From NCBI GenBank assembly GCA_043228905.1, contig JBHGNT010000022.1:1984001-2048000 (forward strand): DNA of 64,000 nucleotides, written 5' to 3'. The first letter of the stretch is position 1. Every line of letters starts with the position of its first letter. Of the stretch, positions 1 to 64,000 are shown one piece after another. The translations under genes and the position numbers were made by a program. The notes below the pieces were generated by a model, which ran no database searches, had not been told where the DNA came from, and worked only from the letters and a program-made list of their open reading frames with translations. The stretch is from Azolla caroliniana (Eukaryota; Plantae; Polypodiophyta).

Positions 1-3000
1 GAAGCAATCAGTCGAGCGGTCAGATGTGACAACCGCCTCTTCGAGCGACGTTCGGAACGACAATTTCAGATGCCGAGGGCAAGATCCGAGCCTACCTATG
101 CCTCAGTGGTAGCGAAACCTTTTCAAAGGGAGTCACATAATGCGCCTCCAGTAAGTACTCCAACTCCAATGGAAATTGACACTACACGTCGTCGTGGGCC
201 GCTATCGGAGGAGGAAAAGCAACGACGCCGAACAAACCGATTATGCCTTTATTGCGGTGGACCAGGGCATATCGCGATAAACTGTCCCCATAGACCAAGA
301 AGGCAGGTAAACCAAGTCGTTGTTAGTTCTGACTATACTAAACCCGAGTCTATTTCAGTAGGAATCTCTGATAGTCCTCATAGTCATAATAGTCCTAATA
401 GTACTAATAGTCCGAATCTCGCAAACAAATTTGATGTCCTTAGCCAATTAGAAGAAGAGTTAAACGACTAAGTCCAGCCAAAATAGGAGCCGTTTGGTTG
501 GACAGCCCTAGATCTGTGCAGCCCATTAGTGGTTCCATTCCCTCTAAGCAAGTTAGTGATGTGTTCGTAGCCCAAGTAGCAGTTAGTACTAAAAGTACCC
601 CTCCAGTACATACCTTAGCCCTTCTAGATTCCGGAGCTAATTCTTGCTTCATGGATAGGAATTTTGCCCGAGCTCATCAGATATCTCTCAGAAAGCTCCC
701 ATGTCCAGCCTCAGTAGTAGTCATTGATGGTCGTCCCATTGCTTCTGGTAATATCATAGAAGAGTCGGAACCCGTTAATATTGTCCTAGATAACTTAACA
801 TGTGTAGTATCATAGATTGGAGGACAAGGGAAATCTGCTTGCAACAAACCCAAGGACCTACCCAGAAGGTTGCAACCATTTCGCTACGTCAGTTGCGTAA
901 GGAAGGGCGCAAGGAGGAAATGTTTCTCTTTGCAATATCAGTACAACCCTCCAGCACCACCAAAGAGGAGTCCACCGTTCAACTTCCCGAGAAGTATCGT
1001 CAGTATGCTGATGTGTTCGATAAAGTACAAGCCAACACACTTCCTCATCATCGGCCGTACGATTGCGCCATCGACTTACAACCGGGAAAAGAGCCGCCAT
1101 GGGGGCCGATCTACAATTTGTCACCCACCGAGCTAGAAGTCCTTCGAGCCTATATAGAGGAGAATTTGTAGAACGGTTTCATTCGGCATTCGAAATCTCC
1201 AGCCGGCGCACCCATTTTCTTCGTCAAGAAAAAAGATGGCTCGCTTCGACTCGTTGTAGATTACCGTGGCTTGAATAAGGTCACAGTAAGAAATAGGTAT
1301 GCTCTTCCCCTTATCTCAAGTCTTTTAGAACGGATCAACGGTGCCAGGTTCTTCACGAAGATCGACTTACGAGGAGCCTATAACCTCGTACGGATCCGAC
1401 CAGGAGATGAATGGAAGACCGCGTTTCGCACCAGATATGGGCACTTCGAGTATACGGTCATGCCGTTCGGACTCACTAATGCGCCGGCAGTCTTCCAGCA
1501 CATGGCGAATGATATATTTCGAGATCTCTTGGATGATTTTTTGATCATCTATTTGGATGATCTACTGGTTTATTCAAAGACCCAAGAAGAACATGATTCT
1601 CATGTACTATTAGTACTAAAACGACTTCGAGAACATGGTCTGTATGCAAAGTTAGAGAAATGTAGTTTCGGGTGCAACCAAGTGGAATTTCTCGGCTATG
1701 TCATCTCCTCAGAAGGCATATCTATGGACCCAGCCAAGGTCAAAACGGTGATAGAATGGCACACTCCGCGTTCGGTGCGGGATGTGCAATGCTTCCTAGG
1801 CTTTGCAAATTTCTACCGGAAGTTCATACAAAATTACTCAAAAATTGTGCTGCCTCTCACACAGCTCACCAGGAAGGGACAATCATTCATTTGGTCTAAA
1901 GAGACGGACATGGCTTTCGAGAGTCTTAAGAAGGCGTTTACATCAGCTCCAATTTTAGGTCATGTGGATCCGGAAAAACCATTCATTATCGAAGCTGACG
2001 CATCGGATTTCGCATTGGGGAGCATTCTGTCACAACAGGGTAACGACGAGAAGCTACATCCTGTGGCTTTCCACTCCCGTAAGTTTGACGCCGCCGAAAT
2101 CAACTACGAAATTCATGATAAAAAGCTATTAGCAATAGTTGATTCTTTTATGCAATGGAGGCATTTCCTGGAGGGATCTCCTCATCAGGTCACTGTATTC
2201 AGTGACCACAAGAACCTTGCCTACTTTCAAGATGCTCGTGTACTGAATCGACGTCAAGCTCGGTGGGCCCACTTCCTCACACGCTTCGACTTCAAAATTA
2301 CCTATCGTCCGGGGAAGCACCAAGGGAAGGCAGATGCATTATCACGGCGTTCGTATCTAACACCACGTCCCGGTGAGCCAGCTTTCGATAACCAGAAGCA
2401 AGTAATCTTGGGTCCAGCACGACTGCAAGCAGCACAGGTCTTTGACATGCCCGTGGATTCCGACATTACCAATACTATACGTGAGGACTTGAAGACTGAC
2501 GCTTTCGCCCAAGCTATACTAGCACAAATTGACCCCTCTCGAGCGTCATGTTCACAATCACAATCACCAGGTACGGATTATCGGCAATTCAAATACTGTG
2601 ATGGATTACTCTTCTTTAAAGAACTTTTGTATGTTCCTAATGGTTCTTGCCGCCTTCGAGTAGTACAAAACTGCCATGACACATATACAGCAGGACATTT
2701 TGGTAGTACTAAAACATTAGATTTAGTACAACGATCATTCTGGTGGCCCCGTATGCGACAATTTGTCGAAGATTTTGTTCGGACTTGCGATACATGCTGC
2801 AGAGCGAAAATGCCGAGACATCATCCATATGGTTTATTAGAACCATTACCAATTCCAAGCAAGCCATGGCAATCCATTGCTCTTGACTTCATTACAGATC
2901 TTCCAGTTTCTAAGGGATTCAGTGCGATTCTCACAGTGGTGGATCGATATACAAAGATGGCTCATTTCTTACCATGTACTAAAGAAATATCTAGTGAAGA

Positions 3001-3760
3001 CACCGCCGAAATTGTCATGCGGGAAGTATGTCGGCATCATGGACTCCCTGATAATATCATCAGCGATCGTGGACCCCAGTTTGTGTCAAAATTCTGGAAG
3101 CACCTTTTTAAAATGCTGAAGGTCACTTGTAACCTCTCCTCCGGCTACCACCCACAAACCGACGGTCAAGCCGAACGAACAAATCAAACACTGGAGCAGT
3201 ATCTGCGGTGCTTTCTCAACTATCATCAGAATGACTGGGCAGATATTCTTCAGTTCGCCGAATTTGCCTATAATAACGCTATCCACGCATCGACTAAAGT
3301 CACGCCATTCTACGCTTATACGGGATATCATCCCCGGTGGTGTGTCCTTGAAACCCCAGAAGTGTCCACAAATCCTTGCGCGGAGGATCGTTTGGAGCGG
3401 TTACGCAAGATACAAGCGGATTTATCTACTCAACTCCAGCAAGCTCAACAATCACACAAGGACTACGCAGATCGTCATCGACTTCCATCTAGTTTTAACA
3501 TTGGAGATCGGGTGTGGCTGCTACGACGACACATCAAGACTACTCGCCCATGTGAGAAGTTGGATTATCGGCGATTAGGTCCTTTCCGTATTATCGGGAA
3601 GATTAATGATGTCGCTTTTCGTCTCGAGCTACCTCCGCAACTTCGGATACACCCGGTGTTTCATAGTTCTCTCCTCGAACCCTATCACGAGAGCACTATC
3701 CCAGGACGTACTATACAACCACCACCTCCTATCGAGCTCGAAGATGGACCTGAATATGAG
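1..3760 (+). mobile_element. Tcn1-like chromovirus (Ty3/gypsy) copy A, starts mid-gag at the window edge and is truncated just before the chromodomain
   Basis: Gag C-terminus with [14 protein letters not shown] knuckle (to 471), protease LLDSGA, RT YLDD, RNase H, HHCC/DDE integrase. Near-identical to 5794-9513. Ends at ...LEDGPEYE (3760). Confidence 0.95.
459..3760 (+). pseudogene. pol: pol (PR-RT-RH-IN) of copy A, disrupted
   Basis: 73-bp deletion at about 811-813 with CAT microhomology relative to copy B; GAG>TAG stop at 1169-1171; ORF 1271-3769 carries RT/RH/IN. Confidence 0.9.
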
Positions 3761-3775
3761 CAGTTCTGAACGTCC

Positions 3776-4498
3776 GTAAGAGACTTTGGTTCTTCGGGGA
3801 AAGTTAGAAGTAGATCTTTGACATCGTTTCGCAAGCCATAGCGAAACTGCTCCATTAGTGCTTGATCATCCCAGGGTATATCTTAAGCAAGTAGGCGGAA
3901 ATCCGCCGCGTAGGCAGAGGCTGGACTATCGCCTTGACGCAATCGCCGGATCTTGTTGATCGCCGTCCTGATGCTGTCGGTGTCTCCAAAGCAGGCTTTA
4001 AACTCACCAATAAAATCTTCAAAGTTATTAAGGAAGGGCGATTGTTTTTCTAGAAGCGGAGCGAACCATGCCAAGGCTGAGCCGCTAAGTAGCGTGCCTA
4101 TTAGGCCGACTCGAGATGCATCAGTGGGATATCGGGAAGGATGCATCTGGATGACTAAGCGTACCTGATTAAGGAATCCCCGAAATTGCGAACGCGTTCC
4201 ATCAAATTTCACAGGAAGTCCAATCTTGGGCTCTTTATGAAATCCTTGGGGACTGGATCCTTGTTGTTGCAACACTGCTTCGAGTTGTTGTACCCGTAAC
4301 GCTAACTCCCCATGTTGTTGTTGCGTTTGTTGTTTTTCTAGAGCGATTTGTTGCAGATCCCCTATCAGCCGTTGGTTTTCTTGTTCCAAGGCAACAAACT
4401 TTTCTTTTAGGCACTGTAGCTCGAAGAAAACGGATTGGTATTCTTGGGCGCTAACAGTAGCCATAGTATAGGGGAAAGGGTAGGAGGATGAGGGAGAG
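3776..4498 (-). pseudogene. gag: Inverted 5' leader plus N-terminal gag fragment of a diverged Tcn1-like subfamily
   Basis: ORF 4464-3883 MATVSAQEYQ... is homologous to gag 5095-6264; homology continues past a stop to PEEPKSL at about 3776. Confidence 0.9.
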
Positions 4499-4537
4499 TG
4501 ACAATTTGAACCAATTTCCTCCTCTAGCCTACTTGAG

Positions 4538-4823
4538 TGTCATAGCTAGACTCGAACCCATAACCTTTTGTTACACGGGTCGAGACTTTACCATTAGGTT
4601 ATGAATTGTAATTTGAAGGATATTATTTTCATTTAGGTTTTATTGGGAAATTGATGTATATTCCAGATTTCTCTAGAACATTCTAGAAACTTCAGGAGTA
4701 TTCCTGAAGACACTATAAAAGGAGGCGCAAGGCATTAGTTCGAACCAAATCGGTTCAACGCCAGTCTTAAGCCTTCTAACTACTGTTGTATATCTTCCTT
4801 CATATAATACATATATCTTTCGC

Positions 4824-4867
<44 letters not shown>

Positions 4868-5006
4868 CCACTCACTCATTCCTTCTCTCAAAGTTCGACA
4901 CCTCTCATAGTACTAATCCTTCTCTGTCTTAGTACTATTCCCCAACAATAGTACTAATCCTTCTTTTAGTACTAATTCCTTCTCTGCCTTAATAGAGTTC
5001 CTGACA
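4538..5006 (+). repeat. 5' LTR of copy B (469 bp)
   Basis: TGTCA/TGACA termini, TATAAAA at 4714, (CT)n tract, inverted copy at 10115-10575. Confidence 0.95.
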
Positions 5007-5008
5007 GT

Positions 5009-5020
5009 TTGAACCGATTT
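5009..5020 (+). promoter_or_regulatory. Self-priming-type primer binding site (TTGAACCGATTT)
   Basis: Lies 2 nt after the LTR end, has no TGG start, and is the exact reverse complement of LTR 4747-4758, which starts 33 nt after the TATA box. Confidence 0.8.
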
Positions 5021-5094
5021 TCACTACTAGTCTCCCTCTTCCTTCTGTCTCCCTCCTTTCCTACTAGTCTCTTATTTCCCTTTTCCTTCATCCC

Positions 5095-6264
5095 ATGGCC
5101 ACCGTTAGCGCTGAAGAGTATCAATCCGTTTTCTCGGAATTTCAATGCTTGAAAGAGAAGTTTCATGCTTTGGAACAAGAAAATCAACGCTTGTTGGGGG
5201 ATCTTCAGCAAATTTCCTTAGAAAAGCAGCAAACGCAACAACAGCATGGGGAACTGGCGTTACGCGTGCAACAACTCGAAGCAACCATCGTAGCAATGCA
5301 ACAACAAGGGCACGGAGCACAAGGGATTCATAAAGAACCCAAGATTGGCCTTCCCACGAAGTTCGATGGAACGCGATCGCAGTTTAGAGGGTTTCTTAAC
5401 CAGGTACGGTTAGTTATTCAAATGCATCCGTCCCGATATCCCACCGATGCATCACGAGTGGGTTTAGTAGGCACGTTGTTAAATGGCTCAGCATTAGCAT
5501 GGTTCGCTCCGCTGCTAGAAAAGGAATCTCCAGTACTAAATAATTTTGAAGAATTCATAAGTGAGTTTAAAGCATGTTTTGGAGATACTGACAGCATAAG
5601 GACTGCAATCAACAAAATCCGGCGATTACGCCAAGGTGACCGTCCAGCCTCCGCATATGCTGCAGATTTCCGCCTACTCGCCGCCGATATCCCCTGGGAT
5701 GATCAAGCATTGATGGAGCAGTTCCGCTATGGTTTACGCAACGATGTCAAGGATTTACTCTTGACTTTCCCTGAAGAGCCAAAATCATTAACAGAAGCAA
5801 TCAGTCGAGCGGTCAGATGTGACAACCGCCTCTTCGAGCGACGTTCGGAACGACAATTTCAGATGCCGAGGGCAAGATCCGAGCCTACCTATGCCTCAGT
5901 GGTAGCGAAACCTTTTCAAAGGGAGTCACATAATGCGCCTCCAGTAAGTACTCCAACTCCAATGGAAATTGACACTACACGTCGTCGTGGGCCGCTATCG
6001 GAGGAGGAAAAGCAACGACGCCGAACAAACCGATTATGCCTTTATTGCGGTGGACCAGGGCATATCGCGATAAACTGTCCCCATAGACCAAGAAGGCAGG
6101 TAAACCAAGTCGTTGTTAGTTCTGACTATACTAAACCCGAGTCTATTTCAGTAGGAATCTCTGATAATCCTCATAGTCATAATAGTCCTAATAGTACTAA
6201 TAGTCCGAATCTCGCAAACAAATTTGATGTCCTTTGCCAATTAGAAGAAGAGTTAAACGACTAA
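5095..6264 (+). CDS. gag: Gag (retrotransposon capsid domain plus CCHC zinc knuckle), 389 aa
   Basis: Intact ORF with KFDGTRSQFRGFL, LRQGDRPASAYAADF and [14 protein letters not shown]. Confidence 0.93.
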   Translation: MATVSAEEYQSVFSEFQCLKEKFHALEQENQRLLGDLQQISLEKQQTQQQHGELALRVQQLEATIVAMQQQGHGAQGIHKEPKIGLPTKFDGTRSQFRGFLNQVRLVIQMHPSRYPTDASRVGLVGTLLNGSALAWFAPLLEKESPVLNNFEEFISEFKACFGDTDSIRTAINKIRRLRQGDRPASAYAADFRLLAADIPWDDQALMEQFRYGLRNDVKDLLLTFPEEPKSLTEAISRAVRCDNRLFERRSERQFQMPRARSEPTYASVVAKPFQRESHNAPPVSTPTPMEIDTTRRRGPLSEEEKQRRRTNRLCLYCGGPGHIAINCPHRPRRQVNQVVVSSDYTKPESISVGISDNPHSHNSPNSTNSPNLANKFDVLCQLEEELND

Positions 6265-9200
6265 GTCCAGCCAAAATAGGAGCCGTTTAGTTGGACAGCC
6301 CTAGATCTGTGCAGCCCATTAGTGGTTCCATTCCCTCTAAGCAAGTTAGTGATGTGTTCGTAGCCCAAGTAGCAGTTAGTACTAAAAGTACCCCTCCAGT
6401 ACATACCTTAGCCCTTCTAGATTCCGGAGCTAATTCTTGCTTCATGGATAGGAATTTTGCCCGAGCTCATCAGATATCTCTCAGAAAGCTCCCATGTCCA
6501 GCCTCAGTAGTAGTCATTGATGGTCGTCCCATTGCTTCTGGTAATATCATAGAAGAGTCGGAACCCGTTAATATTGTCCTAGATAACTTAACATGTGTAG
6601 TATCATTTAATATTATTAGTATTCCAGAACATCCCATAGTTTTAGGATTACCATGGTTCGAGTTACATGACCCAGACATAGATTGGAGGACAAGGGAAAT
6701 CCGGCTGCGACAAACCCAGGATCTACCCAGAAGGTTGCAACCATTTCGCTACGTCAGTTGCGTGAGGAAGGGCGCAAGGAGGAAATGTTTCTCTTTGCAA
6801 TATCAGTACAACCCTCCAGCACCACCAAAGAGGAGTCCACCGTTCAACTTCCCGAGAAGTATCGTCAGTATGCTGATGTGTTCGATAAAGTACAAGCCAA
6901 CACACTTCCTCATCATCGGCCGTACGACTGCGCCATCGACTTACAACCGGGAAAAGAGCCGCCATGGGGGCCGATCTACAATTTGTCACCAACCGAGCTA
7001 GAAGTCCTTCGAGCCTATATAGAGGAGAATTTGGAGAACGGTTTCATTCGGCATTCGAAATCTCCAGCCGGCGCACCCATTTTCTTCGTCAAGAAAAAAG
7101 ATGGCTCGCTTCGACTCGTTGTAGATTACCGTGGCTTGAATAAGGTCACAGTAAGAAATAGGTATGCTCTTCCCCTTATCTCAAGTCTTTTAGAACGGAT
7201 CAACGGTGCCAGGTTCTTCACGAAGATCGACTTACGAGGAGCCTATAACCTCGTACGGATCCGACCAGGAGATGAATGGAAGACCGCGTTTCGCACCAGA
7301 TATGGGCACTTCGAGTATACGGTCATGCCGTTCGGACTCACTAATGCGCCGGCAGTCTTCCAGCACATGGCGAATGATATATTTCGAGATCTCTTGGATG
7401 ATTTTTTGATCATCTATTTGGATGATCTACTGGTTTATTCAAAGACCCAAGAAGAACATGATTCTCATGTACTATTAGTACTAAAACGACTTCGAGAACA
7501 TGGTCTGTATGCAAAGTTAGAGAAATGTAGTTTCGGGTGCAACCAAGTGGAGTTTCTCGGCTATGTCATCTCCTCAGAAGGCATATCTATGGACCCAGCC
7601 AAGGTCAAAACGGTGATAGAATGGCACACTCCGCGTTCGGTGCGGGATGTGCAATGCTTCCTAGGCTTTGCAAATTTCTACCGGAAGTTCATACAATATT
7701 ACTCAAAAATTGTGCTGCCTCTCACACAGCTCACCAGGAAGGGACAATCATTCATTTGGTCTAAAGAGACGGACATGGCTTTCGAGAGTCTTAAGAAGGC
7801 GTTTACATCAGCTCCAATTTTAGGTCATGTGGATCCGGAAAAACCATTCATTATCGAAGCTGACGCATCGGATTTCGCATTGGGGAGCATTCTGTCACAA
7901 CAGGGTAACGACGAGAAGCTACATCCTGTGGCTTTCCACTCCCGTAAGTTTGACGCCGCCGAAATCAACTACGAAATTCATGAAAAAGAGCTATTAGCAA
8001 TAGTTGATTCTTTTATGCAATGGAGGCATTTCCTGGAGGGATCTCCTCATCAGGTCACTGTATTCAGTGACCACAAGAACCTTGCCTACTTTCAAGATGC
8101 TCGTGTACTGAATCGACGTCAAGCTCGGTGGGCCCACTTCCTCACACGCTTCGACTTCAAAATTACATATCGTCCGGGGAAGCACCAAGGGAAGGCAGAT
8201 GCATTATCACGGCGTTCGTATCTAACACCACGTCCCGGTGAGCCAGCTTTCGATAACCCGAAGCAAGTAATCTTGGGTCCAGCACGACTGCAAGCAGCAC
8301 AGGTCTTTGACATGCCCGTGGATTCCGACATTACCAATACTATACGTGAGGACTTGAAGACTGACGCTTTCGCCCAAGCTATACTAGCACAAATTGACCC
8401 CTCTCGAGCGTCATGTTCACAATCACAATCACCAGGTACGGATTATCGGCAATTCAAATACTGTGATGGATTACTCTTCTTTAAAGAACTTTTGTATGTT
8501 CCTAATGGTTCTTGCCGCCTTCGAGTAGTACAAAACTGCCATGACACATATACAGCAGGACATTTTGGTAGTACTAAAACATTAGATTTAGTACAACGAT
8601 CATTCTGGTGGCCCCGTATGCGACAATTTGTCGAAGATTTTGTTCGGACTTGCGATACATGCTGCAGAGCGAAAATGCCGAGACATCATCCATATGGTTT
8701 ATTAGAACCATTACCAATTCCAAGCAAGCCATGGCAATCCATTGCTCTTGACTTCATTACAGATCTTCCAGTCTCTAAGGGATTCAGTGCGATTCTCACA
8801 GTGGTGGATCGATATACGAAGATGGCTCATTTCTTACCATGTACTAAAGAAATATCTAGTGAAGACACCGCCGAAATTGTCATGCGGGAAGTATGTCGGC
8901 ATCATGGACTCCCTGATAATATCATCAGCGATCGTGGACCCCAGTTTGTGTCAAAATTCTGGAAGCACCTTTTTAAAATGCTGAAGGTCACTTGTAACCT
9001 CTCCTCCGGCTACCACCCACAAACCGACGGTCAAGCCGAACGAACAAATCAAACACTGGAGCAGTATCTGCGGTGCTTTCTCAACTATCATCAGAATGAC
9101 TGGGCAGATATTCTTCAGCTCGCCGAATTTGCCTATAATAACGCTATCCACGCATCGACTAAAGTCACGCCATTCTACGCTTATACGGGATATCATCCCC

Positions 9201-9513
9201 GGTGGTGTGTCCTTGAAACCCCAGAAGTGTCCACAAATCCTTGCGCGGAGGATCGTTTGGAGCGGTTACGCAAGATACAAGCGGATTTATCTACTCAACT
9301 CCAGCAAGCTCAACAATCACACAAGGACTACGCAGATCGTCATCGACTTCCATCCAGTTTTAACATTGGAGATCGGGTGTGGCTGCTACGACGACACATC
9401 AAGACTACTCGCCCATGTGAGAAGTTGGATTATCGGCGATTAGGTCCTTTCCGTATTATCGGGAAGATTAATGATGTCGCTTTTCGTCTCGAGCTACCTC
9501 CGCAACTTCGGAT
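6252..9513 (+). pseudogene. pol: pol of copy B (nonsense and frameshift lesions, chromodomain lost)
   Basis: ORFs 6291-7001 and 6683-9703 carry PR, RT, RH and IN; the tail of the second ORF reads antisense gag. Confidence 0.9.
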
Positions 9514-10247
9514 TGGAGTCCTTATGCTGTCAGTATCTCCAAAACATGCTTTAAACTCACTTATGAATTCTTCAAAATTATTTGTTACTGGAGATTCCTT
9601 TTCTAGTAGCGGAGCGAACCATGCTAATGCTGAGCCATTTAACAACGTGCCTACTAAACCCACTCGTTATGCATCGGTGGGATATCGGGACGGATGCATT
9701 TGAATAACTAACCGTACCTGGTTAAGAAACCCTCTAAACTGCGATCGCGTTCCATCGAACTTCGTGGGAAGGCCAATCTTGGGTTCTTTATGAATCCCTT
9801 GTGCTCCGTGCCCTTGTTGTTGCATTGCTACGATGGTTGCTTCGAGTTGTTGCACGCATAACGCAAGTTCCCCATGCTGTTGTTGCGTTTGCTGCTTTTC
9901 TAAGGAAATTTGCTGAAGATCCCCCAACAAGCGTTGATTTTCTTGTTCCAAAGCATGAAACTTCTCTTTCAAGCATTGAAATTCCGAGAAAACGGATTGA
10001 TACTCTTCAGCGCTAACGGTGGCCATGGGATGAAGGAAAAGGGAAATAAGAGACTAGTAGGAAAGGAGGGAGACAGAAGGAAGAGGGAGACTAGTAGACA
10101 AAATCGGTTCAAACTGTCAGGAACTCTATTAAGGCAGAGAAGGAGTTAGTACTAAAAGAAGGATTAGTACTATTGTTGGGGAATAGTACTAAGACAGAGA
10201 AGGATTAGTACTATGAGAGGTGTCGAACTTTGAGAGAAGGAATGAGT

Positions 10248-10285
<38 letters not shown>

Positions 10286-10575
10286 TGATGCGAAAGATAT
10301 ATGTATTATATGACGGAAGATATACAACAGTAGTTAGAAGGCTTAAGACTGGCGTTGAACCGATTTGGTTCGAACTAATGCCTTGCGCCTCCTTTTATAG
10401 TGTCTTCAGGAATACTCCTGAAGTTTCTAGAATGTTCCAGAGAAATCTGGAATATACATTAATTTCCCAATAAAACCTAAATGAAAATAATATCCTTCAA
10501 ATTACAATTCATACCCTAATGGTAAAGTCTCGACCCGTGTAACAAAAGGTTATGGGTTCGAGTCTAGTTATGACA
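9511..10575 (-). mobile_element. Inverted 5' end of a copy-B-type element (LTR 10115-10575, PBS, gag N-terminus)
   Basis: Reverse complement of 4538-5610 with few substitutions; GAT microhomology at the 9511-9513 junction. Confidence 0.93.
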
Positions 10576-13500
10576 GCGATTACGCCAAGGAGACCGTCCA
10601 GCCTCCGCATACGCTGCAGATTTCCGCTTACTCGCCGCTGACATCCCTTGGGATGATCAAGCGTTGATGGAGCAATTTCGTTATGGTTTATGCAACGATG
10701 TCAATGATTTACTCTTGACCTTCCCTGAAGAGCCAAAGTCCTTAATAGAAGCAATCAGTCGCGCGGTGAGATGTGACAACCGCCTCTTTGAGCGACGTTC
10801 GGAACGATAGCTACAGATGCCGAGGGCAAGATCAGAGCCCATCTACGCCTCAATGGTAGCAAAAACTTTACCGAGGGAGTACTATAATGCACCACCAGTG
10901 AATACTCTGACTCCGATGGAGATTGACACTATACGTCGTCGAGGGCCATTATCCGAAGAAGAAAAGTAGCGACGCCGAACAAATCGACTATGTCTCTACT
11001 GCGATGGACCAGGACACATTGCAATAAATTGTCCCCATAGGCCGAGAAGACAGGTAAACCAAATAGTTGCTAGTTCTAATTGTACTAAACCCGAGCCTAT
11101 TACAGTAGGGATATCTGATAGTACTAATAGCCTAGATCTAGCGAACAAATTTGATTTCCTTAGCCAGTTAGAAGAAGAGTTAAATAACTAAGTCCAGCCA
11201 AAATAGGAGCCGTTTGGTTGGACAACCCTAGATCTGTGCAACCCATTAGTGGTTCCATTCCCTCTAAGCAAGTTAGCAATGTGTTCGTAGCCCAAGTAAC
11301 AGTTAGTACTAAAAGTACCCCTCAAGTACACGTCTTAGCACTTCTAGACTCCGGAGCTAATTCTTGCTTTATGGATAGGAATTTTGCCCAAGCTCATCAA
11401 ATATCTCTTAGAAAACTCCCGTGTCCAGCCCCTGTAGTCGTCATTGATGGTCGTCCCATTGCTTCCGGAAATATCATAGAAGAGTCAGAACCTGTTAATA
11501 TTGTCCTAGATAACTTAGCATGTGTAGTATCATTTAACATTATTAGTATCCCAGAACATCCCATCATTTTGGGATTACCATGGTTCGAGTTACATAACCC
11601 AGACATAGATTGGAGAACAAGAGAAATCCAGTGTCAACAAACCCGAGGATCTACTCAAAAGATTGCCACCATTTCACTACATCAGTTGCGGGAAGAAGGA
11701 CGCAAGAAAGAAATGTTTCTCTTCGCAATATCACTAAAACCCTCCGACACCATTAAAGAGGAGTCCACCGTTCAACTTCCAAAGAAGTATCATCATTATG
11801 CCGATGTATTCGATAAAGTACGAGCCAATACGCTTCCTCACCATCGACCATATGATTGCCCCATCGATTTACAACCGGGGAAAGAGCCACCATGGGGACC
11901 GATCTACAATTTGTCACCAACCGAGCTAGAAGTCCTTCGAGCCTATATAGAGGAGAATTTGGAGAATGGATTCATTCGACATTCGAAATCTCCAGCCGGT
12001 GCACCCATTTTCTTCGTCAAGAAAAAGGATGGCTCACTTCGTCTGGTGGTAGATTACCGTGGCTTGAATAAAGTTACAATCCGCAATAGGTATGCACTTC
12101 CCCTTATCTCAAGTCTTTTAGAACGAATCAATGGTGCCAGGTTCTTCACAAAGATCGACTTATGGGGGGCCTATAACCTCGTACGGATCTGACCAGGAGA
12201 TGAATGGAAGACCGCGTTCCACACTAGATATGGGCACTTCGAGTATACGATCATGCCATTCAGCCTCACTAATGCGCCAACAGTCTTCCAACACATGACA
12301 AATGATATATTCCGAGATCTCTTGAATGTGTGTCTGATCATCTACTTGGATGATCTACTGGTTTATTCAAAGACTGAAGAAGAGCATGATTCTCATGTAC
12401 TATTACTACTAAAACGACTTCGAGAACATGGTCTTTACGCAAAGCTAGAAAAATGTAGTTTCGGGTGCAACCAAGTGGAATTTCTCGGCTACGTCATTTC
12501 ATCAGAAGGCATCTCCATGGACCCAGCTAAGGTCAAGATGGTGGTAGAATGGCAGACTCTGCGCTTGGTGCGGGATGTGCAATGCTTTTTAGGCTTTGCC
12601 AATTTTTATCGGAAGTTTATACAAGATTACTCAAAGCTCGTTCTGCCTCTCACACAGCTTACCAGGAAGGGACAATCATTCGTTTGGTCTTAAGAAGCAG
12701 ATATGGCTTTCGAGAGTCTTAAAAAGGCATTTACATCGGCTCCAATTCTAGCTCATGTTGATCCGGAAAAACCATTCATTATTGAAGCTGACGCATCGGA
12801 TTTCGCATTGGGGAGCATTCTGTCACAACGGGGTAATGATGAGAAGCTACACCCTGTGGCTTTTCACTCACGCAAGTTTGACACCGCCGAAATCAACTAC
12901 GAAATTCATGATAAGGAGCTATTGGCAATAGTGGACTCGTTTATGCAATGGAGGCATTTTTTAGAGGGATCCTCTCATCAAGTCACTATATTCAGTGACC
13001 ATAAAAACCTTGCCTACTTTCAGGATGCTCGTGTGTTAAATCGATGTCAAGCTCAGTGGGCCCACTTCCTCACGCGTTTCGACTTCAAAATTACATATAA
13101 TCCGGGGAAGCACCTTTTTAAAATGCTCAAGGTCACTTGTAACCTCTCCTCCGGCTACCACCCACAAACCGACGGCCAAGCCGAACGAACAAATCAAACG
13201 CTGGAGCAGTATCTGCGGTGCTTTCTCAGCTATCATCAGGATAACTAGGCATATATTCTCCACTTCGCCGAATTTTCCTATAATAACTCTATCCACACAT
13301 CGACTAAAGTTATGCCATTTTATGCTTATACGGGATGTCACCCTTGGTGGAGTGTACTTGAAACCCCAGAGGTGTCTGCAAATCCTTGTGCGGAGGATCG
13401 TTTGGAGCAGTTACGCAAGATACAAGTGGATTTATCTACTCATCTCCAGCAAGCTCAACAAACACACAAGGTCTACGAGGATAGTCATCGACTTCCATCT

Positions 13501-14454
13501 AATTTTCACATTGGAGATCGGGTGTGGATGCTACAACGACACATCAAGACTACTCGCCCATGTGAGAAGTTGGATTATTGGCGATTAGGTCCTTTCCGTA
13601 TTATCAGAAAGATTAATGATGTCGCTTTTCGTCTCGATCTACCATCTCAACTTCGGATACATCTGGTGTTTCATAGTTCTCTCCTCGAACCCTATCATGA
13701 GAGCACCATCCCAGGACGTATTATACAACCTCCACCCCCGATCAAGCTTGAAGATGGACCAGAGTACGAGGTTGCCACCATCCTTGATTCCAAGATTGTT
13801 CGCAACAAGCTCTACTATCTAGTCCATTGGCTAGGCTATAGTCCCAACGAACGTACTTGGGAACCGATCGAGAATGTGACCAATGCTCGTGGGCTTCTTG
13901 AAGACTTCCATCGTCAATATCCACACAAACCGGGTCCTCCATCCAAAACGACTCGTGACACTCATCGTTTTAAAAGGGGGATAGTGTCATGATATGGCAA
14001 GACTCGAACCCATAACCTTAGGTTATATGGGTCGAGCTCTTGACCATTATATCATCTATTGTAATACGTAGGATATTATTTTCATTTATATTTTATTATA
14101 GGAAATTAATGTATATTCTAGATTTCTCTGGAACATTCTAGAAGCTTTAGGATTACTCTTGAGAACACTATAAAAGGAGGCACTAGGCATTATGTTGAAC
14201 CAAATTGGTTCAACGCCAGTCTTTAGCCTCATAGCCCTTTTGTACTTACTCTTCTTATAATATATAATATGTTATCATCATCTCTCTCTCTCTCTCTCTC
14301 GTCCTCGCTATCTCTCTCTCTCCTCTTCTCTCTTCCTCTCTCGGGAGTCTTACGCAGTTCCTTACTCTTAGTACTAATAGTACTTCCCTTCTCTAGTACT
14401 AATTCTCTCTCTGTTTAATACTAATTCTCTCTCTGTTTAGTACTATTCCTGACA
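10576..14454 (+). mobile_element. Tcn1-like copy C, 5'-truncated and decayed, with chromodomain, PPT and 3' LTR (13985-14454)
   Basis: gag remnant with stops; pol fragments 11218-13992; chromodomain YEVATILDSK...YLVHWLGY...TWEP; PPT AAAAGGGGGATAG; 783-bp deletion at GGAAGCACC (13106-13114). Confidence 0.93.
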
Positions 14455-14456
14455 GT

Positions 14457-14685
14457 TTGAACCAATTTGGTTCAACATAATGCCTAGTGCCATCTTTTAT
14501 AGTGTTCTCAAGAGTAATCCTGAAGCTTCTAGAATGTTCCAGAGAAATCTAGAATATACATTAATTTCTTATAATAAAATGTAAATGAAAATAATATCCT
14601 ACGTATTACAATAGAGGATATAATGGTCAAGAGCTCGACCCATATAACCTAAGGTCATGGGTTTGAGTCTTGCCATATCATGACA
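14457..14685 (-). repeat. Inverted duplication of the LTR U3 region fused to a PBS (fold-back)
   Basis: 229-bp reverse complement of 13985-14213, starting in the PBS 12-mer and ending in TGACA. Confidence 0.93.
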
Positions 14686-15808
14686 ACCATTATATACACT
14701 ATAGTACAATTGTCGGAAAGGATCAACCTTGTGCAAAAAGCTTTTCATAGTATTTGAGTCCTCAGACACCCCGACTTCCTTTCCCTTTGTCATTCGTTTC
14801 TCATATTTAGCTCGTTCCAAATGGGTGATGAAGGTGCTTGATATGCCTTCATTGTTGTCACCCATTTTCTTTGAACAAGGTGGTTTCTGTAATTATAAAT
14901 TTTGTAAGAAGAAACCCATTATCCTAAAATCAATTAATATTTGTAAAACATACAAACCCATTCTCTAAACACGATGAAGAATTCTTCAAGAGCCTTGTAC
15001 AATGATGTTTTAAGGCACGATTGCTCCACTTCTTCCCACATAGGCAGGGACAACTTTTTCATCATCAACTCTTGTATCTTCATATTAACCTTATGGCAAA
15101 AAATTAAAAGAAAGTAAGGTTAGAATGAAGAGCAAATCAACAAATCAATACAATGAAAATAAGTCATCACATAGAATACTCACTTTTGAAACTCTGTGAC
15201 CATTTCATCAAGGCTGAACTCCTTAGCAGCCACTCTTGATAATACAGATATTAATAATTTGTCATCTTTGAGTCCTTGCAATGATCATCAAGGAAGTAGC
15301 TTCATATCCTCGGCTAATTCTTCAATTACTAAGTCACTTTTACGTGACTTAGAATTTATCTCCACTTGTGGATCGAGCTTAGCCTTCTTTGATCTTTGAC
15401 TCTTTATTTCTTTTCGCTCCCACATACTAAAAATTCCATCTTGGAGGTCCCACACCTCCCCTGTTCTGAACGCAAGTTGAAACCACAAGTCATATTTTCT
15501 TAGGCCTTTAGACTTGGTGCTTTTGTCAACTTCTATCCCCACTTCAAGTAGACATTTTCGTCGCAATCCAAGATGTAGCCTAGGACCAAATTATTGCAAC
15601 GCATCAAGGTACTCGTGATGGAAGAACCTGATGAGCTCGATACATGACATCTTTTGTTTGTAGTCATTATCATTGTTATGATCTCAAGCTAGCAACTTGG
15701 CTTCTTCATGTGTAAGGCCAACGTACACTTTACATTTTACATATTTGAAGAATGGGGTAAGAGGATACTCCTTCACAAGTTGACATTGAGCTTGAGCAGA
15801 GTGGGATC

Positions 15809-16334
15809 TGTCATGGACACACCAACCCTAAACTACGATGAAACACGAATGACGTGGCTACGACCGATAAGGTTACAGACGTGGAACTCAACATGATGAG
15901 GCTAGAACTCGGGAAGTTGGGAGCAACGAGATGAGGAACTTAAGACGTTAGGAACAATACAAGAGCGAGCATAAAGACAAAGATGTAAATCAAGGAGAGA
16001 AGATGGGGCTAAACAAGAATACTAGATTGATGTGTCAGTGACTGGTGTTGAATCCCTTGAAAGGGACCAAGGAGTTTACAAGTATTTATTCTATGAGTTG
16101 AAGTACATGCATTAGAATATTTTGGAGAATATTCTAGAACCCTCTAGAACCTTCTAGTTCTAGAACTTTCTAAAAACTCCTAGAACTTAAAATAGATAAT
16201 CTACCAATAATCTACTAAGATATACATAACATGGCCATATATTTGGATGTGTTGGTTAGAACACAACACTTGACTATATATGTCAAGAGGTCAAGAGTTC
16301 AAATCTTGACATGACTGTTGTCATGTCTGTGACA
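15809..16334 (-). mobile_element. Solo LTR (526 bp) of a gypsy family with Tcn1-like termini
   Basis: TGTCA...TGACA termini with GGATC target duplication (15804-15808, 16335-16339); homolog at 22851-28998; orientation inferred from a minus-strand TATAAATA in the homolog. Confidence 0.88.
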
Positions 16335-16952
16335 GGATCCTCCAATCACGTAATATGTGTAGTCATTAGCCGAACTGTACTTAAAGTCAGCAACAGTGGG
16401 GCACTGATTAGGGTCTACCATTATTAAGAATGGCACTATAGTGGCATGTGGATTTATCTTTATTTTTCTTTTTAAGTTTTGCACATGCTTTGAATGTGGC
16501 TCTCTTATTTCTAGATCCCGCCTTCCTGTTTCAGGATCAATGGGTGGCGTATGAATAGAGGAAATCGGCAAGTGAAATAGTTGTCCTTTACGGACAAGCG
16601 TCGACTTTACAATGTTTTCTCTGATCCAATTCACCTCGGAGGTGAGTATTCCCGATGCAATGTGGCCCTCTAGAGGAATAACTTCGAGCTTGACATCTTC
16701 CTCCTCATCTTCCATGAACTCGAGTACCTCGGGCTCGTCCTCCTCAGGTTGCTACCTTTTCTTGTACTTCTTATGTTCTAGTTTTGATTAATTGGCAGAC
16801 TTTGGTGGTGTGGTTGCTTGTGAGACCAAAGCTTTCGGGTGGCACGAGTCAGTTACAAAATTTTGTTAATCTATCCCGACTTTGCACATCCCCACCGAGC
16901 TATCAACATCGAACAAGAGGTTCGATGAGTTGTTGTCTTTGTATTTGACGCA

Positions 16953-17165
16953 CTCTTTCAATGAGAATTCGATCCACTGCATCGAGTTCTCCCCCCTTTT
17001 AACGGGAACTCAATGTAGTGCATTGCGTTCTCCCCCCTTTCAACGAGAACTCGATGTAGTGCATCGAGTTCCCATTGAAAGAGAACACCCTTTTAATGGT
17101 AACTCGATGCATTGCATCAAGTTCTCGTTGTAATTATGAGAACTCGATTGAAAGCATCAAATTCT
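16953..17165. repeat. Array of five ~29-bp palindromes GAGAACTCGATG-N5-CATCGAGTTCTC
   Basis: Copies at about 16963, 17004, 17045 (41-bp period), 17101 and 17138. Confidence 0.85.
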
Positions 17166-17523
17166 GGACGCAAAAATTAACAAACTAGGAATCTTTGAAG
17201 AATCTAAAAATATAGTTTGGAAAACATACCTGGCAATCTTCTTTCCCTTGTTCATGTTGCTAATGTTGGTGTCGACTTGACCGGGGAGGCGAAAACTAGA
17301 AATCTTGGTTGCTCTTGCGCTCTTGTGCTCTTTTGTTGTTTGAATGCGATAATGACAATGAGAAGATGACTTTCCCTTATATAGTTTCGTTTTTTATTTT
17401 TATTTTTTAAATTTGTTTTAAAATTTTGTATTTAAAAAAAAAAGCTTTTGGACATGGCACTTATTATAGAACTAAACTTGAGCCTATTTTGGACTCTCGT
17501 GATCTTAGCCCCCCTTACTCAAA

Positions 17524-19258
17524 ATGTCCTCAAACTTGAGTAAAAATTCTTTGTTTTCTATTGAGCCTTTTAAATTATCAGATAACTCGTTATTCTCAAT
17601 CGAGGAATATAACCATGTTAATAATAAACGGTGCCATATAAAGTCACATGACGATCGAGAGCAAAGTTCGACGTCACTTTTTTTGATAGAGACTTTTAAC
17701 TTAGGTAAAAGAAGAAATATTAAACTAGATAAAAATCATCACGAGTCCAATTTTTCGAATGTTGACGACGACTGTGTTAACAAGCCTCTAAATTTTCGAA
17801 GAGTTCCTCGACAAATGAGCGTTAAACAATATAATTTTCTGTGTTCGGATCGTCAAATTGCAATTGATATATGCAAGGTATGTTGTGGGAGCCTTTGTCT
17901 ATCAAAATTTGGAAAGGCAAACTTGCGGGGGTTGCGACAAAAGTATTTGTCTCTCAATGGTGACGAACAAGATCCATTGGTAATTGCCAATATGCAACTT
18001 GTTAAGGACCATCAGGTAGTGTCATGTTCTCAGCAGGTGGAATATTACCTTGCACTTACTATGAAGAGTTGTTGAGCTACTTTTAAAATTGCCTATAGCG
18101 TCGGGAACATGAGGCTACAAAGAATTCATCATAGATTACTTAAGGAGTGGTGGGTACCTTTCAACAATACATAATCTACATGTAAGGGTCTAATTGGGCG
18201 GCATGCCGTTAGATGGATGGAGATATATTTCTCGAAGCAATGTGATGTTATGCCCACCACTGGAATGTTACATTTGTTAGATAACTTCACTCGTCGTGAG
18301 GTATAAGGATGACATGTTATTGGAAAGTGTACCTTACATACAATATCGACATTTTAGATCAAAGTTTAACAATGTGGTCATACCCCGCAAGGTTTGGATG
18401 GGTGTTTGTTCTATATGCGCGAGTTTAAAAAGCATGGCAAAGAGTGGGACAACAGATGAAGAAATAACAAAATATAAGAATTTATTGAGAGAACATCGAG
18501 AAAGCCAAGCATCGGAAAGATCTAAAGATATGCACTATTGTCAAAAAGCGCTTCAGAAAGATATATGTGCTTGATTATAGATGGGATGGATCAGAAGAAA
18601 ATATTTTTTGCCACATTTTCGAAGGTTGCCCAAGGATGTTGGAGATGAATGCCTAGTGTAGATGCACTTAGTAGGATGCCTTCTATATTGTCAGACAATA
18701 AGGCCTCTAGTGTTCCCAACTTATCCAAATATCCACAACGACCCTAATCTTACAGTGACATTCATGCAAAGAGTTTTGCAGAGTTGGCAAGGTTTACTCC
18801 CACCAGTACTATACGTCAGAGTTGGAAAGGTTTACTCCCACCAGTACTATACGTGCAACTTGACAACACGGCGAGAGAAAACAAGAACTCAATTGTGTTT
18901 GGTTAGTTGAGAATGTTAGTAGAAAAGGGTATTTTAAGAAATATTAAGGTCAACTTCTTGCTAGTTGGTCATACACATGATCACATAGATCAAATGTTTA
19001 GTAGGTTCTCCAAGAAATTAGCGAGGTGCGATGCTTTCACACTTCCTGTGCTATCAAGGTTGATCGCTGAAGCTTATACCCCCAAGCCAGATGTACAACA
19101 TTTAGATAAAGTATATGATTTCAAGCGCTTTTGTTTGGATGGTGATGGGATTGGATGTAGGGTTCCTTCTCTGCTTAATAATATAAGTTTTAACCACGTC
19201 TTCCTCATCCAAAAAAGTATGGTCAGTCACAACCAGACCATGTTGTATGCGAAACAAT
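17524..19258 (+). pseudogene. Sola-like (DDD) DNA transposase, decayed and 3'-truncated
   Basis: Cys-rich N-terminus (CKVCCGSLC; GVCSICASLK), then LIIDGMDQKK (~18575), QLDNTARENKN (~18860) and FLLVGHTHDHIDQMFSRFS (~18960); stops, frameshifts and a 38-bp tandem duplication near 18781-18855. Superfamily assigned from remembered motifs only. Confidence 0.65.
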
Positions 19259-22200
19259 AGGAGATGTGTTGTTGCCAACATCAACCAGATGCAAATTGTT
19301 GTTGAGGGATGTCCGACACATTCCGAAGGTTCGACTCAACCTTATATCAGCCGGTCGGCTAGATGATGAAGGTTACACGGGTAGCATGTGGAACGGAGTT
19401 ATGAAGTTCAGCAAGGGAAGCTTGATAGTGGCTAGATCCTGGAAGATCAACACACTGTACTTGATGAATGCCCGGATATGCCGGGAAGAAGTGAACATAG
19501 CATCCGACACTGCCGGTGAGCTGTGGCACAAAAGATTGTGTCACATGAGTGAGAAGCGGATGAGGAGGCTTGTCGAAGATAATCTCATTCCGGTGAAGGA
19601 CATGCAACTTGAGAAGTGTACCGATTGCTTGGCCGACAAGCAAAACCGAACCTCCTTCCGGTCAAGACCACCGATGAGACGGAATGCACCACTGGATTTG
19701 GTGCATACCGATGTGTGTCAAGTGGACACGAAGTCACATTGCGGATCACAGTACTTCGTGACGTTCATAGATGACCATAGCTGGAAGCTGTGGGTCTCAC
19801 CATTGAAGACGAAGGATCAGGTGCTATCTGTCTTCAAGGAGCTCCATGCGAGAGTGGAAAGAGAAATCGGGCGGAAGCTGAAGGCGGTTCGAGTAGATAA
19901 TGGAGGAGAATACCGGGGGCAGTTCGAGGAGTATTGCCGATCGAAGGGGATCCGGCTTGAGTTTACTGTGCCGAAGACATTGGAACTAAACGGGCTGGTC
20001 GAAAGGATGAACTGGACCATAATGGAGAGAGTCTGGAGCATGCTCGCATATGCCAAGTTACCCACGACGTTTTGAGCTGAGGCGCAGACAACGACGACCT
20101 ATGCGATAAATAGATCACCCTCAATGCCCTTGGGAGGAGACTCACCTCAAAAAGTATGGACCTGTAAAGATGTATCTTACCGGCATCTGAAGGTGTTTGT
20201 GTGTCTCGCATACGTGCATGCGGCGAAGGACAAAAGAGCAAAGCTAGATCCGAAGTCCCGCCCATGCATATTCCTTGGATACGACGATGATGAGTTCGGT
20301 TACCGGGTGTGGGATCTGGTCGACAAGAAGGTTTTCCGGAGTCGGGACATAGTCTTCATGGAAGACATGACCATTGCCGACTAGGAGTCGGAGAAGAAGA
20401 TGATGAACTCTAGATCATCCAATAAAGACCGTCTTGAGGACACAATGATATATCCGGTTGAAAACCGGATGTTAGCCGGTGACCAGATGACACTTGATGC
20501 ACCAGCCGGATACGGACAATAAACCGAACCGACCGAAGAAGAAGAAGAAGAAGAAGAAGACCCCAGAACCGGACAAGATCCCGAATCGGATTCAGATTCG
20601 GAACAAACAGAGGAACCGGTAGTCAGAAACTATGGACGGAGATATCCTCTTTGAGAGAGAAGAGCCCCCCGAAGATTTCCGGATGCAGAGCACGTGTTGC
20701 TAATCGATGAGGGGGAGCCGGAAAGCTTCGAAGAAGCAAAGGAAGACACCTACAACTGGAAGTGGTTGAGTGCCATGCAGGATGAGATGGATTCCCTGCA
20801 TGAGAACCACACATATGAACTGATGGAGTTGCCAAAAGGGAAGAGAGCACTCCGGAATAAGTGTGTACAAGCTAAAACCGGGAGACGCCGGAAATCCACC
20901 AAGGTATAAGGCCCGAATCGTGGTGAAGGGGTTCTAGCAGAAGAAAGGAGTGGACTTCGATGAGATCTTTGCCCCGGTAGTAAAGATGACATCCATCTGG
21001 ACGGTATTAGGCATAGCGGTAAGCATGGACCTCGAGGTAGAGCAACTGGACATCAAGACAACATTCCCACATGGTGACCTTGAAGAAGAAATCTACATGC
21101 ATCAACTAGAAGGATTTGAGAAGAAAGGGAAGGAGCAACTGGTGTGCCGGCTAAAGAAGAGTCTATACAGACTGAAGCAAGCCCCATGCCAATGATACCG
21201 GAAGTTCGACTCCTTCATGACCGACCACGGGTACCACAAAACGCAAGCCGATCACTGCGTGTTTGTGAAAAAATTTGACGGAGGAGATTTCTGATACTCC
21301 TATATGTGGATGAGATGTTGATCATCTGACGAGACCAAGTCAAGATACGGATGCTGAAGAAGGCTCTGAACCGAACCTTCTCAATGAAAGACTTGGGGCC
21401 AGCAAGACAGATATTGAGAATGCACATAATCCAAGACCAGTCGAAGAAGCTGTTGTGGTTGTCATAGGAAAAGTACGTGACAAAGGCACTCCAAAGGTTC
21501 AACATGTCAAAGGCAAAACCGGTCGGATCGACACTTCTAGAAAACTGCAAGCTATCTGGAAAACAAAGCCCCAAGTCAAAGGCGGAGAAGACGGATATGA
21601 TGAAGATACCATATGCCTCTACCATCGGGAGCTTGATGTACACAATGGTATGTACCCGGCCGGATATCGGATATGCAGTCGGAGTGGTGAGCTGGTTCAT
21701 GAGCAATCCCGGCAAAGAACATTGGAATGCGATCTAGTGGATACTCTGGTACTTGAAAGGTACCTCGAGTATGTCCCTCCGGTTCAGCTCCAGTAATCCC
21801 CAACTTGACGGATTCACAGATTCAGATATGTTGGTTGATGCGGATACCAACTGGTCCACATCCGGATATGTCATGACTTACAGGGGGAGTTGTATCATGG
21901 CAGTCCAGACTGCAGAAGATAGTTGCATTGTCAACCATGGAGGCGAAGTACATGGTAGCTGTAGAAGTCGGCAAGGAGATAATCTGGATGAAGGACTTCA
22001 TCGGAGAGCTAGGGATCCAACAGGAGGAATATTGTCTCTACTACGATAGTCAAAGTGTCATCCACCTTGCAAAGAATGTGGTCTACCATTCCCGAACGAA
22101 ACATATCCAGCGGAGGTACCATTGGATCAGGGAGAGAGTAGAAGATCAAGAGTTCATGCTGACGAAGATCCACACAGAGGAGAACAGGTCAGATATGCTA

Positions 22201-22850
22201 ACCAAGGTGTTGACAACCGACAAGCTGGACGCGTGCCGAAAGCGGATCGGGCTGACAAGACATCCCATGCCGGAGTGAAGTGAGAGATTGTTGGGAAATT
22301 GGTCCCTCCGGATGGGATCTGGTGATGAATGAAAAGGACCCGGTGAGAACCGGGAGAGATCCGGAAACCTGAGGAGACCCAGTGAGAATTGGAAGAGAAG
22401 ACAAATTTGTAAATATGTCTTGAGTAAGCCTATTGAGGCTATATTTGTAAATAGCCCTAAGTTCATATGTGTATAAATATGACTTAGGGTAATCACCTTG
22501 AAAGTGAGAGTGTTGTATGTTGTAGTTGTTTATATCGTTGTAACTATTGTTTAGGGAGCGACAGAGAGAGAGTGTGAGATACAGAGAAATACTTTGTTGT
22601 AACCGCCGGTTGGTGAAGAATTAGAGCTTGAGGTCGTTGCCTCCGAGTCTCTGATTGTACCCTCTTTTCTTCATAGTGATAGTTGGAGTCTATGGGCTCC
22701 TGTGGTTTTTCCCATTCAGGGTTTTACACGTAAACATCCTGTGTACTCCTTTTTGTGTGTACTCTCCACTTCCCATTTCTGTATTTGATTCTCATAGAAG
22801 TGATTCATTACTCGGTTGTGGCCGAGCTATATTCTGCGCTATTCCTCACA
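19259..22850 (+). mobile_element. Ty1/copia element, 5'-truncated and decayed, with 3' LTR at about 22289-22850
   Basis: GAG-pre-integrase LWHKRLCH, integrase VHTDVC..RVDNGGEY, RT LLYVDEM, RNase H RTKHIQRRYHWIRE in copia order; purine tract then TGTTG...CACA. Confidence 0.9.
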
Positions 22851-23045
22851 GGGCACACCAAGCACGGACTAGGACGGAGCACAGATGATGGGGCTACGAG
22901 CGACGAATGAACTTGGAGCTAGATGTGACGAGGCTAGGAACTGTCATGAACAGTACTGAGACAGAGAAGGAATTAGTACTAAACGAAGGATTAGTACTAT
23001 GAGAGGTGTGGAACTTCTTTGAGAGAAGGAAGAAGTGAGCGAGAC

Positions 23046-23077
<32 letters not shown>

Positions 23078-23305
23078 TGATGATAAGAAAGATATTTATT
23101 ATATGAAGAGAATATACAACGGTGGCTAAAAGGCTTAAGACTGGCGTTGAACCAATTTGGTTCAACATAATGCCTAGTGCCCTCTTTTATAGTGTTTTCA
23201 GGAGTAATCCTGAAGCTTCTAGAATGTTCCAGAGAAATCTGGAATATACACTAATTTCCTATAATAAAATGTAAATGAAAATAATATCCTACGTATTACA
23301 ATAGA

Positions 23306-23360
23306 TGGTCTAATGGTCAAGAGCTCGACCCATATAACCTAAGGTCATGGGTTCGAGTCT
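23306..23360 (+). promoter_or_regulatory. tRNA-like Pol III type-2 promoter module (A box TGGTCTAATGG, B box GGTTCGAGTC), antisense to the LTR
   Basis: 45 nt from the A-box T to the G of GTTC, as in tRNA T8 to G53, with AGGTC at the variable-loop position; equivalents occur in other LTRs. Confidence 0.65.
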
Positions 23361-23367
23361 TGCCATA

Positions 23368-26300
23368 TCATGACACTATCCCCCCTTTAAAACGACGAGT
23401 GTCACGAGTCGTCTTGGATTGAGGACCCGGTTTGTGTGGATATTGACGATGGAAGTCTTCAAGAAGAGCACGAGCATTGGTTACATTCTCGATCGGTTCC
23501 CAAGTACGTTCGCTGGGACTATAGCCTAGCCAATCGACTAGATAGTAGAGCTTGTTGCGAACAATCTTGGAATCAAGAATGGCGGCAACCTCGTACTCCG
23601 GCCCATCTTCAAGCTCGATCGGGGGTGGAGGTTGGATAAGACGTTCTGGGATGGTGCTCTCGTGGTAGGGTTCGAAGAGAGAACTATGAAACACCGGATG
23701 TATCCGAAGTTGAGGAGGTAGATCGAGACGAAAAGCAACATCATTAATCTTTCCAATAATACGGAAAGGACCTAATCGCCGATAATCCAACTTCTCACAT
23801 GGGCGAGTAGTCTTGATGTGTCGTCGTAGCAACCACACCCGATCTCCAATATTAAAACTAGATGGAAGTCGATGACGATCCGCGTAGACCTTGTGTGTTT
23901 GTTGAGCTTGCTGGAGATGAGTAGATAAATCCGCTTGTATCTTGCGTAACCGCTCCAAACGATCCTCCGCGCACGGATTTGTGGATACCTCTGGGGTTTC
24001 AAGTACACTCCACCGGGGGTGACATCCCGTATAAGCATAAAATGGCGTAACTTTAGTGGATGCGTGGATAGAGTTGTTATAGGCAAATTCGGCGAAGTGG
24101 AGAATATCTGCCCAGTCGTCCTGATGATAGCTGAGAAAGCACCGCAGATACTGCTCCAACGTTTGATTTGTTCGTTCAGCTTGGCCGTCAGTTTGTGGGT
24201 GGTAGCCGGAAGAGAGGTTACAAGTGACCTTGAGCATGTTAAAAAGGTGCTTCCAGAATTTTGACACGAACTGGGGTCCACGGTCGCTGATGATACTATC
24301 GGGGAGTCCATGATGCCGACATACTTCACGCATGACAATTTCGGCAGTGTCTTCACTGGAGATCTCCTTAGTACATGGCAAGAAATGAGCCATCTTCGTA
24401 TATCGATCGACCACCGTTAGAATCGCATTGAACCCCTTAGACACTGGAAGATCTGTGATGAAGTCTAGAGCAATGGATTGCCACGGCTTGCTTGGAATTG
24501 ATAATGGTTCTAATAAACCATATGGATGATGCCTTGGCATTTTCGCTCTGCAACATGTATCACAAGTCCGAACAAAATCCTCGACAAATTGTCGCATACA
24601 GGGCCACCAGAATGATCGTTGTACTAAATGTAATGTTTTAGTACTACCAAAATGCCCAGCTGTATATGTGTCATGACAGTTTTGTACTACTCGAAGGCGG
24701 CAAGAACCATTAGGAACATACAAAAGTTCTTTAAAGAAGAGTAATCCATCATGGTATTTGAATTGCCGATAGTCTGTACCTGGTGGTTGCGACTGTGAAC
24801 ACGACGCTCGAGAGGGATCAATTTGTGCTAGTATAGCTTGGGCGAACGCATCTGTCTTCAAGTCTTCACGTATGGTATCGATAACGCGAGAATCCATAGG
24901 CATGTCAAAGATTTGTGTTGCTTGTAATCGTGCCGGTCCCAAGATGACTTGTTTTTGGTTATCGAAAGCTGGCTCGCCGGGACGGGGTGCTAGATACGAA
25001 CGCCGTGATAATGCATCTGCCTTCCCTTGGTGCCTCCCCGGACGATATGTAATTTTGAAGTCGAAACGCGTGAGGAAGTGGGCCCACCGAGCTTGACGTC
25101 GATTCAACACACGAGCATCCTGAAAGTAGGCAAGATTCTTGTGGTCACTAAATACGGTGACTGGATGAGAGGATCCCTCCAGAAAATGCCTCCATTGCAT
25201 AAAAGAATCCACTATTGCCAATAGCTCCTTATCATGGATTTCGTAGTTGATTTCGGTGGCATCAAACTTGCGTGAGTGAAAAGCCACAGGATGTAGCTTT
25301 TCATCATTCCCCTGTTGTGACAGAATGCTCCCCAATGCAAAATCCGATGCGTCAGCTTCGATAATGAATGGTTTCTCCGGATCGACATGAGCTAGAATTG
25401 GAGCCGATGTAAATGCTTTTTTAAGACTCTCGAAAGCCATGTCCGTTTCTTCAGACCAGGTGAACGGTTGTCCCTTCCTGGTAAGTTGTGTGAGAGGTAG
25501 AACGATCTTTGAGTAATCCTGTATGAACTTCCGGTAAAATTTGGCAAAGCCTAAGAAGCATTGCACATCCCGTACCGAACGCGGAGTCTGCCATTCTACC
25601 ACCGTTCTGACCTTAGCTGGGTCCATGGAGATGCCTTCTGACGAAATGATGTAGCCGAGAAATTCCACTTGGTTGCACCCGAAACTACATTTTTCTAGCT
25701 TTGCATACAAACCATGTTCTCGAAGTCGTTTTAGTACTAATAGTACATGAGAATCATGTTCTTCTTGGGTCTTTGAATAAACCAGTAGATCATCCAAATA
25801 GATGATCAAACAATCATCCAATAGATCTCGGAATATATCATTAACCATGTGCTGGAAGACTGCCGGCGCATTAGTGAGGCCGAACGGCATGACAGTATAC
25901 TCGAAGTGCCCATATCTGGTGCGAAACGCGGTCTTCCATTCGTCTCCTGGTCGGATCCGTACGAGGTTATATGCTCCCCGTAAGTCGATCTTCGTGAAGA
26001 ACCTGGCACCATTGATCCGTTCTAAAAGACTTGAGATAAGGGGAAGAGCATACCTATTCCTGATTGTAACCTTATTCAAGCCACGGTAATCTACAACGAG
26101 ACGAAGCGATCCATCTTTTTTCTTGACGAAGAAAATGGGCGCACCGGCTGGAGATTTCGAATGCCGAATGAAACCATTTTCCAAATTCTCCTCTATATAG
26201 GCCCGAAGGACTTCCAGCTCGGTTGGTGACAAATTGTAGATCGGTCCCCATGGCGGCTCTTTTCCCGGTTGTAAATCAATGGGGCAATCGTACGGTCGAT

Positions 26301-26964
26301 GATGAGGAAGTGTGTTGGCTTGTACTTTATCGAACACATCGGTGTAATGGCGATACTTCTCGGGAAGTTGAACGGTGGATTCTTCTTTAGTGGTGTTGGA
26401 GGGGTTTACTGATATTGCAAAGAGGAACATTTCCTCCTTGTGCCCTTCTTTACGCAACTGACGTAGCGAAATGGTTGCCATCTTCTGAGTTGACCCTTGG
26501 GTTTGTCGACACCGGATTTCTCTTGTTCTCCAATCTATGTCAGGGTTATGTAACTCGAACCACGGTAGTCCTAAAACTATAGGATGTTCTGGGATACTAA
26601 TAATATTAAATGATACTACACATACTAAGTTATCTAGGACAATATTAATGGGCTCTGACTCTTCTAGGATATTTCCGGAAGCAATGGGACGTCCATCAAT
26701 GACTACTACAGAGGCTGGACACTGGAGTTTTCTTAGGGATATCTTATGAGCTTGAGCAAATTTCTTATCCATAAAGCAAGAGTTAGCTCCGGAATCTAGG
26801 AGTGCTAGGACATGTACTGGAGGGGTACTTTTAGTACTAACTATTACTTGGGCTAGGAACACATCACTAACTTGCTTAGAGGGAATGGAACCACTAATGG
26901 GCTGCACAGATCTAGGGTTGTCCAACCAAACGGCTCCGATTTTGGCTGGACTTAGTCGTTTAAC
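23368..26964 (-). CDS. pol: Pol (PR-RT-RNase H-IN-chromodomain), probably reached by -1 frameshift from gag
   Basis: 1185-aa ORF with LLDSGA, YLDD, EADASD, HHCC, DDE, GPF and a C-terminal chromodomain; the frame is open back to G_TTA_AAC at 26964-26958. Confidence 0.95.
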   Translation of the reverse strand, partial: VKRLSPAKIGAVWLDNPRSVQPISGSIPSKQVSDVFLAQVIVSTKSTPPVHVLALLDSGANSCFMDKKFAQAHKISLRKLQCPASVVVIDGRPIASGNILEESEPINIVLDNLVCVVSFNIISIPEHPIVLGLPWFELHNPDIDWRTREIRCRQTQGSTQKMATISLRQLRKEGHKEEMFLFAISVNPSNTTKEESTVQLPEKYRHYTDVFDKVQANTLPHHRPYDCPIDLQPGKEPPWGPIYNLSPTELEVLRAYIEENLENGFIRHSKSPAGAPIFFVKKKDGSLRLVVDYRGLNKVTIRNRYALPLISSLLERINGARFFTKIDLRGAYNLVRIRPGDEWKTAFRTRYGHFEYTVMPFGLTNAPAVFQHMVNDIFRDLLDDCLIIYLDDLLVYSKTQEEHDSHVLLVLKRLREHGLYAKLEKCSFGCNQVEFLGYIISSEGISMDPAKVRTVVEWQTPRSVRDVQCFLGFAKFYRKFIQDYSKIVLPLTQLTRKGQPFTWSEETDMAFESLKKAFTSAPILAHVDPEKPFIIEADASDFALGSILSQQGNDEKLHPVAFHSRKFDATEINYEIHDKELLAIVDSFMQWRHFLEGSSHPVTVFSDHKNLAYFQDARVLNRRQARWAHFLTRFDFKITYRPGRHQGKADALSRRSYLAPRPGEPAFDNQKQVILGPARLQATQIFDMPMDSRVIDTIREDLKTDAFAQAILAQIDPSRASCSQSQPPGTDYRQFKYHDGLLFFKELLYVPNGSCRLRVVQNCHDTYTAGHFGSTKTLHLVQRSFWWPCMRQFVEDFVRTCDTCCRAKMPRHHPYGLLEPLSIPSKPWQSIALDFITDLPVSKGFNAILTVVDRYTKMAHFLPCTKEISSEDTAEIVMREVCRHHGLPDSIISDRGPQFVSKFWKHLFNMLKVTCNLSSGYHPQTDGQAERTNQTLEQYLRCFLSYHQDDWADILHFAEFAYNNSIHASTKVTPFYAYTGCHPRWSVLETPEVSTNPCAEDRLERLRKIQADLSTHLQQAQQTHKVYADRHRLPSSFNIGDRVWLLRRHIKTTRPCEKLDYRRLGPFRIIGKINDVAFRLDLPPQLRIHPVFHSSLFEPYHESTIPERLIQPPPPIELEDGPEYEVAAILDSKIVRNKLYYLVDWLGYSPSERTWEPIENVTNARALLEDFHRQYPHKPGPQSKTTRDTRRFKGGIVS

Positions 26965-28103
26965 TCTTCTTCTAACTGACTAAGGACATCAAATTTGTTT
27001 GCTAGATCTGGGATATTAGTACTATTAGGACTATCAGATATCCCTACTGAAATAGGTTCGGATTTAGTACAATTAGAACTAGCGACTATTTGGTTTACCT
27101 GTCTTCTTGGCCTATGGGGGCAATTTATTGCGATATGTCCTGGTCCACCGCAGTAAAGACATAGTCGATTTGTACGGCGTCGCTGCTTTTCTTCTTCGGA
27201 TAATGGCCCTCGACGACGTGTAGTGTCAATCTCCATTGGAGTCGGAGTATTCGCTGGAGACGCATTATATGACTCCCTCGGAAAAGGTCTTGCTACCACT
27301 GAGGCGTAGGTGGGCTCTGATCTTGCCCTCGGCATCTGTAGCTGTCGTTCCGAACGTCGCTCAAAGAGGCGGTTGTCACATCTCACCGCGCGACTGATTG
27401 CTTCTGTTAAGGACTTTGGCTCTTCGGGGAAGGTCAAGAGTAAATCCTTGACGTCGTTGCGTAAACCATAACGGAATTGCTCCATCAACGCTTGATCATC
27501 CCAAGGGATATCGGCGGCGAGTAGGCGAAAATCTGCAGCGTATGCGGAGGCTGGACGGTCACCTTGGCGTAATCGCCGGATTTTGTTGATTGCGGTCCTG
27601 ATGCTGTCAGTATCTCCGAAACATGCTTTAAACTCACCTAGAAACTCTTCAAAATTGTTGAGTAACGGAGATTCCTTTTCTAATAGTGGAGCGAACCATG
27701 ACAACGCTGAGCCACTTAACAAAGTGCCTACTAAACCCACTCGTGATGCATCGGTGGGATATCGGGAAGGATGCATTTGAATAACTAATCGTACCTGGTT
27801 AAGGAACCCTCTAAACTGCGATCGCGTTCCATCGAACTTCGTGGGAAGGCCAATCTTAGGTTCTTTATGAATCCCTTGTGTTCCGGGCCCATGTTGTTGC
27901 ATCGCTACGATGGTGGCTTCGAGTTGTTGCACGCGTAACGCAAGTTCCCCATGTTGTTGTTGCGTTTGCTGCTTTTCTAAGGAGATTTGCTGAAGATCCC
28001 CCAGCAACCGTTGGTTTTCTTGTTCCAAAGCATGGAACTTCTCCTTCAAGCATTGGAATTCCGAGAAAACAGATTGATATTCTTCAACGCTAACAGTGGC
28101 CAT
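26952..28103 (-). CDS. gag: Gag, 383 aa
   Basis: Intact ORF homologous to 5095-6264 with CCHC knuckle. Confidence 0.95.
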   Translation of the reverse strand: MATVSVEEYQSVFSEFQCLKEKFHALEQENQRLLGDLQQISLEKQQTQQQHGELALRVQQLEATIVAMQQHGPGTQGIHKEPKIGLPTKFDGTRSQFRGFLNQVRLVIQMHPSRYPTDASRVGLVGTLLSGSALSWFAPLLEKESPLLNNFEEFLGEFKACFGDTDSIRTAINKIRRLRQGDRPASAYAADFRLLAADIPWDDQALMEQFRYGLRNDVKDLLLTFPEEPKSLTEAISRAVRCDNRLFERRSERQLQMPRARSEPTYASVVARPFPRESYNASPANTPTPMEIDTTRRRGPLSEEEKQRRRTNRLCLYCGGPGHIAINCPHRPRRQVNQIVASSNCTKSEPISVGISDSPNSTNIPDLANKFDVLSQLEEELND

Positions 28104-28280
28104 GGAATGAAAGAAAAGAGGAATAAAAGATTAGTAGGAAATGAGAGAGACAGAAGGTAGGAAAATTGGTTCAAACTGTCATGAACAGTACTGAGACAGA
28201 GAAGGAATTAGTACTAAACGAAGGATTAGTACTATGAGAGGTGTGGAACTTCTTTGAGAGAAGGAAGAAGTGAGCGAGAC

Positions 28281-28321
<41 letters not shown>

Positions 28322-28998
28322 TGATAAGAAAGATATTTATTATATGAAGAGAATATACAACGGTGGCTAAAAGGCTTAAGACTGGCGTTGAACCAATTTG
28401 GTTCAACATAATGCCTAGTGCCCTCTTTTATAGTGTTTTCAGGAGTAATCCTGAAGCTTCTAGAATGTTCCAGAGAAATCTGGAATATACACTAATTTCC
28501 TATAATAAAATGTAAATGAAAATAATATCCTACGTATTACAATAGATGGTCTAATGGTCAAGAGCTCGACCCATATAACCTAAGGTCATGGGTTCGAGTC
28601 TTGCCATATCATGACAGGAACTCGAGATGTTGTGAGCGACATGAGGGCATGAAGACAAAAATAGATCAAGGAGACAAAGATGAGGCGAAATGAGAATATT
28701 AGATTGATGTATGAATGACTGGTGTTGCATCCCCTTTGAAACGGACCAAGGAGGTTACAAGTATTTATACAGTGAGTTGAAGTACATGCATTAGAATATT
28801 CTTTAGAATATTTTGAAGAATATTCTAGAACCCTCTAGAACCTCCTAGTTTAGAACTTTTTAAAAACTCCTAGAATGTGAATAGATAATCTATGAAAATA
28901 TACATAGCACGATTATGCACTTGGATGTGTTGGTTATAATATAACATTTGACTATAATACAAGAGGTTCAGAGTTCAAATCTTGACATAATTGTGACA

Positions 28999-30332
28999 AG
29001 TCTCACCTTCTCTTGATCAAGCACGTCTACCAACTTGATGAATAGTAGGACCCGGCTTGAATCAAGCACGGTCCGTTCCAACGTTGAGAGCCGGGCAAAA
29101 TCGTTTTTCAAACTCTTAGAGGAGCGCCGATGTGTTCCTCCCCTTACGAGGGCTCTCGACCCACTCCATCAGCTCCCTCTTCGACAACCAGAATGATTCA
29201 TCGAAGCCATACCTTTCGAGTAGCGTCTCATCGAACTTCGGCCAACTTCAGGAGTCGGCCTGCAACTCGAGCACCTCTGCGTGGATGTTTAGCGTAACTA
29301 CTTGGGGAAGCACGGACAACCATCTATCTTTCGGAATATCTTTCATCAGCATCTTAGCCTTGAAGGCCTCAAGATAGTTCATGACATCCTTCCCGTTGAA
29401 ACGGCCTTTCGTACCGACTATTGTTTCCACGGCCCTGTCAAGGCCATTGGTGCTTTCATGAGCGTTAACGAACCGGTCAACTGCCACCGCCATGGCTTCA
29501 GCTAGTTCACTTCCTCTCATCTTCAGACTCCTCTGCCGCCCTTTCACGTCCGGTTCACCAAAGATGTTGCGGATTTTCGTGTGTATGTGTCGAAGCGGGA
29601 CGGGACCATGGGGGTCTCGGACCAAGGAGCCGGTGGGAGTTGGAAGGTCGTCCGGATACTTTCGCCGGATCGATGTCCGGTCACGTATCCGGTCCGGATC
29701 GGTTCTCGGATGCCGGACAATTAGTGCACGGGTTCAAAGATGTGTGTTGTTCTAGCCCGATCGTTGGTTAACAGGGAGTGAGCACACGGGCTCAGGACTC
29801 GGGTAAACGCGAGTGACAGATGGAGAAAAAATGGGGATGCATACTCAACACAAAGAGAACAATCGGTTACAATGAAAACGAAATAGATTAAACAAGAGAG
29901 GAATACAACTGGACTCGGCTGGTGTCAGAGCTACGCGCTCTCGAGACACACACACACACACAGGAACATAGAATGATGAACCACTGGTCGGGAGTTCAGA
30001 GGCTTCACCTTCTTCCTCGAATGAGTACAACACACGAGACAGAGAGAGGGAGCGATCTCGGCACTCAAACTGACAACACTTCGTCCATAAAGACAACCGC
30101 TTTTGGATAGAGATTTCCCCTTGATTCCCTCCATCATCTATCATTATTATTCTCTGTGCATGTGGCCTTAAAGTGCCTATCGAATCATTCCTACCAAGTT
30201 GTATTCCTCAATACTTAAACTAACACTAATTTACATATGATTGTACAAAAGACATTTCGAGTGCATCAATGCATGCCCCGTTCACGTGCTCTCGGGCACC
30301 TTTTCTCCCAGTAGCTAGAATTCCTCACAACA
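28999..30332 (-). mobile_element. Relic of a tRNA-Trp-primed gypsy: 5' LTR (29565 to about 30332), PBS 29543-29560, gag N-terminus
   Basis: GRFNGKDVMNYLEAFKAKML resembles gag 54711-56837; PBS TGGTGAACCGGACGTGAA lies 4 nt from a ..CAACA end; the outer LTR boundary is uncertain. Confidence 0.7.
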
Positions 30333-31959
30333 CCGTATCTAATGTACCTAACTTATGTACCTAGTTGATATTGGGTGTTGAGGTTTTGATTATGATGGTC
30401 ATTGGTAATCATGCATGCTATTTCATTAGGCTTCCTTCTCATAATCTTCTCCAAACCTTTTAACTATCAAAGGTGTTCGTTGGAAGGTTCTACAATATTT
30501 ACACTTTGTTATTTTTGCTTACAATTCATTAGAATGATCTCCCTTTCTCGAACGGTTTTCATTATCCATTGACCTTGGCTAACTATCTCAAGTCCTAGTT
30601 TTCATGGCACCATTGAACGTATGGTTACACTTACCTCCCTCTTCTTTGTGTAATCTTGGACCAAGTGATCTCAATCACACCCTTACATAAGTGGCCTATC
30701 GATAAACCCAAGCTATTAAGTTTTGAGCTTGTTATCACACTCTCTCTATACAAGTGGCCTCTCGATGAAACCAAGCTATTAAGTTTTGAGTGTGTTAATC
30801 TAAAGATGTGGCTTCGATGCACTAAGCTGTAGTCTTGGTTTGAAATCCATCTTCAGACAATGCTCTAAAGATTTCCCTAGTTTCTAACCCATGAAGGTGC
30901 TCTAATCTCTTGTCTTGGTTTGAAATCCATCTTCACACAATGCTCTCAACTTTTCCTGTTAGAGCTTGCTGGTGCGCTCGCTGCAAGAGTTGACCCACCA
31001 CAATGACGGAGTCTCGACGTAGTTGATAATGTATCAAATGAGGGTAGCTAGGCCTCATATTTATAGCCCAACCTAAAGCCCCCAGGCAAGTTCACACTTG
31101 GCCTAATGGGTTGTCCCAATCCCAAGTATTAAAAGTAATCCTTTTGTTCTTTACACTCTTGTTTAACCCTCACACTTTATCCACGTGTATAGAATACTAC
31201 GGTAAACCTTACCACGGGATATGGTCATGCCCGTAATAGGTCCAATGTGCTCCCAACATTTGGCCACTTGGTTATCAAGCTACGATTACCTTCTACACTT
31301 TGAGAGTGAGCCTTACTTTCCATTAGGGTTAAGTTTCCCGAGTTTCTAACTCATCAAGTGGTTTAGTGTTCTCCCAACTCTTGACCACTTGGTTATCTAG
31401 CTAAGATTACCTTCTACACTTTTGAGAGCGGCTCGTACTTTTCATTGGGGTTAAGTTTCCCTCGTATTTATTGAGTGTGGCACTCCAACCTTGGTAATGG
31501 GCTCCCATCGCTATGTGTAACGAAGGTTCATTCATTGGTACAATGAGTAGTGGGCACTTTGGGCTGATTCGTGGGCGATATATCAATATAAAATTGTTCA
31601 AGGCAAAGGTTTTACTTTACCTATCCCAAGTGGGCTTGTTGGCCTTTCCTACAAAATGTGAACCTGATAATGAAGGCAAACCGGGTCGAATGGTAACCCT
31701 TCATATGGTTGTTTTGGGGTCCCGCCTCTTCGGGCACATATCCGTAAATACCAGTAAAAGTGTGGCTATTTCAAGAAACCCTAAACAAAACATGATTGGT
31801 GCCCATTGACCGGTAACCTCTGCTATTGGATCCTCTTTCTCACATCTGGCTCAGTAATTAATTAATTTTGAAATAAGATTAACTTTTGATCAATCCTCGA
31901 CACACAGAATAGAATCTATATACAAAAAAATGTTCTTATATATGTTGCTAATAAGTTAA

Positions 31960-32514
31960 TTACAAATGAAGGGTTAGGTCTAAGTAAGGAGGGGAGAAAT
32001 GGTGTTCATCTTGCTGAAGAGAATTTGTGATGAATCTTCTATGATCATGTTCATGATTGTGAAATGATTGCATAACGCCATTGCCATATTGGGATGGATG
32101 ATCTGATTGACCAAATCGGGCAGAAATCATCGGTTTGGGAACAAAAGAATGAGGTTTGATACCCACAATATTGCTCGAGAACCTTTGTTGATCGTTATAA
32201 CTAATCGTGTCTTCATTGTAATTAATTTTTTGATCAATCATAAGCCCAATATCGCCCTGCCTGATATGATTCCTAAGATTGTTGATATTGTTGCACTTCT
32301 TCGCTGCAGATCTCTCTCTTTTGTGGGCATTTTGATGTCCACCTAAAGCTTGAGAGCTATGGAACTTCCTTGAGCAGAAAAAACAGGGGAAAACTCTTAT
32401 GGGCTCATGATCATTCATACTACTGTCACTATTGTCATTGCCGCTGCTGTTGGAGCTTTGATGGGGATGCAGGATTGGAGCATTAACGTTATTCAAACAA
32501 CTTGTTTCTGACAT
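31960..32514 (-). CDS. Single-finger plant C2H2 zinc-finger protein (QALGGH, ZFP/GIS-like) with C-terminal EAR repression motif
   Basis: Intronless 184-aa ORF: [27 protein letters not shown] and terminal LDLTLHL; (TA)n/TATA region about 110-135 bp upstream. Confidence 0.93.
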
Positions 32515-35329
32515 ATTACAAATTACAAAGCTTTTTTGAATGATTAGAAGAAAAAGAACAAGAAGAAAGAAAGAAAGAAGTCTAATTAGGGGGGTAAACT
32601 CTACTAGTATGAACTATAGAAATATGTATATATATATATATACATATATCGATTGGATTGGATTTGTAAGAAGATATTGATTTGAAGCCCTTGTGTTGGA
32701 GTGATAGATAATATAAGTGTGGTTGAGAAGGATTCGAACCCTTGATGAGTCAAGATTCAAGACAATGACTTGAGATGTAAGGAGGAAATGAAGACACCAA
32801 CCAAGATGTTTATATTGGCATCGTGAAATATGTCATGCACACATACTCCTCCCCACATGTTAAGTGTGTGTGGAACTGTTTACTTTGTCTTCACCAGGAC
32901 TTTGACAAAACTAACTCGAACTCTCAAGTGGTTCCCAGGAAATTGAAATGTGTGTAAGGAAATTGAAATATGTGTGTGTGTGTTGCTATATCCAATCGAT
33001 GATGTTCAAACTGTATAACCATGATGATGGTCAATCTGTCTCACCAACTTGTTCATACTGGCCCTCGACAACGCTTCAGATAACAACAAAAACATGTGAG
33101 AAAAGTGACTTGCTCCGCACACCAGGTCTTTTATCCCACAATGACGTTGGATATATATATATAAACCAACATTAGGAAACACCCCACATGTCGTTTTTGA
33201 CACTTTGGTGGTGGAATTAGTTGGATATCATTGAAATAACTAGAACTTCATTAGGTGGTGTTTTAGAATAACAATTTTAGATCACAAATTATTTGTAAAA
33301 GTAGTTTTTTCATCTAGCTTCCTCGATCAAGAACATAGTACTACTTGCACACGAGGATACTAAAGGAAAACTAAGGATTTTTGTGTTGGAATAGGTAAAA
33401 TGTGTCCATTAGGTTGCTAAGCACAACTCTAGATGATTCCATGAATGAAAAGTTATTGACGAAAAGGATCTAATGCAAGTCCGTGCAAAAAGCAACATCG
33501 TGGACACTTACTGTTTCATGGAATCAAACTAAATGATTTTTTTGCATAGCCACAAATTTGATAGCTCAGTGGTTGCTTTCCTATGATAATTGCATGACAA
33601 TCCACATTGGGGCACAACTCTACAATTATAGGAAATACTGAACATCATGCCTACCTACTTGATAATTATCGTCTTGTTTAAACTCCCATCTTGAAAAACA
33701 TTTTTCTATACAAATCTATCATTGTTGTCTAAACCTATTATTGTATCTATAAATCATATAATGCGGAAATTTTGGAACAACATATTTATGAATACATGAT
33801 GATCTTACCTTTAATAATGGAATCATGTAATACTAGACACACTTTTTCAATATATAAGAATATAGGTAGGGATGTTTAGGAAAGTTGTTGGCGTTATTGT
33901 CTCTATCACCTTTTGATATTACTGCTAGATTTTGTATGTTTTCCAATTTTTGCTTTTAGCTTACAATAACTTTCACCTCATAAACGTCATTCATAATAAC
34001 GATGAAAACACAGAATTGTATGAATCCAATATACTTGTGTTTCAGTACAACATTATTATTTAATTTCCATTTGAAACAATTTCTACTCCATGTGTTCTCG
34101 AGAATATGTCTTTTAGATTGCTATCACATTGTTCAAAATGCGAAATGGTTACAAATGTGTATAGCCTACTCTTATCCATTCAGACTTTGAAATGTAGAAT
34201 TTGAAAGCTCGGAAACAAGTTATGTTTGAAAATGTCCAAGCCACTTAAAAGCTTTTATGAATTTCAAAGTATGATTGGTTTGCTAAAAGCTTATGAGAGA
34301 ATGGACCTACCATTATTTAGAACATTCTTTCTCATCTTGTTCATATTGAGTTTGCAAGTCAAGTTTCCAATATGATCATGTACTATTAAATGTTACTTTT
34401 AGTAGAAGAAGAAGATGTCTGAATGTTGTCTTTTTAACTTAAAGATATCAAACCCAACTTATTCTTATGTAAGGAAAATTCAAAGTTGAGCTTGAATTCA
34501 ATACAAATATACAAAAAGTCAAAATTTAGGGACTTAGGTGACACATCTGACGAAGCACTTGATAGACTTCCATTGAAATGCAAATTCTAGAATCCATGTT
34601 CAAGGACTTCAATCGAATTATTATCGAGATTTAGTTGTGCAACAAGAAGAAATAAAGAAAGAAGATTCACAGCAAATAATTTCCCTCTTCAATGTGAACG
34701 CAAGAGCAATTAACAAACTAGAATACCAGGTCATCAATCCCAAGTAAACTTAGTTTCCTGACATTAGACAAACAAGTCAAGTTCTTTCTAGAATAAACAT
34801 GATGGTTTGTAGCCATGCTTCTTTCAAAACCCCTAATAATTATTGTTTCCAATTGGCTACTTGAAGATGCATCTTACAAATGTCAAATTATGATTAGAGA
34901 AAAGGAGGCATTAGCATAACATGTATCGAGAAGAACTAAAAGCATTTACCTAGAATCCAATGAAAGTGCTGTAAAAATTTGCGGCTAATAAAGTCTAGAT
35001 TGTAGATACACATATATCTCTGTTGTATTAGTGGGACATTAATTTTAGATAGGAATAACCTTTTGTATCTCATTGTTCCCACACGTGGACTATCACTACT
35101 TGAGCCATCATATATTTACATACTGTTATATTCCCTTTTGTAGGATTTTCAAATATTAATCTTTTGTTTCTACTACACAATGGTAGGCCATCACAACTCT
35201 AATAGACAGATTTTTTTTTGTGATAGACACTAATTTTATGACACAATCATGAGTGTGGTAGTAATGCGGGGATTGCAAACTAGACCAACTTTTTCCCTAT
35301 ATGACTAGTAAATTTATTTCTAGGTCATG

Positions 35330-37860
35330 TTTATAGTCTCTGGGAGGCTGCACCATGTAAAACTGTTCCTCAAGGTCGCCTTGCAGGAAAGTGATCTTCA
35401 CGTCCATCTGGTGTAGCTATTATCCCTTTGCCACTACTACAACGAAAAACACCTGGACGGTCGTTATCTTCACGATTGGCGCGAATGTCTCATCGTAGTC
35501 GATGTTGTATGTTTGCGAGTAGCCCTTGGTCACTAGTTGGGCCTTGTGCCTATTAATGTTGCCATCGACGTTGTATTTCACCTTGAATACCCATTTGCAG
35601 CCGATCCGCTTGATACCTTTGGGGGGATCAACAAGGTCCCACATCTCAGTTTTGGCCAGTGCGTGGATCTCTCCCTCCATGGCCGTTTTCCAATTGGCAT
35701 ATAATGCCACCTCCGCATAGCTCTACGACTTGCGTATCTCGGCCACTTTCGTTATGTACACATAATGATGCACTATGTACTCATTCTATCCATACATGAT
35801 AACAGGGTTCTTGTGACAAGTTGATTAGCGCAACTTCTCGTTGGCAATTTTCATGGCCCTCCTGGCCAAGTCTGACCTCAATTCCGGACGTCCACCTTTA
35901 GTCATGGACCCATCCTATTGGCTCTGATCTGATGTGCCCTCATTGGTGCCATATTCTGACAAATTCTTCTTCTCCTTCTATTTGTGGGTAAGGAATCTCT
36001 ACAACTTTTGTCGCGGGGATTGCATGGCCGAGTCCTCTTCGCTAGCTGGCTTGTCAATGGGCTAGCTGTCTTAGCTCAACTCTTCTGGATTCGGCCCACT
36101 TAGTTGGAATGAAATCGGACTTTCTAGATTTTGATTTCCTCTTCATCCATGATAGTGCCAACTTCATTGGCCTCATCTTTAGGGATCGACAAAGAGTCTT
36201 CAGGGGTTAGAACTAGAAGGGAGTATCCATAGGCTGATTCGTCGAACACGACAATGCGGCTCACTCATACCTATTTGGTTTGGGGGTTGTAGTAGTTGTG
36301 CCCCTTTTACTCGTTCGAGTAGTTAACCAAGATACATTTTTCAGCCTTGGCTTCTAACTTCCTTCACGTTTCCTTCGACACATGCACATATGCTATGCTG
36401 CAAACACCCTCAAGTGTTCCAGGTTTGGCTTGTTTTTGAAGTATAGTTCATGTGGTGAGACTACATTTGCAGATGTCCGATTCTGGAGGTACACGGTCAT
36501 CCTGAACGCTTCGGCCCAGTAGAACTTGGGCATGCTCTTCTCTTCTAGCATCGCCCTAACTGCTACTTCTATGCTCCGATCCTTCCTTTCGGCCATGCCA
36601 TTCTGATCTGGCGTGTATTTGCAGAAGAATTCGCGCTGAATTCCCTTCTTCTGCAGATAGCTTGTGAACTAATCGGAAAAGTACTCCTTTTCGCCATCGG
36701 TCCTGAGGCACTTGATTTTTCTACATGTCTCCCCTTCGGAAAGGCTTTTCATCTTCAAGAAACAAGAGAAGACTTCGCTTTTCCTCTCAATCAAGTATGC
36801 CTAGGTGTGCCAAGCGAAGTCATCAATGAAGGTGATGAAATATCGTCTCCTTCAGATGTTCATGTTCGGTGCCGGTCCCCACACATCCGAGTGGATCAAA
36901 TCGGCTTATTACGGATTCGATTTTGCTCGTTGGGGAAAGGAAGCCGGTGTTGCTTCCCTAGTTGGCAAGCTTCACATACTTGGCCTTTCCAGCCATTGAA
37001 TTTTGGTAGCTGAAAACAACCTGTTTCACCTAAATCTCTTGAAGCATTGGGAAGTTGACATGGTCGATCTGCCTATGCCATAAGTTGAAGTACGAATAAA
37101 CCTTCTTTCCTTTAGCAATCATTGCGGTGTCGACGTCATTGGTCTTTAGGATAAACATCCCCCTTCTATACGCCCTTGTGGAATAATCCAGCCTTCCTCC
37201 TCAATGAAGATGAGTGACTTGACCTGCATCCCCTAGTCGACGATCTGTTTGACAGACACAAGATTCTTCGTAATCGTCGGGACGTGCAAGATGTTCCTCA
37301 TAATTCCTTTCTAGTCGGCGTGGCTCAGAGGGAGGTCTTCAATGTGCTTGATGGGGTGAGGGTATCGTCACTGGTTTCGACAACCCCTAGCTATTTCGGG
37401 TTCTCCATAGTCGAGAAACACTCCCTGTGGTTTGTCATGTGGTTCAATGCGCCAAAATCCACGTAGCACACCTCATTCGGTTTCGAGGTGCTCATCCCCA
37501 TCCAATTGGCTTTGTGCTTAATTACGAAGGTAGGGCCCATTTTGGCTCACCTTGAGGCTTCAATATACTACGATCTTTGACACCTTTCGGCGTCGGCTTT
37601 GCTTGATTCGCATTTGTCCGAATGAGCACACTTTCTCCAACACTCACATTCTTTGTGGTCCTTTCGACCACAATACAAGTAGTCTGTGGCTTTCCCTTGT
37701 TGGCTCCGGCGGCACCCTGACTCCCCCTGGTTCTTGAGGGTTCATTAATGTCGACACTTCTTGTGTGCCTCTGGTTTTGCTCCTCTCGTTCGCCAACATT
37801 GTGTGCTAATCCGCCTTTATGTACAATATCTTGCTATCAGTCGCGCTCGTTGCATTGTTG
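35330..37860 (-). mobile_element. Decayed internal fragment of a Ty1/copia element, related to 52451-64000
   Basis: Zinc-knuckle and protease remnants, integrase (AERKDRSIE..FYWAEA), RT start (IGCKWVFKVKY..DYDETFAP); no LTRs seen. Confidence 0.88.
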
Positions 37861-38510
37861 TTAAAAAACACGTACTTTATAGATACAATATAGTTTAGAA
37901 TACCCACACATATTCTAAGTGTATTCTACCTTTTGGAACTGTCATTTTTTGTAAGCCTAAATTTGTAAATAATTTAAAATTTGATTTTCTAGGGCTTTTT
38001 TTAGTAGTGAAAAAGAAAATAATTGGGGGTTTTTGTTACGAGTAACGAGTGTTTGCATTTTGTAGATACTAGGTTTTTACGTACGTCTTTGGAAGCAGCC
38101 TGTAAGAAGCTCAAACTCTAAAGCAAGTAGCATTTTTGTTCAAACTTCATTTCAAAGGTGATTTCATTGTGATTCCGATTTGTAATAGAGATTAGTTGTT
38201 GGTTTAATCTTGTATTTTATAAATTTATAGTAAGAGTTAGACTATTCAATTGTTAGCATATATATCTATTCCATGTATAATCAAGCAAGGGAAGAGGGAT
38301 AGGGAATCGTAAAAGAGGATGAAAATTGATTGTTCTTGATAACTAGAGACTTAAAAAATGCAGCTCAGGAATCAATATACATAGTTATTAAATCAGTTGT
38401 TTCAATATGAACAGGAGAACCCAAGTGCTCCTAAATGATATCTAATTGTTCAGAAGTTGTGAGATTCATGGAAATGGAAGTATGTTGGAATTTGATCCAA
38501 TGAAACATGG

Positions 38511-39768
38511 CAAGTACATTAGTTGGGTTTAGAGTCTCGCCTCTATCCAAGTCCCTTGTAGAATTTTTTCACACATGCAGACCATGCCAATCAGAATCAC
38601 AACGGTGCTTCCCTCACCTAGAACTTCAAGTAGCTCTTACTTAGGTGGTAGAGTAAAAGTGGACCTAGTCATGGAGAGTGTAGTTTCAGGTGCAAAGGCC
38701 CAAGTTTTAAACATTACATATATTTTTCAATTTAGAGATGAAGCTCACATTTCCAAGTACATGCCTAGGCAACAAATTGGACAAGATTGTTTGCATTGTT
38801 GTTTTCCTGGGGTTCTTGATGTATGGAATGATTTTTTTTATGCTATGATTGTGTGGAGTGCCATGAAGGAAAATACGCCATGATTCCAAACACAATAACT
38901 TGTTTGTTGACAACATCAAGAGTAGGGTTTTTCGATAGATGTTAAATTCGGATAATGCGTGAGAGAGTGGCTTTGGTACAATGGCAATTTCCAGAGCATT
39001 GCCCATAGTGTTAAAGTGGTGAGAAGCTAAACACTACCTAATAAAGGTTTGCTTACATGGTTTCATATTGCCTATCTTTCTAAAAGCACTTCCCATTTGT
39101 TAACAATATTTTTACCCCCACTAAGCATCTCCTCTGAAGTACTCATCAAGGAGGTACATGTATTGTATTTGCATTGGTCATTGATATGGAATGTTTTGTA
39201 CATGATGAAATCCTTAATAAATGTAATCCTCATTCGCTACCTACAATTGTTCCAGGCATTGGCTATGTGCCAGTACTATTCTTTTCATCTTAATTAACAA
39301 AGTTTTTAAATTGCAGCAAATATTTCTTCTTATTTCACATAGTGAGTGACATAAAACTAAGCACATGCAAGCTGGCATTTAGAATATCTTATAGAATAGG
39401 GATGAGTTCACGTGTAAACCCTTTCCTCATGTAAACCCTAAAATAGAAATCATGTTTGTTATTTTGTAAGATTTCTTTTGAAAGCAGTAATAACATAAAT
39501 GACAATTCATCTCTAGGTATCTACAAAACAAGTGTATGGTGAAGGTAAAATGGGGGATATTAAATATAAATGGAGAGCTTGACTATAGCAAAAAAGAAGT
39601 AGGGAATAACGAACCAAAGAATGATGGATTCACAAGTACATTAGTTGGGTTCAAAGTCTTACCTCTATCCAGGTCCCTTATGGAAATTTTTCACACATGT
39701 AGACCATGCCCATCAATCACAAAGGTGCTTCCCTCACCTTGAACTTCAAGTAGCTCTTACTTAGGTGG
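38511..39768. repeat. Diverged ~137-bp direct repeat pair (38511-38648 and 39633-39768)
   Basis: CAAGTACATTAGTTGGGT...GAACTTCAAGTAGCTCTTACTTAGGTGG present in both copies. Confidence 0.8.
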
Positions 39769-41057
39769 CATATGCAATATATTCTACTAATAACTTGGCC
39801 TTTATGCTCATAGTACCTTCACATAACTTGCCATTATTTGGACATAGCTATTGAGAAGAAGGGAAGAGTTCAGCTAGGGCAAGGAGCTAAATCACCAAAA
39901 CACTTAGTACACATTGATTCATCAAGTAGAACATTGTGGAGACTACTAGCACCCAAAGGGCATGAGCTACATTCTCTTCTCATTCATTGTGGTATGGCCC
40001 ACTTGTCTTATATGGTGCTTCTTCCTTTCCACTATGTCATTCTCTTGTGGCACGAATCTACCTGTGAATCGGCATTAGATTAGTAGATTCCTATTCTTTA
40101 GAGGAATTTTAGTGGAATGAGAGAACAATCATATGTGTTAACATGGACATAGAAGTGGATAATTTGAGTGCCATAGGCGTGGATAATGGAAAGTGATCAT
40201 TAACTATGTACACATAACTTAGGTGAGGGTAGGTCATTGATATTTACATAAGCGAAGGGTATGTTTACTAATGATAAAAAGGGGACTAATGTGATTGGAT
40301 GGAAGGAATGATAGGTGCATGTAATATCATGATTTGGACAACCAATGAATAGAGAGCCTTTTAGAAAGGCACATCCATTCAAGGGGCCTAGGAAAAGGTA
40401 TAAATATGAGGCTTAGCTACCCTCATAAGGACATTACATCGGAAGGCTATTGCCTTAGACACTGGTGGTGCGGGCTAGGCTTTTGTCTTGATGATCGTGT
40501 TTATTTCTTCCAAGGTATTAATCATCCTAATATCCGGCGGTATGGGACGTCAGTGGTAGGTTGGCTATGTCTAAATCGTAGCTCAAGGGTGGTCGGGTGA
40601 AACGGGTTCTTCTATCCAATCTATTTTCCTTCTTTTACTTTACTTTGGTCGATTGATTAGTAATAAACTCTTAACAGTGGTATCAAAGCATTTACTAACA
40701 TTTTTTTGTTGTTGTTTGCATGTGAGCAATGGGGATCTAACAAGGCTCGTCATGCTCTTGTCAGGATCAAAGCATCATTCTTAACCCAGTATTCTTCTTT
40801 CTCAATCTCTCTTTTCTTTTCTATGATGCTTTCTTATTGGTCATATGAAAGTCGTATTACATTTTCTTTTTTTTTCTACCATGATACGATGTTAATCTAC
40901 TTACGCATCTGGTCGAGCGTGTTTGCACTAATTGCACACGCTCAACTCATGGCTTTTTTGCATATTGCGATGTATCTCCCACTCTCCCTTCTCTTGAGCC
41001 ATCTCTTACGCAAATAATTATTCTTCTGCATCGGGTTGAGTGTGTTTGCCTTAATCG

Positions 41058-41156
41058 CGTCATATATGATTGTTATAATAGTTAAAGGTCTAACATATAG
41101 ACCAAGACGTCTTGGGCTCGAATCCTTGTAAGGCCAAAATGTTTGTCGTCATGACA
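41058..41156 (+). mobile_element. 99-bp mini-element with (C/T)GTCAT...ATGACA ends and tRNA-like core; candidate minimal solo LTR/TRIM
   Basis: AATCG duplicated at 41053-41057 and 41157-41161; removal restores similarity to the neighbouring repeat near 40911-40955; core ends ACGTC-TTGGG-CTCGAATCC. Confidence 0.75.
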
Positions 41157-41201
41157 AATCGCACATGCTCACTTCATGGCCCTTTTGCATATGATGTTGA
41201 G

Positions 41202-41450
41202 TATGCCACTCTTCCCTTTATTGAGCCATCACTTGGCCAAATCTATGGGATGGTGTGGCCTTGACGAGGTGTATGTTGCCTACCTATGCCACTCTACTCT
41301 CTATTGAACCATGACTTGGCCGATTCTATGGGATGGTGTGGCCTTGACGAGGTATATGTTACTTACCTATGCCAAATTACTCTTTATTGAGCCATCACTT
41401 AGCTGATTCTAGGGAGATGTGGTGGACTTGAGGAGGTGCACGTCGACTAC
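41202..41450 (+). repeat. Three 83-bp tandem repeats in the chromovirus 5' leader
   Basis: TATGCCA... starts at 41202, 41285 and 41368. Confidence 0.9.
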
Positions 41451-44400
41451 CTTAGGGTTTCATACGTTAAGGCATGCTTAATGTTCCATACACCTAATTG
41501 ATCATTATTCTAATTAATTTCTAATTACACAAATTTTTGTTTCACTTTTGTATGATTTTCTCATAATTATTGTTTACTCACCCACAATTTACTCTTTTCC
41601 CACCCTTCCTTTTCATGTTTAAAGTATATACGTCCGTTTACCTATGATGTAATGCTCCCGTGTAGACTATTTTTTTGTATGGACTGGGCATCATGCCGCT
41701 TTTTGAACGATTTTTTCCAATGTGTCATCTAGGTTTAACTCATATTATTGAGCGTTAGAACTCAAGTGAAACCACGTGAATTTCCCTATGGATGTTTTAC
41801 TCATAAATTTGAGTACTACATCTTTGCGCACAATACCACCACCATTTGTATCAACTTGTGGCTTATGTCACAATTGAGCAAATTTCAACCATCATAGTGG
41901 GATGTATAGGAGCATACCTCACACCATCCATTTATTTGTTTTTTTTTTACTGTTGTTTTCGTCACTGCTTAACTCTTATGGATAGTGCCTTATTTTATCG
42001 TTTTTATCATAACATTTGCTTGTTACCCGCAAGACTAGAATATTACTTGCGAGTGCACTTGTTTTTTCACACAATACACTTTCTCGACCATATCAATACA
42101 TGTTGGGTTGACATTCTAATATAAGGATAACTAGGAAACTACATTGATGTTAGAACCATGGTTGAGCCTCAGGGAGCTGCCATGATTATTCAAGATAGAG
42201 ATCCGAGAAAGACATCTTAGCTATGTTTTCCCCCATGGTTTTTAAAACACCATAGTGTTACCATAGTTATCGGATCTCGAATCACATCTCATATGTCTAG
42301 AGGGGTAAAAACGTCAAATGATTTCTTGGTAAAGTTCTTCCAATCAAAATTTCAAGCATTCATTTTGCTTGTTTATTTTTTGAACCTCCTTATTTATATT
42401 GCATACCCACAACTTGCATCATGGAACAAGTTTTGAACGTTGTTAGAGCGATCTCTCCAACTGAGACCTCTCAACTCCAATCTACATCTCCCACACAAGC
42501 TAAAATCCCTATTGAGCTTGCTCACTACTTCCTTGAATTTGGCTAAAATGAGGCGGGCCAATATGGCCTTGGAAAAGAAATTCCAAGAATTGACTATTGA
42601 GTCCAGGAAAGAAGGTGAACCTTCTTTTGTAGTAGTCACACCATTCGAGGGAGATAAGAAAGAAAGAATGGAGGAGGCCATTAGCACTTCGCTTGGTCGT
42701 TGGGAGTCTTAGTTTGAGCTCCAACCCAAGCCCGATGCTGTAAAAACTGGTTATGTCGGTCGTGAGTTAGGTGGCCGAGCTGCTGCTTGGTGGCGCGGCC
42801 TAAGGATTGCAAAGAACTTACCCATGACTTGGGAAGGTTTCGTTGATCTTTTTAACAAACTGTTCTTGTAGCCACCTTCTCAAATTGAACAAGTGCAACA
42901 CTTGCTCATGTTGTCGAGTAAGCCGTTTACCTCTCTCGAGGATTATGTGCATCATGCTCGGACCTAGATCCAAAAGTTGAGGCTTACAGGTGAGAAATGG
43001 TTTGTCGCTTGTTTTTTGAATGGTATTCCCATTGGGGATTACCATTGGATTGTCCATGACAAGGACCCCACAACTTTCGAGGAAGCCGTCAACATTGTAC
43101 CTCGGTACCATAGGACTTCCAAGAAAGACCACAATAAACTGAGTTCACCAAAACTCCAAATGTCAAGTTCATTGGGAAACGTAAGCAATCCAATGCCACT
43201 CTTGACCACGACTCCAAGAAACCTAACCTCTTCTGTGCATATTGCGAGAAGTGGGGCCACATAAAGGATACCTATCATCGTCTTGAGGGGATGTCAATGA
43301 ACACCCTCCTCAAGACAAATCTACGAGTCACACAGGTGAGTCTTTTGATGTTATTGAAGTTCATACCAACCACTTAAGTTCATGTGAATGCACTTTTCCT
43401 TCACGTTTACTTGGACCTAATGATTTACTATGAGCAATCGGGTATATCAATGGAACACAAGCACATTTCTTGTTTGATTCCGGTAGTTCTCACAATTTTC
43501 TTAATGATCACTTTGTGCAGCAAATGCAACTCCACATAAACACAAGTGATCATATCTATCAAGTTCACATGGAAAATGGAAGCATTCAATACATTAGTGG
43601 CATTGTTTGTCAACTGTCAATTCAAATAAATACCTATTTGGAGAAGCTTGACTTTCATGTTATGATACTACAATTCGTAGATGTCATTTTAGGATACCAT
43701 TGGTCTTTTAATATAAACCTTTCTTTGTCCATTGATTGGGTTAATCACTCAATCACATTTGAACCTAATAATTGTAAACATTTTATTCAATGTTCCAAAC
43801 TTCCTTCTCGTTCACTTGTGTCTTCTAAATCTTTAAGTGAGTATTCTAGTTCATTAATTTATTCGTGTCTAATTGATCCTGCGCTTCAATTTTATTATTT
43901 TAATATTGAAGCCACAAAATCACTACATTATGAAAAACAATTACTCGACTCTATTTTAGAAGATTTTCAAGACGTGTTTCCTAACGAATTACCACTTACA
44001 TTACCACCAACACGTAATGTGGACCATCAAAGTGAACCCATCCCTAGTGTTGATCCTGTGAGCATTCCACCTTACCGACTTAGTCGATTGGAAGAGGATG
44101 AGATCGCTAAACAACTTGAGTATGGGCCACATTAGGTATATTAAATCAACTTGGGGTGCACCAGTTCTATTAGTTAAGAAGAAGGAAGGTTCACGGCGAA
44201 TGTGTATCAATTATGGCCTTTTGAATAAAATGACAATTAAAAATGCATATCCATTACCTCATGCCGATGATTTGATTGTTTGCATGGGGCCCGATATTTT
44301 ACCAAAATTGACTAACCAACATGTTATCATCAGATTCACATTACTTAGGATGATATTCCTAAAACCACTTTTTGTATGCGTTATGGCCATTATGAGTTTT

Positions 44401-47279
44401 TAATCATGCCTTTCAGGTTGACTAATGCTCCAACCACATTCCAACAAGTGATGAATGGCGTTTTCCAAGATCAACTTGGTGATTTTGTTGTCGTCTTCTT
44501 GGATGATATTTTGATATATAGTCATACCTTGCAAGATCATTTTCAACATGTTTGATTTGTTTTGCAAAAGTTACATGACAACTCTTTCTATGCAAAACAT
44601 TCAAAATGTGGTTTTTTCCAAAAATCTATTGTGTACCTAGGTCATTTAATTACGGAAAATGGCATTGAAATTGAACCTTCTCGTATTGAAAAGGTTAAAC
44701 TTTGGCCCATTCCTTGTAACATTCGTGAACTTCAATCATTCTTAGGATTTGTTGGATTTTTACGAAAATCAATTCGTAATTATTCTAAATTGACTACGCC
44801 ATTAATTGACCTTTGAAAAGATCATCCACATAAGTCTGTCAAACCAAATTCATGGAATGAACAACTTGACAAATCATTTGAGACACTCAAAGAGCATGTG
44901 TGTGAGGCTCCAACTCTTCTTTTATCGGACCCTTCCAAGCCTTTCTCAATTGAAACCGATGCTAGTGATTATGCTATTGGTGCGTTCCTTTATGAAGGCG
45001 GTCACCCTATTGCTTTTGAAAGTAAAAAGCTTGATGCTACTCAATCTCGGTATTCGGTTCAAGATAAGAGTTGTTCACGGTAATACATGCACTGAAAACA
45101 TGGAGGCATTATCTCTATGGAAATCAATTTGTGGTTACAACGGACCATCAATCCTTGAAGTATTTTTGTGACCAGCCAGATCTTGTTGGTTGTAAAGGCC
45201 GTTGGGTTGACCTTATGCAACATTTTGATTTTTCCATACGGTTTTGCAAGGGTTCTATTTACACCATTGCGGATGCTCTTAGTCACATTAAAGAAGTTAA
45301 CATGCTTAAGTTCACAGAAATAAAATCTGATCTTTTAGATCACCTTCGATGGAAATACCTTGATGACAGTTATTTCTTGAAATATTGGACGAAAGCCAAA
45401 TCTGGTTTAGATGCCGTTACTAGCACCCTACCCTCGAAGGCAACCTTTCACACTACAAACGGTTTGCTCTACAATAGTGGAAAGGTATGTGTTCCAGATT
45501 TACGAAACGTAAAATAGTAAATTTTTCACATTGAATGTCATGATACACCATCTGCTGGTCATCCTGGAATACAATGCACACTCGTTCTCATCTCAAGTAC
45601 TTTTTTCTGGCCTAAGATGCGCTTTGACGTGCATAAATACGTGAGTTAATGCTTACAATGTTAGATTAATAAGTCGGAATGACTTAAAGCTGCTAGTCTT
45701 TCACATCCCTTAGATATTCCCAACAACAAATGGGAAAGTATCTCGATGTATTTTATTGTTAGTTTACCTCGTACACAGAGGGGCCATTTTGCGATTTGGG
45801 TTGTCGTTGATCGACTAACAAAATTGGCTTGATTTATTCCTACCAAAACCACGGTAACCGCTCAACAATTGGCTTATCAATTTGTTGATGAGTTATTTCG
45901 CTTTTATGGATTACCGATGGATATTGTTAGTGATCGAGATTCCAAGTTTACTAGTGACTTTTGGACTCAGGTCTTTAAGAAACTAGAAACTACGTTAAGC
46001 ATGAGTTCTACAGATCATCCTCAGTCTGATGGAATAACTGAACGAGCTAATCAAATTATTGAGGACATGCTTCGAGCTTACGTACCAAAAACCCCTTCTA
46101 AGTGGGAGCAATGCCTTCCTATCGTAGAATTTGCCTATAATAGCTCTAAACATACATCCACTAGATATAGTCATTTTATGTTGATGTATGGTTTTCAGCC
46201 ACGTGCCCCAGTTGATGTCACGATTCATCGTGATACATTAGACAGTACACACAATTTTTTGCAAGACATGAACCAAATATTGCATATTGCCAAAGAGAAT
46301 GTCAAGATAGCTCAAGATCATGCTTGATTTTATGCTAATCAGGATAGACGTCCTCGTGCATTTACTATTGGTCAAAAAGATTTTTTGCATGTCCCTACTG
46401 ACTCTACTTCATTGTCTATAGGCAAGTGTGCTAAGTTAGCCCCACAATATTGTGGCCCATTTGAGATCCTTAAGTGGGTTGGGTCATCTGCTTATCACCT
46501 TGCCTTACCCCGTAACATTGGTATTCATCCTGTTTTTCACATAAGTCTTCTAAATCCATTTTTAGGCTCTGGTGATAAAACCATCACAATCCAAGATCTT
46601 GTAACATTAGAGGATTTTTCTTACAAACCTCATGTTCCTGAACAAATTCTTGATTCTCGTACTAAACATTTACGTTCTAAAGAGATTCGGCTATTCAAGA
46701 TCAAATGGATGGATAAACCTATTGATGATACCACATGGGAACGCGAGCATACTCTTAAGGCACAATTTCCTCACTTTATATTGCAAGAGTGCAATCTTTT
46801 GAAGTAGGGGAGTATTTTATGTACACATAACGTTGGTGAGGGTAGGTCACTAATATTTACATTAGTGAAGGGTATGTTCACTAATGTTTAAAAGGGAACT
46901 AATGATTGGATAGAAGGAATGATAGGTGCATGTACTATCATGATTTGGACAACCAATGAATGGATAGCCTTTTAGAAAGGCACATCTATTCAAGGAGCCT
47001 AGGAAAAGGTATAAATATGAGGCTTAGCTACCCTCATAAGGACATTACGTTGAAAGGCTGCTGTCTTAGACACCGGTGGTGCGGGCTAGGCTTTCGTCTC
47101 GATGATCGTGTTTATCTCTTCCAAGGAATTAGTCATCCTAATATCCGGCGGTATGGGACGTCAGTGGTAGGTTGGCTATGTTTAAATCATAGCTCGGGGG
47201 TGGAATGGGTTCTTCTATCCAATCTATTTTCCTTCTTTTACTTTACTTTGGTCTATTGATTAGTAATAGACTCTTACCA

Positions 47280-50242
47280 CAAATTGTAGCTCATCCTGCA
47301 TCTTCCAAAGGTCTTTCTTCATTTCTCCGGTCACGACCATGTACGTAGATGCCCCATTCGGACTGATTTAGACTTGTTTCGCTCCGAGAGTTTTCTTCTT
47401 GTGTGGGCTATCAGGGCTCGAACTATCACTTCCCCATTCCACAACAGTCCGCATTAAAAAACCATTTTTGTTTGGGGCAAGAGCTCTCTCTTGTTCCTTT
47501 TGTGATTCGATGGCACAATTAGGAATTGGATGGTTTCCCCTCCGCTTTGGCTCCGAATCGGTGCAAAAGCCGCTCCGCTATCGAGCACCTTTGGTTCCAT
47601 CCGTGAAGCAGTGAAAAATGGTTGGCCGAGGATCACGGAATGTAAGACCTCATCTTGCACGAAGAAATTTTGGTCAATCTCTACATCTCCGATCTTCACC
47701 ATCACATCCGGACAAGCTGCAAATAGGTCTTACATTGCTTTAGTGGCTGTCCAGATCTTCCATCCATGATTGGTGTTAATATGCCATTTCCCCTTCCGAT
47801 AGAACTGCTTGGACATCAGGTTGATCTCCAATCCATGATCAATCAACGCAACTATGGGCTCTTTGATGTTCCAATCCAGATCGGAGTCTCCATAGTTGCC
47901 CGTGCCTAGTGTGGCTTTGTGTAATGAGAGTTCGGAATCTCATCCTCTACTTCCATATAGTTCATTAGAACACTATTTGCATTCACCCTTGGGGCATTTG
48001 ATTCTTCTGTAGCTTGCGTCTTTCTTTTTACAAGATCCACAAGGAGATCGTGGAATTCGTTCTTTGCTATTCCGAGCAATTCCCGGAGAGAAAACTCCAC
48101 CCGACTATCAAGGATTCTCTCTTCGCACACCTTCTTTAGGTCTATCTATTGTTCGATGTCCGAGGCAAGTTTGAATGCCGGAATCGGTTTCCCTTTTCCT
48201 TTCCCTTCAGAATCCCAGCTCTCCGGTCTCTTCAATGGTCTGGTCACATTATCCGAGCGTCGTCGTTTCTCATCTACACACACCTCATGTAATTGGCGTA
48301 GGGCATATGCACTATTCTTATCTACAGGGCACTCCCATTCTGTAGCTTCTCGGATGACTTCTGTCGTGCTCCAGATTTCATTAGAATCGGTTTTTTCAAA
48401 GATTTCTAGCATTTCTGGCTAGAAAGACAACTTTGCTCTAGATGTCTCTCCCACACGTATTCCCGCGGTTGACGCATACTTGCTTTTTGCCACAATCTCC
48501 TCCGCTAGGACCTTCCTCATGCCGTCTTTTCGGAAGTTCGGTCGAGGTGGCTTCTGAGAGTCCATCGAATGGATCCAATTTCCCTCGTAGTAGATGGGAT
48601 CCCATCGTAGAGCCTCCTTGTGCTCATCGCAATCCTTCCGATCATGTTCGGTGCTATCACACCATATGCATTGACGGTCCATATACTTGGAACTTGTGGG
48701 ACGGTCTTCTGATTTCTTCACCATCACGATTTTCAGATTCTCCATCTCCTTCAGCAACTGCTCCACCGTGGTTGCATCAATTCCCTTCTCGATCATAGTC
48801 TCCCGAGCCCATGGTTGATGGTCTTCGAATCCAGATCTTGGAATTGGAATTGGACCAGGTTCCGAAACCCTTTTCTCTTCATTACCAAGACATTGCCCCC
48901 TCTTTGTGTATCACGCGACGATGTCCGACACATTTTCCCATGTATTGGTGAGGCCACTCTCAATAATCGTATCCTCTAGAAGCACTCCAAGATCTTTCCA
49001 GTCCTAGATGTCCACATCTCATAAGAACATGATCACTTTGATTGGTGCGAGGATAGCTTGATCTCTTACAAACAACCTCCCGAATCGACTTTCGAATGCT
49101 GAAAACACATTGAGGACCTTCAACCCCTTGTCTGATGTTTCCACCCAATCTTCGAATACTCTCTGCGTTGTCTTGGAGGAGTCCTCGATAGCGAAGGTGG
49201 TCTTTAGCGCTTCTTCAAATGCCACCCACGTCAGACTTTGTTGTTGTATCCTGTGGATACTCCCTTGAAGCCCATTCGTAGCCACCCGATTGAAGAATGT
49301 CAATTGCTATCCTTCCGATATTCCGCACCATAGCATCTCCGCCTTGTCATTCCGCAAATAACATGACACATCCTTCATGTTGAATTGCCCGTTCCGTTGC
49401 ACGAGCCACTCTACTACTGCCACAATCTCCAACATCGCACATTGTACTTGTAGCTTCCGCTCGAATGTTGTTAGGCTCTTGTTGATTCTCCATCTCCTTA
49501 CCACCCGTTATCACTTCGGGTTCACCAATTGTGTCGCGCCTTTCAGCATCGGATCGCTGCATGAGTCAGGTGGAAACCATCGAGGTTATGGACTAGAAGG
49601 AGGAAGAATTTGAGGCAAATAGGAATGTGAATAGGTTGTAAGAAAGAGATATTAACCTGTGAATCCCACGAGTGTATTGTAATAGATTTATTAATATTTA
49701 AAACCCTAATAACAAATTAAAATAGATTGGAAAAGAGAGATAGAAAATCGTGAATCACACGAGTATAATCAATTCAATCAATATTTAGAAACCCAAAAAA
49801 GATCGACAACAAACCCTTACAATTTGCTCCCCCGCCCTTATATAGTGATGGGAGAGACTAAGTATATCTTACTACATGCAAACATGATGCTTTTTCTCTA
49901 ACTTGAGTGTTCCTGCACACTAGATGTCTTAGCTTTTTCTATCATACTTTTTTTCTTTTAACTCAAGTATTCATGCACACTAGATGTACATGAATAACTT
50001 TCTTTATCATGCTTATCTAGAATATTTATTATGGATAACTTTTGTGTAATTAGAATCTATACCTTTAATACTCATAATGTGTATAATGGTAAGGCTTGGA
50101 ATTGTTAACATCGAGGTATAGGGTTCAAATCTTGCTATATGCATGGAACATAATTATTTTAGTATTCTCTCCTATTTCTTTATACTTAGTTAATCGGTTA
50201 CTCTACACATATTTTACGTAGTGTACAAAGCACACTACGACA
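47280..50242 (-). mobile_element. Decayed 5' half of a tRNA-Trp-primed gypsy related to 53894-61254 (LTR 49532-50242, PBS, gag-pro, start of pol)
   Basis: Fragmented ORFs match the 708-aa Gag-Pro; PBS TGGTGAACCCGAAGTGA; LTR begins TGTCGTAGTG on the minus strand. Confidence 0.92.
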
Positions 50243-52450
50243 ACACGTCAGATTTTGTCCTCAGTAGTATTTTGTCACAACAAGGCGACGATGAGAAGCT
50301 ACATCTCGTGGCTTTCCACTCGCGCAAATTTGACACCGCCGAAATCAACTACGAGATACATGACAAGGAGCTATTAGAAATAGTGGATTCTTTTGCACAA
50401 TGGAGGCATTTTTAAGAAGGATCTCCTTATTAAGTCACTGTATTCAGTGATCACAAGAATCTTGCCTACTTCCAGAATCCTCACGTATTATATAGACAAC
50501 AAGCTTGGTGGGCCCAGTTCTTCACTCGTTTCGACTTCAAGATTACATATCGTCCAGGCAAGCAACATGGGAAGGTAGATGCATTATCACGATGCTCGTA
50601 TCTAGCTCCTCGTCCTGGTGATCCGGCCTTCGAAAATCAAAAGCAAGTAATCCTAGGTCCGACACGACTTCAAGCAATGTGGGTTTTTGACACTCCATTG
50701 GATTCCCGCATTATTGATACCATACGTGAATATTTGAAGTTAGATATTCTCGCTCAAGCTATTCTAGATCAAATTGATCCCTCTTGGGCATCTTGTTCAC
50801 GGTCACAACAACCAGGTATGTATTATCGACAATTCCAATGTCATGATGGATTACTCTTCTTTAAGAAACTTTTGTATGTTCCCAATGGTTCCTGTCACCT
50901 TCGCATAGTACAAAATTGTCATGACACATACACAATCAGACATTTTGGTAGTACTAAAACGTTGGATTTAGTACAATGATCATTTTGGTGGCCTCATATG
51001 CGAAGATTTGCCAAGGACTATGTTCGAACATGTGATACATGTTGCAAAGCAAAGATGCCTAGACATCATCCATATGGTTTGTTGGAGCCATTATCGATCC
51101 CAAGCAAACCGTGGCAATCTATTTCTCTAGATTTTATCACAAATCTTCCGGATTAAAAAGGCTTTAATGTGATCTTAATAGTGGTAGATCGATATACTAA
51201 GATGGCACATTTCATGCCCTGTAAAAAAGAAACCACTAGCGAAGAAACCACAGGAATTGTTATGCGTGACGTATTTCGGCATCATGGTATTCCCGACAGT
51301 ATCACTAGTGATCGTGGACCTCAGTTCGTCTCTAAATTTTGGAGGCATCTCTTCAAAATGCTCAAGGTCACCTGCAATCTCTCCTCAGGCTATCACCCCC
51401 AAACAGATGGACAAGCAGAATGTACCAATCAAATGCTGGAACAATATCTTCAGTGTTTCCTAAGCTATCAACAAGATGATTGGGCAAATATTCTACACTT
51501 TGTTGAATTTTCTTATAATAATTCTATCCACTCCTCTACTAGGGTTACACCATTCTATGCTTATACAGGCTATCATCCTCGTTGGTGTGTGGTAGAAACT
51601 CTTGAGTTACCCACAAATCTTAGTGCAGAGGATCATTTGGAGCAGTTATGACAAATTCAGGCTGAACTATCTACCCACCTACATCACGCCCAACAAACAC
51701 AGAAGGATTATGCGGATCATCATCGGCTTCCATCCTATTTTGGTATTGGAGAAAGAGTATGGCTATTACGATGGCACATCAAGATTACTCGACCATGTGA
51801 CAAACTGGATTATCAGCGGTTAGGCCCTTTCCGTATTAACGAAAAAATTAATGATGTCATCGTTTGCCTTGATCTACCTCCGCAACTACAGATACATCCG
51901 GTATTTCTAGTTCTCTTCTAGAACCCTATCAAGACATCACTATTCCCAATCGTATTACACCACCTCCACCCCCGATCGAACTTGACGATGGACCTAAGTA
52001 CGACGTTGTTGCCATCCTCGATTCCAAGATTGTTCGCAACAAGCTCTACTATTTGGTCGATTGGGTAGGTTGTAGTCAAAGCGAGCATACTTGGAAACTA
52101 GTAGAGAATGTGGCCAATGCTTGAGCTCTTCTTGAAGACTTCCATCGTCAATATCCAAACAAACCAGGTCCTCAATCAAAGACAACTCGTAACACTCGTC
52201 ATTTAAAAGGGGGGGGATAGTGTCATGATGTGTCTCCAAAAGGATTTGAACCCATAACCTTATGTTACATGGGTTGAACCCTTACCATTCCAGATTCCAG
52301 ATTTCTCTAGAACATTCTAGAAACTTCACGAGTACTCCTGACAATACTATAAATAAAGGCACATGGCATTATTCAGAACCAATTCGGTTCAATGCCAATC
52401 TTAAACCTCCTAGTTATTCTTATATCTTTCTTCATATAATATATATGAAT
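50243..52450 (+). mobile_element. Decayed 3' part of a Tcn1-like element E (RH-IN-chromodomain, PPT, partial LTR 52221-52450)
   Basis: Collinear with the pol of element D, many stops; LTR cut off by a copia LTR at 52451. Confidence 0.92.
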
Positions 52451-53967
52451 TGTTAATGTGCGGAAGCGTCAGACAAAACCGGCTCAGCCAGATAGCAACA
52501 GAAAATGAGATGAAGGTTTAATGGAAAAGCTTCAAACACAAAGGAGACAGAGAGAGCAGAACATAAAACTATATTCAAAAATTAACTCTAAAACTCTGTA
52601 GATACAACGTGCTAAACAACACTATTTATACAAGTCCATAAAGGACTGACAGGTACTTCAATGCTCACAAGTGCGACTGACACTAACTACGAGACAATGA
52701 TTACCTAGTATTCTAGGCTACTACTAGGCTTCCGGTTCCTGCTCGAATCCGGTTCTCCGATCAGGCTCCCCAAATCCGGCCGGTTGTTTCCGGATACCGA
52801 TCCAGCTCATCCTTCCGGATGCTAATCCGGTTCAGGCTTATTCAGCCGATCTGGATCCGGTTGAGCTTGCTTGCTCAACACTCCCCCTCAAGCTCAACTT
52901 GAGGTCGGATCGTGGTGTTAGTATCTGCGGCAGCCGGTCCTTCCACCCGACTCCTTCTAGCGTCGTCTCGCCTTGCTCGCGCTCCTCATCCGGTCCAGTT
53001 CCGCTTCCTGCGACCCGGGCGGTACTGCGCGCCTCGACCTCCTCGGTCGTCTTGTCTGCTCAACATGCCCATTTTAGCTCCCTCATTGTTGCGAGTCAGG
53101 CGCTTGTCGACCCGTCGGCTCCTTTGTGTTGGCGTCGACTTCCGCTTCGTCCGTGTCCGCTTGGCCTTTAGTTGATCTGGCTTCTCCGAATCTTGAACCG
53201 AATCGGTTTCCTTCGATTCGTTCCAGCTCTTGTCCGAGTCGGTGTTCTCCGACCCGACTTCCGATTTCAGGCCCTTCACCACACCGGACCACGTCCGGGT
53301 CTTGGCCGTTTTCTTCTGGTCGGCTCTGTCCTTCTTGACTCTGCTGCCGCAGCCACTTGTTCCGACCTTTTCGAATGTGCCAACTCCTTCGGTCGGTTCG
53401 ACTTCCTTTTTCCTCTTGTCTCCCCCTTTGTTGGTTCTTTCTTCCTCTCCGGCTCCTTGTCCGGTACCATCCATTCCCTTTCCTTTTCTGCCCCTCAAGT
53501 GCGGCACGTCGAGATGCTGAACACCAAGCATTTCCGTGAAGTGCTGTAACTTGTCTGATCCAAGCGGTATGGTGAAGATATCGGCAATTTGCCGATCCGT
53601 CTGGACATACCGAAGTTCTACTTCACCGCTCAAAACCCGCTCACGCACAAAGTGACAGTGAACTTCTATGTGCTTCGTCCGAGCATGGAACACGGGGTTC
53701 TTGGCGAGCTGAATGCTACTCGTGTTGTCACAATAGATCAGGATCGGGGTCCGGACCTCAATCCGTAGGTCTTGCAGTAGTCGCTGAAGCCAGATGGCTT
53801 CACATGTGGCATTGGTAGCGCCCCGGTATTCAGCCTTAGTGCTCGATAGAGCCATTGTTGGCTACTTTTTGCTGCTCCACGCAACATCCGCGCTGTCGTA
53901 GTGTAGGTTGCACACTATGTGGAAATTATATTTTTGTCCCTCCGGATAGAGAATGGAGTGCTCGGTG

Positions 53968-54108
53968 AGAACCGGAAGAAAACGGCATACCGGAAAGGAA
54001 GAAAACGGCATACCGGAAAGGAGGAAAACGTTCCGGAGGAAAACGGCATACCGGCAAGGAGGAAAACGGCATACCGGCAAGGAAGAAAACGGCATACCGG
54101 CAAGGAAG
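53968..54108 (+). repeat. 23-bp tandem repeat GAAAACGGCATACCGG(A/C)AAGGA(A/G) in U3
   Basis: Five full units plus a 15-bp partial unit in the 5' LTR; four units in the 3' LTR (about 60511-60602). Confidence 0.9.
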
Positions 54109-54763
54109 AGCCGGATAAAGAGACATAAATGTAAAAAAGAAGAAGGAATTACTCACTACTGCGCAGGGCGTGATTTGAACTCTGCACCTCCACGTTGACA
54201 AACCCCAACCTTACCATTACATTAACTTATCTTAAGTGTTTTAAATATAGATTTAATACGTATAAGACCTTTATTTATGCATACCTTTATTAAAAGGTAA
54301 ATCGTGTATTTTTTTAATATATGAAAAAGAAAAAACACGAGACACTAAAAATAACTCATGCACATCTAGCGTGCATGAGCCCTATACTTAGGAAATAAAA
54401 AAGCATCACATGCACATTTAGTGTGCATGAACATATGAGAAAAAGCATGTAGCTATGCTTAGTCTCTCCCATCACTATATAAGGATGGGGAGCACATTGT
54501 AGTTGTTGTTGATTATTTGGATTAAGTATTAATCAATACAAAAATTATTCGTGGGATTCACGATTTATACATCTACTTCTCTCTTAACACCCTAAGTACC
54601 AATTAATATAGTATGCTCGTGTGATTCACAAGTTTCTTATCTTTCTCTTTGCTATTTACTCATAATTAATCTCTATCTCACGAACTTCTTTCTCCTAGTC
54701 CAAGACCTCTGTGGTTCCCACCCGACTCACGCAACGATCCGGAGCCGAAAGGCACGACACAGT

Positions 54764-54781
54764 TGGTGAACCCGACGTGAA
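54764..54781 (+). promoter_or_regulatory. PBS complementary to the tRNA-Trp 3' end
   Basis: TGGTGAACCCGACGTGAA is the reverse complement of TTCACGTCGGGTTCACCA (plant tRNA-Trp 3' end as recalled). Confidence 0.85.
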
Positions 54782-54797
54782 GACGGGTGGCAAGGAG

Positions 54798-56837
54798 ATG
54801 GAGGCTCAACAAGCTAACAATATGATGGCGATGTTCGAACGGATGCTTCAAGAACAACGCACGATGTCGGAGATTTCGGCATCAGTAGAGCGGCTCGTGC
54901 AACGCAACGGGCAATTTAATGGTAAGGATGTGTCGCGATATTTGCAGGACTACAAGGCGGAGATGCTCCGGTGCCGGGCTTCGGAAGGACTGCAAGTGAC
55001 ATCCTTTAACCGGGTGGCGACCGACGGGCTTCAAGGGAGTATCCACGGGTTGCAACAACAAAATCCGACGTGGGAAGCATTCGAAGAGGCGTTAAAGACC
55101 ACGTTTGCCATCGAGGACTCCTCCAAGGCAACGCGGAGGGGATTCGAGGATTGGGTGGAAACGTCAGGTAAGGGGCTGAAGGTCCTCGAAGTGTTTTCGA
55201 CATTCGAAAGTCGGTTCGGGAGGTTGTCCGCGAGAGATCAAACTATTCTTGCACCGGACAAAGTCATCATGTTTTTGCGAGCTGTGGACGTCCGGGACCG
55301 GAAAGATCTCGGAGTGCTTCTTGAGGACACGACCACCGAAAGCGGCCTCACCGAAACATGGGAAAGCGTGCGGGATATCGTCGCGCGGTACACGAAGAGG
55401 GGGCAATGGCTTGCCAACGAAGAAAAGAGGGTTTCGGAACCGATTCCGAAACCGAGAACGGGACTGGAAGACCATCAACCGAGGGCTCGGGAGATTACGG
55501 CCGAGAAGGGAGTCGACGCGTCTACGGTGGAGCAGCTGCTGAAGGAGATGGAGAATCTAAAGATCGTGATGGTGAAGAAGTCGGATGACCGCCCCACAAG
55601 CTCCAAATATACGGATCGACGGTGCATATGGTGCGATAGCGCCGAACACGATCGGAGGGATTGCGACGACCATAAGGAGGCGCTACGACGGGATCTCATC
55701 TACTACGAGGGAAACCGGATTCATTCGATGGACTCTCGGAAGCCACTCCGACCGAACTTCCGGAAAGGCGGCATGAAGAAGGTGCTCGAGGAGGAGTTAG
55801 CGGCAAGAAGCAACTATGCGACAACCGCGGGAATATGTGTCGGGGAGTCATCGGGAGCGAAGGCGTCTTTCTGGCCGGAGGTGCTAGGTAACACCGAGAA
55901 AACCGACTCCAACGATATCCGAAACACCGCGGAAGGCGTCCGGGAAGCTACGGGATGGGAGTGCCCTGTCGACAAGAATAGCATATACGCCCTGTGTCAA
56001 TTACATGAGGTGTATGTGGACGAGAAACGACGGCGCACGGAGGATGCGGCCGGACCATCGAAGATACCGGAAAGCTGGAACTCCGGAGGTAAGGGAAAAG
56101 AAAAGGCGACTCCGGCATTCAAGCTCGCCTCGGACATAGAACAACAAACCGACTTGAAAAGAGTGTTCGAGGAAAGAATCTTGGATAGCCGGGTAGATTT
56201 TTCGCTGCGGGAACTACTCGGAATAGCGAAGAAGGAGTTTCACGATCTTCTCGTGGATCTCGTGAAAAGGAAGAGACAAAGTACGGAGGAAAATGCTCCA
56301 AGGGTGAATGCAAATACCGTTTCGATGAACGACACCAAAGTGGAAGGCGAAATTCCGAACTCCCACTATACAAGGCCACACTGGGCACGTGCGACTACGG
56401 AGACTCTGGTCCGAATCGGCAACATCAAAGAACCCGTGCTAGCATTGATTGATCACGGATCGGAGATCAACTTGATGTCCAAGGAGTTCTACCGAAAGGG
56501 GAAGTGGCCTATAAACACCAACCATGGATGGAAGATTCGGGCAGCCACGAAAACGACAGAAAACCTATTTGCGGCTTGTCCGGATGTGACGGTAAAGATC
56601 GGGGATGTCGAAATTGACCAAAATTTCTTTGTGCAGGATGAGGTTTCACATTCTGTCATCCTCGGCCAACCCTTTATCACGGCTTCACGGATGGAGACGA
56701 AGGTGCTCGATAGTGGTGCGGCTTTTGCGCGAATTCGGAGCCAAAACGGAGGGAAATCCGTCCAATTCCTAACGGTGCCGGCAAATCACGAAAGGAACAA
56801 GAGGGAACTCTTGTCCCAAGTGAGAATGGATTTTTAA
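54798..56837 (+). CDS. gag: Gag-protease polyprotein
   Basis: ORF (first ATG after the PBS at 54798) with CIWCDSAEHDRRDC knuckle and ALIDHGSEIN aspartic protease motif. Confidence 0.9.
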   Translation: MEAQQANNMMAMFERMLQEQRTMSEISASVERLVQRNGQFNGKDVSRYLQDYKAEMLRCRASEGLQVTSFNRVATDGLQGSIHGLQQQNPTWEAFEEALKTTFAIEDSSKATRRGFEDWVETSGKGLKVLEVFSTFESRFGRLSARDQTILAPDKVIMFLRAVDVRDRKDLGVLLEDTTTESGLTETWESVRDIVARYTKRGQWLANEEKRVSEPIPKPRTGLEDHQPRAREITAEKGVDASTVEQLLKEMENLKIVMVKKSDDRPTSSKYTDRRCIWCDSAEHDRRDCDDHKEALRRDLIYYEGNRIHSMDSRKPLRPNFRKGGMKKVLEEELAARSNYATTAGICVGESSGAKASFWPEVLGNTEKTDSNDIRNTAEGVREATGWECPVDKNSIYALCQLHEVYVDEKRRRTEDAAGPSKIPESWNSGGKGKEKATPAFKLASDIEQQTDLKRVFEERILDSRVDFSLRELLGIAKKEFHDLLVDLVKRKRQSTEENAPRVNANTVSMNDTKVEGEIPNSHYTRPHWARATTETLVRIGNIKEPVLALIDHGSEINLMSKEFYRKGKWPINTNHGWKIRAATKTTENLFAACPDVTVKIGDVEIDQNFFVQDEVSHSVILGQPFITASRMETKVLDSGAAFARIRSQNGGKSVQFLTVPANHERNKRELLSQVRMDF

Positions 56838-59800
56838 AGCGGACTGTTGCGGAGTGGGGAAGTGATAGTCCGAGAAGCCCTGATACCCCACACAGGAAGA
56901 AAAGTCTCGGAGCAAAACAAGTACGAATCGGCCCGGATGGGGCATCTACGTACACGGCCGTAACCGGAGGAATGAAGAAACAATACCGACAAGTGGAGGA
57001 TAAGTTACGGTCGGCATCAATAATAAAAGAAGACGAAGAAATCGTGGGAGTGATCGAGGAAGTGTTCTATGGGAATACACTACAACGGCTTGAAGAGCTT
57101 GCGGAAGATAAAAGCCAAGGGAACCGGGTAGTCCCGGTGGAATCGGTCGAGATGTACGAGATCGTTGCGAAAATGGGGCCGGATGCGCTCCGCAAAGAAG
57201 AAGCAATGGTAAGTACGAAATACAAGACCGTGGAGAAGAAGGTGAAACCGGCCGCGGGACCACTACCCGCCGATAGCGAACAAAAGAAGAAAGAAGTCTC
57301 GGGAGATCCGACACTTCGGAAGTCCGTGGATATCGGACATGCCTTCACAGATGAGACCCGGAAGAAACTTCGGATCGGTGGAGGTGGGTTCCTCTTACAA
57401 GAAGAAGAAAAACGGTTTCGAGAGATGTTGGAGCAACATGGCAAAGCATTCGCGTTCACATCGAGGGAGATCGGATGCATTGATCCAAAGATAGTGGAGC
57501 CGATGGTGATTTTCACGATTGATCATGTACCGTGGAACCTGAAGCCGATTCCGGTGCCACGGGCGCATATTCCGAAAGTCATCGACTTGCTCAAGGAGAA
57601 GGTGGCGATGGGGATTCTAGAGCCATCAAGTGCTCCGTACTCAAATCGATGGTTTACGGTTCCGAAGAAGAATGGGTCACTCCGATTCATCCAAGACTTG
57701 CAACCGGTGAACAAGGTCACGATCCGGAACTCGGGAGTCGGTCCGATAGTGGACGAATTCGCGGAAGCTTTTGCCGGACGTGCGATATACTCCATCGGGG
57801 ACCTATACTCGGGGTATGACCAATTCCAACTAGCCGTGGAGAGCCGAGACATCACTACCATGCGGACACCGATAGGACTAGTTCGAATGTGCACACTACC
57901 ACAAGGAGCGACAAACTCGGTTGCACATATGATGAACGCGATGAACAAGGTGCTTCGAGATTGCATCCCGGAGATAACGATGCCGTTTCTAGATGACATT
58001 CCGATGAAAGGATGCGCGGTGGAAGAAAAAGATGAGACTATGGATGATCGGGGATGCCGAAAGTTCGTGGTCGACCATATTCATGATTGCGAGAAAGTGT
58101 TGCGAAAGCTAGAAGATGTGCACCTAACACTTTCCGGGGAGAAATCGGCATTCGGGCAAGAAGAAATATTGGTGGTCGGACATCTATGTGGACCCTACGG
58201 CCGAAGACCGTCACCAACAAAGATCGATGCGATTCAAGCTATGAAGGAAGTATGTGAGTCAACGTCGGAAGTCCGAAGGTTTCTAGGTGCGTGTGCATTC
58301 TATCACATATGGATTCCGCACTATGCACATATAGCGGACCCGCTCTATCACTTGTTGCGGAAAGGTAAGAAATTCGAGTGGAAACCGGAACACACTAAAG
58401 CCATGAGGAAGCTCAAGAAGACACTATGGAGGGCGGAATCACTTAAGAAGCCAAGCTACGAGCGGCCAATCATAGTAACGGTTGATACAAGTCCAACCGG
58501 TATCGGGTGGGTCATCAATCAAGCCGACTCGGATGGTTCGCGGTATCCGATCCGATTTGGAGCAAAGGTCCTCAACGAAAGGCAACGCGGATATGCACAA
58601 GTCAAAAGAGAATTGTGGGGAGTCGTGTCGGCGATAAAATCGGATCGGGATTATTTGATCGGAGCTGAAGTGGTGATCGAGACGGATTGTCTTCCGATAC
58701 TCGGGATGATGCGGTGTTGTACGATACCGGATGTGGCTATGCTAAGGTGGATTGCATATGTCAAGTCACTTAATCCGGAGGTTCGGCACATCTCGGGGAA
58801 GGACAACGCGGTAGCGGACATGTTATCGAGGGCGCGGTTTGAAGACGACATAACCGAATCAGATAATGAAGAAGTTTCCGAAGACTACTTCACGTCAGAA
58901 CACATATGCCGAGTGAACGTAATCCGAGAATTCCGGGAAGAAGAATACGAGGGGGAAACCTTGATGATCGGGAAGATGCTACAAGAGGTCGAGGATTCAA
59001 CCAATGATAAAGAAAGGAGAGCCGAGATCCGAAGGAAGAAGAGGCAAGTCCAAAAGTTCTTCTTGGAAAACGGTTTAATATGGAGGACGCCGAAAAGACC
59101 GGATGGGATACCACTTCGAGTAGTCGGGACGAAAGAGCAACGAAACCGGATAATGTCCGAGTTCCACGAATCCGATTGGGCTGGACATCGAGGAACATGG
59201 GCAACTTTTGTGAAAATCAAGCAAAGATATTGGTGGAAGAGCATGTATAAAGATGTCGTGGAGTTCACAGAAAGCTGCGAGAAATGTCAAGTCTACTCCG
59301 GGGTCCGACACCGAGATGAGCTGCATCCGACATTCTCACCGACAATCAACTTCAAGTGGATGGTCGACATTGTAGCTATGCCGACCGGGATTGGACAAAA
59401 GAAATACTTGGTGTTAGCTCGAGAAGATCTCACAAACCAAGTTGAAGGTCGAGCGCTTCGGAGGAAAACGTGTGCCGCGGTGTGCCAATTTCTTTTGGAA
59501 GAAGTGTTTTGTAGGTACGGCTGCGTAGGACAAGTGATTGCGGACCGGGGAGAACTCGACTCGGACAAAGCTAGGGGATTCTTCGCCAAACATGGAGTTC
59601 GGTTAACGTTGACAACGGCCTACAATCCGGAGGCCAACGGGAAGATCGAACGAGGACATAGTCCGATCGTGAAAGCACTTGCGAAGGCATGCGACGGAAG
59701 GGTGAAGGATTGGCCACAAATGCTTCCGTATGCACTATGGGCGGATCGGACGACGCATAGCTCCGTGACCGGTTACATGCCGGCAGAACTCATGACCGGA

Positions 59801-60439
59801 CAAGCACCGGTAATGCCAACGGAAACCGCAATCGCGACATGGACAATACTACCGTGGAAGGAAGAGATGAGCCGGGAAGAACTACTAGCGGTCCGGATAC
59901 GACAACTGGAGGGAAGACCGAAAGATGTAGCGGAAGCGTCACGCCGACAACAAGAAGCACGGTTCCGGAACAAAAGCCGGTTCGACACAAAGCACCGACT
60001 ACGACCGAGGAGGATTGAAGAAGGAGATTGGGGGATCGTCTATGATAGTAGCTTGGACCATCAACATACAACGATGCGGAAATTCGCGAAAAGGTGGTTC
60101 GGGCCGTACGAGGTTCGGAAGGTCTTCGACAACGGGACGTACCGACTGTCCGAGTTGGATGGAACAATACTACGAGTGCCTATAGCCGGGAAGCGGGTGA
60201 AGATTTTCAAGAAGCGGACCGACGACAAACCTTATGTGATCCAAGTCGAGGCCGACAAAGAGGAGCAATCGGACGAAGACCACAATGATGCGGGAAGCGA
60301 AGAAAGTGGATTACAACTCATAGTCGACATAAGGGGAGAATCGGAGGAAGCTTCGGATGAAGACGGATACGAAGAATCAAGAACTTCGGCACATACCGGA
60401 GGATGTGCGGGTTTGGAGGGGGCGAGTGTCGTAGTGTAG
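56828..60439 (+). CDS. pol: Pol (RT-RNase H-IN) in the -1 frame, no chromodomain
   Basis: DLYSGY, PQGATNS, FLDD, VDTSPTG, H..H..C..C, ADRGE, NGKIERG, GPY; the frame is open from G_GAT_TTT at 56828. Confidence 0.92.
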   Translation, partial: GFLKRTVAEWGSDSPRSPDTPHRKKSLGAKQVRIGPDGASTYTAVTGGMKKQYRQVEDKLRSASIIKEDEEIVGVIEEVFYGNTLQRLEELAEDKSQGNRVVPVESVEMYEIVAKMGPDALRKEEAMVSTKYKTVEKKVKPAAGPLPADSEQKKKEVSGDPTLRKSVDIGHAFTDETRKKLRIGGGGFLLQEEEKRFREMLEQHGKAFAFTSREIGCIDPKIVEPMVIFTIDHVPWNLKPIPVPRAHIPKVIDLLKEKVAMGILEPSSAPYSNRWFTVPKKNGSLRFIQDLQPVNKVTIRNSGVGPIVDEFAEAFAGRAIYSIGDLYSGYDQFQLAVESRDITTMRTPIGLVRMCTLPQGATNSVAHMMNAMNKVLRDCIPEITMPFLDDIPMKGCAVEEKDETMDDRGCRKFVVDHIHDCEKVLRKLEDVHLTLSGEKSAFGQEEILVVGHLCGPYGRRPSPTKIDAIQAMKEVCESTSEVRRFLGACAFYHIWIPHYAHIADPLYHLLRKGKKFEWKPEHTKAMRKLKKTLWRAESLKKPSYERPIIVTVDTSPTGIGWVINQADSDGSRYPIRFGAKVLNERQRGYAQVKRELWGVVSAIKSDRDYLIGAEVVIETDCLPILGMMRCCTIPDVAMLRWIAYVKSLNPEVRHISGKDNAVADMLSRARFEDDITESDNEEVSEDYFTSEHICRVNVIREFREEEYEGETLMIGKMLQEVEDSTNDKERRAEIRRKKRQVQKFFLENGLIWRTPKRPDGIPLRVVGTKEQRNRIMSEFHESDWAGHRGTWATFVKIKQRYWWKSMYKDVVEFTESCEKCQVYSGVRHRDELHPTFSPTINFKWMVDIVAMPTGIGQKKYLVLAREDLTNQVEGRALRRKTCAAVCQFLLEEVFCRYGCVGQVIADRGELDSDKARGFFAKHGVRLTLTTAYNPEANGKIERGHSPIVKALAKACDGRVKDWPQMLPYALWADRTTHSSVTGYMPAELMTGQAPVMPTETAIATWTILPWKEEMSREELLAVRIRQLEGRPKDVAEASRRQQEARFRNKSRFDTKHRLRPRRIEEGDWGIVYDSSLDHQHTTMRKFAKRWFGPYEVRKVFDNGTYRLSELDGTILRVPIAGKRVKIFKKRTDDKPYVIQVEADKEEQSDEDHNDAGSEESGLQLIVDIRGESEEASDEDGYEESRTSAHTGGCAGLEGASVVV

Positions 60440-63400
60440 GTTGCACACTATGTGGAAATTATATTTTTGTCCCTCCGGATAGAGAATGGAGTGCTCGGTG
60501 AGAACCGGAAGAAAACGGCATACCGGAAAGGAAGAAAACGGCATACCGGCAAGGAGGAAAACGGCATACCGGCAAGGAAGAAAACGGCATACCGGCAAGG
60601 AAGAGCCGGATAAAGAGACATAAATGTAAAAAAGAAGAAGGAATTACTCACTACTGCGCAGGGCGTGATTTGAACTCTGCACCTCCACGTTGACAAACCC
60701 CAACCTTACCATTACATTAACTTATCTTAAGTGTTTTAAATATAGATTTAATACGTATAAGACCTTTATTTATGCATACCTTTATTAAAAGGTAAATCGT
60801 GTATTTTTTTAATATATGAAAAAGAAAAAACACGAGACACTAAAAATAACTCATGCACATCTAGCGTGCATGAGCCCTATACTTAGGAAATAAAAAAGCA
60901 TCACATGCACATTTAGTGTGCATGAACATATGAGAAAAAGCATGTAGCTATGCTTAGTCTCTCCCATCACTATATAAGGATGGGGAGCACATTGTAGTTG
61001 TTGTTGATTATTTGGATTAAGTATTAATCAATACAAAAATTATTCGTGGGATTCACGATTTATACATCTACTTCTCTCTTAACACCCTAAGTACCAATTA
61101 ATATAGTATGCTCGTGTGATTCACGAGTTTCTTATCTTTCTCTTTGCTATTTACTCATAATTAATCTCTATCTCACGAACTTCTTTCTCCTAGTCCAAGA
61201 CCTCTGTGGTTCCCACCCGACTCACGCAACGATCCGGAGCCGAAAGGCACGACAGCGCTACCCAGAGAAAACATGTAACCGGAGGTGGATCGGCGATCCG
61301 ATGCATCACCGGCCCAGTCGGCATCTATATATCCGACTAGTTCTTCGGTTATACCATGCCGGTATAACAGTCCCCAGTACTTCATGCCACTCACATACCG
61401 GAGTGCACATTGAAGGTGCTCGACGGTCGGCTTCTGCATGAATTGGCTTATCACTCCGACCGGGTAATTGAGGTTGGGTCGAGTGATCGCCAAGTATATC
61501 AAGCTTCCGAAGATTTGTCGGAACCGTTGCTCATCGCAGGCTGGTCCGGAGTTGGGACAGAGCTTCTGGTTCCGATCTAGTGGTGTGGAGACAGTTCAGC
61601 ACTCCGTCATACTGAACTTGTACAGCATATTCAACACATAGTGTCATTGTGAGAGCAATATGCCGTCGGGGGTCCGGATCACCTCGATCCCAAGAAGATA
61701 ATGAAAGTCCCCCAGGTCCTTCATTTCAAATGTGTCCAACAGCTGGGACATTACTCAGCCGATTTCATTGAGTGATGACTAAATCATCAACATAAAGTAG
61801 GATGCAAACCAGACTGTTCGGACCTTGCCGGATGAACAACGACGAGTTGGATTTAGAGGTCACAAACCCCATCTTACGCAGCCAGTGCGTGATCTTCGCA
61901 TTCCAAGCTCGGGGGGCTTGTTTTAGACCGTAAAGCGACTTCTTGAGCCGGCACACCGCCGACTTGTTCATGTTCAACTGAAAGCCGGGAGGTTGGATCA
62001 TATAAACCCGTTCTTCTCATCCATCTGGTGAAGATGCCACCCCCGTGCCGCAACAACCGCCAGTACCACATGAACCGTTGTCATCATCGCTACCGGGGTG
62101 AAGGTCTTGTCGTAATCGATTCCCTGGGTCTATGCGTATCCCTTCGCCATTAACCGGGCCTTGTACCGGTTAACCAAACTGTCGGCATTGTACTTTACCT
62201 TGTACACCCATTTGCAACCAATCGGTTTTTAGGGTCAGGGAGGGTCAATGAGGTCCCATGTGTCATTGGCATCTAGTGCCCGTATTTCTTCCTCCATAGC
62301 GGCACGCCAATTTGCGTCATTTGCCGCTTCTGCGTAGCTCTCCGGCTCACGCACTTCCGCCACCTTAGTCATGTAGGCATAATGATGCACCATGTACTCA
62401 TTGTACCCGTACCGCGTAACGGGATTCTTCATGTGGGAAGACCGGCGTAACTTGGTATTACCCGGTTTGGGGCCCTTCTTGGCCAAGTCGGACTTCGTTC
62501 CCGAAGATCTGCCTTCTTTCCGGAGTCGGATGCGCTCCGATCCGACTCAACGTTGTCGGCTTCATATTCTGGCATCTTCTTCTTCCCATTTTCTTTGCGC
62601 GTGAACCGTCTCCTCGGTTCCTTGCATGGGGAGAGCACGACAGAGTCTCCACTACAAGCCGGTTCCTCATCCGACTGGTCATCCCGACTCAGCCGCTCAT
62701 TTGGTCCATTTAGCCAGAATGAGATCAGACTCTCTTCTAGAGTGCCGAAGTCTTCATCTTCTACCTAGATCTCCTTGGGCTCACTAGCCTCATCTTCTGG
62801 AATCAGATCTTCGTTGGGAGTTGGAGTCGGTAAGGAGTACCATGATGCCGTCTCATCAAACTCGACATCTCGGCTTACTCGGACCTGCTTAGTCCGGGGG
62901 TTATAACACTTATACCCCTTTTGCTCATGTGAGTAACCGACTAGGATGCACTTCTCGAACTTCCAATCTAGCTTCCTCCGCTTCTCATCTGGTACATGCA
63001 CATATGCTATGCTACCGAATATCTGAAGGTGTCTCAAATTCGGCTTGCGCCCGAAATACAGCTTGTGTGCTGACACCTTGTCACCGATTCGGTTTTGGAT
63101 GTAGACGGTCGTCCAAACTGCCTCGGCCCAGTAGAAATGGGGCATACTCTTCTCCTCCAGCATTACCCTTGCTGCGTCGACAATCGACCGGTTCTTCCTT
63201 TCGGCCACACCATTTTGCTCCGGTGTGTACCTGCAACTGAATTCTCTCCGAATTCCTATCTGCTGCAGATAACTGTTGAATTGGCCGGAAAAGTATTCTT
63301 TCCCTCCATCCAACCGCAGGCACTTGATCTTCCTCTCTGTTTCCTGTTCAACCAAGCGTTGAAGGTTCCGGAAACACTCGAAGACTTCGCTCTTCCTCAC

Positions 63401-64000
63401 GATGAGGTAGATCCACGTGTGTTGGCTGTAGTCGTCGATGAAGGAGACGAAATACCAACTCCCGCCAAGACTGGTGTTTTGTGTCGGTCCCCATACATCT
63501 GAATGGATTAAATCGAGCTTGTTATGGCTCCGGTTTCGATCGGTGGGGAATGGAAGCCGGTGTTGCTTCCCGAGTTGGTAGGCTTCACAAATTTTGGCAA
63601 ACCGAAAACGATTTGTTTCGATTGCAGGTCTTGAAGCCTCCGATAATTGATGTGGTCGATCCGCTTGTGCCACAGGTCGATGTCCGATTCGATCTTCTGC
63701 CCTTTCGCAAACATAGCGGTGCCGACATCATTAGTGTTGAGGATGAACATCCTCCCATCTCTACACCCTTGCACAATTATCCAGCCCTCTTCCTTGATGA
63801 AGCACCCTAGGTGCGTAAACCGCACCTGCATCCCCTAGTCGATGATTCGCCAAACTGACACCAGGTTCTTTGTGATAGTCAGAACATGTCATACGTTCAT
63901 CAGCTTCCCCTTTTGTCCGACATGGCTTAAAGGGACTTCTTCGACATGCACAATCGGGTGAGGGGTGTCGTCTCCGGTTTCGACAATCCTCGGTTGTTCC

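Follow-up and report, generated by a model that had tools for sequence, protein, structure and literature searches.

The window analysed here, a stretch of DNA 64,000 nucleotides long, raises a question about LTR retrotransposons: why should elements that keep an intact Pol II promoter carry, on the opposite strand of their U3 regions, a pair of tRNA-like promoter boxes? An earlier note had listed ten such A-box/B-box copies in this 64-kb window; all ten are found where they were placed, and three additional copies accompany them:

4549..4601, minus strand: additional module in a clade I LTR (plus strand, start 4538), by paired-box score
10512..10564, plus strand: module in a clade I LTR (minus strand, start 10575), by paired-box score and alignment
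14001..14054, minus strand: additional module in a clade I LTR (plus strand, start 13985), by paired-box score
14616..14669, plus strand: module with B-box C56 to T, in the inverted LTR fragment 14457-14685
16245..16305, plus strand: module with spacing 43, in the solo LTR 15809-16334 (minus strand), TSD GATCC
23306..23359, plus strand: module with A box 23306-23316, variable-loop AGGTC 23342-23346 and B box 23350-23359
28547..28600, plus strand: module in the 5' LTR of the clade I element 22942..28616, by paired-box score
28923..28981, plus strand: module with spacing 41, in a clade II-type LTR (minus strand, start 28998)
41070..41126, plus strand: additional decayed module adjoining a Tcn1-type LTR start (profile E 1.5e-4), the remainder of its LTR being gone
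50079..50131, plus strand: module in LTR 49532-50242 (minus strand) of a second Phygy-like family
52243..52295, minus strand: module in a truncated, more distant clade I LTR
54172..54224, minus strand: module in mid U3 of the Phygy-like 5' LTR, with a TATA at 54476
60667..60719, minus strand: module in the Phygy-like 3' LTR

The module covers tRNA positions 8-61 (copy 23306..23359), and its A box and B box stand in order at tRNA spacing, the arrangement of a type 2 Pol III promoter. Modules were scored with the standard A/B-box consensus; the box A and B cores used match those in PMC10886601. The G18-G53 distance is 36 (at 23351 and 28592) or 35 (at 10556, 52251, 54180, 60675 and 50123) in Tcn1-like clade I and Trp-primed LTRs, as had been claimed from the D-loop GG, and 43 (16297) or 41 (28973) in the clade II modules, those of the solo-LTR family; 15 of 17 aligned modules have a spacing of 35-36. 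AGGT falls at tRNA positions 44-47, in the variable loop where it had been placed. The three hairpins claimed for the 16248 copy all appear in its centroid fold. The letters TT-GTC-AA reported for the 54172 copy are present at positions 32-38, and the 50081 copy reads TT-GTT-AA; because this loop differs among copies and between families, the anticodon carries no weight and a specific parent tRNA (Asp or Asn) is rejected.

Paired boxes exceed chance in a shuffled-control check of the window, a test that the earlier note had proposed for the whole genome. At a score of at least 17.5 bits the window holds 14 matches (10 LTR modules and 4 unrelated) against a mean of 1.85 (maximum 5) over 20 shuffles; per LTR, antisense p is 0.002-0.010 in 7/7 carriers and sense p is 0.09-0.98. 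The 23306..23359 module scores 24.8 bits, about the median of 26 real tRNAs (24.5). Two copies, 14621 with its C56 to T and 52242 with a weak start to its A box, score under 15 bits, and an LTR profile recovers them (E 1.7e-6 and 1.3e-7, respectively). High scores at 1019 and 6343 of comparison locus L004 sit in the pol frame; they are chance matches and gauge the score's false positives. By paired-box scan the module is missing from Met-primed chromovirus LTRs and one Copia LTR in the window, within which it is not general among gypsy LTRs.

The carriers belong to three gypsy lineages, two Tcn1-like chromovirus clades and a Phygy-like element, in a host that is a non-seed plant. The principal features are:

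22942..28616, minus strand: Tcn1-like chromovirus of clade I, LTRs 28177-28616 and 22942-23375, TSD GTTCC
28387..28432, minus strand: Pol II TATA box (start 28432) and predicted self-primer (28399-28388)
28453..28470, no strand given: heat-shock-element-like GAA/TTC array between module and TATA box, also at 23212-23229
53894..61254, plus strand: Phygy-like non-chromovirus gypsy element, LTRs of 866 and 828 nt, 4-bp TSD GCGC

The clade I element has LTRs equal at 434/434 aligned bases with one 6-nt gap, a gag frame (26952-28130), a pol frame with a chromodomain (23368-26979; PF00385) and a purine tract directly preceding its 3' LTR; the 23306..23359 module is nt 17-70 of that LTR, antisense to the element. 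Its predicted self-primer is complementary over 12 nt to a site beyond the 5' LTR (28176-28163), from which clade I would be self-priming, and L004 has matching changes in the predicted primer and site. The GAA/TTC array was called by the HSE consensus. A chromodomain and a putative self-priming site replacing the tRNA primer site are the features by which this carrier is called Tcn1-like. Clades I and II do not form one clade (AU p 0.014). The solo-LTR family, which the earlier note had treated as a third kind, does carry the module and proves to be the second Tcn1-like clade (LTR 15809-16334 has 70-78% identity to the LTRs of L021 and L068); the clade II-type LTR starting at 28998 is the insertion target of the clade I element, and the window as a whole is heavily nested, with elements inside elements. 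The LTRs of the Phygy-like element are equal at 827 of 828 aligned bases. Its Trp-type primer site (54764-54780), identified by the 3' end of tRNA-Trp, its 4-bp NCGN TSD and its lack of a chromodomain are the features by which it is called Phygy-like, and it has named relatives in Riccia and Adiantum; the evidence for this lineage comprises two window families and the contigs aligned to them. Carriers with gag and pol frames measure 5.7 and 7.4 kb. The claim that the module always lies upstream of the TATA box and antisense holds in the seven carrier LTRs scored; in the solo LTR at 16334 no canonical TATA box is matched. Since the TATA box and predicted self-primer, downstream of the module in element sense, are intact, the module is no substitute for the Pol II promoter.

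Conservation is concentrated in the boxes, as the earlier note had expected. In a motif-blind alignment of eight clade I LTRs, mean identity is 0.79 in the B box, 0.84 in the variable loop and 0.75 over A14-T20, against 0.44 in the arm between and 0.25 in the next 70 nt. Between lineages it is 0.77 in the B box, 0.76 at positions 44-48 and 0.56 in the A box, and outside the boxes 0.27 at positions 27-43 and 0.31 at positions 62-72. The 5' half of the A box is highly variable; the B-box core and A14/G18/G19 are kept, and several single copies have C56 to T. In the Phygy-like family, sites varying by at least 8% make up 1/12 invariant tRNA positions and 23/91 others in a manual count, but invariance also extends over a run of 18 positions (tRNA 17-34), of which most fall outside the boxes. 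The 50079..50131 module forms a 79% island (48 nt) in a U3 otherwise unalignable between the two Phygy-like families.

The cloverleaf has fared differently. Pairing is retained at 51/105 positions of the acceptor stem, 27/75 of the anticodon stem (permutation mean 26.4; real tRNAs 71/95) and 47/75 of the T stem, or 33/60 without 53-61 (permutation mean 34.3; real tRNAs 94/95 for the whole T stem); acceptor and anticodon pairing is at chance level, and the claim that most stems are unconserved stands. ARAGORN makes no tRNA call in the window or among the 60 loci, out of 80, that its results cover, and Rfam RF00005 none at cut-off in the window or in 17 loci; the only Rfam tRNA match of the window (28923..28981) reaches 21.9 bits, under the cut-off of 29. 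With no such call and with unpaired stems, identity as a tRNA gene is rejected. A complete tRNA-derived SINE insertion is likewise set aside, inspection finding the head alone, with no body, tail or TSD of its own; in Tcn1-like LTRs the end of the LTR comes 10-50 nt further on. Among phage sequences, a profile from six clade I LTRs nevertheless matches a tRNA-Arg (E 9e-4) and a stretch resembling a tRNA (E 6e-4), while the other Tcn1 loci, 289 kb in all, yield only two matches, at E 3-4. The same profile scores the modules of clade II at E 0.002-3.7 and those of the Phygy-like families at E 0.2-2.6, no better than it scores real tRNAs. When the L045 module was compared with phages by blastn, no useful match came up.

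The module follows the host group. Among comparison loci retrieved by Pol protein similarity alone, independently of LTR sequence, antisense paired boxes at p<=0.05 occur in 12/17 loci of the window's apparent host group, defined post hoc by contig-name series (two clades and one unplaced locus, so not 17 independent cases) against 3/53 from other sources; the sense-strand figures are 1/17 and 2/53. All 11 clade I loci with sufficient LTR have the module. None of the 21 other-source matches of at least 17.5 bits has AGGT at 44-47, and Tcn1 relatives from elsewhere lack the module in its full signature. Viral contigs, scanned twice, contained no relatives. Tracking the host group and not the element tree, the module suggests that a cis-element was acquired in response to host-specific pressure.

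What calls for explanation is thus a module with a set position, strand and tRNA spacing, selectively retained boxes, a spread over three lineages, and absence from other-source Tcn1 relatives. We read it as a tRNA-like A/B-box pair that sits antisense in U3 in three gypsy lineages of one plant, all of them autonomous, and that has lost its cloverleaf but not its boxes; tentatively, at a little short of an even chance, we take it for a putative TFIIIC-binding boundary that would shield the LTR Pol II promoter from surrounding chromatin and from read-in transcription. Kept boxes and a lost cloverleaf favour a DNA-level role over a tRNA-shaped RNA, and loss of the tRNA fold with retention of both promoter boxes makes a protein-binding boundary the leading candidate. 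Those parts of the earlier interpretation that concern tRNA ancestry (an LTR-only profile finds real tRNAs), autonomous carriers in several lineages, cloverleaf loss and boxes conserved above flanks are upheld.

Among the alternatives, the one that survives best, which we consider unlikely, is a functional Pol III gene with an antisense RNA of consequence. Its product would be either a small RNA that base-pairs with the genomic RNA at its U3/purine-tract end or a hairpin-shaped precursor comparable to that of the LTR cassettes of foamy viruses, whose miRNAs depend on A and B boxes (PMC3993851). The 23299-23375 copy is indeed one long hairpin (-28.5 kcal/mol, z -4.63), and the 10505 copy has z -2.33; however, z lies between -1.6 and +0.9 for 8/10 folded modules, and the hairpin is confined to one subclade, with both-side changes at 2/11 pairs and a positive covariation term. 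DNA upstream of the modules is AT-rich (fraction 0.56-1.00), with CAA at -10..-1 in 3/15, and T4-T6 runs follow both Phygy-like modules and those of L008 and L009; upstream AT, CAA and T-run signals are weak outside angiosperms (PMC13437025). A T4 terminator follows 7/15 modules and is lacking in 8/15, which implies no fixed RNA, and in two (52251, L032) the T4 run starts right at the B-box end. A strong fold in 2/10 and a terminator in 7/15 do not make a hairpin cassette.

Next in standing, and also improbable, is the view of the module as a passenger. The LTR ancestors would have received a piece of a tRNA or the head of an old SINE, and its box conservation would come from alignment anchoring and slow decay. 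Within clade II, L013 lacks the module and L010 has a decayed one, both in high-coverage contigs (53 and 160 in their names), so that the module is dispensable in some families. Other LTR kinds without it, the C56 to T copies, and the within-family variation of the Phygy-like element with its invariant run mostly outside the boxes would fit such a relic. Against this, the boxes and the 35-36 spacing (15/17) persist while the intervening arm drops to 0.27-0.44 identity, in the motif-blind alignment too; the module is the sole alignable island in the 5' U3 of two Phygy-like families; and it is found in three lineages of one host group, with the full signature in 0/21 other-source matches of at least 17.5 bits.

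There is a small chance that the conserved letters are Pol II factor sites or integrase/plus-strand end signals that merely resemble tRNA boxes. In Tcn1-like LTRs the B box, which is near-palindromic, lies 10-50 nt from the LTR end, adjoining att and the purine tract, whereas the Phygy-like B box lies 110-280 nt inside U3; moreover, three motifs hold tRNA order, strand and spacing, the LTR-only profile finds real tRNAs, and over 18-19 nt the sequence matches phage tRNA-Val and tRNA-Met letter for letter (E not significant). Least credible is insertion bait, by which TFIIIB/TFIIIC recruitment would direct members of a family into one another's LTRs, much as tRNA genes are targeted by Ty elements in yeast: the nesting of the window and the clade I element some 300 nt upstream of the 28923 module suit it, but the latter is a single case, the Phygy-like element is inserted in a Copia frame distant from any module, and heterochromatin marks are the presumed target of chromodomain elements (PMC6317226).

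Under the boundary reading, the module would derive from a tRNA or the head of a tRNA-derived SINE and may have spread either through repeated capture events or through template switching between the LTRs of families sharing a genome. The boxes would be maintained by purifying selection, TFIIIC would bind them, and the bound module would act as a boundary. Antisense orientation may be favoured because the genomic RNA would then contain no tRNA-like sequence open to cleavage, and TFIIIB would sit on the promoter side. Yeast Pol III complexes have barrier, insulator and Pol II roadblock activities and can also repress neighbouring Pol II promoters (PMC4228148). In Arabidopsis, methylated heterochromatic tRNA genes are silent (PMC7544208), so the module may be unbound where its carriers sit.

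A wider proposal, possible but doubtful on this evidence, is that a TFIIIC site of tRNA origin was taken up separately by unrelated autonomous lineages in one plant genome and serves them as a portable insulator at the promoter's outer edge, a host-specific anti-silencing device. If so, LTRs of this kind, by the thousand, would scatter TFIIIC sites across the genome. Should the host be the fern Azolla filiculoides or a relative of it, they could be the source of much of the unexplained surplus of tRNA-like sequences reported for that species (over 10,000; PlantRNA 2.0). Fragments of LTRs may also have been counted among the tRNAs and pseudo-tRNAs of such genomes. The module bears on how heterochromatin-seeking elements keep a promoter usable, and it offers a compact test of TFIIIC sites as plant boundaries; we know of no plant test of such boundary action.

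Small-RNA-derived LTR promoters have been described in non-autonomous elements transcribed from them; here the boxes stand next to an intact Pol II promoter, on the opposite strand, in young autonomous elements of three lineages. A literature search, with most subscription papers and Repbase reports outside its reach, found no earlier description for autonomous plant elements. Tcn1 chromoviruses share the chromodomain and self-priming (PMC6317226; PMC2864245), and Phygy the Trp primer site, 4-bp NCGN TSD and lack of a chromodomain (Neumann 2019, PMC6317226); both clades are recorded from mosses and lycophytes, and their descriptions, in their accessible sections, mention no tRNA-like U3 module (PMC6317226; Novikova 2010, PMC2864245).

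Helenus/TRIMp3 (Kojima 2024, PMC10886601) likewise has tRNA-derived sequence in both LTRs, with boxes A and B conserved and no functional tRNA, and can inflate tRNA counts; its proposed origin is a SINE insertion into the LTR. Helenus is, however, a non-autonomous element of 311-1263 bp, whereas the carriers here have gag and pol and measure 5.7-7.4 kb. Transcription of Helenus itself is the role proposed for its boxes; here the module points away and the TATA promoter is kept. Identity with Helenus/TRIMp3 is rejected, the carriers being autonomous with gag and pol and their boxes antisense to the element. In the accessible text of the same source, 'not a few' Repbase LTRs hold tRNA-like pieces, only TRIMs being analysed, and an LTR stretch common to Helenus and autonomous partners is judged unlikely (PMC10886601). 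Cassandra TRIMs also bring a Pol III promoter module of a small-RNA gene into plant LTRs, ferns included, but theirs is 5S-derived, sits in a non-autonomous element, takes the place of the Pol II promoter and drives transcription into the element (bioRxiv 10.1101/2023.07.14.548913; PMC10886601). Foamy-virus miRNA cassettes resemble the module as A/B-box units in the LTR of an autonomous, Pol II-using retroelement; they have, by experiment, a conserved hairpin product and terminator, whereas here fold and terminator are unconserved and the tRNA variable-loop letters are kept (PMC3993851). The module would most likely work like the tDNA and ETC boundaries of yeast, where TFIIIC sites act independently of any product; those are host loci, whereas here the site is carried by mobile elements (PMC4228148).

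The tRNA-like module, an antisense A-box/B-box stretch in the U3 region of gypsy LTRs, is real and above chance. All ten copies listed in the earlier note were recovered in the window, with the pattern and spacings given there. A paired-box score (tRNA consensus, G18-G53 distance of 33-45 nt, variable loop excluded) gives 14 matches of at least 17.5 bits in the window versus a mean of 1.85 in shuffles; ten of the 14 belong to LTR modules, each of which has AGGT at tRNA positions 44-47. Of 26 annotated phage tRNAs used as a positive control, 25 score at or above this level (median 24.5 bits); the copy at 23306 has 24.8 bits. In seven carrier LTRs the paired boxes reach significance on the antisense but not the sense strand; in two Met-primed chromovirus LTRs of the window they do not reach it (p 0.60 and 0.49). 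The Copia LTR near 22.2-22.85 kb has no paired-box match of 15 bits, and neither ARAGORN nor Rfam calls the modules. A solitary A-box-like stretch of canonical type, lacking a good B box, lies at 33560-33575, and a solitary B-box-like one at 32729-32745.

The window consists of nested LTR retrotransposons of a land plant. Its carriers and other repeats are:

22942-28616, minus strand: Tcn1-like clade I element; gag, pol with chromodomain, target site duplication (TSD) GTTCC
53894-61254, plus strand: Phygy-like element; Trp-type primer site, TSD GCGC, no chromodomain
15809-16334: 'solo' LTR, TSD GATCC; 70-78% to LTRs of two chromodomain elements outside the window (L021, L068)
41202-41452: 83-nt tandem repeat
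31246-31461: duplicated 94-nt unit
38511-38648 and 39633-39768: 138-nt direct repeat

The single host gene candidate (31960-32613, minus strand) is a plant-type C2H2 zinc-finger frame with a QALGGH motif and a C-terminal LDLTL motif. One element has named relatives from a liverwort and a fern, and Tcn1-like plus Phygy-like content points to a non-seed plant (PMC6317226), perhaps a fern. At 16.4-29.0 kb a clade II-type LTR hosts the clade I element and is apparently interrupted by a Copia element with an end near 22849. Short inverted and direct repeats form a hairpin at 16953-17133, where Rfam miRNA matches are weak and below cut-off.

The element at 53894-61254 agrees with Phygy (Trp primer site in 81%, 4-bp NCGN TSD; PMC6317226, supplement row) in primer site, TSD type, and absence of a chromodomain. 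Its LTRs are identical at 827 of 828 bases, those of the clade I element at 434 of 434 aligned bases; with gag/pol coding and TATA, this marks both as young elements of autonomous make-up that retain a Pol II promoter on the downstream side of the module. The clade I LTR runs from the att end through the module (nt 17-70, antisense), an AT-rich spacer, a heat-shock-element-like array, and TATA (nt 185) to a segment whose 12 nt are complementary to the site following the 5' LTR, the arrangement expected of a self-primer. In one relative (L004) the self-primer and primer site (4480-4500, 4647-4662) are unlike the window's and have co-changed with pairing kept. At 14457-14470 an LTR with its primer site abuts an inverted LTR piece, the junction falling exactly on the self-primer palindrome; self-priming, or recombination at the 12-nt match, may have left this footprint. 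A strand-switch joint at matching places (22939/23157) is seen in one contig of run X12.

Many Tcn1-like LTRs have GAA/TTC heat-shock-element-like arrays in the stretch from module to TATA (window 4676, 10420, 14131, 14522, 16127, 23212, 28453, 28818, and 52310; also L004, L021, and L045). Sixteen of the window's 17 three-unit matches fall inside Tcn1-like LTRs versus 0.84 expected, and three loci (L008, L009, L027) have different repeats at this place, which suggests heat-inducible Tcn1-like subfamilies.

Within the module, conservation follows the boxes. In the 15 modules whose spacing is 35-36, a set without the two solo copies, A14, G18, G19, T20, T47, T54, T55, and A58 are invariant, G18/G19 and the B core being partly fixed by anchoring; AGGT occurs in 13 of 15 versus 7 of 19 short-arm control tRNAs. 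A motif-blind alignment of eight clade I LTRs, with the misaligned TATA and primer columns excluded, gives mean identities of 0.79 for the B box, 0.84 for the variable loop, and 0.75 for A14-T20, versus 0.44 between the boxes and 0.25 beyond. The Phygy-like module is seen in all four runs of contigs aligned to that element; changes at 15, 52, and 57 stay purine and C56T is at 0.1-15%, the contrast with the flanks being equivocal. Overall, the module is apparently under selection. When a profile is built from six clade I LTRs, its best matches outside LTRs are real tRNAs, which supports tRNA ancestry independently of the consensus used for scoring; the same profile ranks modules of other lineages no higher than tRNAs and so does not separate one origin from repeated capture. 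An unannotated tRNA-like sequence lies between genes of a Lactococcus phage (L082, 1470-1530).

Eighty Tcn1-like loci were retrieved by Pol C-terminus alignment, blind to the motif, and scored over 520 nt after the chromodomain (ten with fewer than 120 nt left out). Antisense paired boxes are significant in 12 of 17 host-group loci versus 3 of 53 others (Mann-Whitney p 1.7e-5), the host group being one contig-name series, closest relatives included (up to 81%), whose assignment was inferred and made after modules were first surveyed; sense-strand boxes are significant in 1 of 17 versus 2 of 53 (p 0.93). The other loci are likely from mosses and fungi, and none of their 21 matches of at least 17.5 bits (288,626 bases) has AGGT at 44-47. 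In a quick tree of 84 rows (L075 dropped), host-group elements fall into two clades separated by module-less loci: clade I, which holds the window element, and clade II, to which the solo family, L045, and L080 belong. A single host-group clade is rejected (AU p 0.014, 42 of 84 rows). The module is present in each of the 11 clade I loci whose LTR is long enough and in five of seven clade II loci (decayed in L010, absent from L013). Its distribution thus tracks host group across three lineages, not the Pol tree.

In yeast, Pol III complexes can serve as chromatin barriers, as insulators, and as roadblocks to Pol II (PMC4228148). By analogy, the module may be a DNA site that binds TFIIIC; at the outer U3 edge it would shield the LTR promoter from flanking heterochromatin and read-in transcription. 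We infer this boundary-type role throughout, and hold it tentatively. That the module instead yields a functional RNA is unlikely. In its favour, the anticodon-arm region of the 23299-23375 subfamily is an inverted copy of its B-box region and is predicted to form a strong hairpin (-28.5 kcal/mol), which genomic RNA would contain as well, directly after the purine tract; this is confined to that subfamily. Pairing in the anticodon and acceptor stems is no better than chance, the T stem has no covariation among the 15 modules, and a T-run terminator follows only 7 of 15. Boxes retained, fold lost, and terminator not fixed are together more in keeping with a DNA site than with an RNA product. 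Slightly less probable still is that the module is a passenger; for this speak the losses in L010 and L013, the other LTR kinds lacking the module, and the equivocal within-family Phygy-like comparison, where an 18-position run (tRNA 17-34) mostly outside the boxes is also invariant.

Compared trait by trait, the module does not qualify as Helenus, as a tRNA gene, or as a complete SINE. Kojima (2024; PMC10886601) noted tRNA-like pieces in LTRs of Repbase but gave a description of TRIMs only; a 2026 sugar-beet paper, in its passage on such LTR motifs, cites only Cassandra and Helenus/Ajax (PMC13570524); and no account of such a module in autonomous plant elements was listed among the papers searched. 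For Azolla filiculoides, the PlantRNA 2.0 entry gives >10,000 tRNA-like sequences and a review ~7,500 tRNA genes, put down to duplication and repeats; main-text passages of the genome paper (PMC6786969) offer no explanation of the excess. LTR modules of this kind could underlie much of it if the host were that fern or a relative; ARAGORN and Rfam call none of those studied here. Judged from its sequence, the module is new among small-RNA-derived LTR elements and its function is putative; it would work like a tDNA/ETC boundary or the Helenus promoter.

What the first reader, a model, noticed from the sequence alone, without database searches (positions are those of the whole stretch)
41053..41161. 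A 99-bp TSD-flanked mini-element that is little more than the tRNA-like module between TGTCA/TGACA-type ends
Seen: AATCG-[CGTCAT...GTCATGACA]-AATCG. Deleting it restores the host repeat (compare TAATTGCACACGCTC near 40929). Inside are a decayed A box (TGTTATAATAGTTAA), a GGTCTA/TAGACC hairpin, ACGTC and GGGCTCGAATCC, with 36-nt spacing and oriented toward the TGACA end as in the large LTRs. Its ends and 5-bp TSD match the Tcn1-like elements. Inference: this is a minimal Pol III-driven LTR (solo LTR of a Helenus-like TRIM) mobilised by the Tcn1-like integrase. It would link tRNA-bearing TRIMs to the U3 tip of autonomous elements.
Basis: partly seen in the sequence, partly recalled or inferred. 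Interest (0 to 1): 0.78.

Follow-up and report, generated by a model that had tools for sequence, protein, structure and literature searches.

The report
Retrotransposon end scrap, tRNA-type promoter
The 99 bases are the outer tip of the end repeat of a common protein-coding retrotransposon, likely left behind when a larger insertion was deleted; no second such mini-copy was found, but the tip it comes from carries a conserved, backward-facing tRNA-type promoter motif whose function is untested.

Summary
The insertion is real: 99 bp between two AATCG copies, absent from 39 of 39 other host copies. It is not a mini-element family. It is the U3 tip, in antisense, of the 425-525 bp LTR of a 5.6-6.2 kb gag-pol chromovirus family (257 matching tips). 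Genome-wide junction searches found no second TSD-flanked 99-bp copy and no two-LTR form. Only the right end is a true LTR end; the left end is an internal LTR position with 2-4 bp microhomology to the family's termini. The family leaves other TSD-flanked deleted or inverted products (276, 404, 1100 bp). Best reading: microhomology deletion remnant of a larger integrase-made insertion (0.68); Helenus-like TRIM 0.03. The A/B boxes have decayed here (12.2 bits; 10 of 128 donor matches score as low). The notable feature is the parent module: A and B boxes at tRNA spacing at the U3 tip of several coding, self-priming Tcn1-like families, facing away from their TATA, kept down to about 66% protein identity, with a tRNA-His-type B box in the donor. 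Function untested; not found in 10 literature searches or in the scan's earlier notes.

The parts
41053..41057 (+). left target-site duplication (AATCG)
   Evidence: single copy in 11 of 11 empty host sites
41058..41063 (+). left junction CGTCAT: one change from the LTR terminus TGTCAT and one change from the internal CATCAT; likely microhomology join
   Evidence: the join is inferred
41058..41156 (-). U3 tip of the donor chromovirus LTR (LTR sense is the minus strand); 5 edits from the nearest of 111 surveyed tips over bases 3-99
41071..41081 (+). decayed A box (intact donors read TAGTATAATGG or TATTATAATGG)
41087..41103 (+). 6-bp hairpin; not in register with a tRNA anticodon arm and not shared by the sister families
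41115..41125 (+). B box GGCTCGAATCC, same spelling as the host tRNA-His T arm
41149..41156 (+). true U3 terminus (integrase end) of the donor LTR
41157..41161 (+). right target-site duplication (AATCG)
40207..47279 (+). host element: decayed chromovirus, LTRs 92.4% identical over aligned columns, tRNA-type PBS; its U3 tip has no A/B module; the 99 bp sits in its leader
23306..23360 (+). intact A/B module (26.5 bits) at the U3 tip of the 3' LTR of a sister-family element with open gag and pol on the minus strand
28547..28601 (+). same module in the 5' LTR of that element
10512..10565 (+). A/B module at a U3 tip, second sister family (22.6 bits)
4548..4601 (-). A/B module at a U3 tip, second sister family (23.5 bits)
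14000..14054 (-). A/B module at a U3 tip (20.4 bits)
52242..52295 (-). A/B module at a U3 tip, third sister family, upstream part deleted (about 16 bits)

Best explanation
The 99 bp is the U3 tip of the LTR of a protein-coding chromovirus family and is likely the dead remnant of a larger integrase-made insertion that later lost its inside by a microhomology deletion. Shown: an insertion with a 5-bp TSD into the host leader; bases 3-99 match the donor U3 tip with the exact terminus; the donor makes 5-bp TSDs; no second copy was found; the promoter boxes have decayed. Inferred: the precursor (solo LTR, whole element, or an inverted U3-U3 product) had a left terminus TGTC(G/A); a deletion joined it through TC or TCAT to the internal CATCAT 97 bp from the other end, which kept both TSD copies; a later T>C gave CGTCAT. 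The remnant has no PBS, PPT or second LTR and would not move again. The tRNA-type A/B module is inherited from the donor LTR, where it faces outward, opposite to the TATA-driven element RNA; in intact LTRs it likely binds TFIIIC/Pol III (untested), most plausibly as a boundary at the LTR's outer edge.
For: All 29 other loci fetched from the BLAST search continue upstream as LTR. 8 of 8 donor elements with both ends resolved (of 12 regions fetched) are 5.6-6.2 kb with exact 5-bp TSDs, PPT, and long ORFs (a 1215-aa pol frame in L111). Junction searches: 6 hits for the GTCAT spelling, 5 inside full LTR sequence; 3 and 5 hits for foreign upstream bases among 257 core matches, none but the window TSD-flanked; 0 hits for a longer inverted-tip join. 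Microhomology at the break is 4 bp with TGTCAT (8 of 447 LTR positions reach 4 or more) and 2 bp with the usual U5 end; 7 of 68 U5 ends read TGTCAT and 1 of 68 starts with C. About a third of tips (33 of 104) lack a U5 end and 5 of 104 are intact solo LTRs with TSD. TSD-flanked shortened products exist: L017 404 bp, L022 1100 bp, L151 276 bp. L276 keeps a 96-bp tip and is deleted into pol at the same place. Illegitimate recombination at repeats is the stated main route to truncated copies (PMC11899658, passages).
Against: The left base is C, so one extra mutation is needed; an internal CGTCAT allele exists (2 full LTRs), so the left end may hold no terminal bases at all, in which case a blunt break exactly at the TSD is unexplained. 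The family demonstrably integrates cDNAs with an inverted U3 tip as one end, with an arm as short as 16 bp (L272, exact TSD; L151 and L271, TSD 4 of 5), so the piece could have been inserted as it is. The break lies 12-13 nt upstream of the A box, about where a Pol III start is expected (recalled rule). The junction searches need an exact 25-nt core and together catch an estimated 70% of random flanks; older copies are missed.
Confidence: 0.68

Rival explanations
1. Aberrant cDNA integrated as it is: two plus-strand starts (or one folding back) joined through TCAT gave a 99-bp duplex with a U3 end on both sides, the shortest member of the family's inverted U3-U3 class.
For: The U3 tip reads TGTCAT and shares 4 bp with the break. 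L151 is a 276-bp two-tip element with TSD 4 of 5; L272 has a 16-bp inverted tip and exact TSD; L271 likewise, TSD 4 of 5.
Against: Both ends of a 99-bp duplex must be held by one intasome, a hard bend (established DNA stiffness, recalled); the smallest example found is 276 bp; still needs the T>C change; 0 hits for similar short-arm joins.
Confidence: 0.17
2. One-ended integration or break repair: integrase joined the good U3 end, or a cDNA fragment patched a staggered break, and host repair joined the broken end.
For: Explains one exact and one internal end with no terminal bases on the left; L106 shows a 95-bp tip duplicated with flank and filler, a repair-type product.
Against: The duplication is exactly the family's 5 bp (8 of 8) with no filler; repair joins usually give variable duplications (recalled).
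Confidence: 0.07
3. Copy of a Pol III antisense RNA: the 3' LTR module makes an RNA that runs through the U3 tip and the PPT complement to a T4 run; the PPT primer anneals to it and RT copies it to its 5' end, giving a cDNA with exactly these two ends.
For: Left end 12-13 nt upstream of the A box; T4 directly after the PPT complement in donor 3' LTRs; right end exactly where PPT priming starts.
Against: n = 1. No class of such copies among 257 donor or 1822 sister-family tips: of 20 sister hits 4 had foreign upstream DNA, against about 6 expected from the general truncation rate, none with a TSD. The usual internal end offers no CA for integrase. The sister family in the window has only T3 there. 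No RNA evidence.
Confidence: 0.05
4. One reading: solo LTR of a Helenus-like TRIM with a 99-bp Pol III-driven LTR.
For: tRNA-like boxes, near-symmetric ends, 5-bp TSD; a plant Helenus has a 120-bp LTR and 5-bp TSD (PMC10886601).
Against: No second copy, no two-LTR form, no PBS/PPT; 95% identical to the inside of a long LTR; module antisense, whereas the Helenus-1_SMo module is sense (supplement passage); boxes decayed.
Confidence: 0.03

Closest known systems
Truncated LTR remnants and solo LTRs made by illegitimate recombination (PMC11899658, passages; the primary paper it cites, Devos 2002, was not held)
   Same: TSD kept, LTR-derived, inside lost at short shared sequence, non-mobile
   Different: extreme size (99 of about 450 bp); the left terminal bases are inferred, not plain
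Helenus / TRIMp3 (Kojima 2024, PMC10886601; parts 1-4 of 6 of the text, passages, supplement passages)
   Same: tRNA-like A and B boxes inside an LTR without a working cloverleaf; 5-bp TSD in plant and fungal families
   Different: Helenus is a two-LTR non-coding unit of 311-1263 bp with PBS and PPT, module sense in the plant example seen; here the module is antisense at the U3 tip of gag-pol elements with their own TATA, and the 99 bp is a singleton. The paper notes that 'not a few LTRs' in Repbase hold tRNA-like sequence but follows only TRIMs under 1 kb and names no moss family in the supplement text held
Tcn1-clade chromoviruses of mosses and club-mosses, incl. RLG1 (PMC6317226, PMC2864245, PMC7466625; passages)
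   Same: donor and sister families have a chromodomain, a self-priming PBS, PPT, 5-bp TSD, short gag-pol body
   Different: no tRNA-like LTR module appeared in the passages read (0 hits for tRNA in PMC7466625 main text); clade membership was not tested by phylogeny
tDNA heterochromatin barriers (fission yeast cen1 tDNA-Ala, PMC2040200, abstract and outline)
   Same: A/B boxes next to heterochromatin; barrier there is independent of orientation and needs TFIIIC and Pol III
   Different: those are host tRNA genes; here a degenerate module would be carried by the mobile element; binding untested

Membership tests
Helenus / TRIMp3 | two LTRs around a short internal part | tested here: not met
   single 99 bp; no two-LTR short form among pattern hits
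Helenus / TRIMp3 | PBS and PPT | tested here: not met
   none in or beside the 99 bp
Helenus / TRIMp3 | non-coding family below about 1.3 kb with dispersed copies | tested here: not met
   relatives are LTRs of 5.6-6.2 kb coding elements; no second mini-copy
Helenus / TRIMp3 | tRNA-like A and B boxes in the LTR | tested here: met
   met in donors (17.9-23.6 bits, 0 of 200 shuffles), decayed in the 99 bp (10.9 bits, 2 of 200)
Helenus / TRIMp3 | module oriented to transcribe the element | tested here: not met
   antisense to gag-pol, PBS and PPT; sense in Helenus-1_SMo
Helenus / TRIMp3 | 5-bp TSD | tested here: met
Helenus / TRIMp3 | Pol III transcription | not testable with these tools
   only contigs, no raw RNA reads offered
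intact solo LTR | whole LTR with both termini between TSD copies | tested here: not met
   99 of 425-525 bp; intact solo LTRs of the family are 439-492 bp
Tcn1-clade chromovirus (donor family) | chromodomain at the end of pol | tested here: met
   Pfam Chromo in the sister pol; donor pol tail aligns to it by eye, with Y, W, Y aromatic residues (cage positions recalled)
Tcn1-clade chromovirus (donor family) | self-priming PBS instead of a tRNA PBS | tested here: met
   11-nt PBS complement just after the TATA in the sister LTR; same arrangement visible in donor LTRs L014, L021; the L111 copy tested lacks that part
Tcn1-clade chromovirus (donor family) | RT/RH/INT phylogeny with Tcn1 | not tested
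   no named reference sequences were fetched
MITE | terminal inverted repeats and many near-identical copies | tested here: not met
   5-bp inverted match only; singleton
tRNA-derived SINE | tRNA head, body, simple-repeat tail | tested here: not met
   ends at the exact LTR terminus with no tail

The most novel reading that the evidence does not exclude
A lineage of autonomous, self-priming chromoviruses carries its own working tRNA-derived Pol III promoter at the outer tip of each LTR, facing outward: a portable TFIIIC/Pol III barrier that shields the LTR promoter inside the heterochromatin these elements insert into, and at the 3' LTR a source of antisense RNA across the PPT. On the boldest sub-reading (about 0.05) the 99 bp is a PPT-primed, integrase-inserted copy of that RNA.
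Probability: 0.4. Interest if true: 0.72.

Novelty: new variant of a known kind. Interest (0 to 1): 0.36.

Why it matters
The 99 bp itself is ordinary debris and gives no link between TRIMs and autonomous elements. The module it preserves matters more: Kojima 2024 argues that autonomous partners use Pol II and are unlikely to share LTR sequence with Pol III-driven TRIMs, yet here some 2,000 LTRs of coding elements keep A/B boxes at tRNA spacing in antisense. If TFIIIC binds them, a chromodomain retrotransposon brings its own boundary element into heterochromatin and scatters thousands of Pol III sites over the genome, which is directly testable by ChIP and LTR reporters. If not, it is a captured tRNA/SINE relic riding in U3.

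Tried and rejected
tRNA gene or known RNA family: ARAGORN 0 genes in the window; Rfam nothing on the 99 bp at E up to 10 over 22900-41400. Conserved RNA fold: the 99 bp z -2.1 (6 of 200), donor -1.3, sister -4.1 as one long hairpin, L196 -0.4; no shared cloverleaf. Fixed part of the host leader: rejected. Origin from the donor lineage with an internal TGTCAT (L043, L047, L048): its diagnostic bases are absent from the 99 bp. Clustering of breaks at the predicted Pol III start: breaks at about -95 to -107 occur in L106, L151, L184/L274 and L276, but the 2 non-window cases caught by the genome-wide junction searches are near my rough expectation of about 1; no excess in the sister family either. 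Expression: the run search, made with the sister LTR rather than the donor, returned only contigs, at most 0.46 of the words, no raw RNA reads; nothing was laid. The TSD check on L276 read the wrong strand and is not used; the BLAST in the same call shows its structure. Earlier scan notes: nothing by sequence or words; place look-ups returned a different, PPT-less family. Literature: 10 searches found only Kojima 2024 on tRNA-like LTRs; subscription papers and Repbase entries are not covered, and supplements other than the one text file of PMC10886601 were not read, so a prior mention of the module is possible.

Full report
Observation. The window holds 99 bp at 41058-41156 between AATCG at 41053-41057 and 41157-41161. 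It lies in the leader of a decayed chromovirus (40207-47279; chromodomain and integrase hits; LTRs 92.4% identical over aligned columns). A search with 441 bp around the site returned 39 other host copies among the 40 scored; in all 39 the left and right flank matches adjoin without the 99 bp (by coordinates), and 11 of 11 loci read at sequence level have a single AATCG. So it is a true insertion with a 5-bp duplication. The A box (41071-41081), the 6-bp hairpin and the B box (41115-41125) are there and face the TGACA end; the boxes are 44 nt apart start to start (33 between), not 36.

What it is a piece of. The 99 bp has many relatives (400 candidates, 40 scored, 94-96% identity). In all 29 other loci fetched the sequence continues upstream as a longer LTR of 425-525 bp where both ends were found. 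Downstream it meets either unique flank or the complement of a polypurine tract, so the TGACA end is the U3 tip and LTR sense is the minus strand. Of 12 regions fetched around pairs of tips, 8 resolved both ends: 5.6-6.2 kb, LTR pairs 96.5-99.1% identical, exact 5-bp TSDs in 8 of 8, PPT, long ORFs, one with a 1215-aa pol frame ending in a chromodomain-like tail. The PBS is complementary to the LTR just after the TATA, the self-priming arrangement that Neumann et al. 2019 give for the Tcn1 clade of mosses and club-mosses (PMC6317226, passages). The host is therefore likely a moss (inference; not identified). The degenerate core occurs 257 times (213 for a stricter pattern).

Is there a family of mini-elements? 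No evidence of one. The left-end spelling GTCAT plus the core gave 6 hits: the window and 5 in full LTR context. Two searches for the core preceded by non-LTR bases gave 3 and 5 hits: the window each time, point or small-indel variants of whole LTRs (L049/L275, L050, L273), another element nested at that point (L184/L274), and a tip deleted into pol (L276). I estimate these two searches together catch about 70% of random flanks, and they need an exact core. A longer inverted-tip join gave 0. In the large sister family (1822 core matches) the equivalent search, about 25% sensitive, gave 20 hits; 4 had foreign upstream DNA, none a TSD at the junction, against about 6 expected from the donor truncation rate (my estimate). 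No two-LTR short unit with PBS and PPT appeared among the first 100 listed positions or the 104 tips surveyed.

The left end. In donors this position reads CATCAT (87 of 104 tips; CGTCAT in 2 and TGTCAT in 2, both sets picked up, so over-counted). The donor's U5 end on this strand is TGTCGT (41 of 68), TGTCGA (11) or TGTCAT (7); the U3 tip in sense is TGTCAT. Microhomology at the break is 4 bp with TGTCAT (8 of 447 positions reach 4 or more) and 2 bp with the usual U5 end. CGTCAT is one change from either the terminus or the internal spelling. The copy carries 5 further edits against its nearest of 111 surveyed tips, whereas the median tip is 1 edit from its neighbour, so one more change is not a strain. 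Reading the G as terminal explains why the break abuts the TSD; reading the C as internal does not.

The family makes such debris. In the survey (automatic classes, approximate: a few 5' LTRs were mis-sorted as 3'; tips within 300 bp of a locus start or failing the motif match were dropped) 33 of 104 tips lack a U5 end and 5 are intact solo LTRs with TSD. TSD-flanked shortened or rearranged products: L017, 404 bp, TSD exact; L022, 1100 bp, TSD exact; L151, 276 bp, two inverted U3 tips, TSD 4 of 5; L272, left end a 16-bp inverted U3 tip, TSD exact; L271, inverted U3 end, TSD 4 of 5. These support deletion after insertion and also show that aberrant cDNAs get integrated, which is the main rival.

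Mechanism. Most likely (0.68) integrase inserted a larger precursor, making the TSD (shown for the family, inferred for this site), and a microhomology deletion then joined the first 2-6 bp to the last 97 bp (inferred). An inverted U3-U3 precursor would be especially prone to this (inference from palindrome instability, recalled). Direct integration of a 99-bp aberrant cDNA (0.17) needs both ends of a very short duplex in one intasome. One-ended integration or repair capture (0.07) does not predict an exact 5 bp. A PPT-primed copy of an antisense Pol III RNA (0.05) fits both ends neatly but has no second example and no CA at the inner end. A Helenus-like TRIM (0.03) fails its defining features.

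The module. With matrices from 14 tRNA isotypes found in G000 (nuclear and probably organellar genes mixed), intact tips score 16.8-27.5 bits against 27.5 for a host tRNA-His, with 0 of 200 shuffles reaching any of 8 such tips; the other strand scores at most 11. Window-wide, all 5 hits of 20 bits or more are U3 tips, against 0.33 per Markov null. Spacing is 43-44 in every family, as in tRNA. The donor's unusual B box is the spelling of the host tRNA-His T arm: 27 of 30 loci fetched for that motif are tRNA-His. In metagenome contigs the module scores at the U3 tip of relatives at 92, 73 and 66% protein identity and is visible by eye in others down to 61%; at 41% it is absent (L204) and at 42% doubtful (L203, 13.4 bits, 2 of 200). 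Against a strong claim of selection: between families the B box is 0.73-1.0 and the A box 0.55-0.82 identical, but the spacer is also 0.52-0.85 (upstream 20 nt 0.20-0.75), so box-specific constraint is modest; no RNA fold is shared; Rfam does not call it. It lies beyond the pol stop codon, which falls in the first 8 bp of the LTR, so coding does not explain its retention. It faces away from the element's TATA, so it cannot make the genomic RNA as proposed for Helenus. In the 99 bp it has decayed to 12.2 bits; 10 of 128 donor matches (overlapping loci counted twice) score as low. I found no expression data. A boundary role is my preferred guess because RLG1-type elements are reported to sit in heterochromatic islands (PMC7466625, passages) and tDNA barriers work in either orientation (PMC2040200, abstract); this is inference only.

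Comparison and novelty. Kojima 2024 (PMC10886601; parts 1-4 of 6, passages and supplement passages) defines Helenus by two LTRs, PBS, PPT and a tRNA-like LTR, lists Selaginella as the only plant, remarks that 'not a few LTRs' in Repbase contain tRNA-like sequence, and follows only TRIMs. Novikova 2010 (PMC2864245, passages) and the other papers read do not mention the module in the passages seen. Ten searches found no description of an antisense A/B module in autonomous chromovirus LTRs; the library lacks most subscription papers. Verdict: the 99 bp is an ordinary remnant; the parent module is a new variant of tRNA-bearing LTRs with untested function. Interest 0.36.

Noticed in passing
L175-L178 (G000:C1, four loci): A repeat in which a diverged sister-family LTR is followed by tandem 240-350 bp units, each with a full A/B module and U3 tip (3-4 copies per locus): the module amplified on its own.
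   Followed up: partly
window 54170-54224 and 60665-60719 (minus strand); 50079-50132 (plus strand): The LTRs of an unrelated gypsy element without a chromodomain hit (53894-61254), and a 78%-identical relative at about the matching place, also show an antisense A/B-like pair at 43-nt spacing in U3 (15.8 and 13.3 bits, within window-wide chance). Possible second lineage with such a module.
   Followed up: no
window 28923-28993: Weak Rfam tRNA match (21.9 bits, E 1.5) near the end of another LTR-like segment that resembles the sister family in part; possibly a further module-bearing family.
   Followed up: partly
window 13985-14685; L003, L179, L180, L182: Recurrent rearrangement in which U3 is joined to an inverted U5 through the self-priming PBS/R palindrome, giving elements with U3 ends on both sides.
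   Followed up: partly
L151 (G000:C5, about 19642914-19643189), L271, L272: TSD-flanked elements with inverted U3 tips as ends, down to a 276-bp MITE-like unit and a 16-bp arm: integrase accepts aberrant cDNAs with two U3 ends.
   Followed up: partly
L272 401-406: U3 and U5 ends joined through four bases that match unprocessed end remnants, like a 2-LTR circle junction, inside an integrated element.
   Followed up: no
L053, L054, L057, L184: Ends of what look like other LTR elements sit 0-15 nt upstream of the A box, reminiscent of Ty3-type targeting, but no more often than the general truncation rate predicts.
   Followed up: partly
G000:C4 19.4-20.6 Mb, C12 9.6-10.0 Mb, C19 4.6-5.0 Mb: Clusters and tandem arrays of the tRNA-His T-arm motif (75 matches; 27 of 30 fetched are tRNA-His genes).
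   Followed up: no
window 40202-40206 and 47280-47284: The host chromovirus has no matching TSD at its own two ends, suggesting a recombined or further rearranged copy.
   Followed up: no
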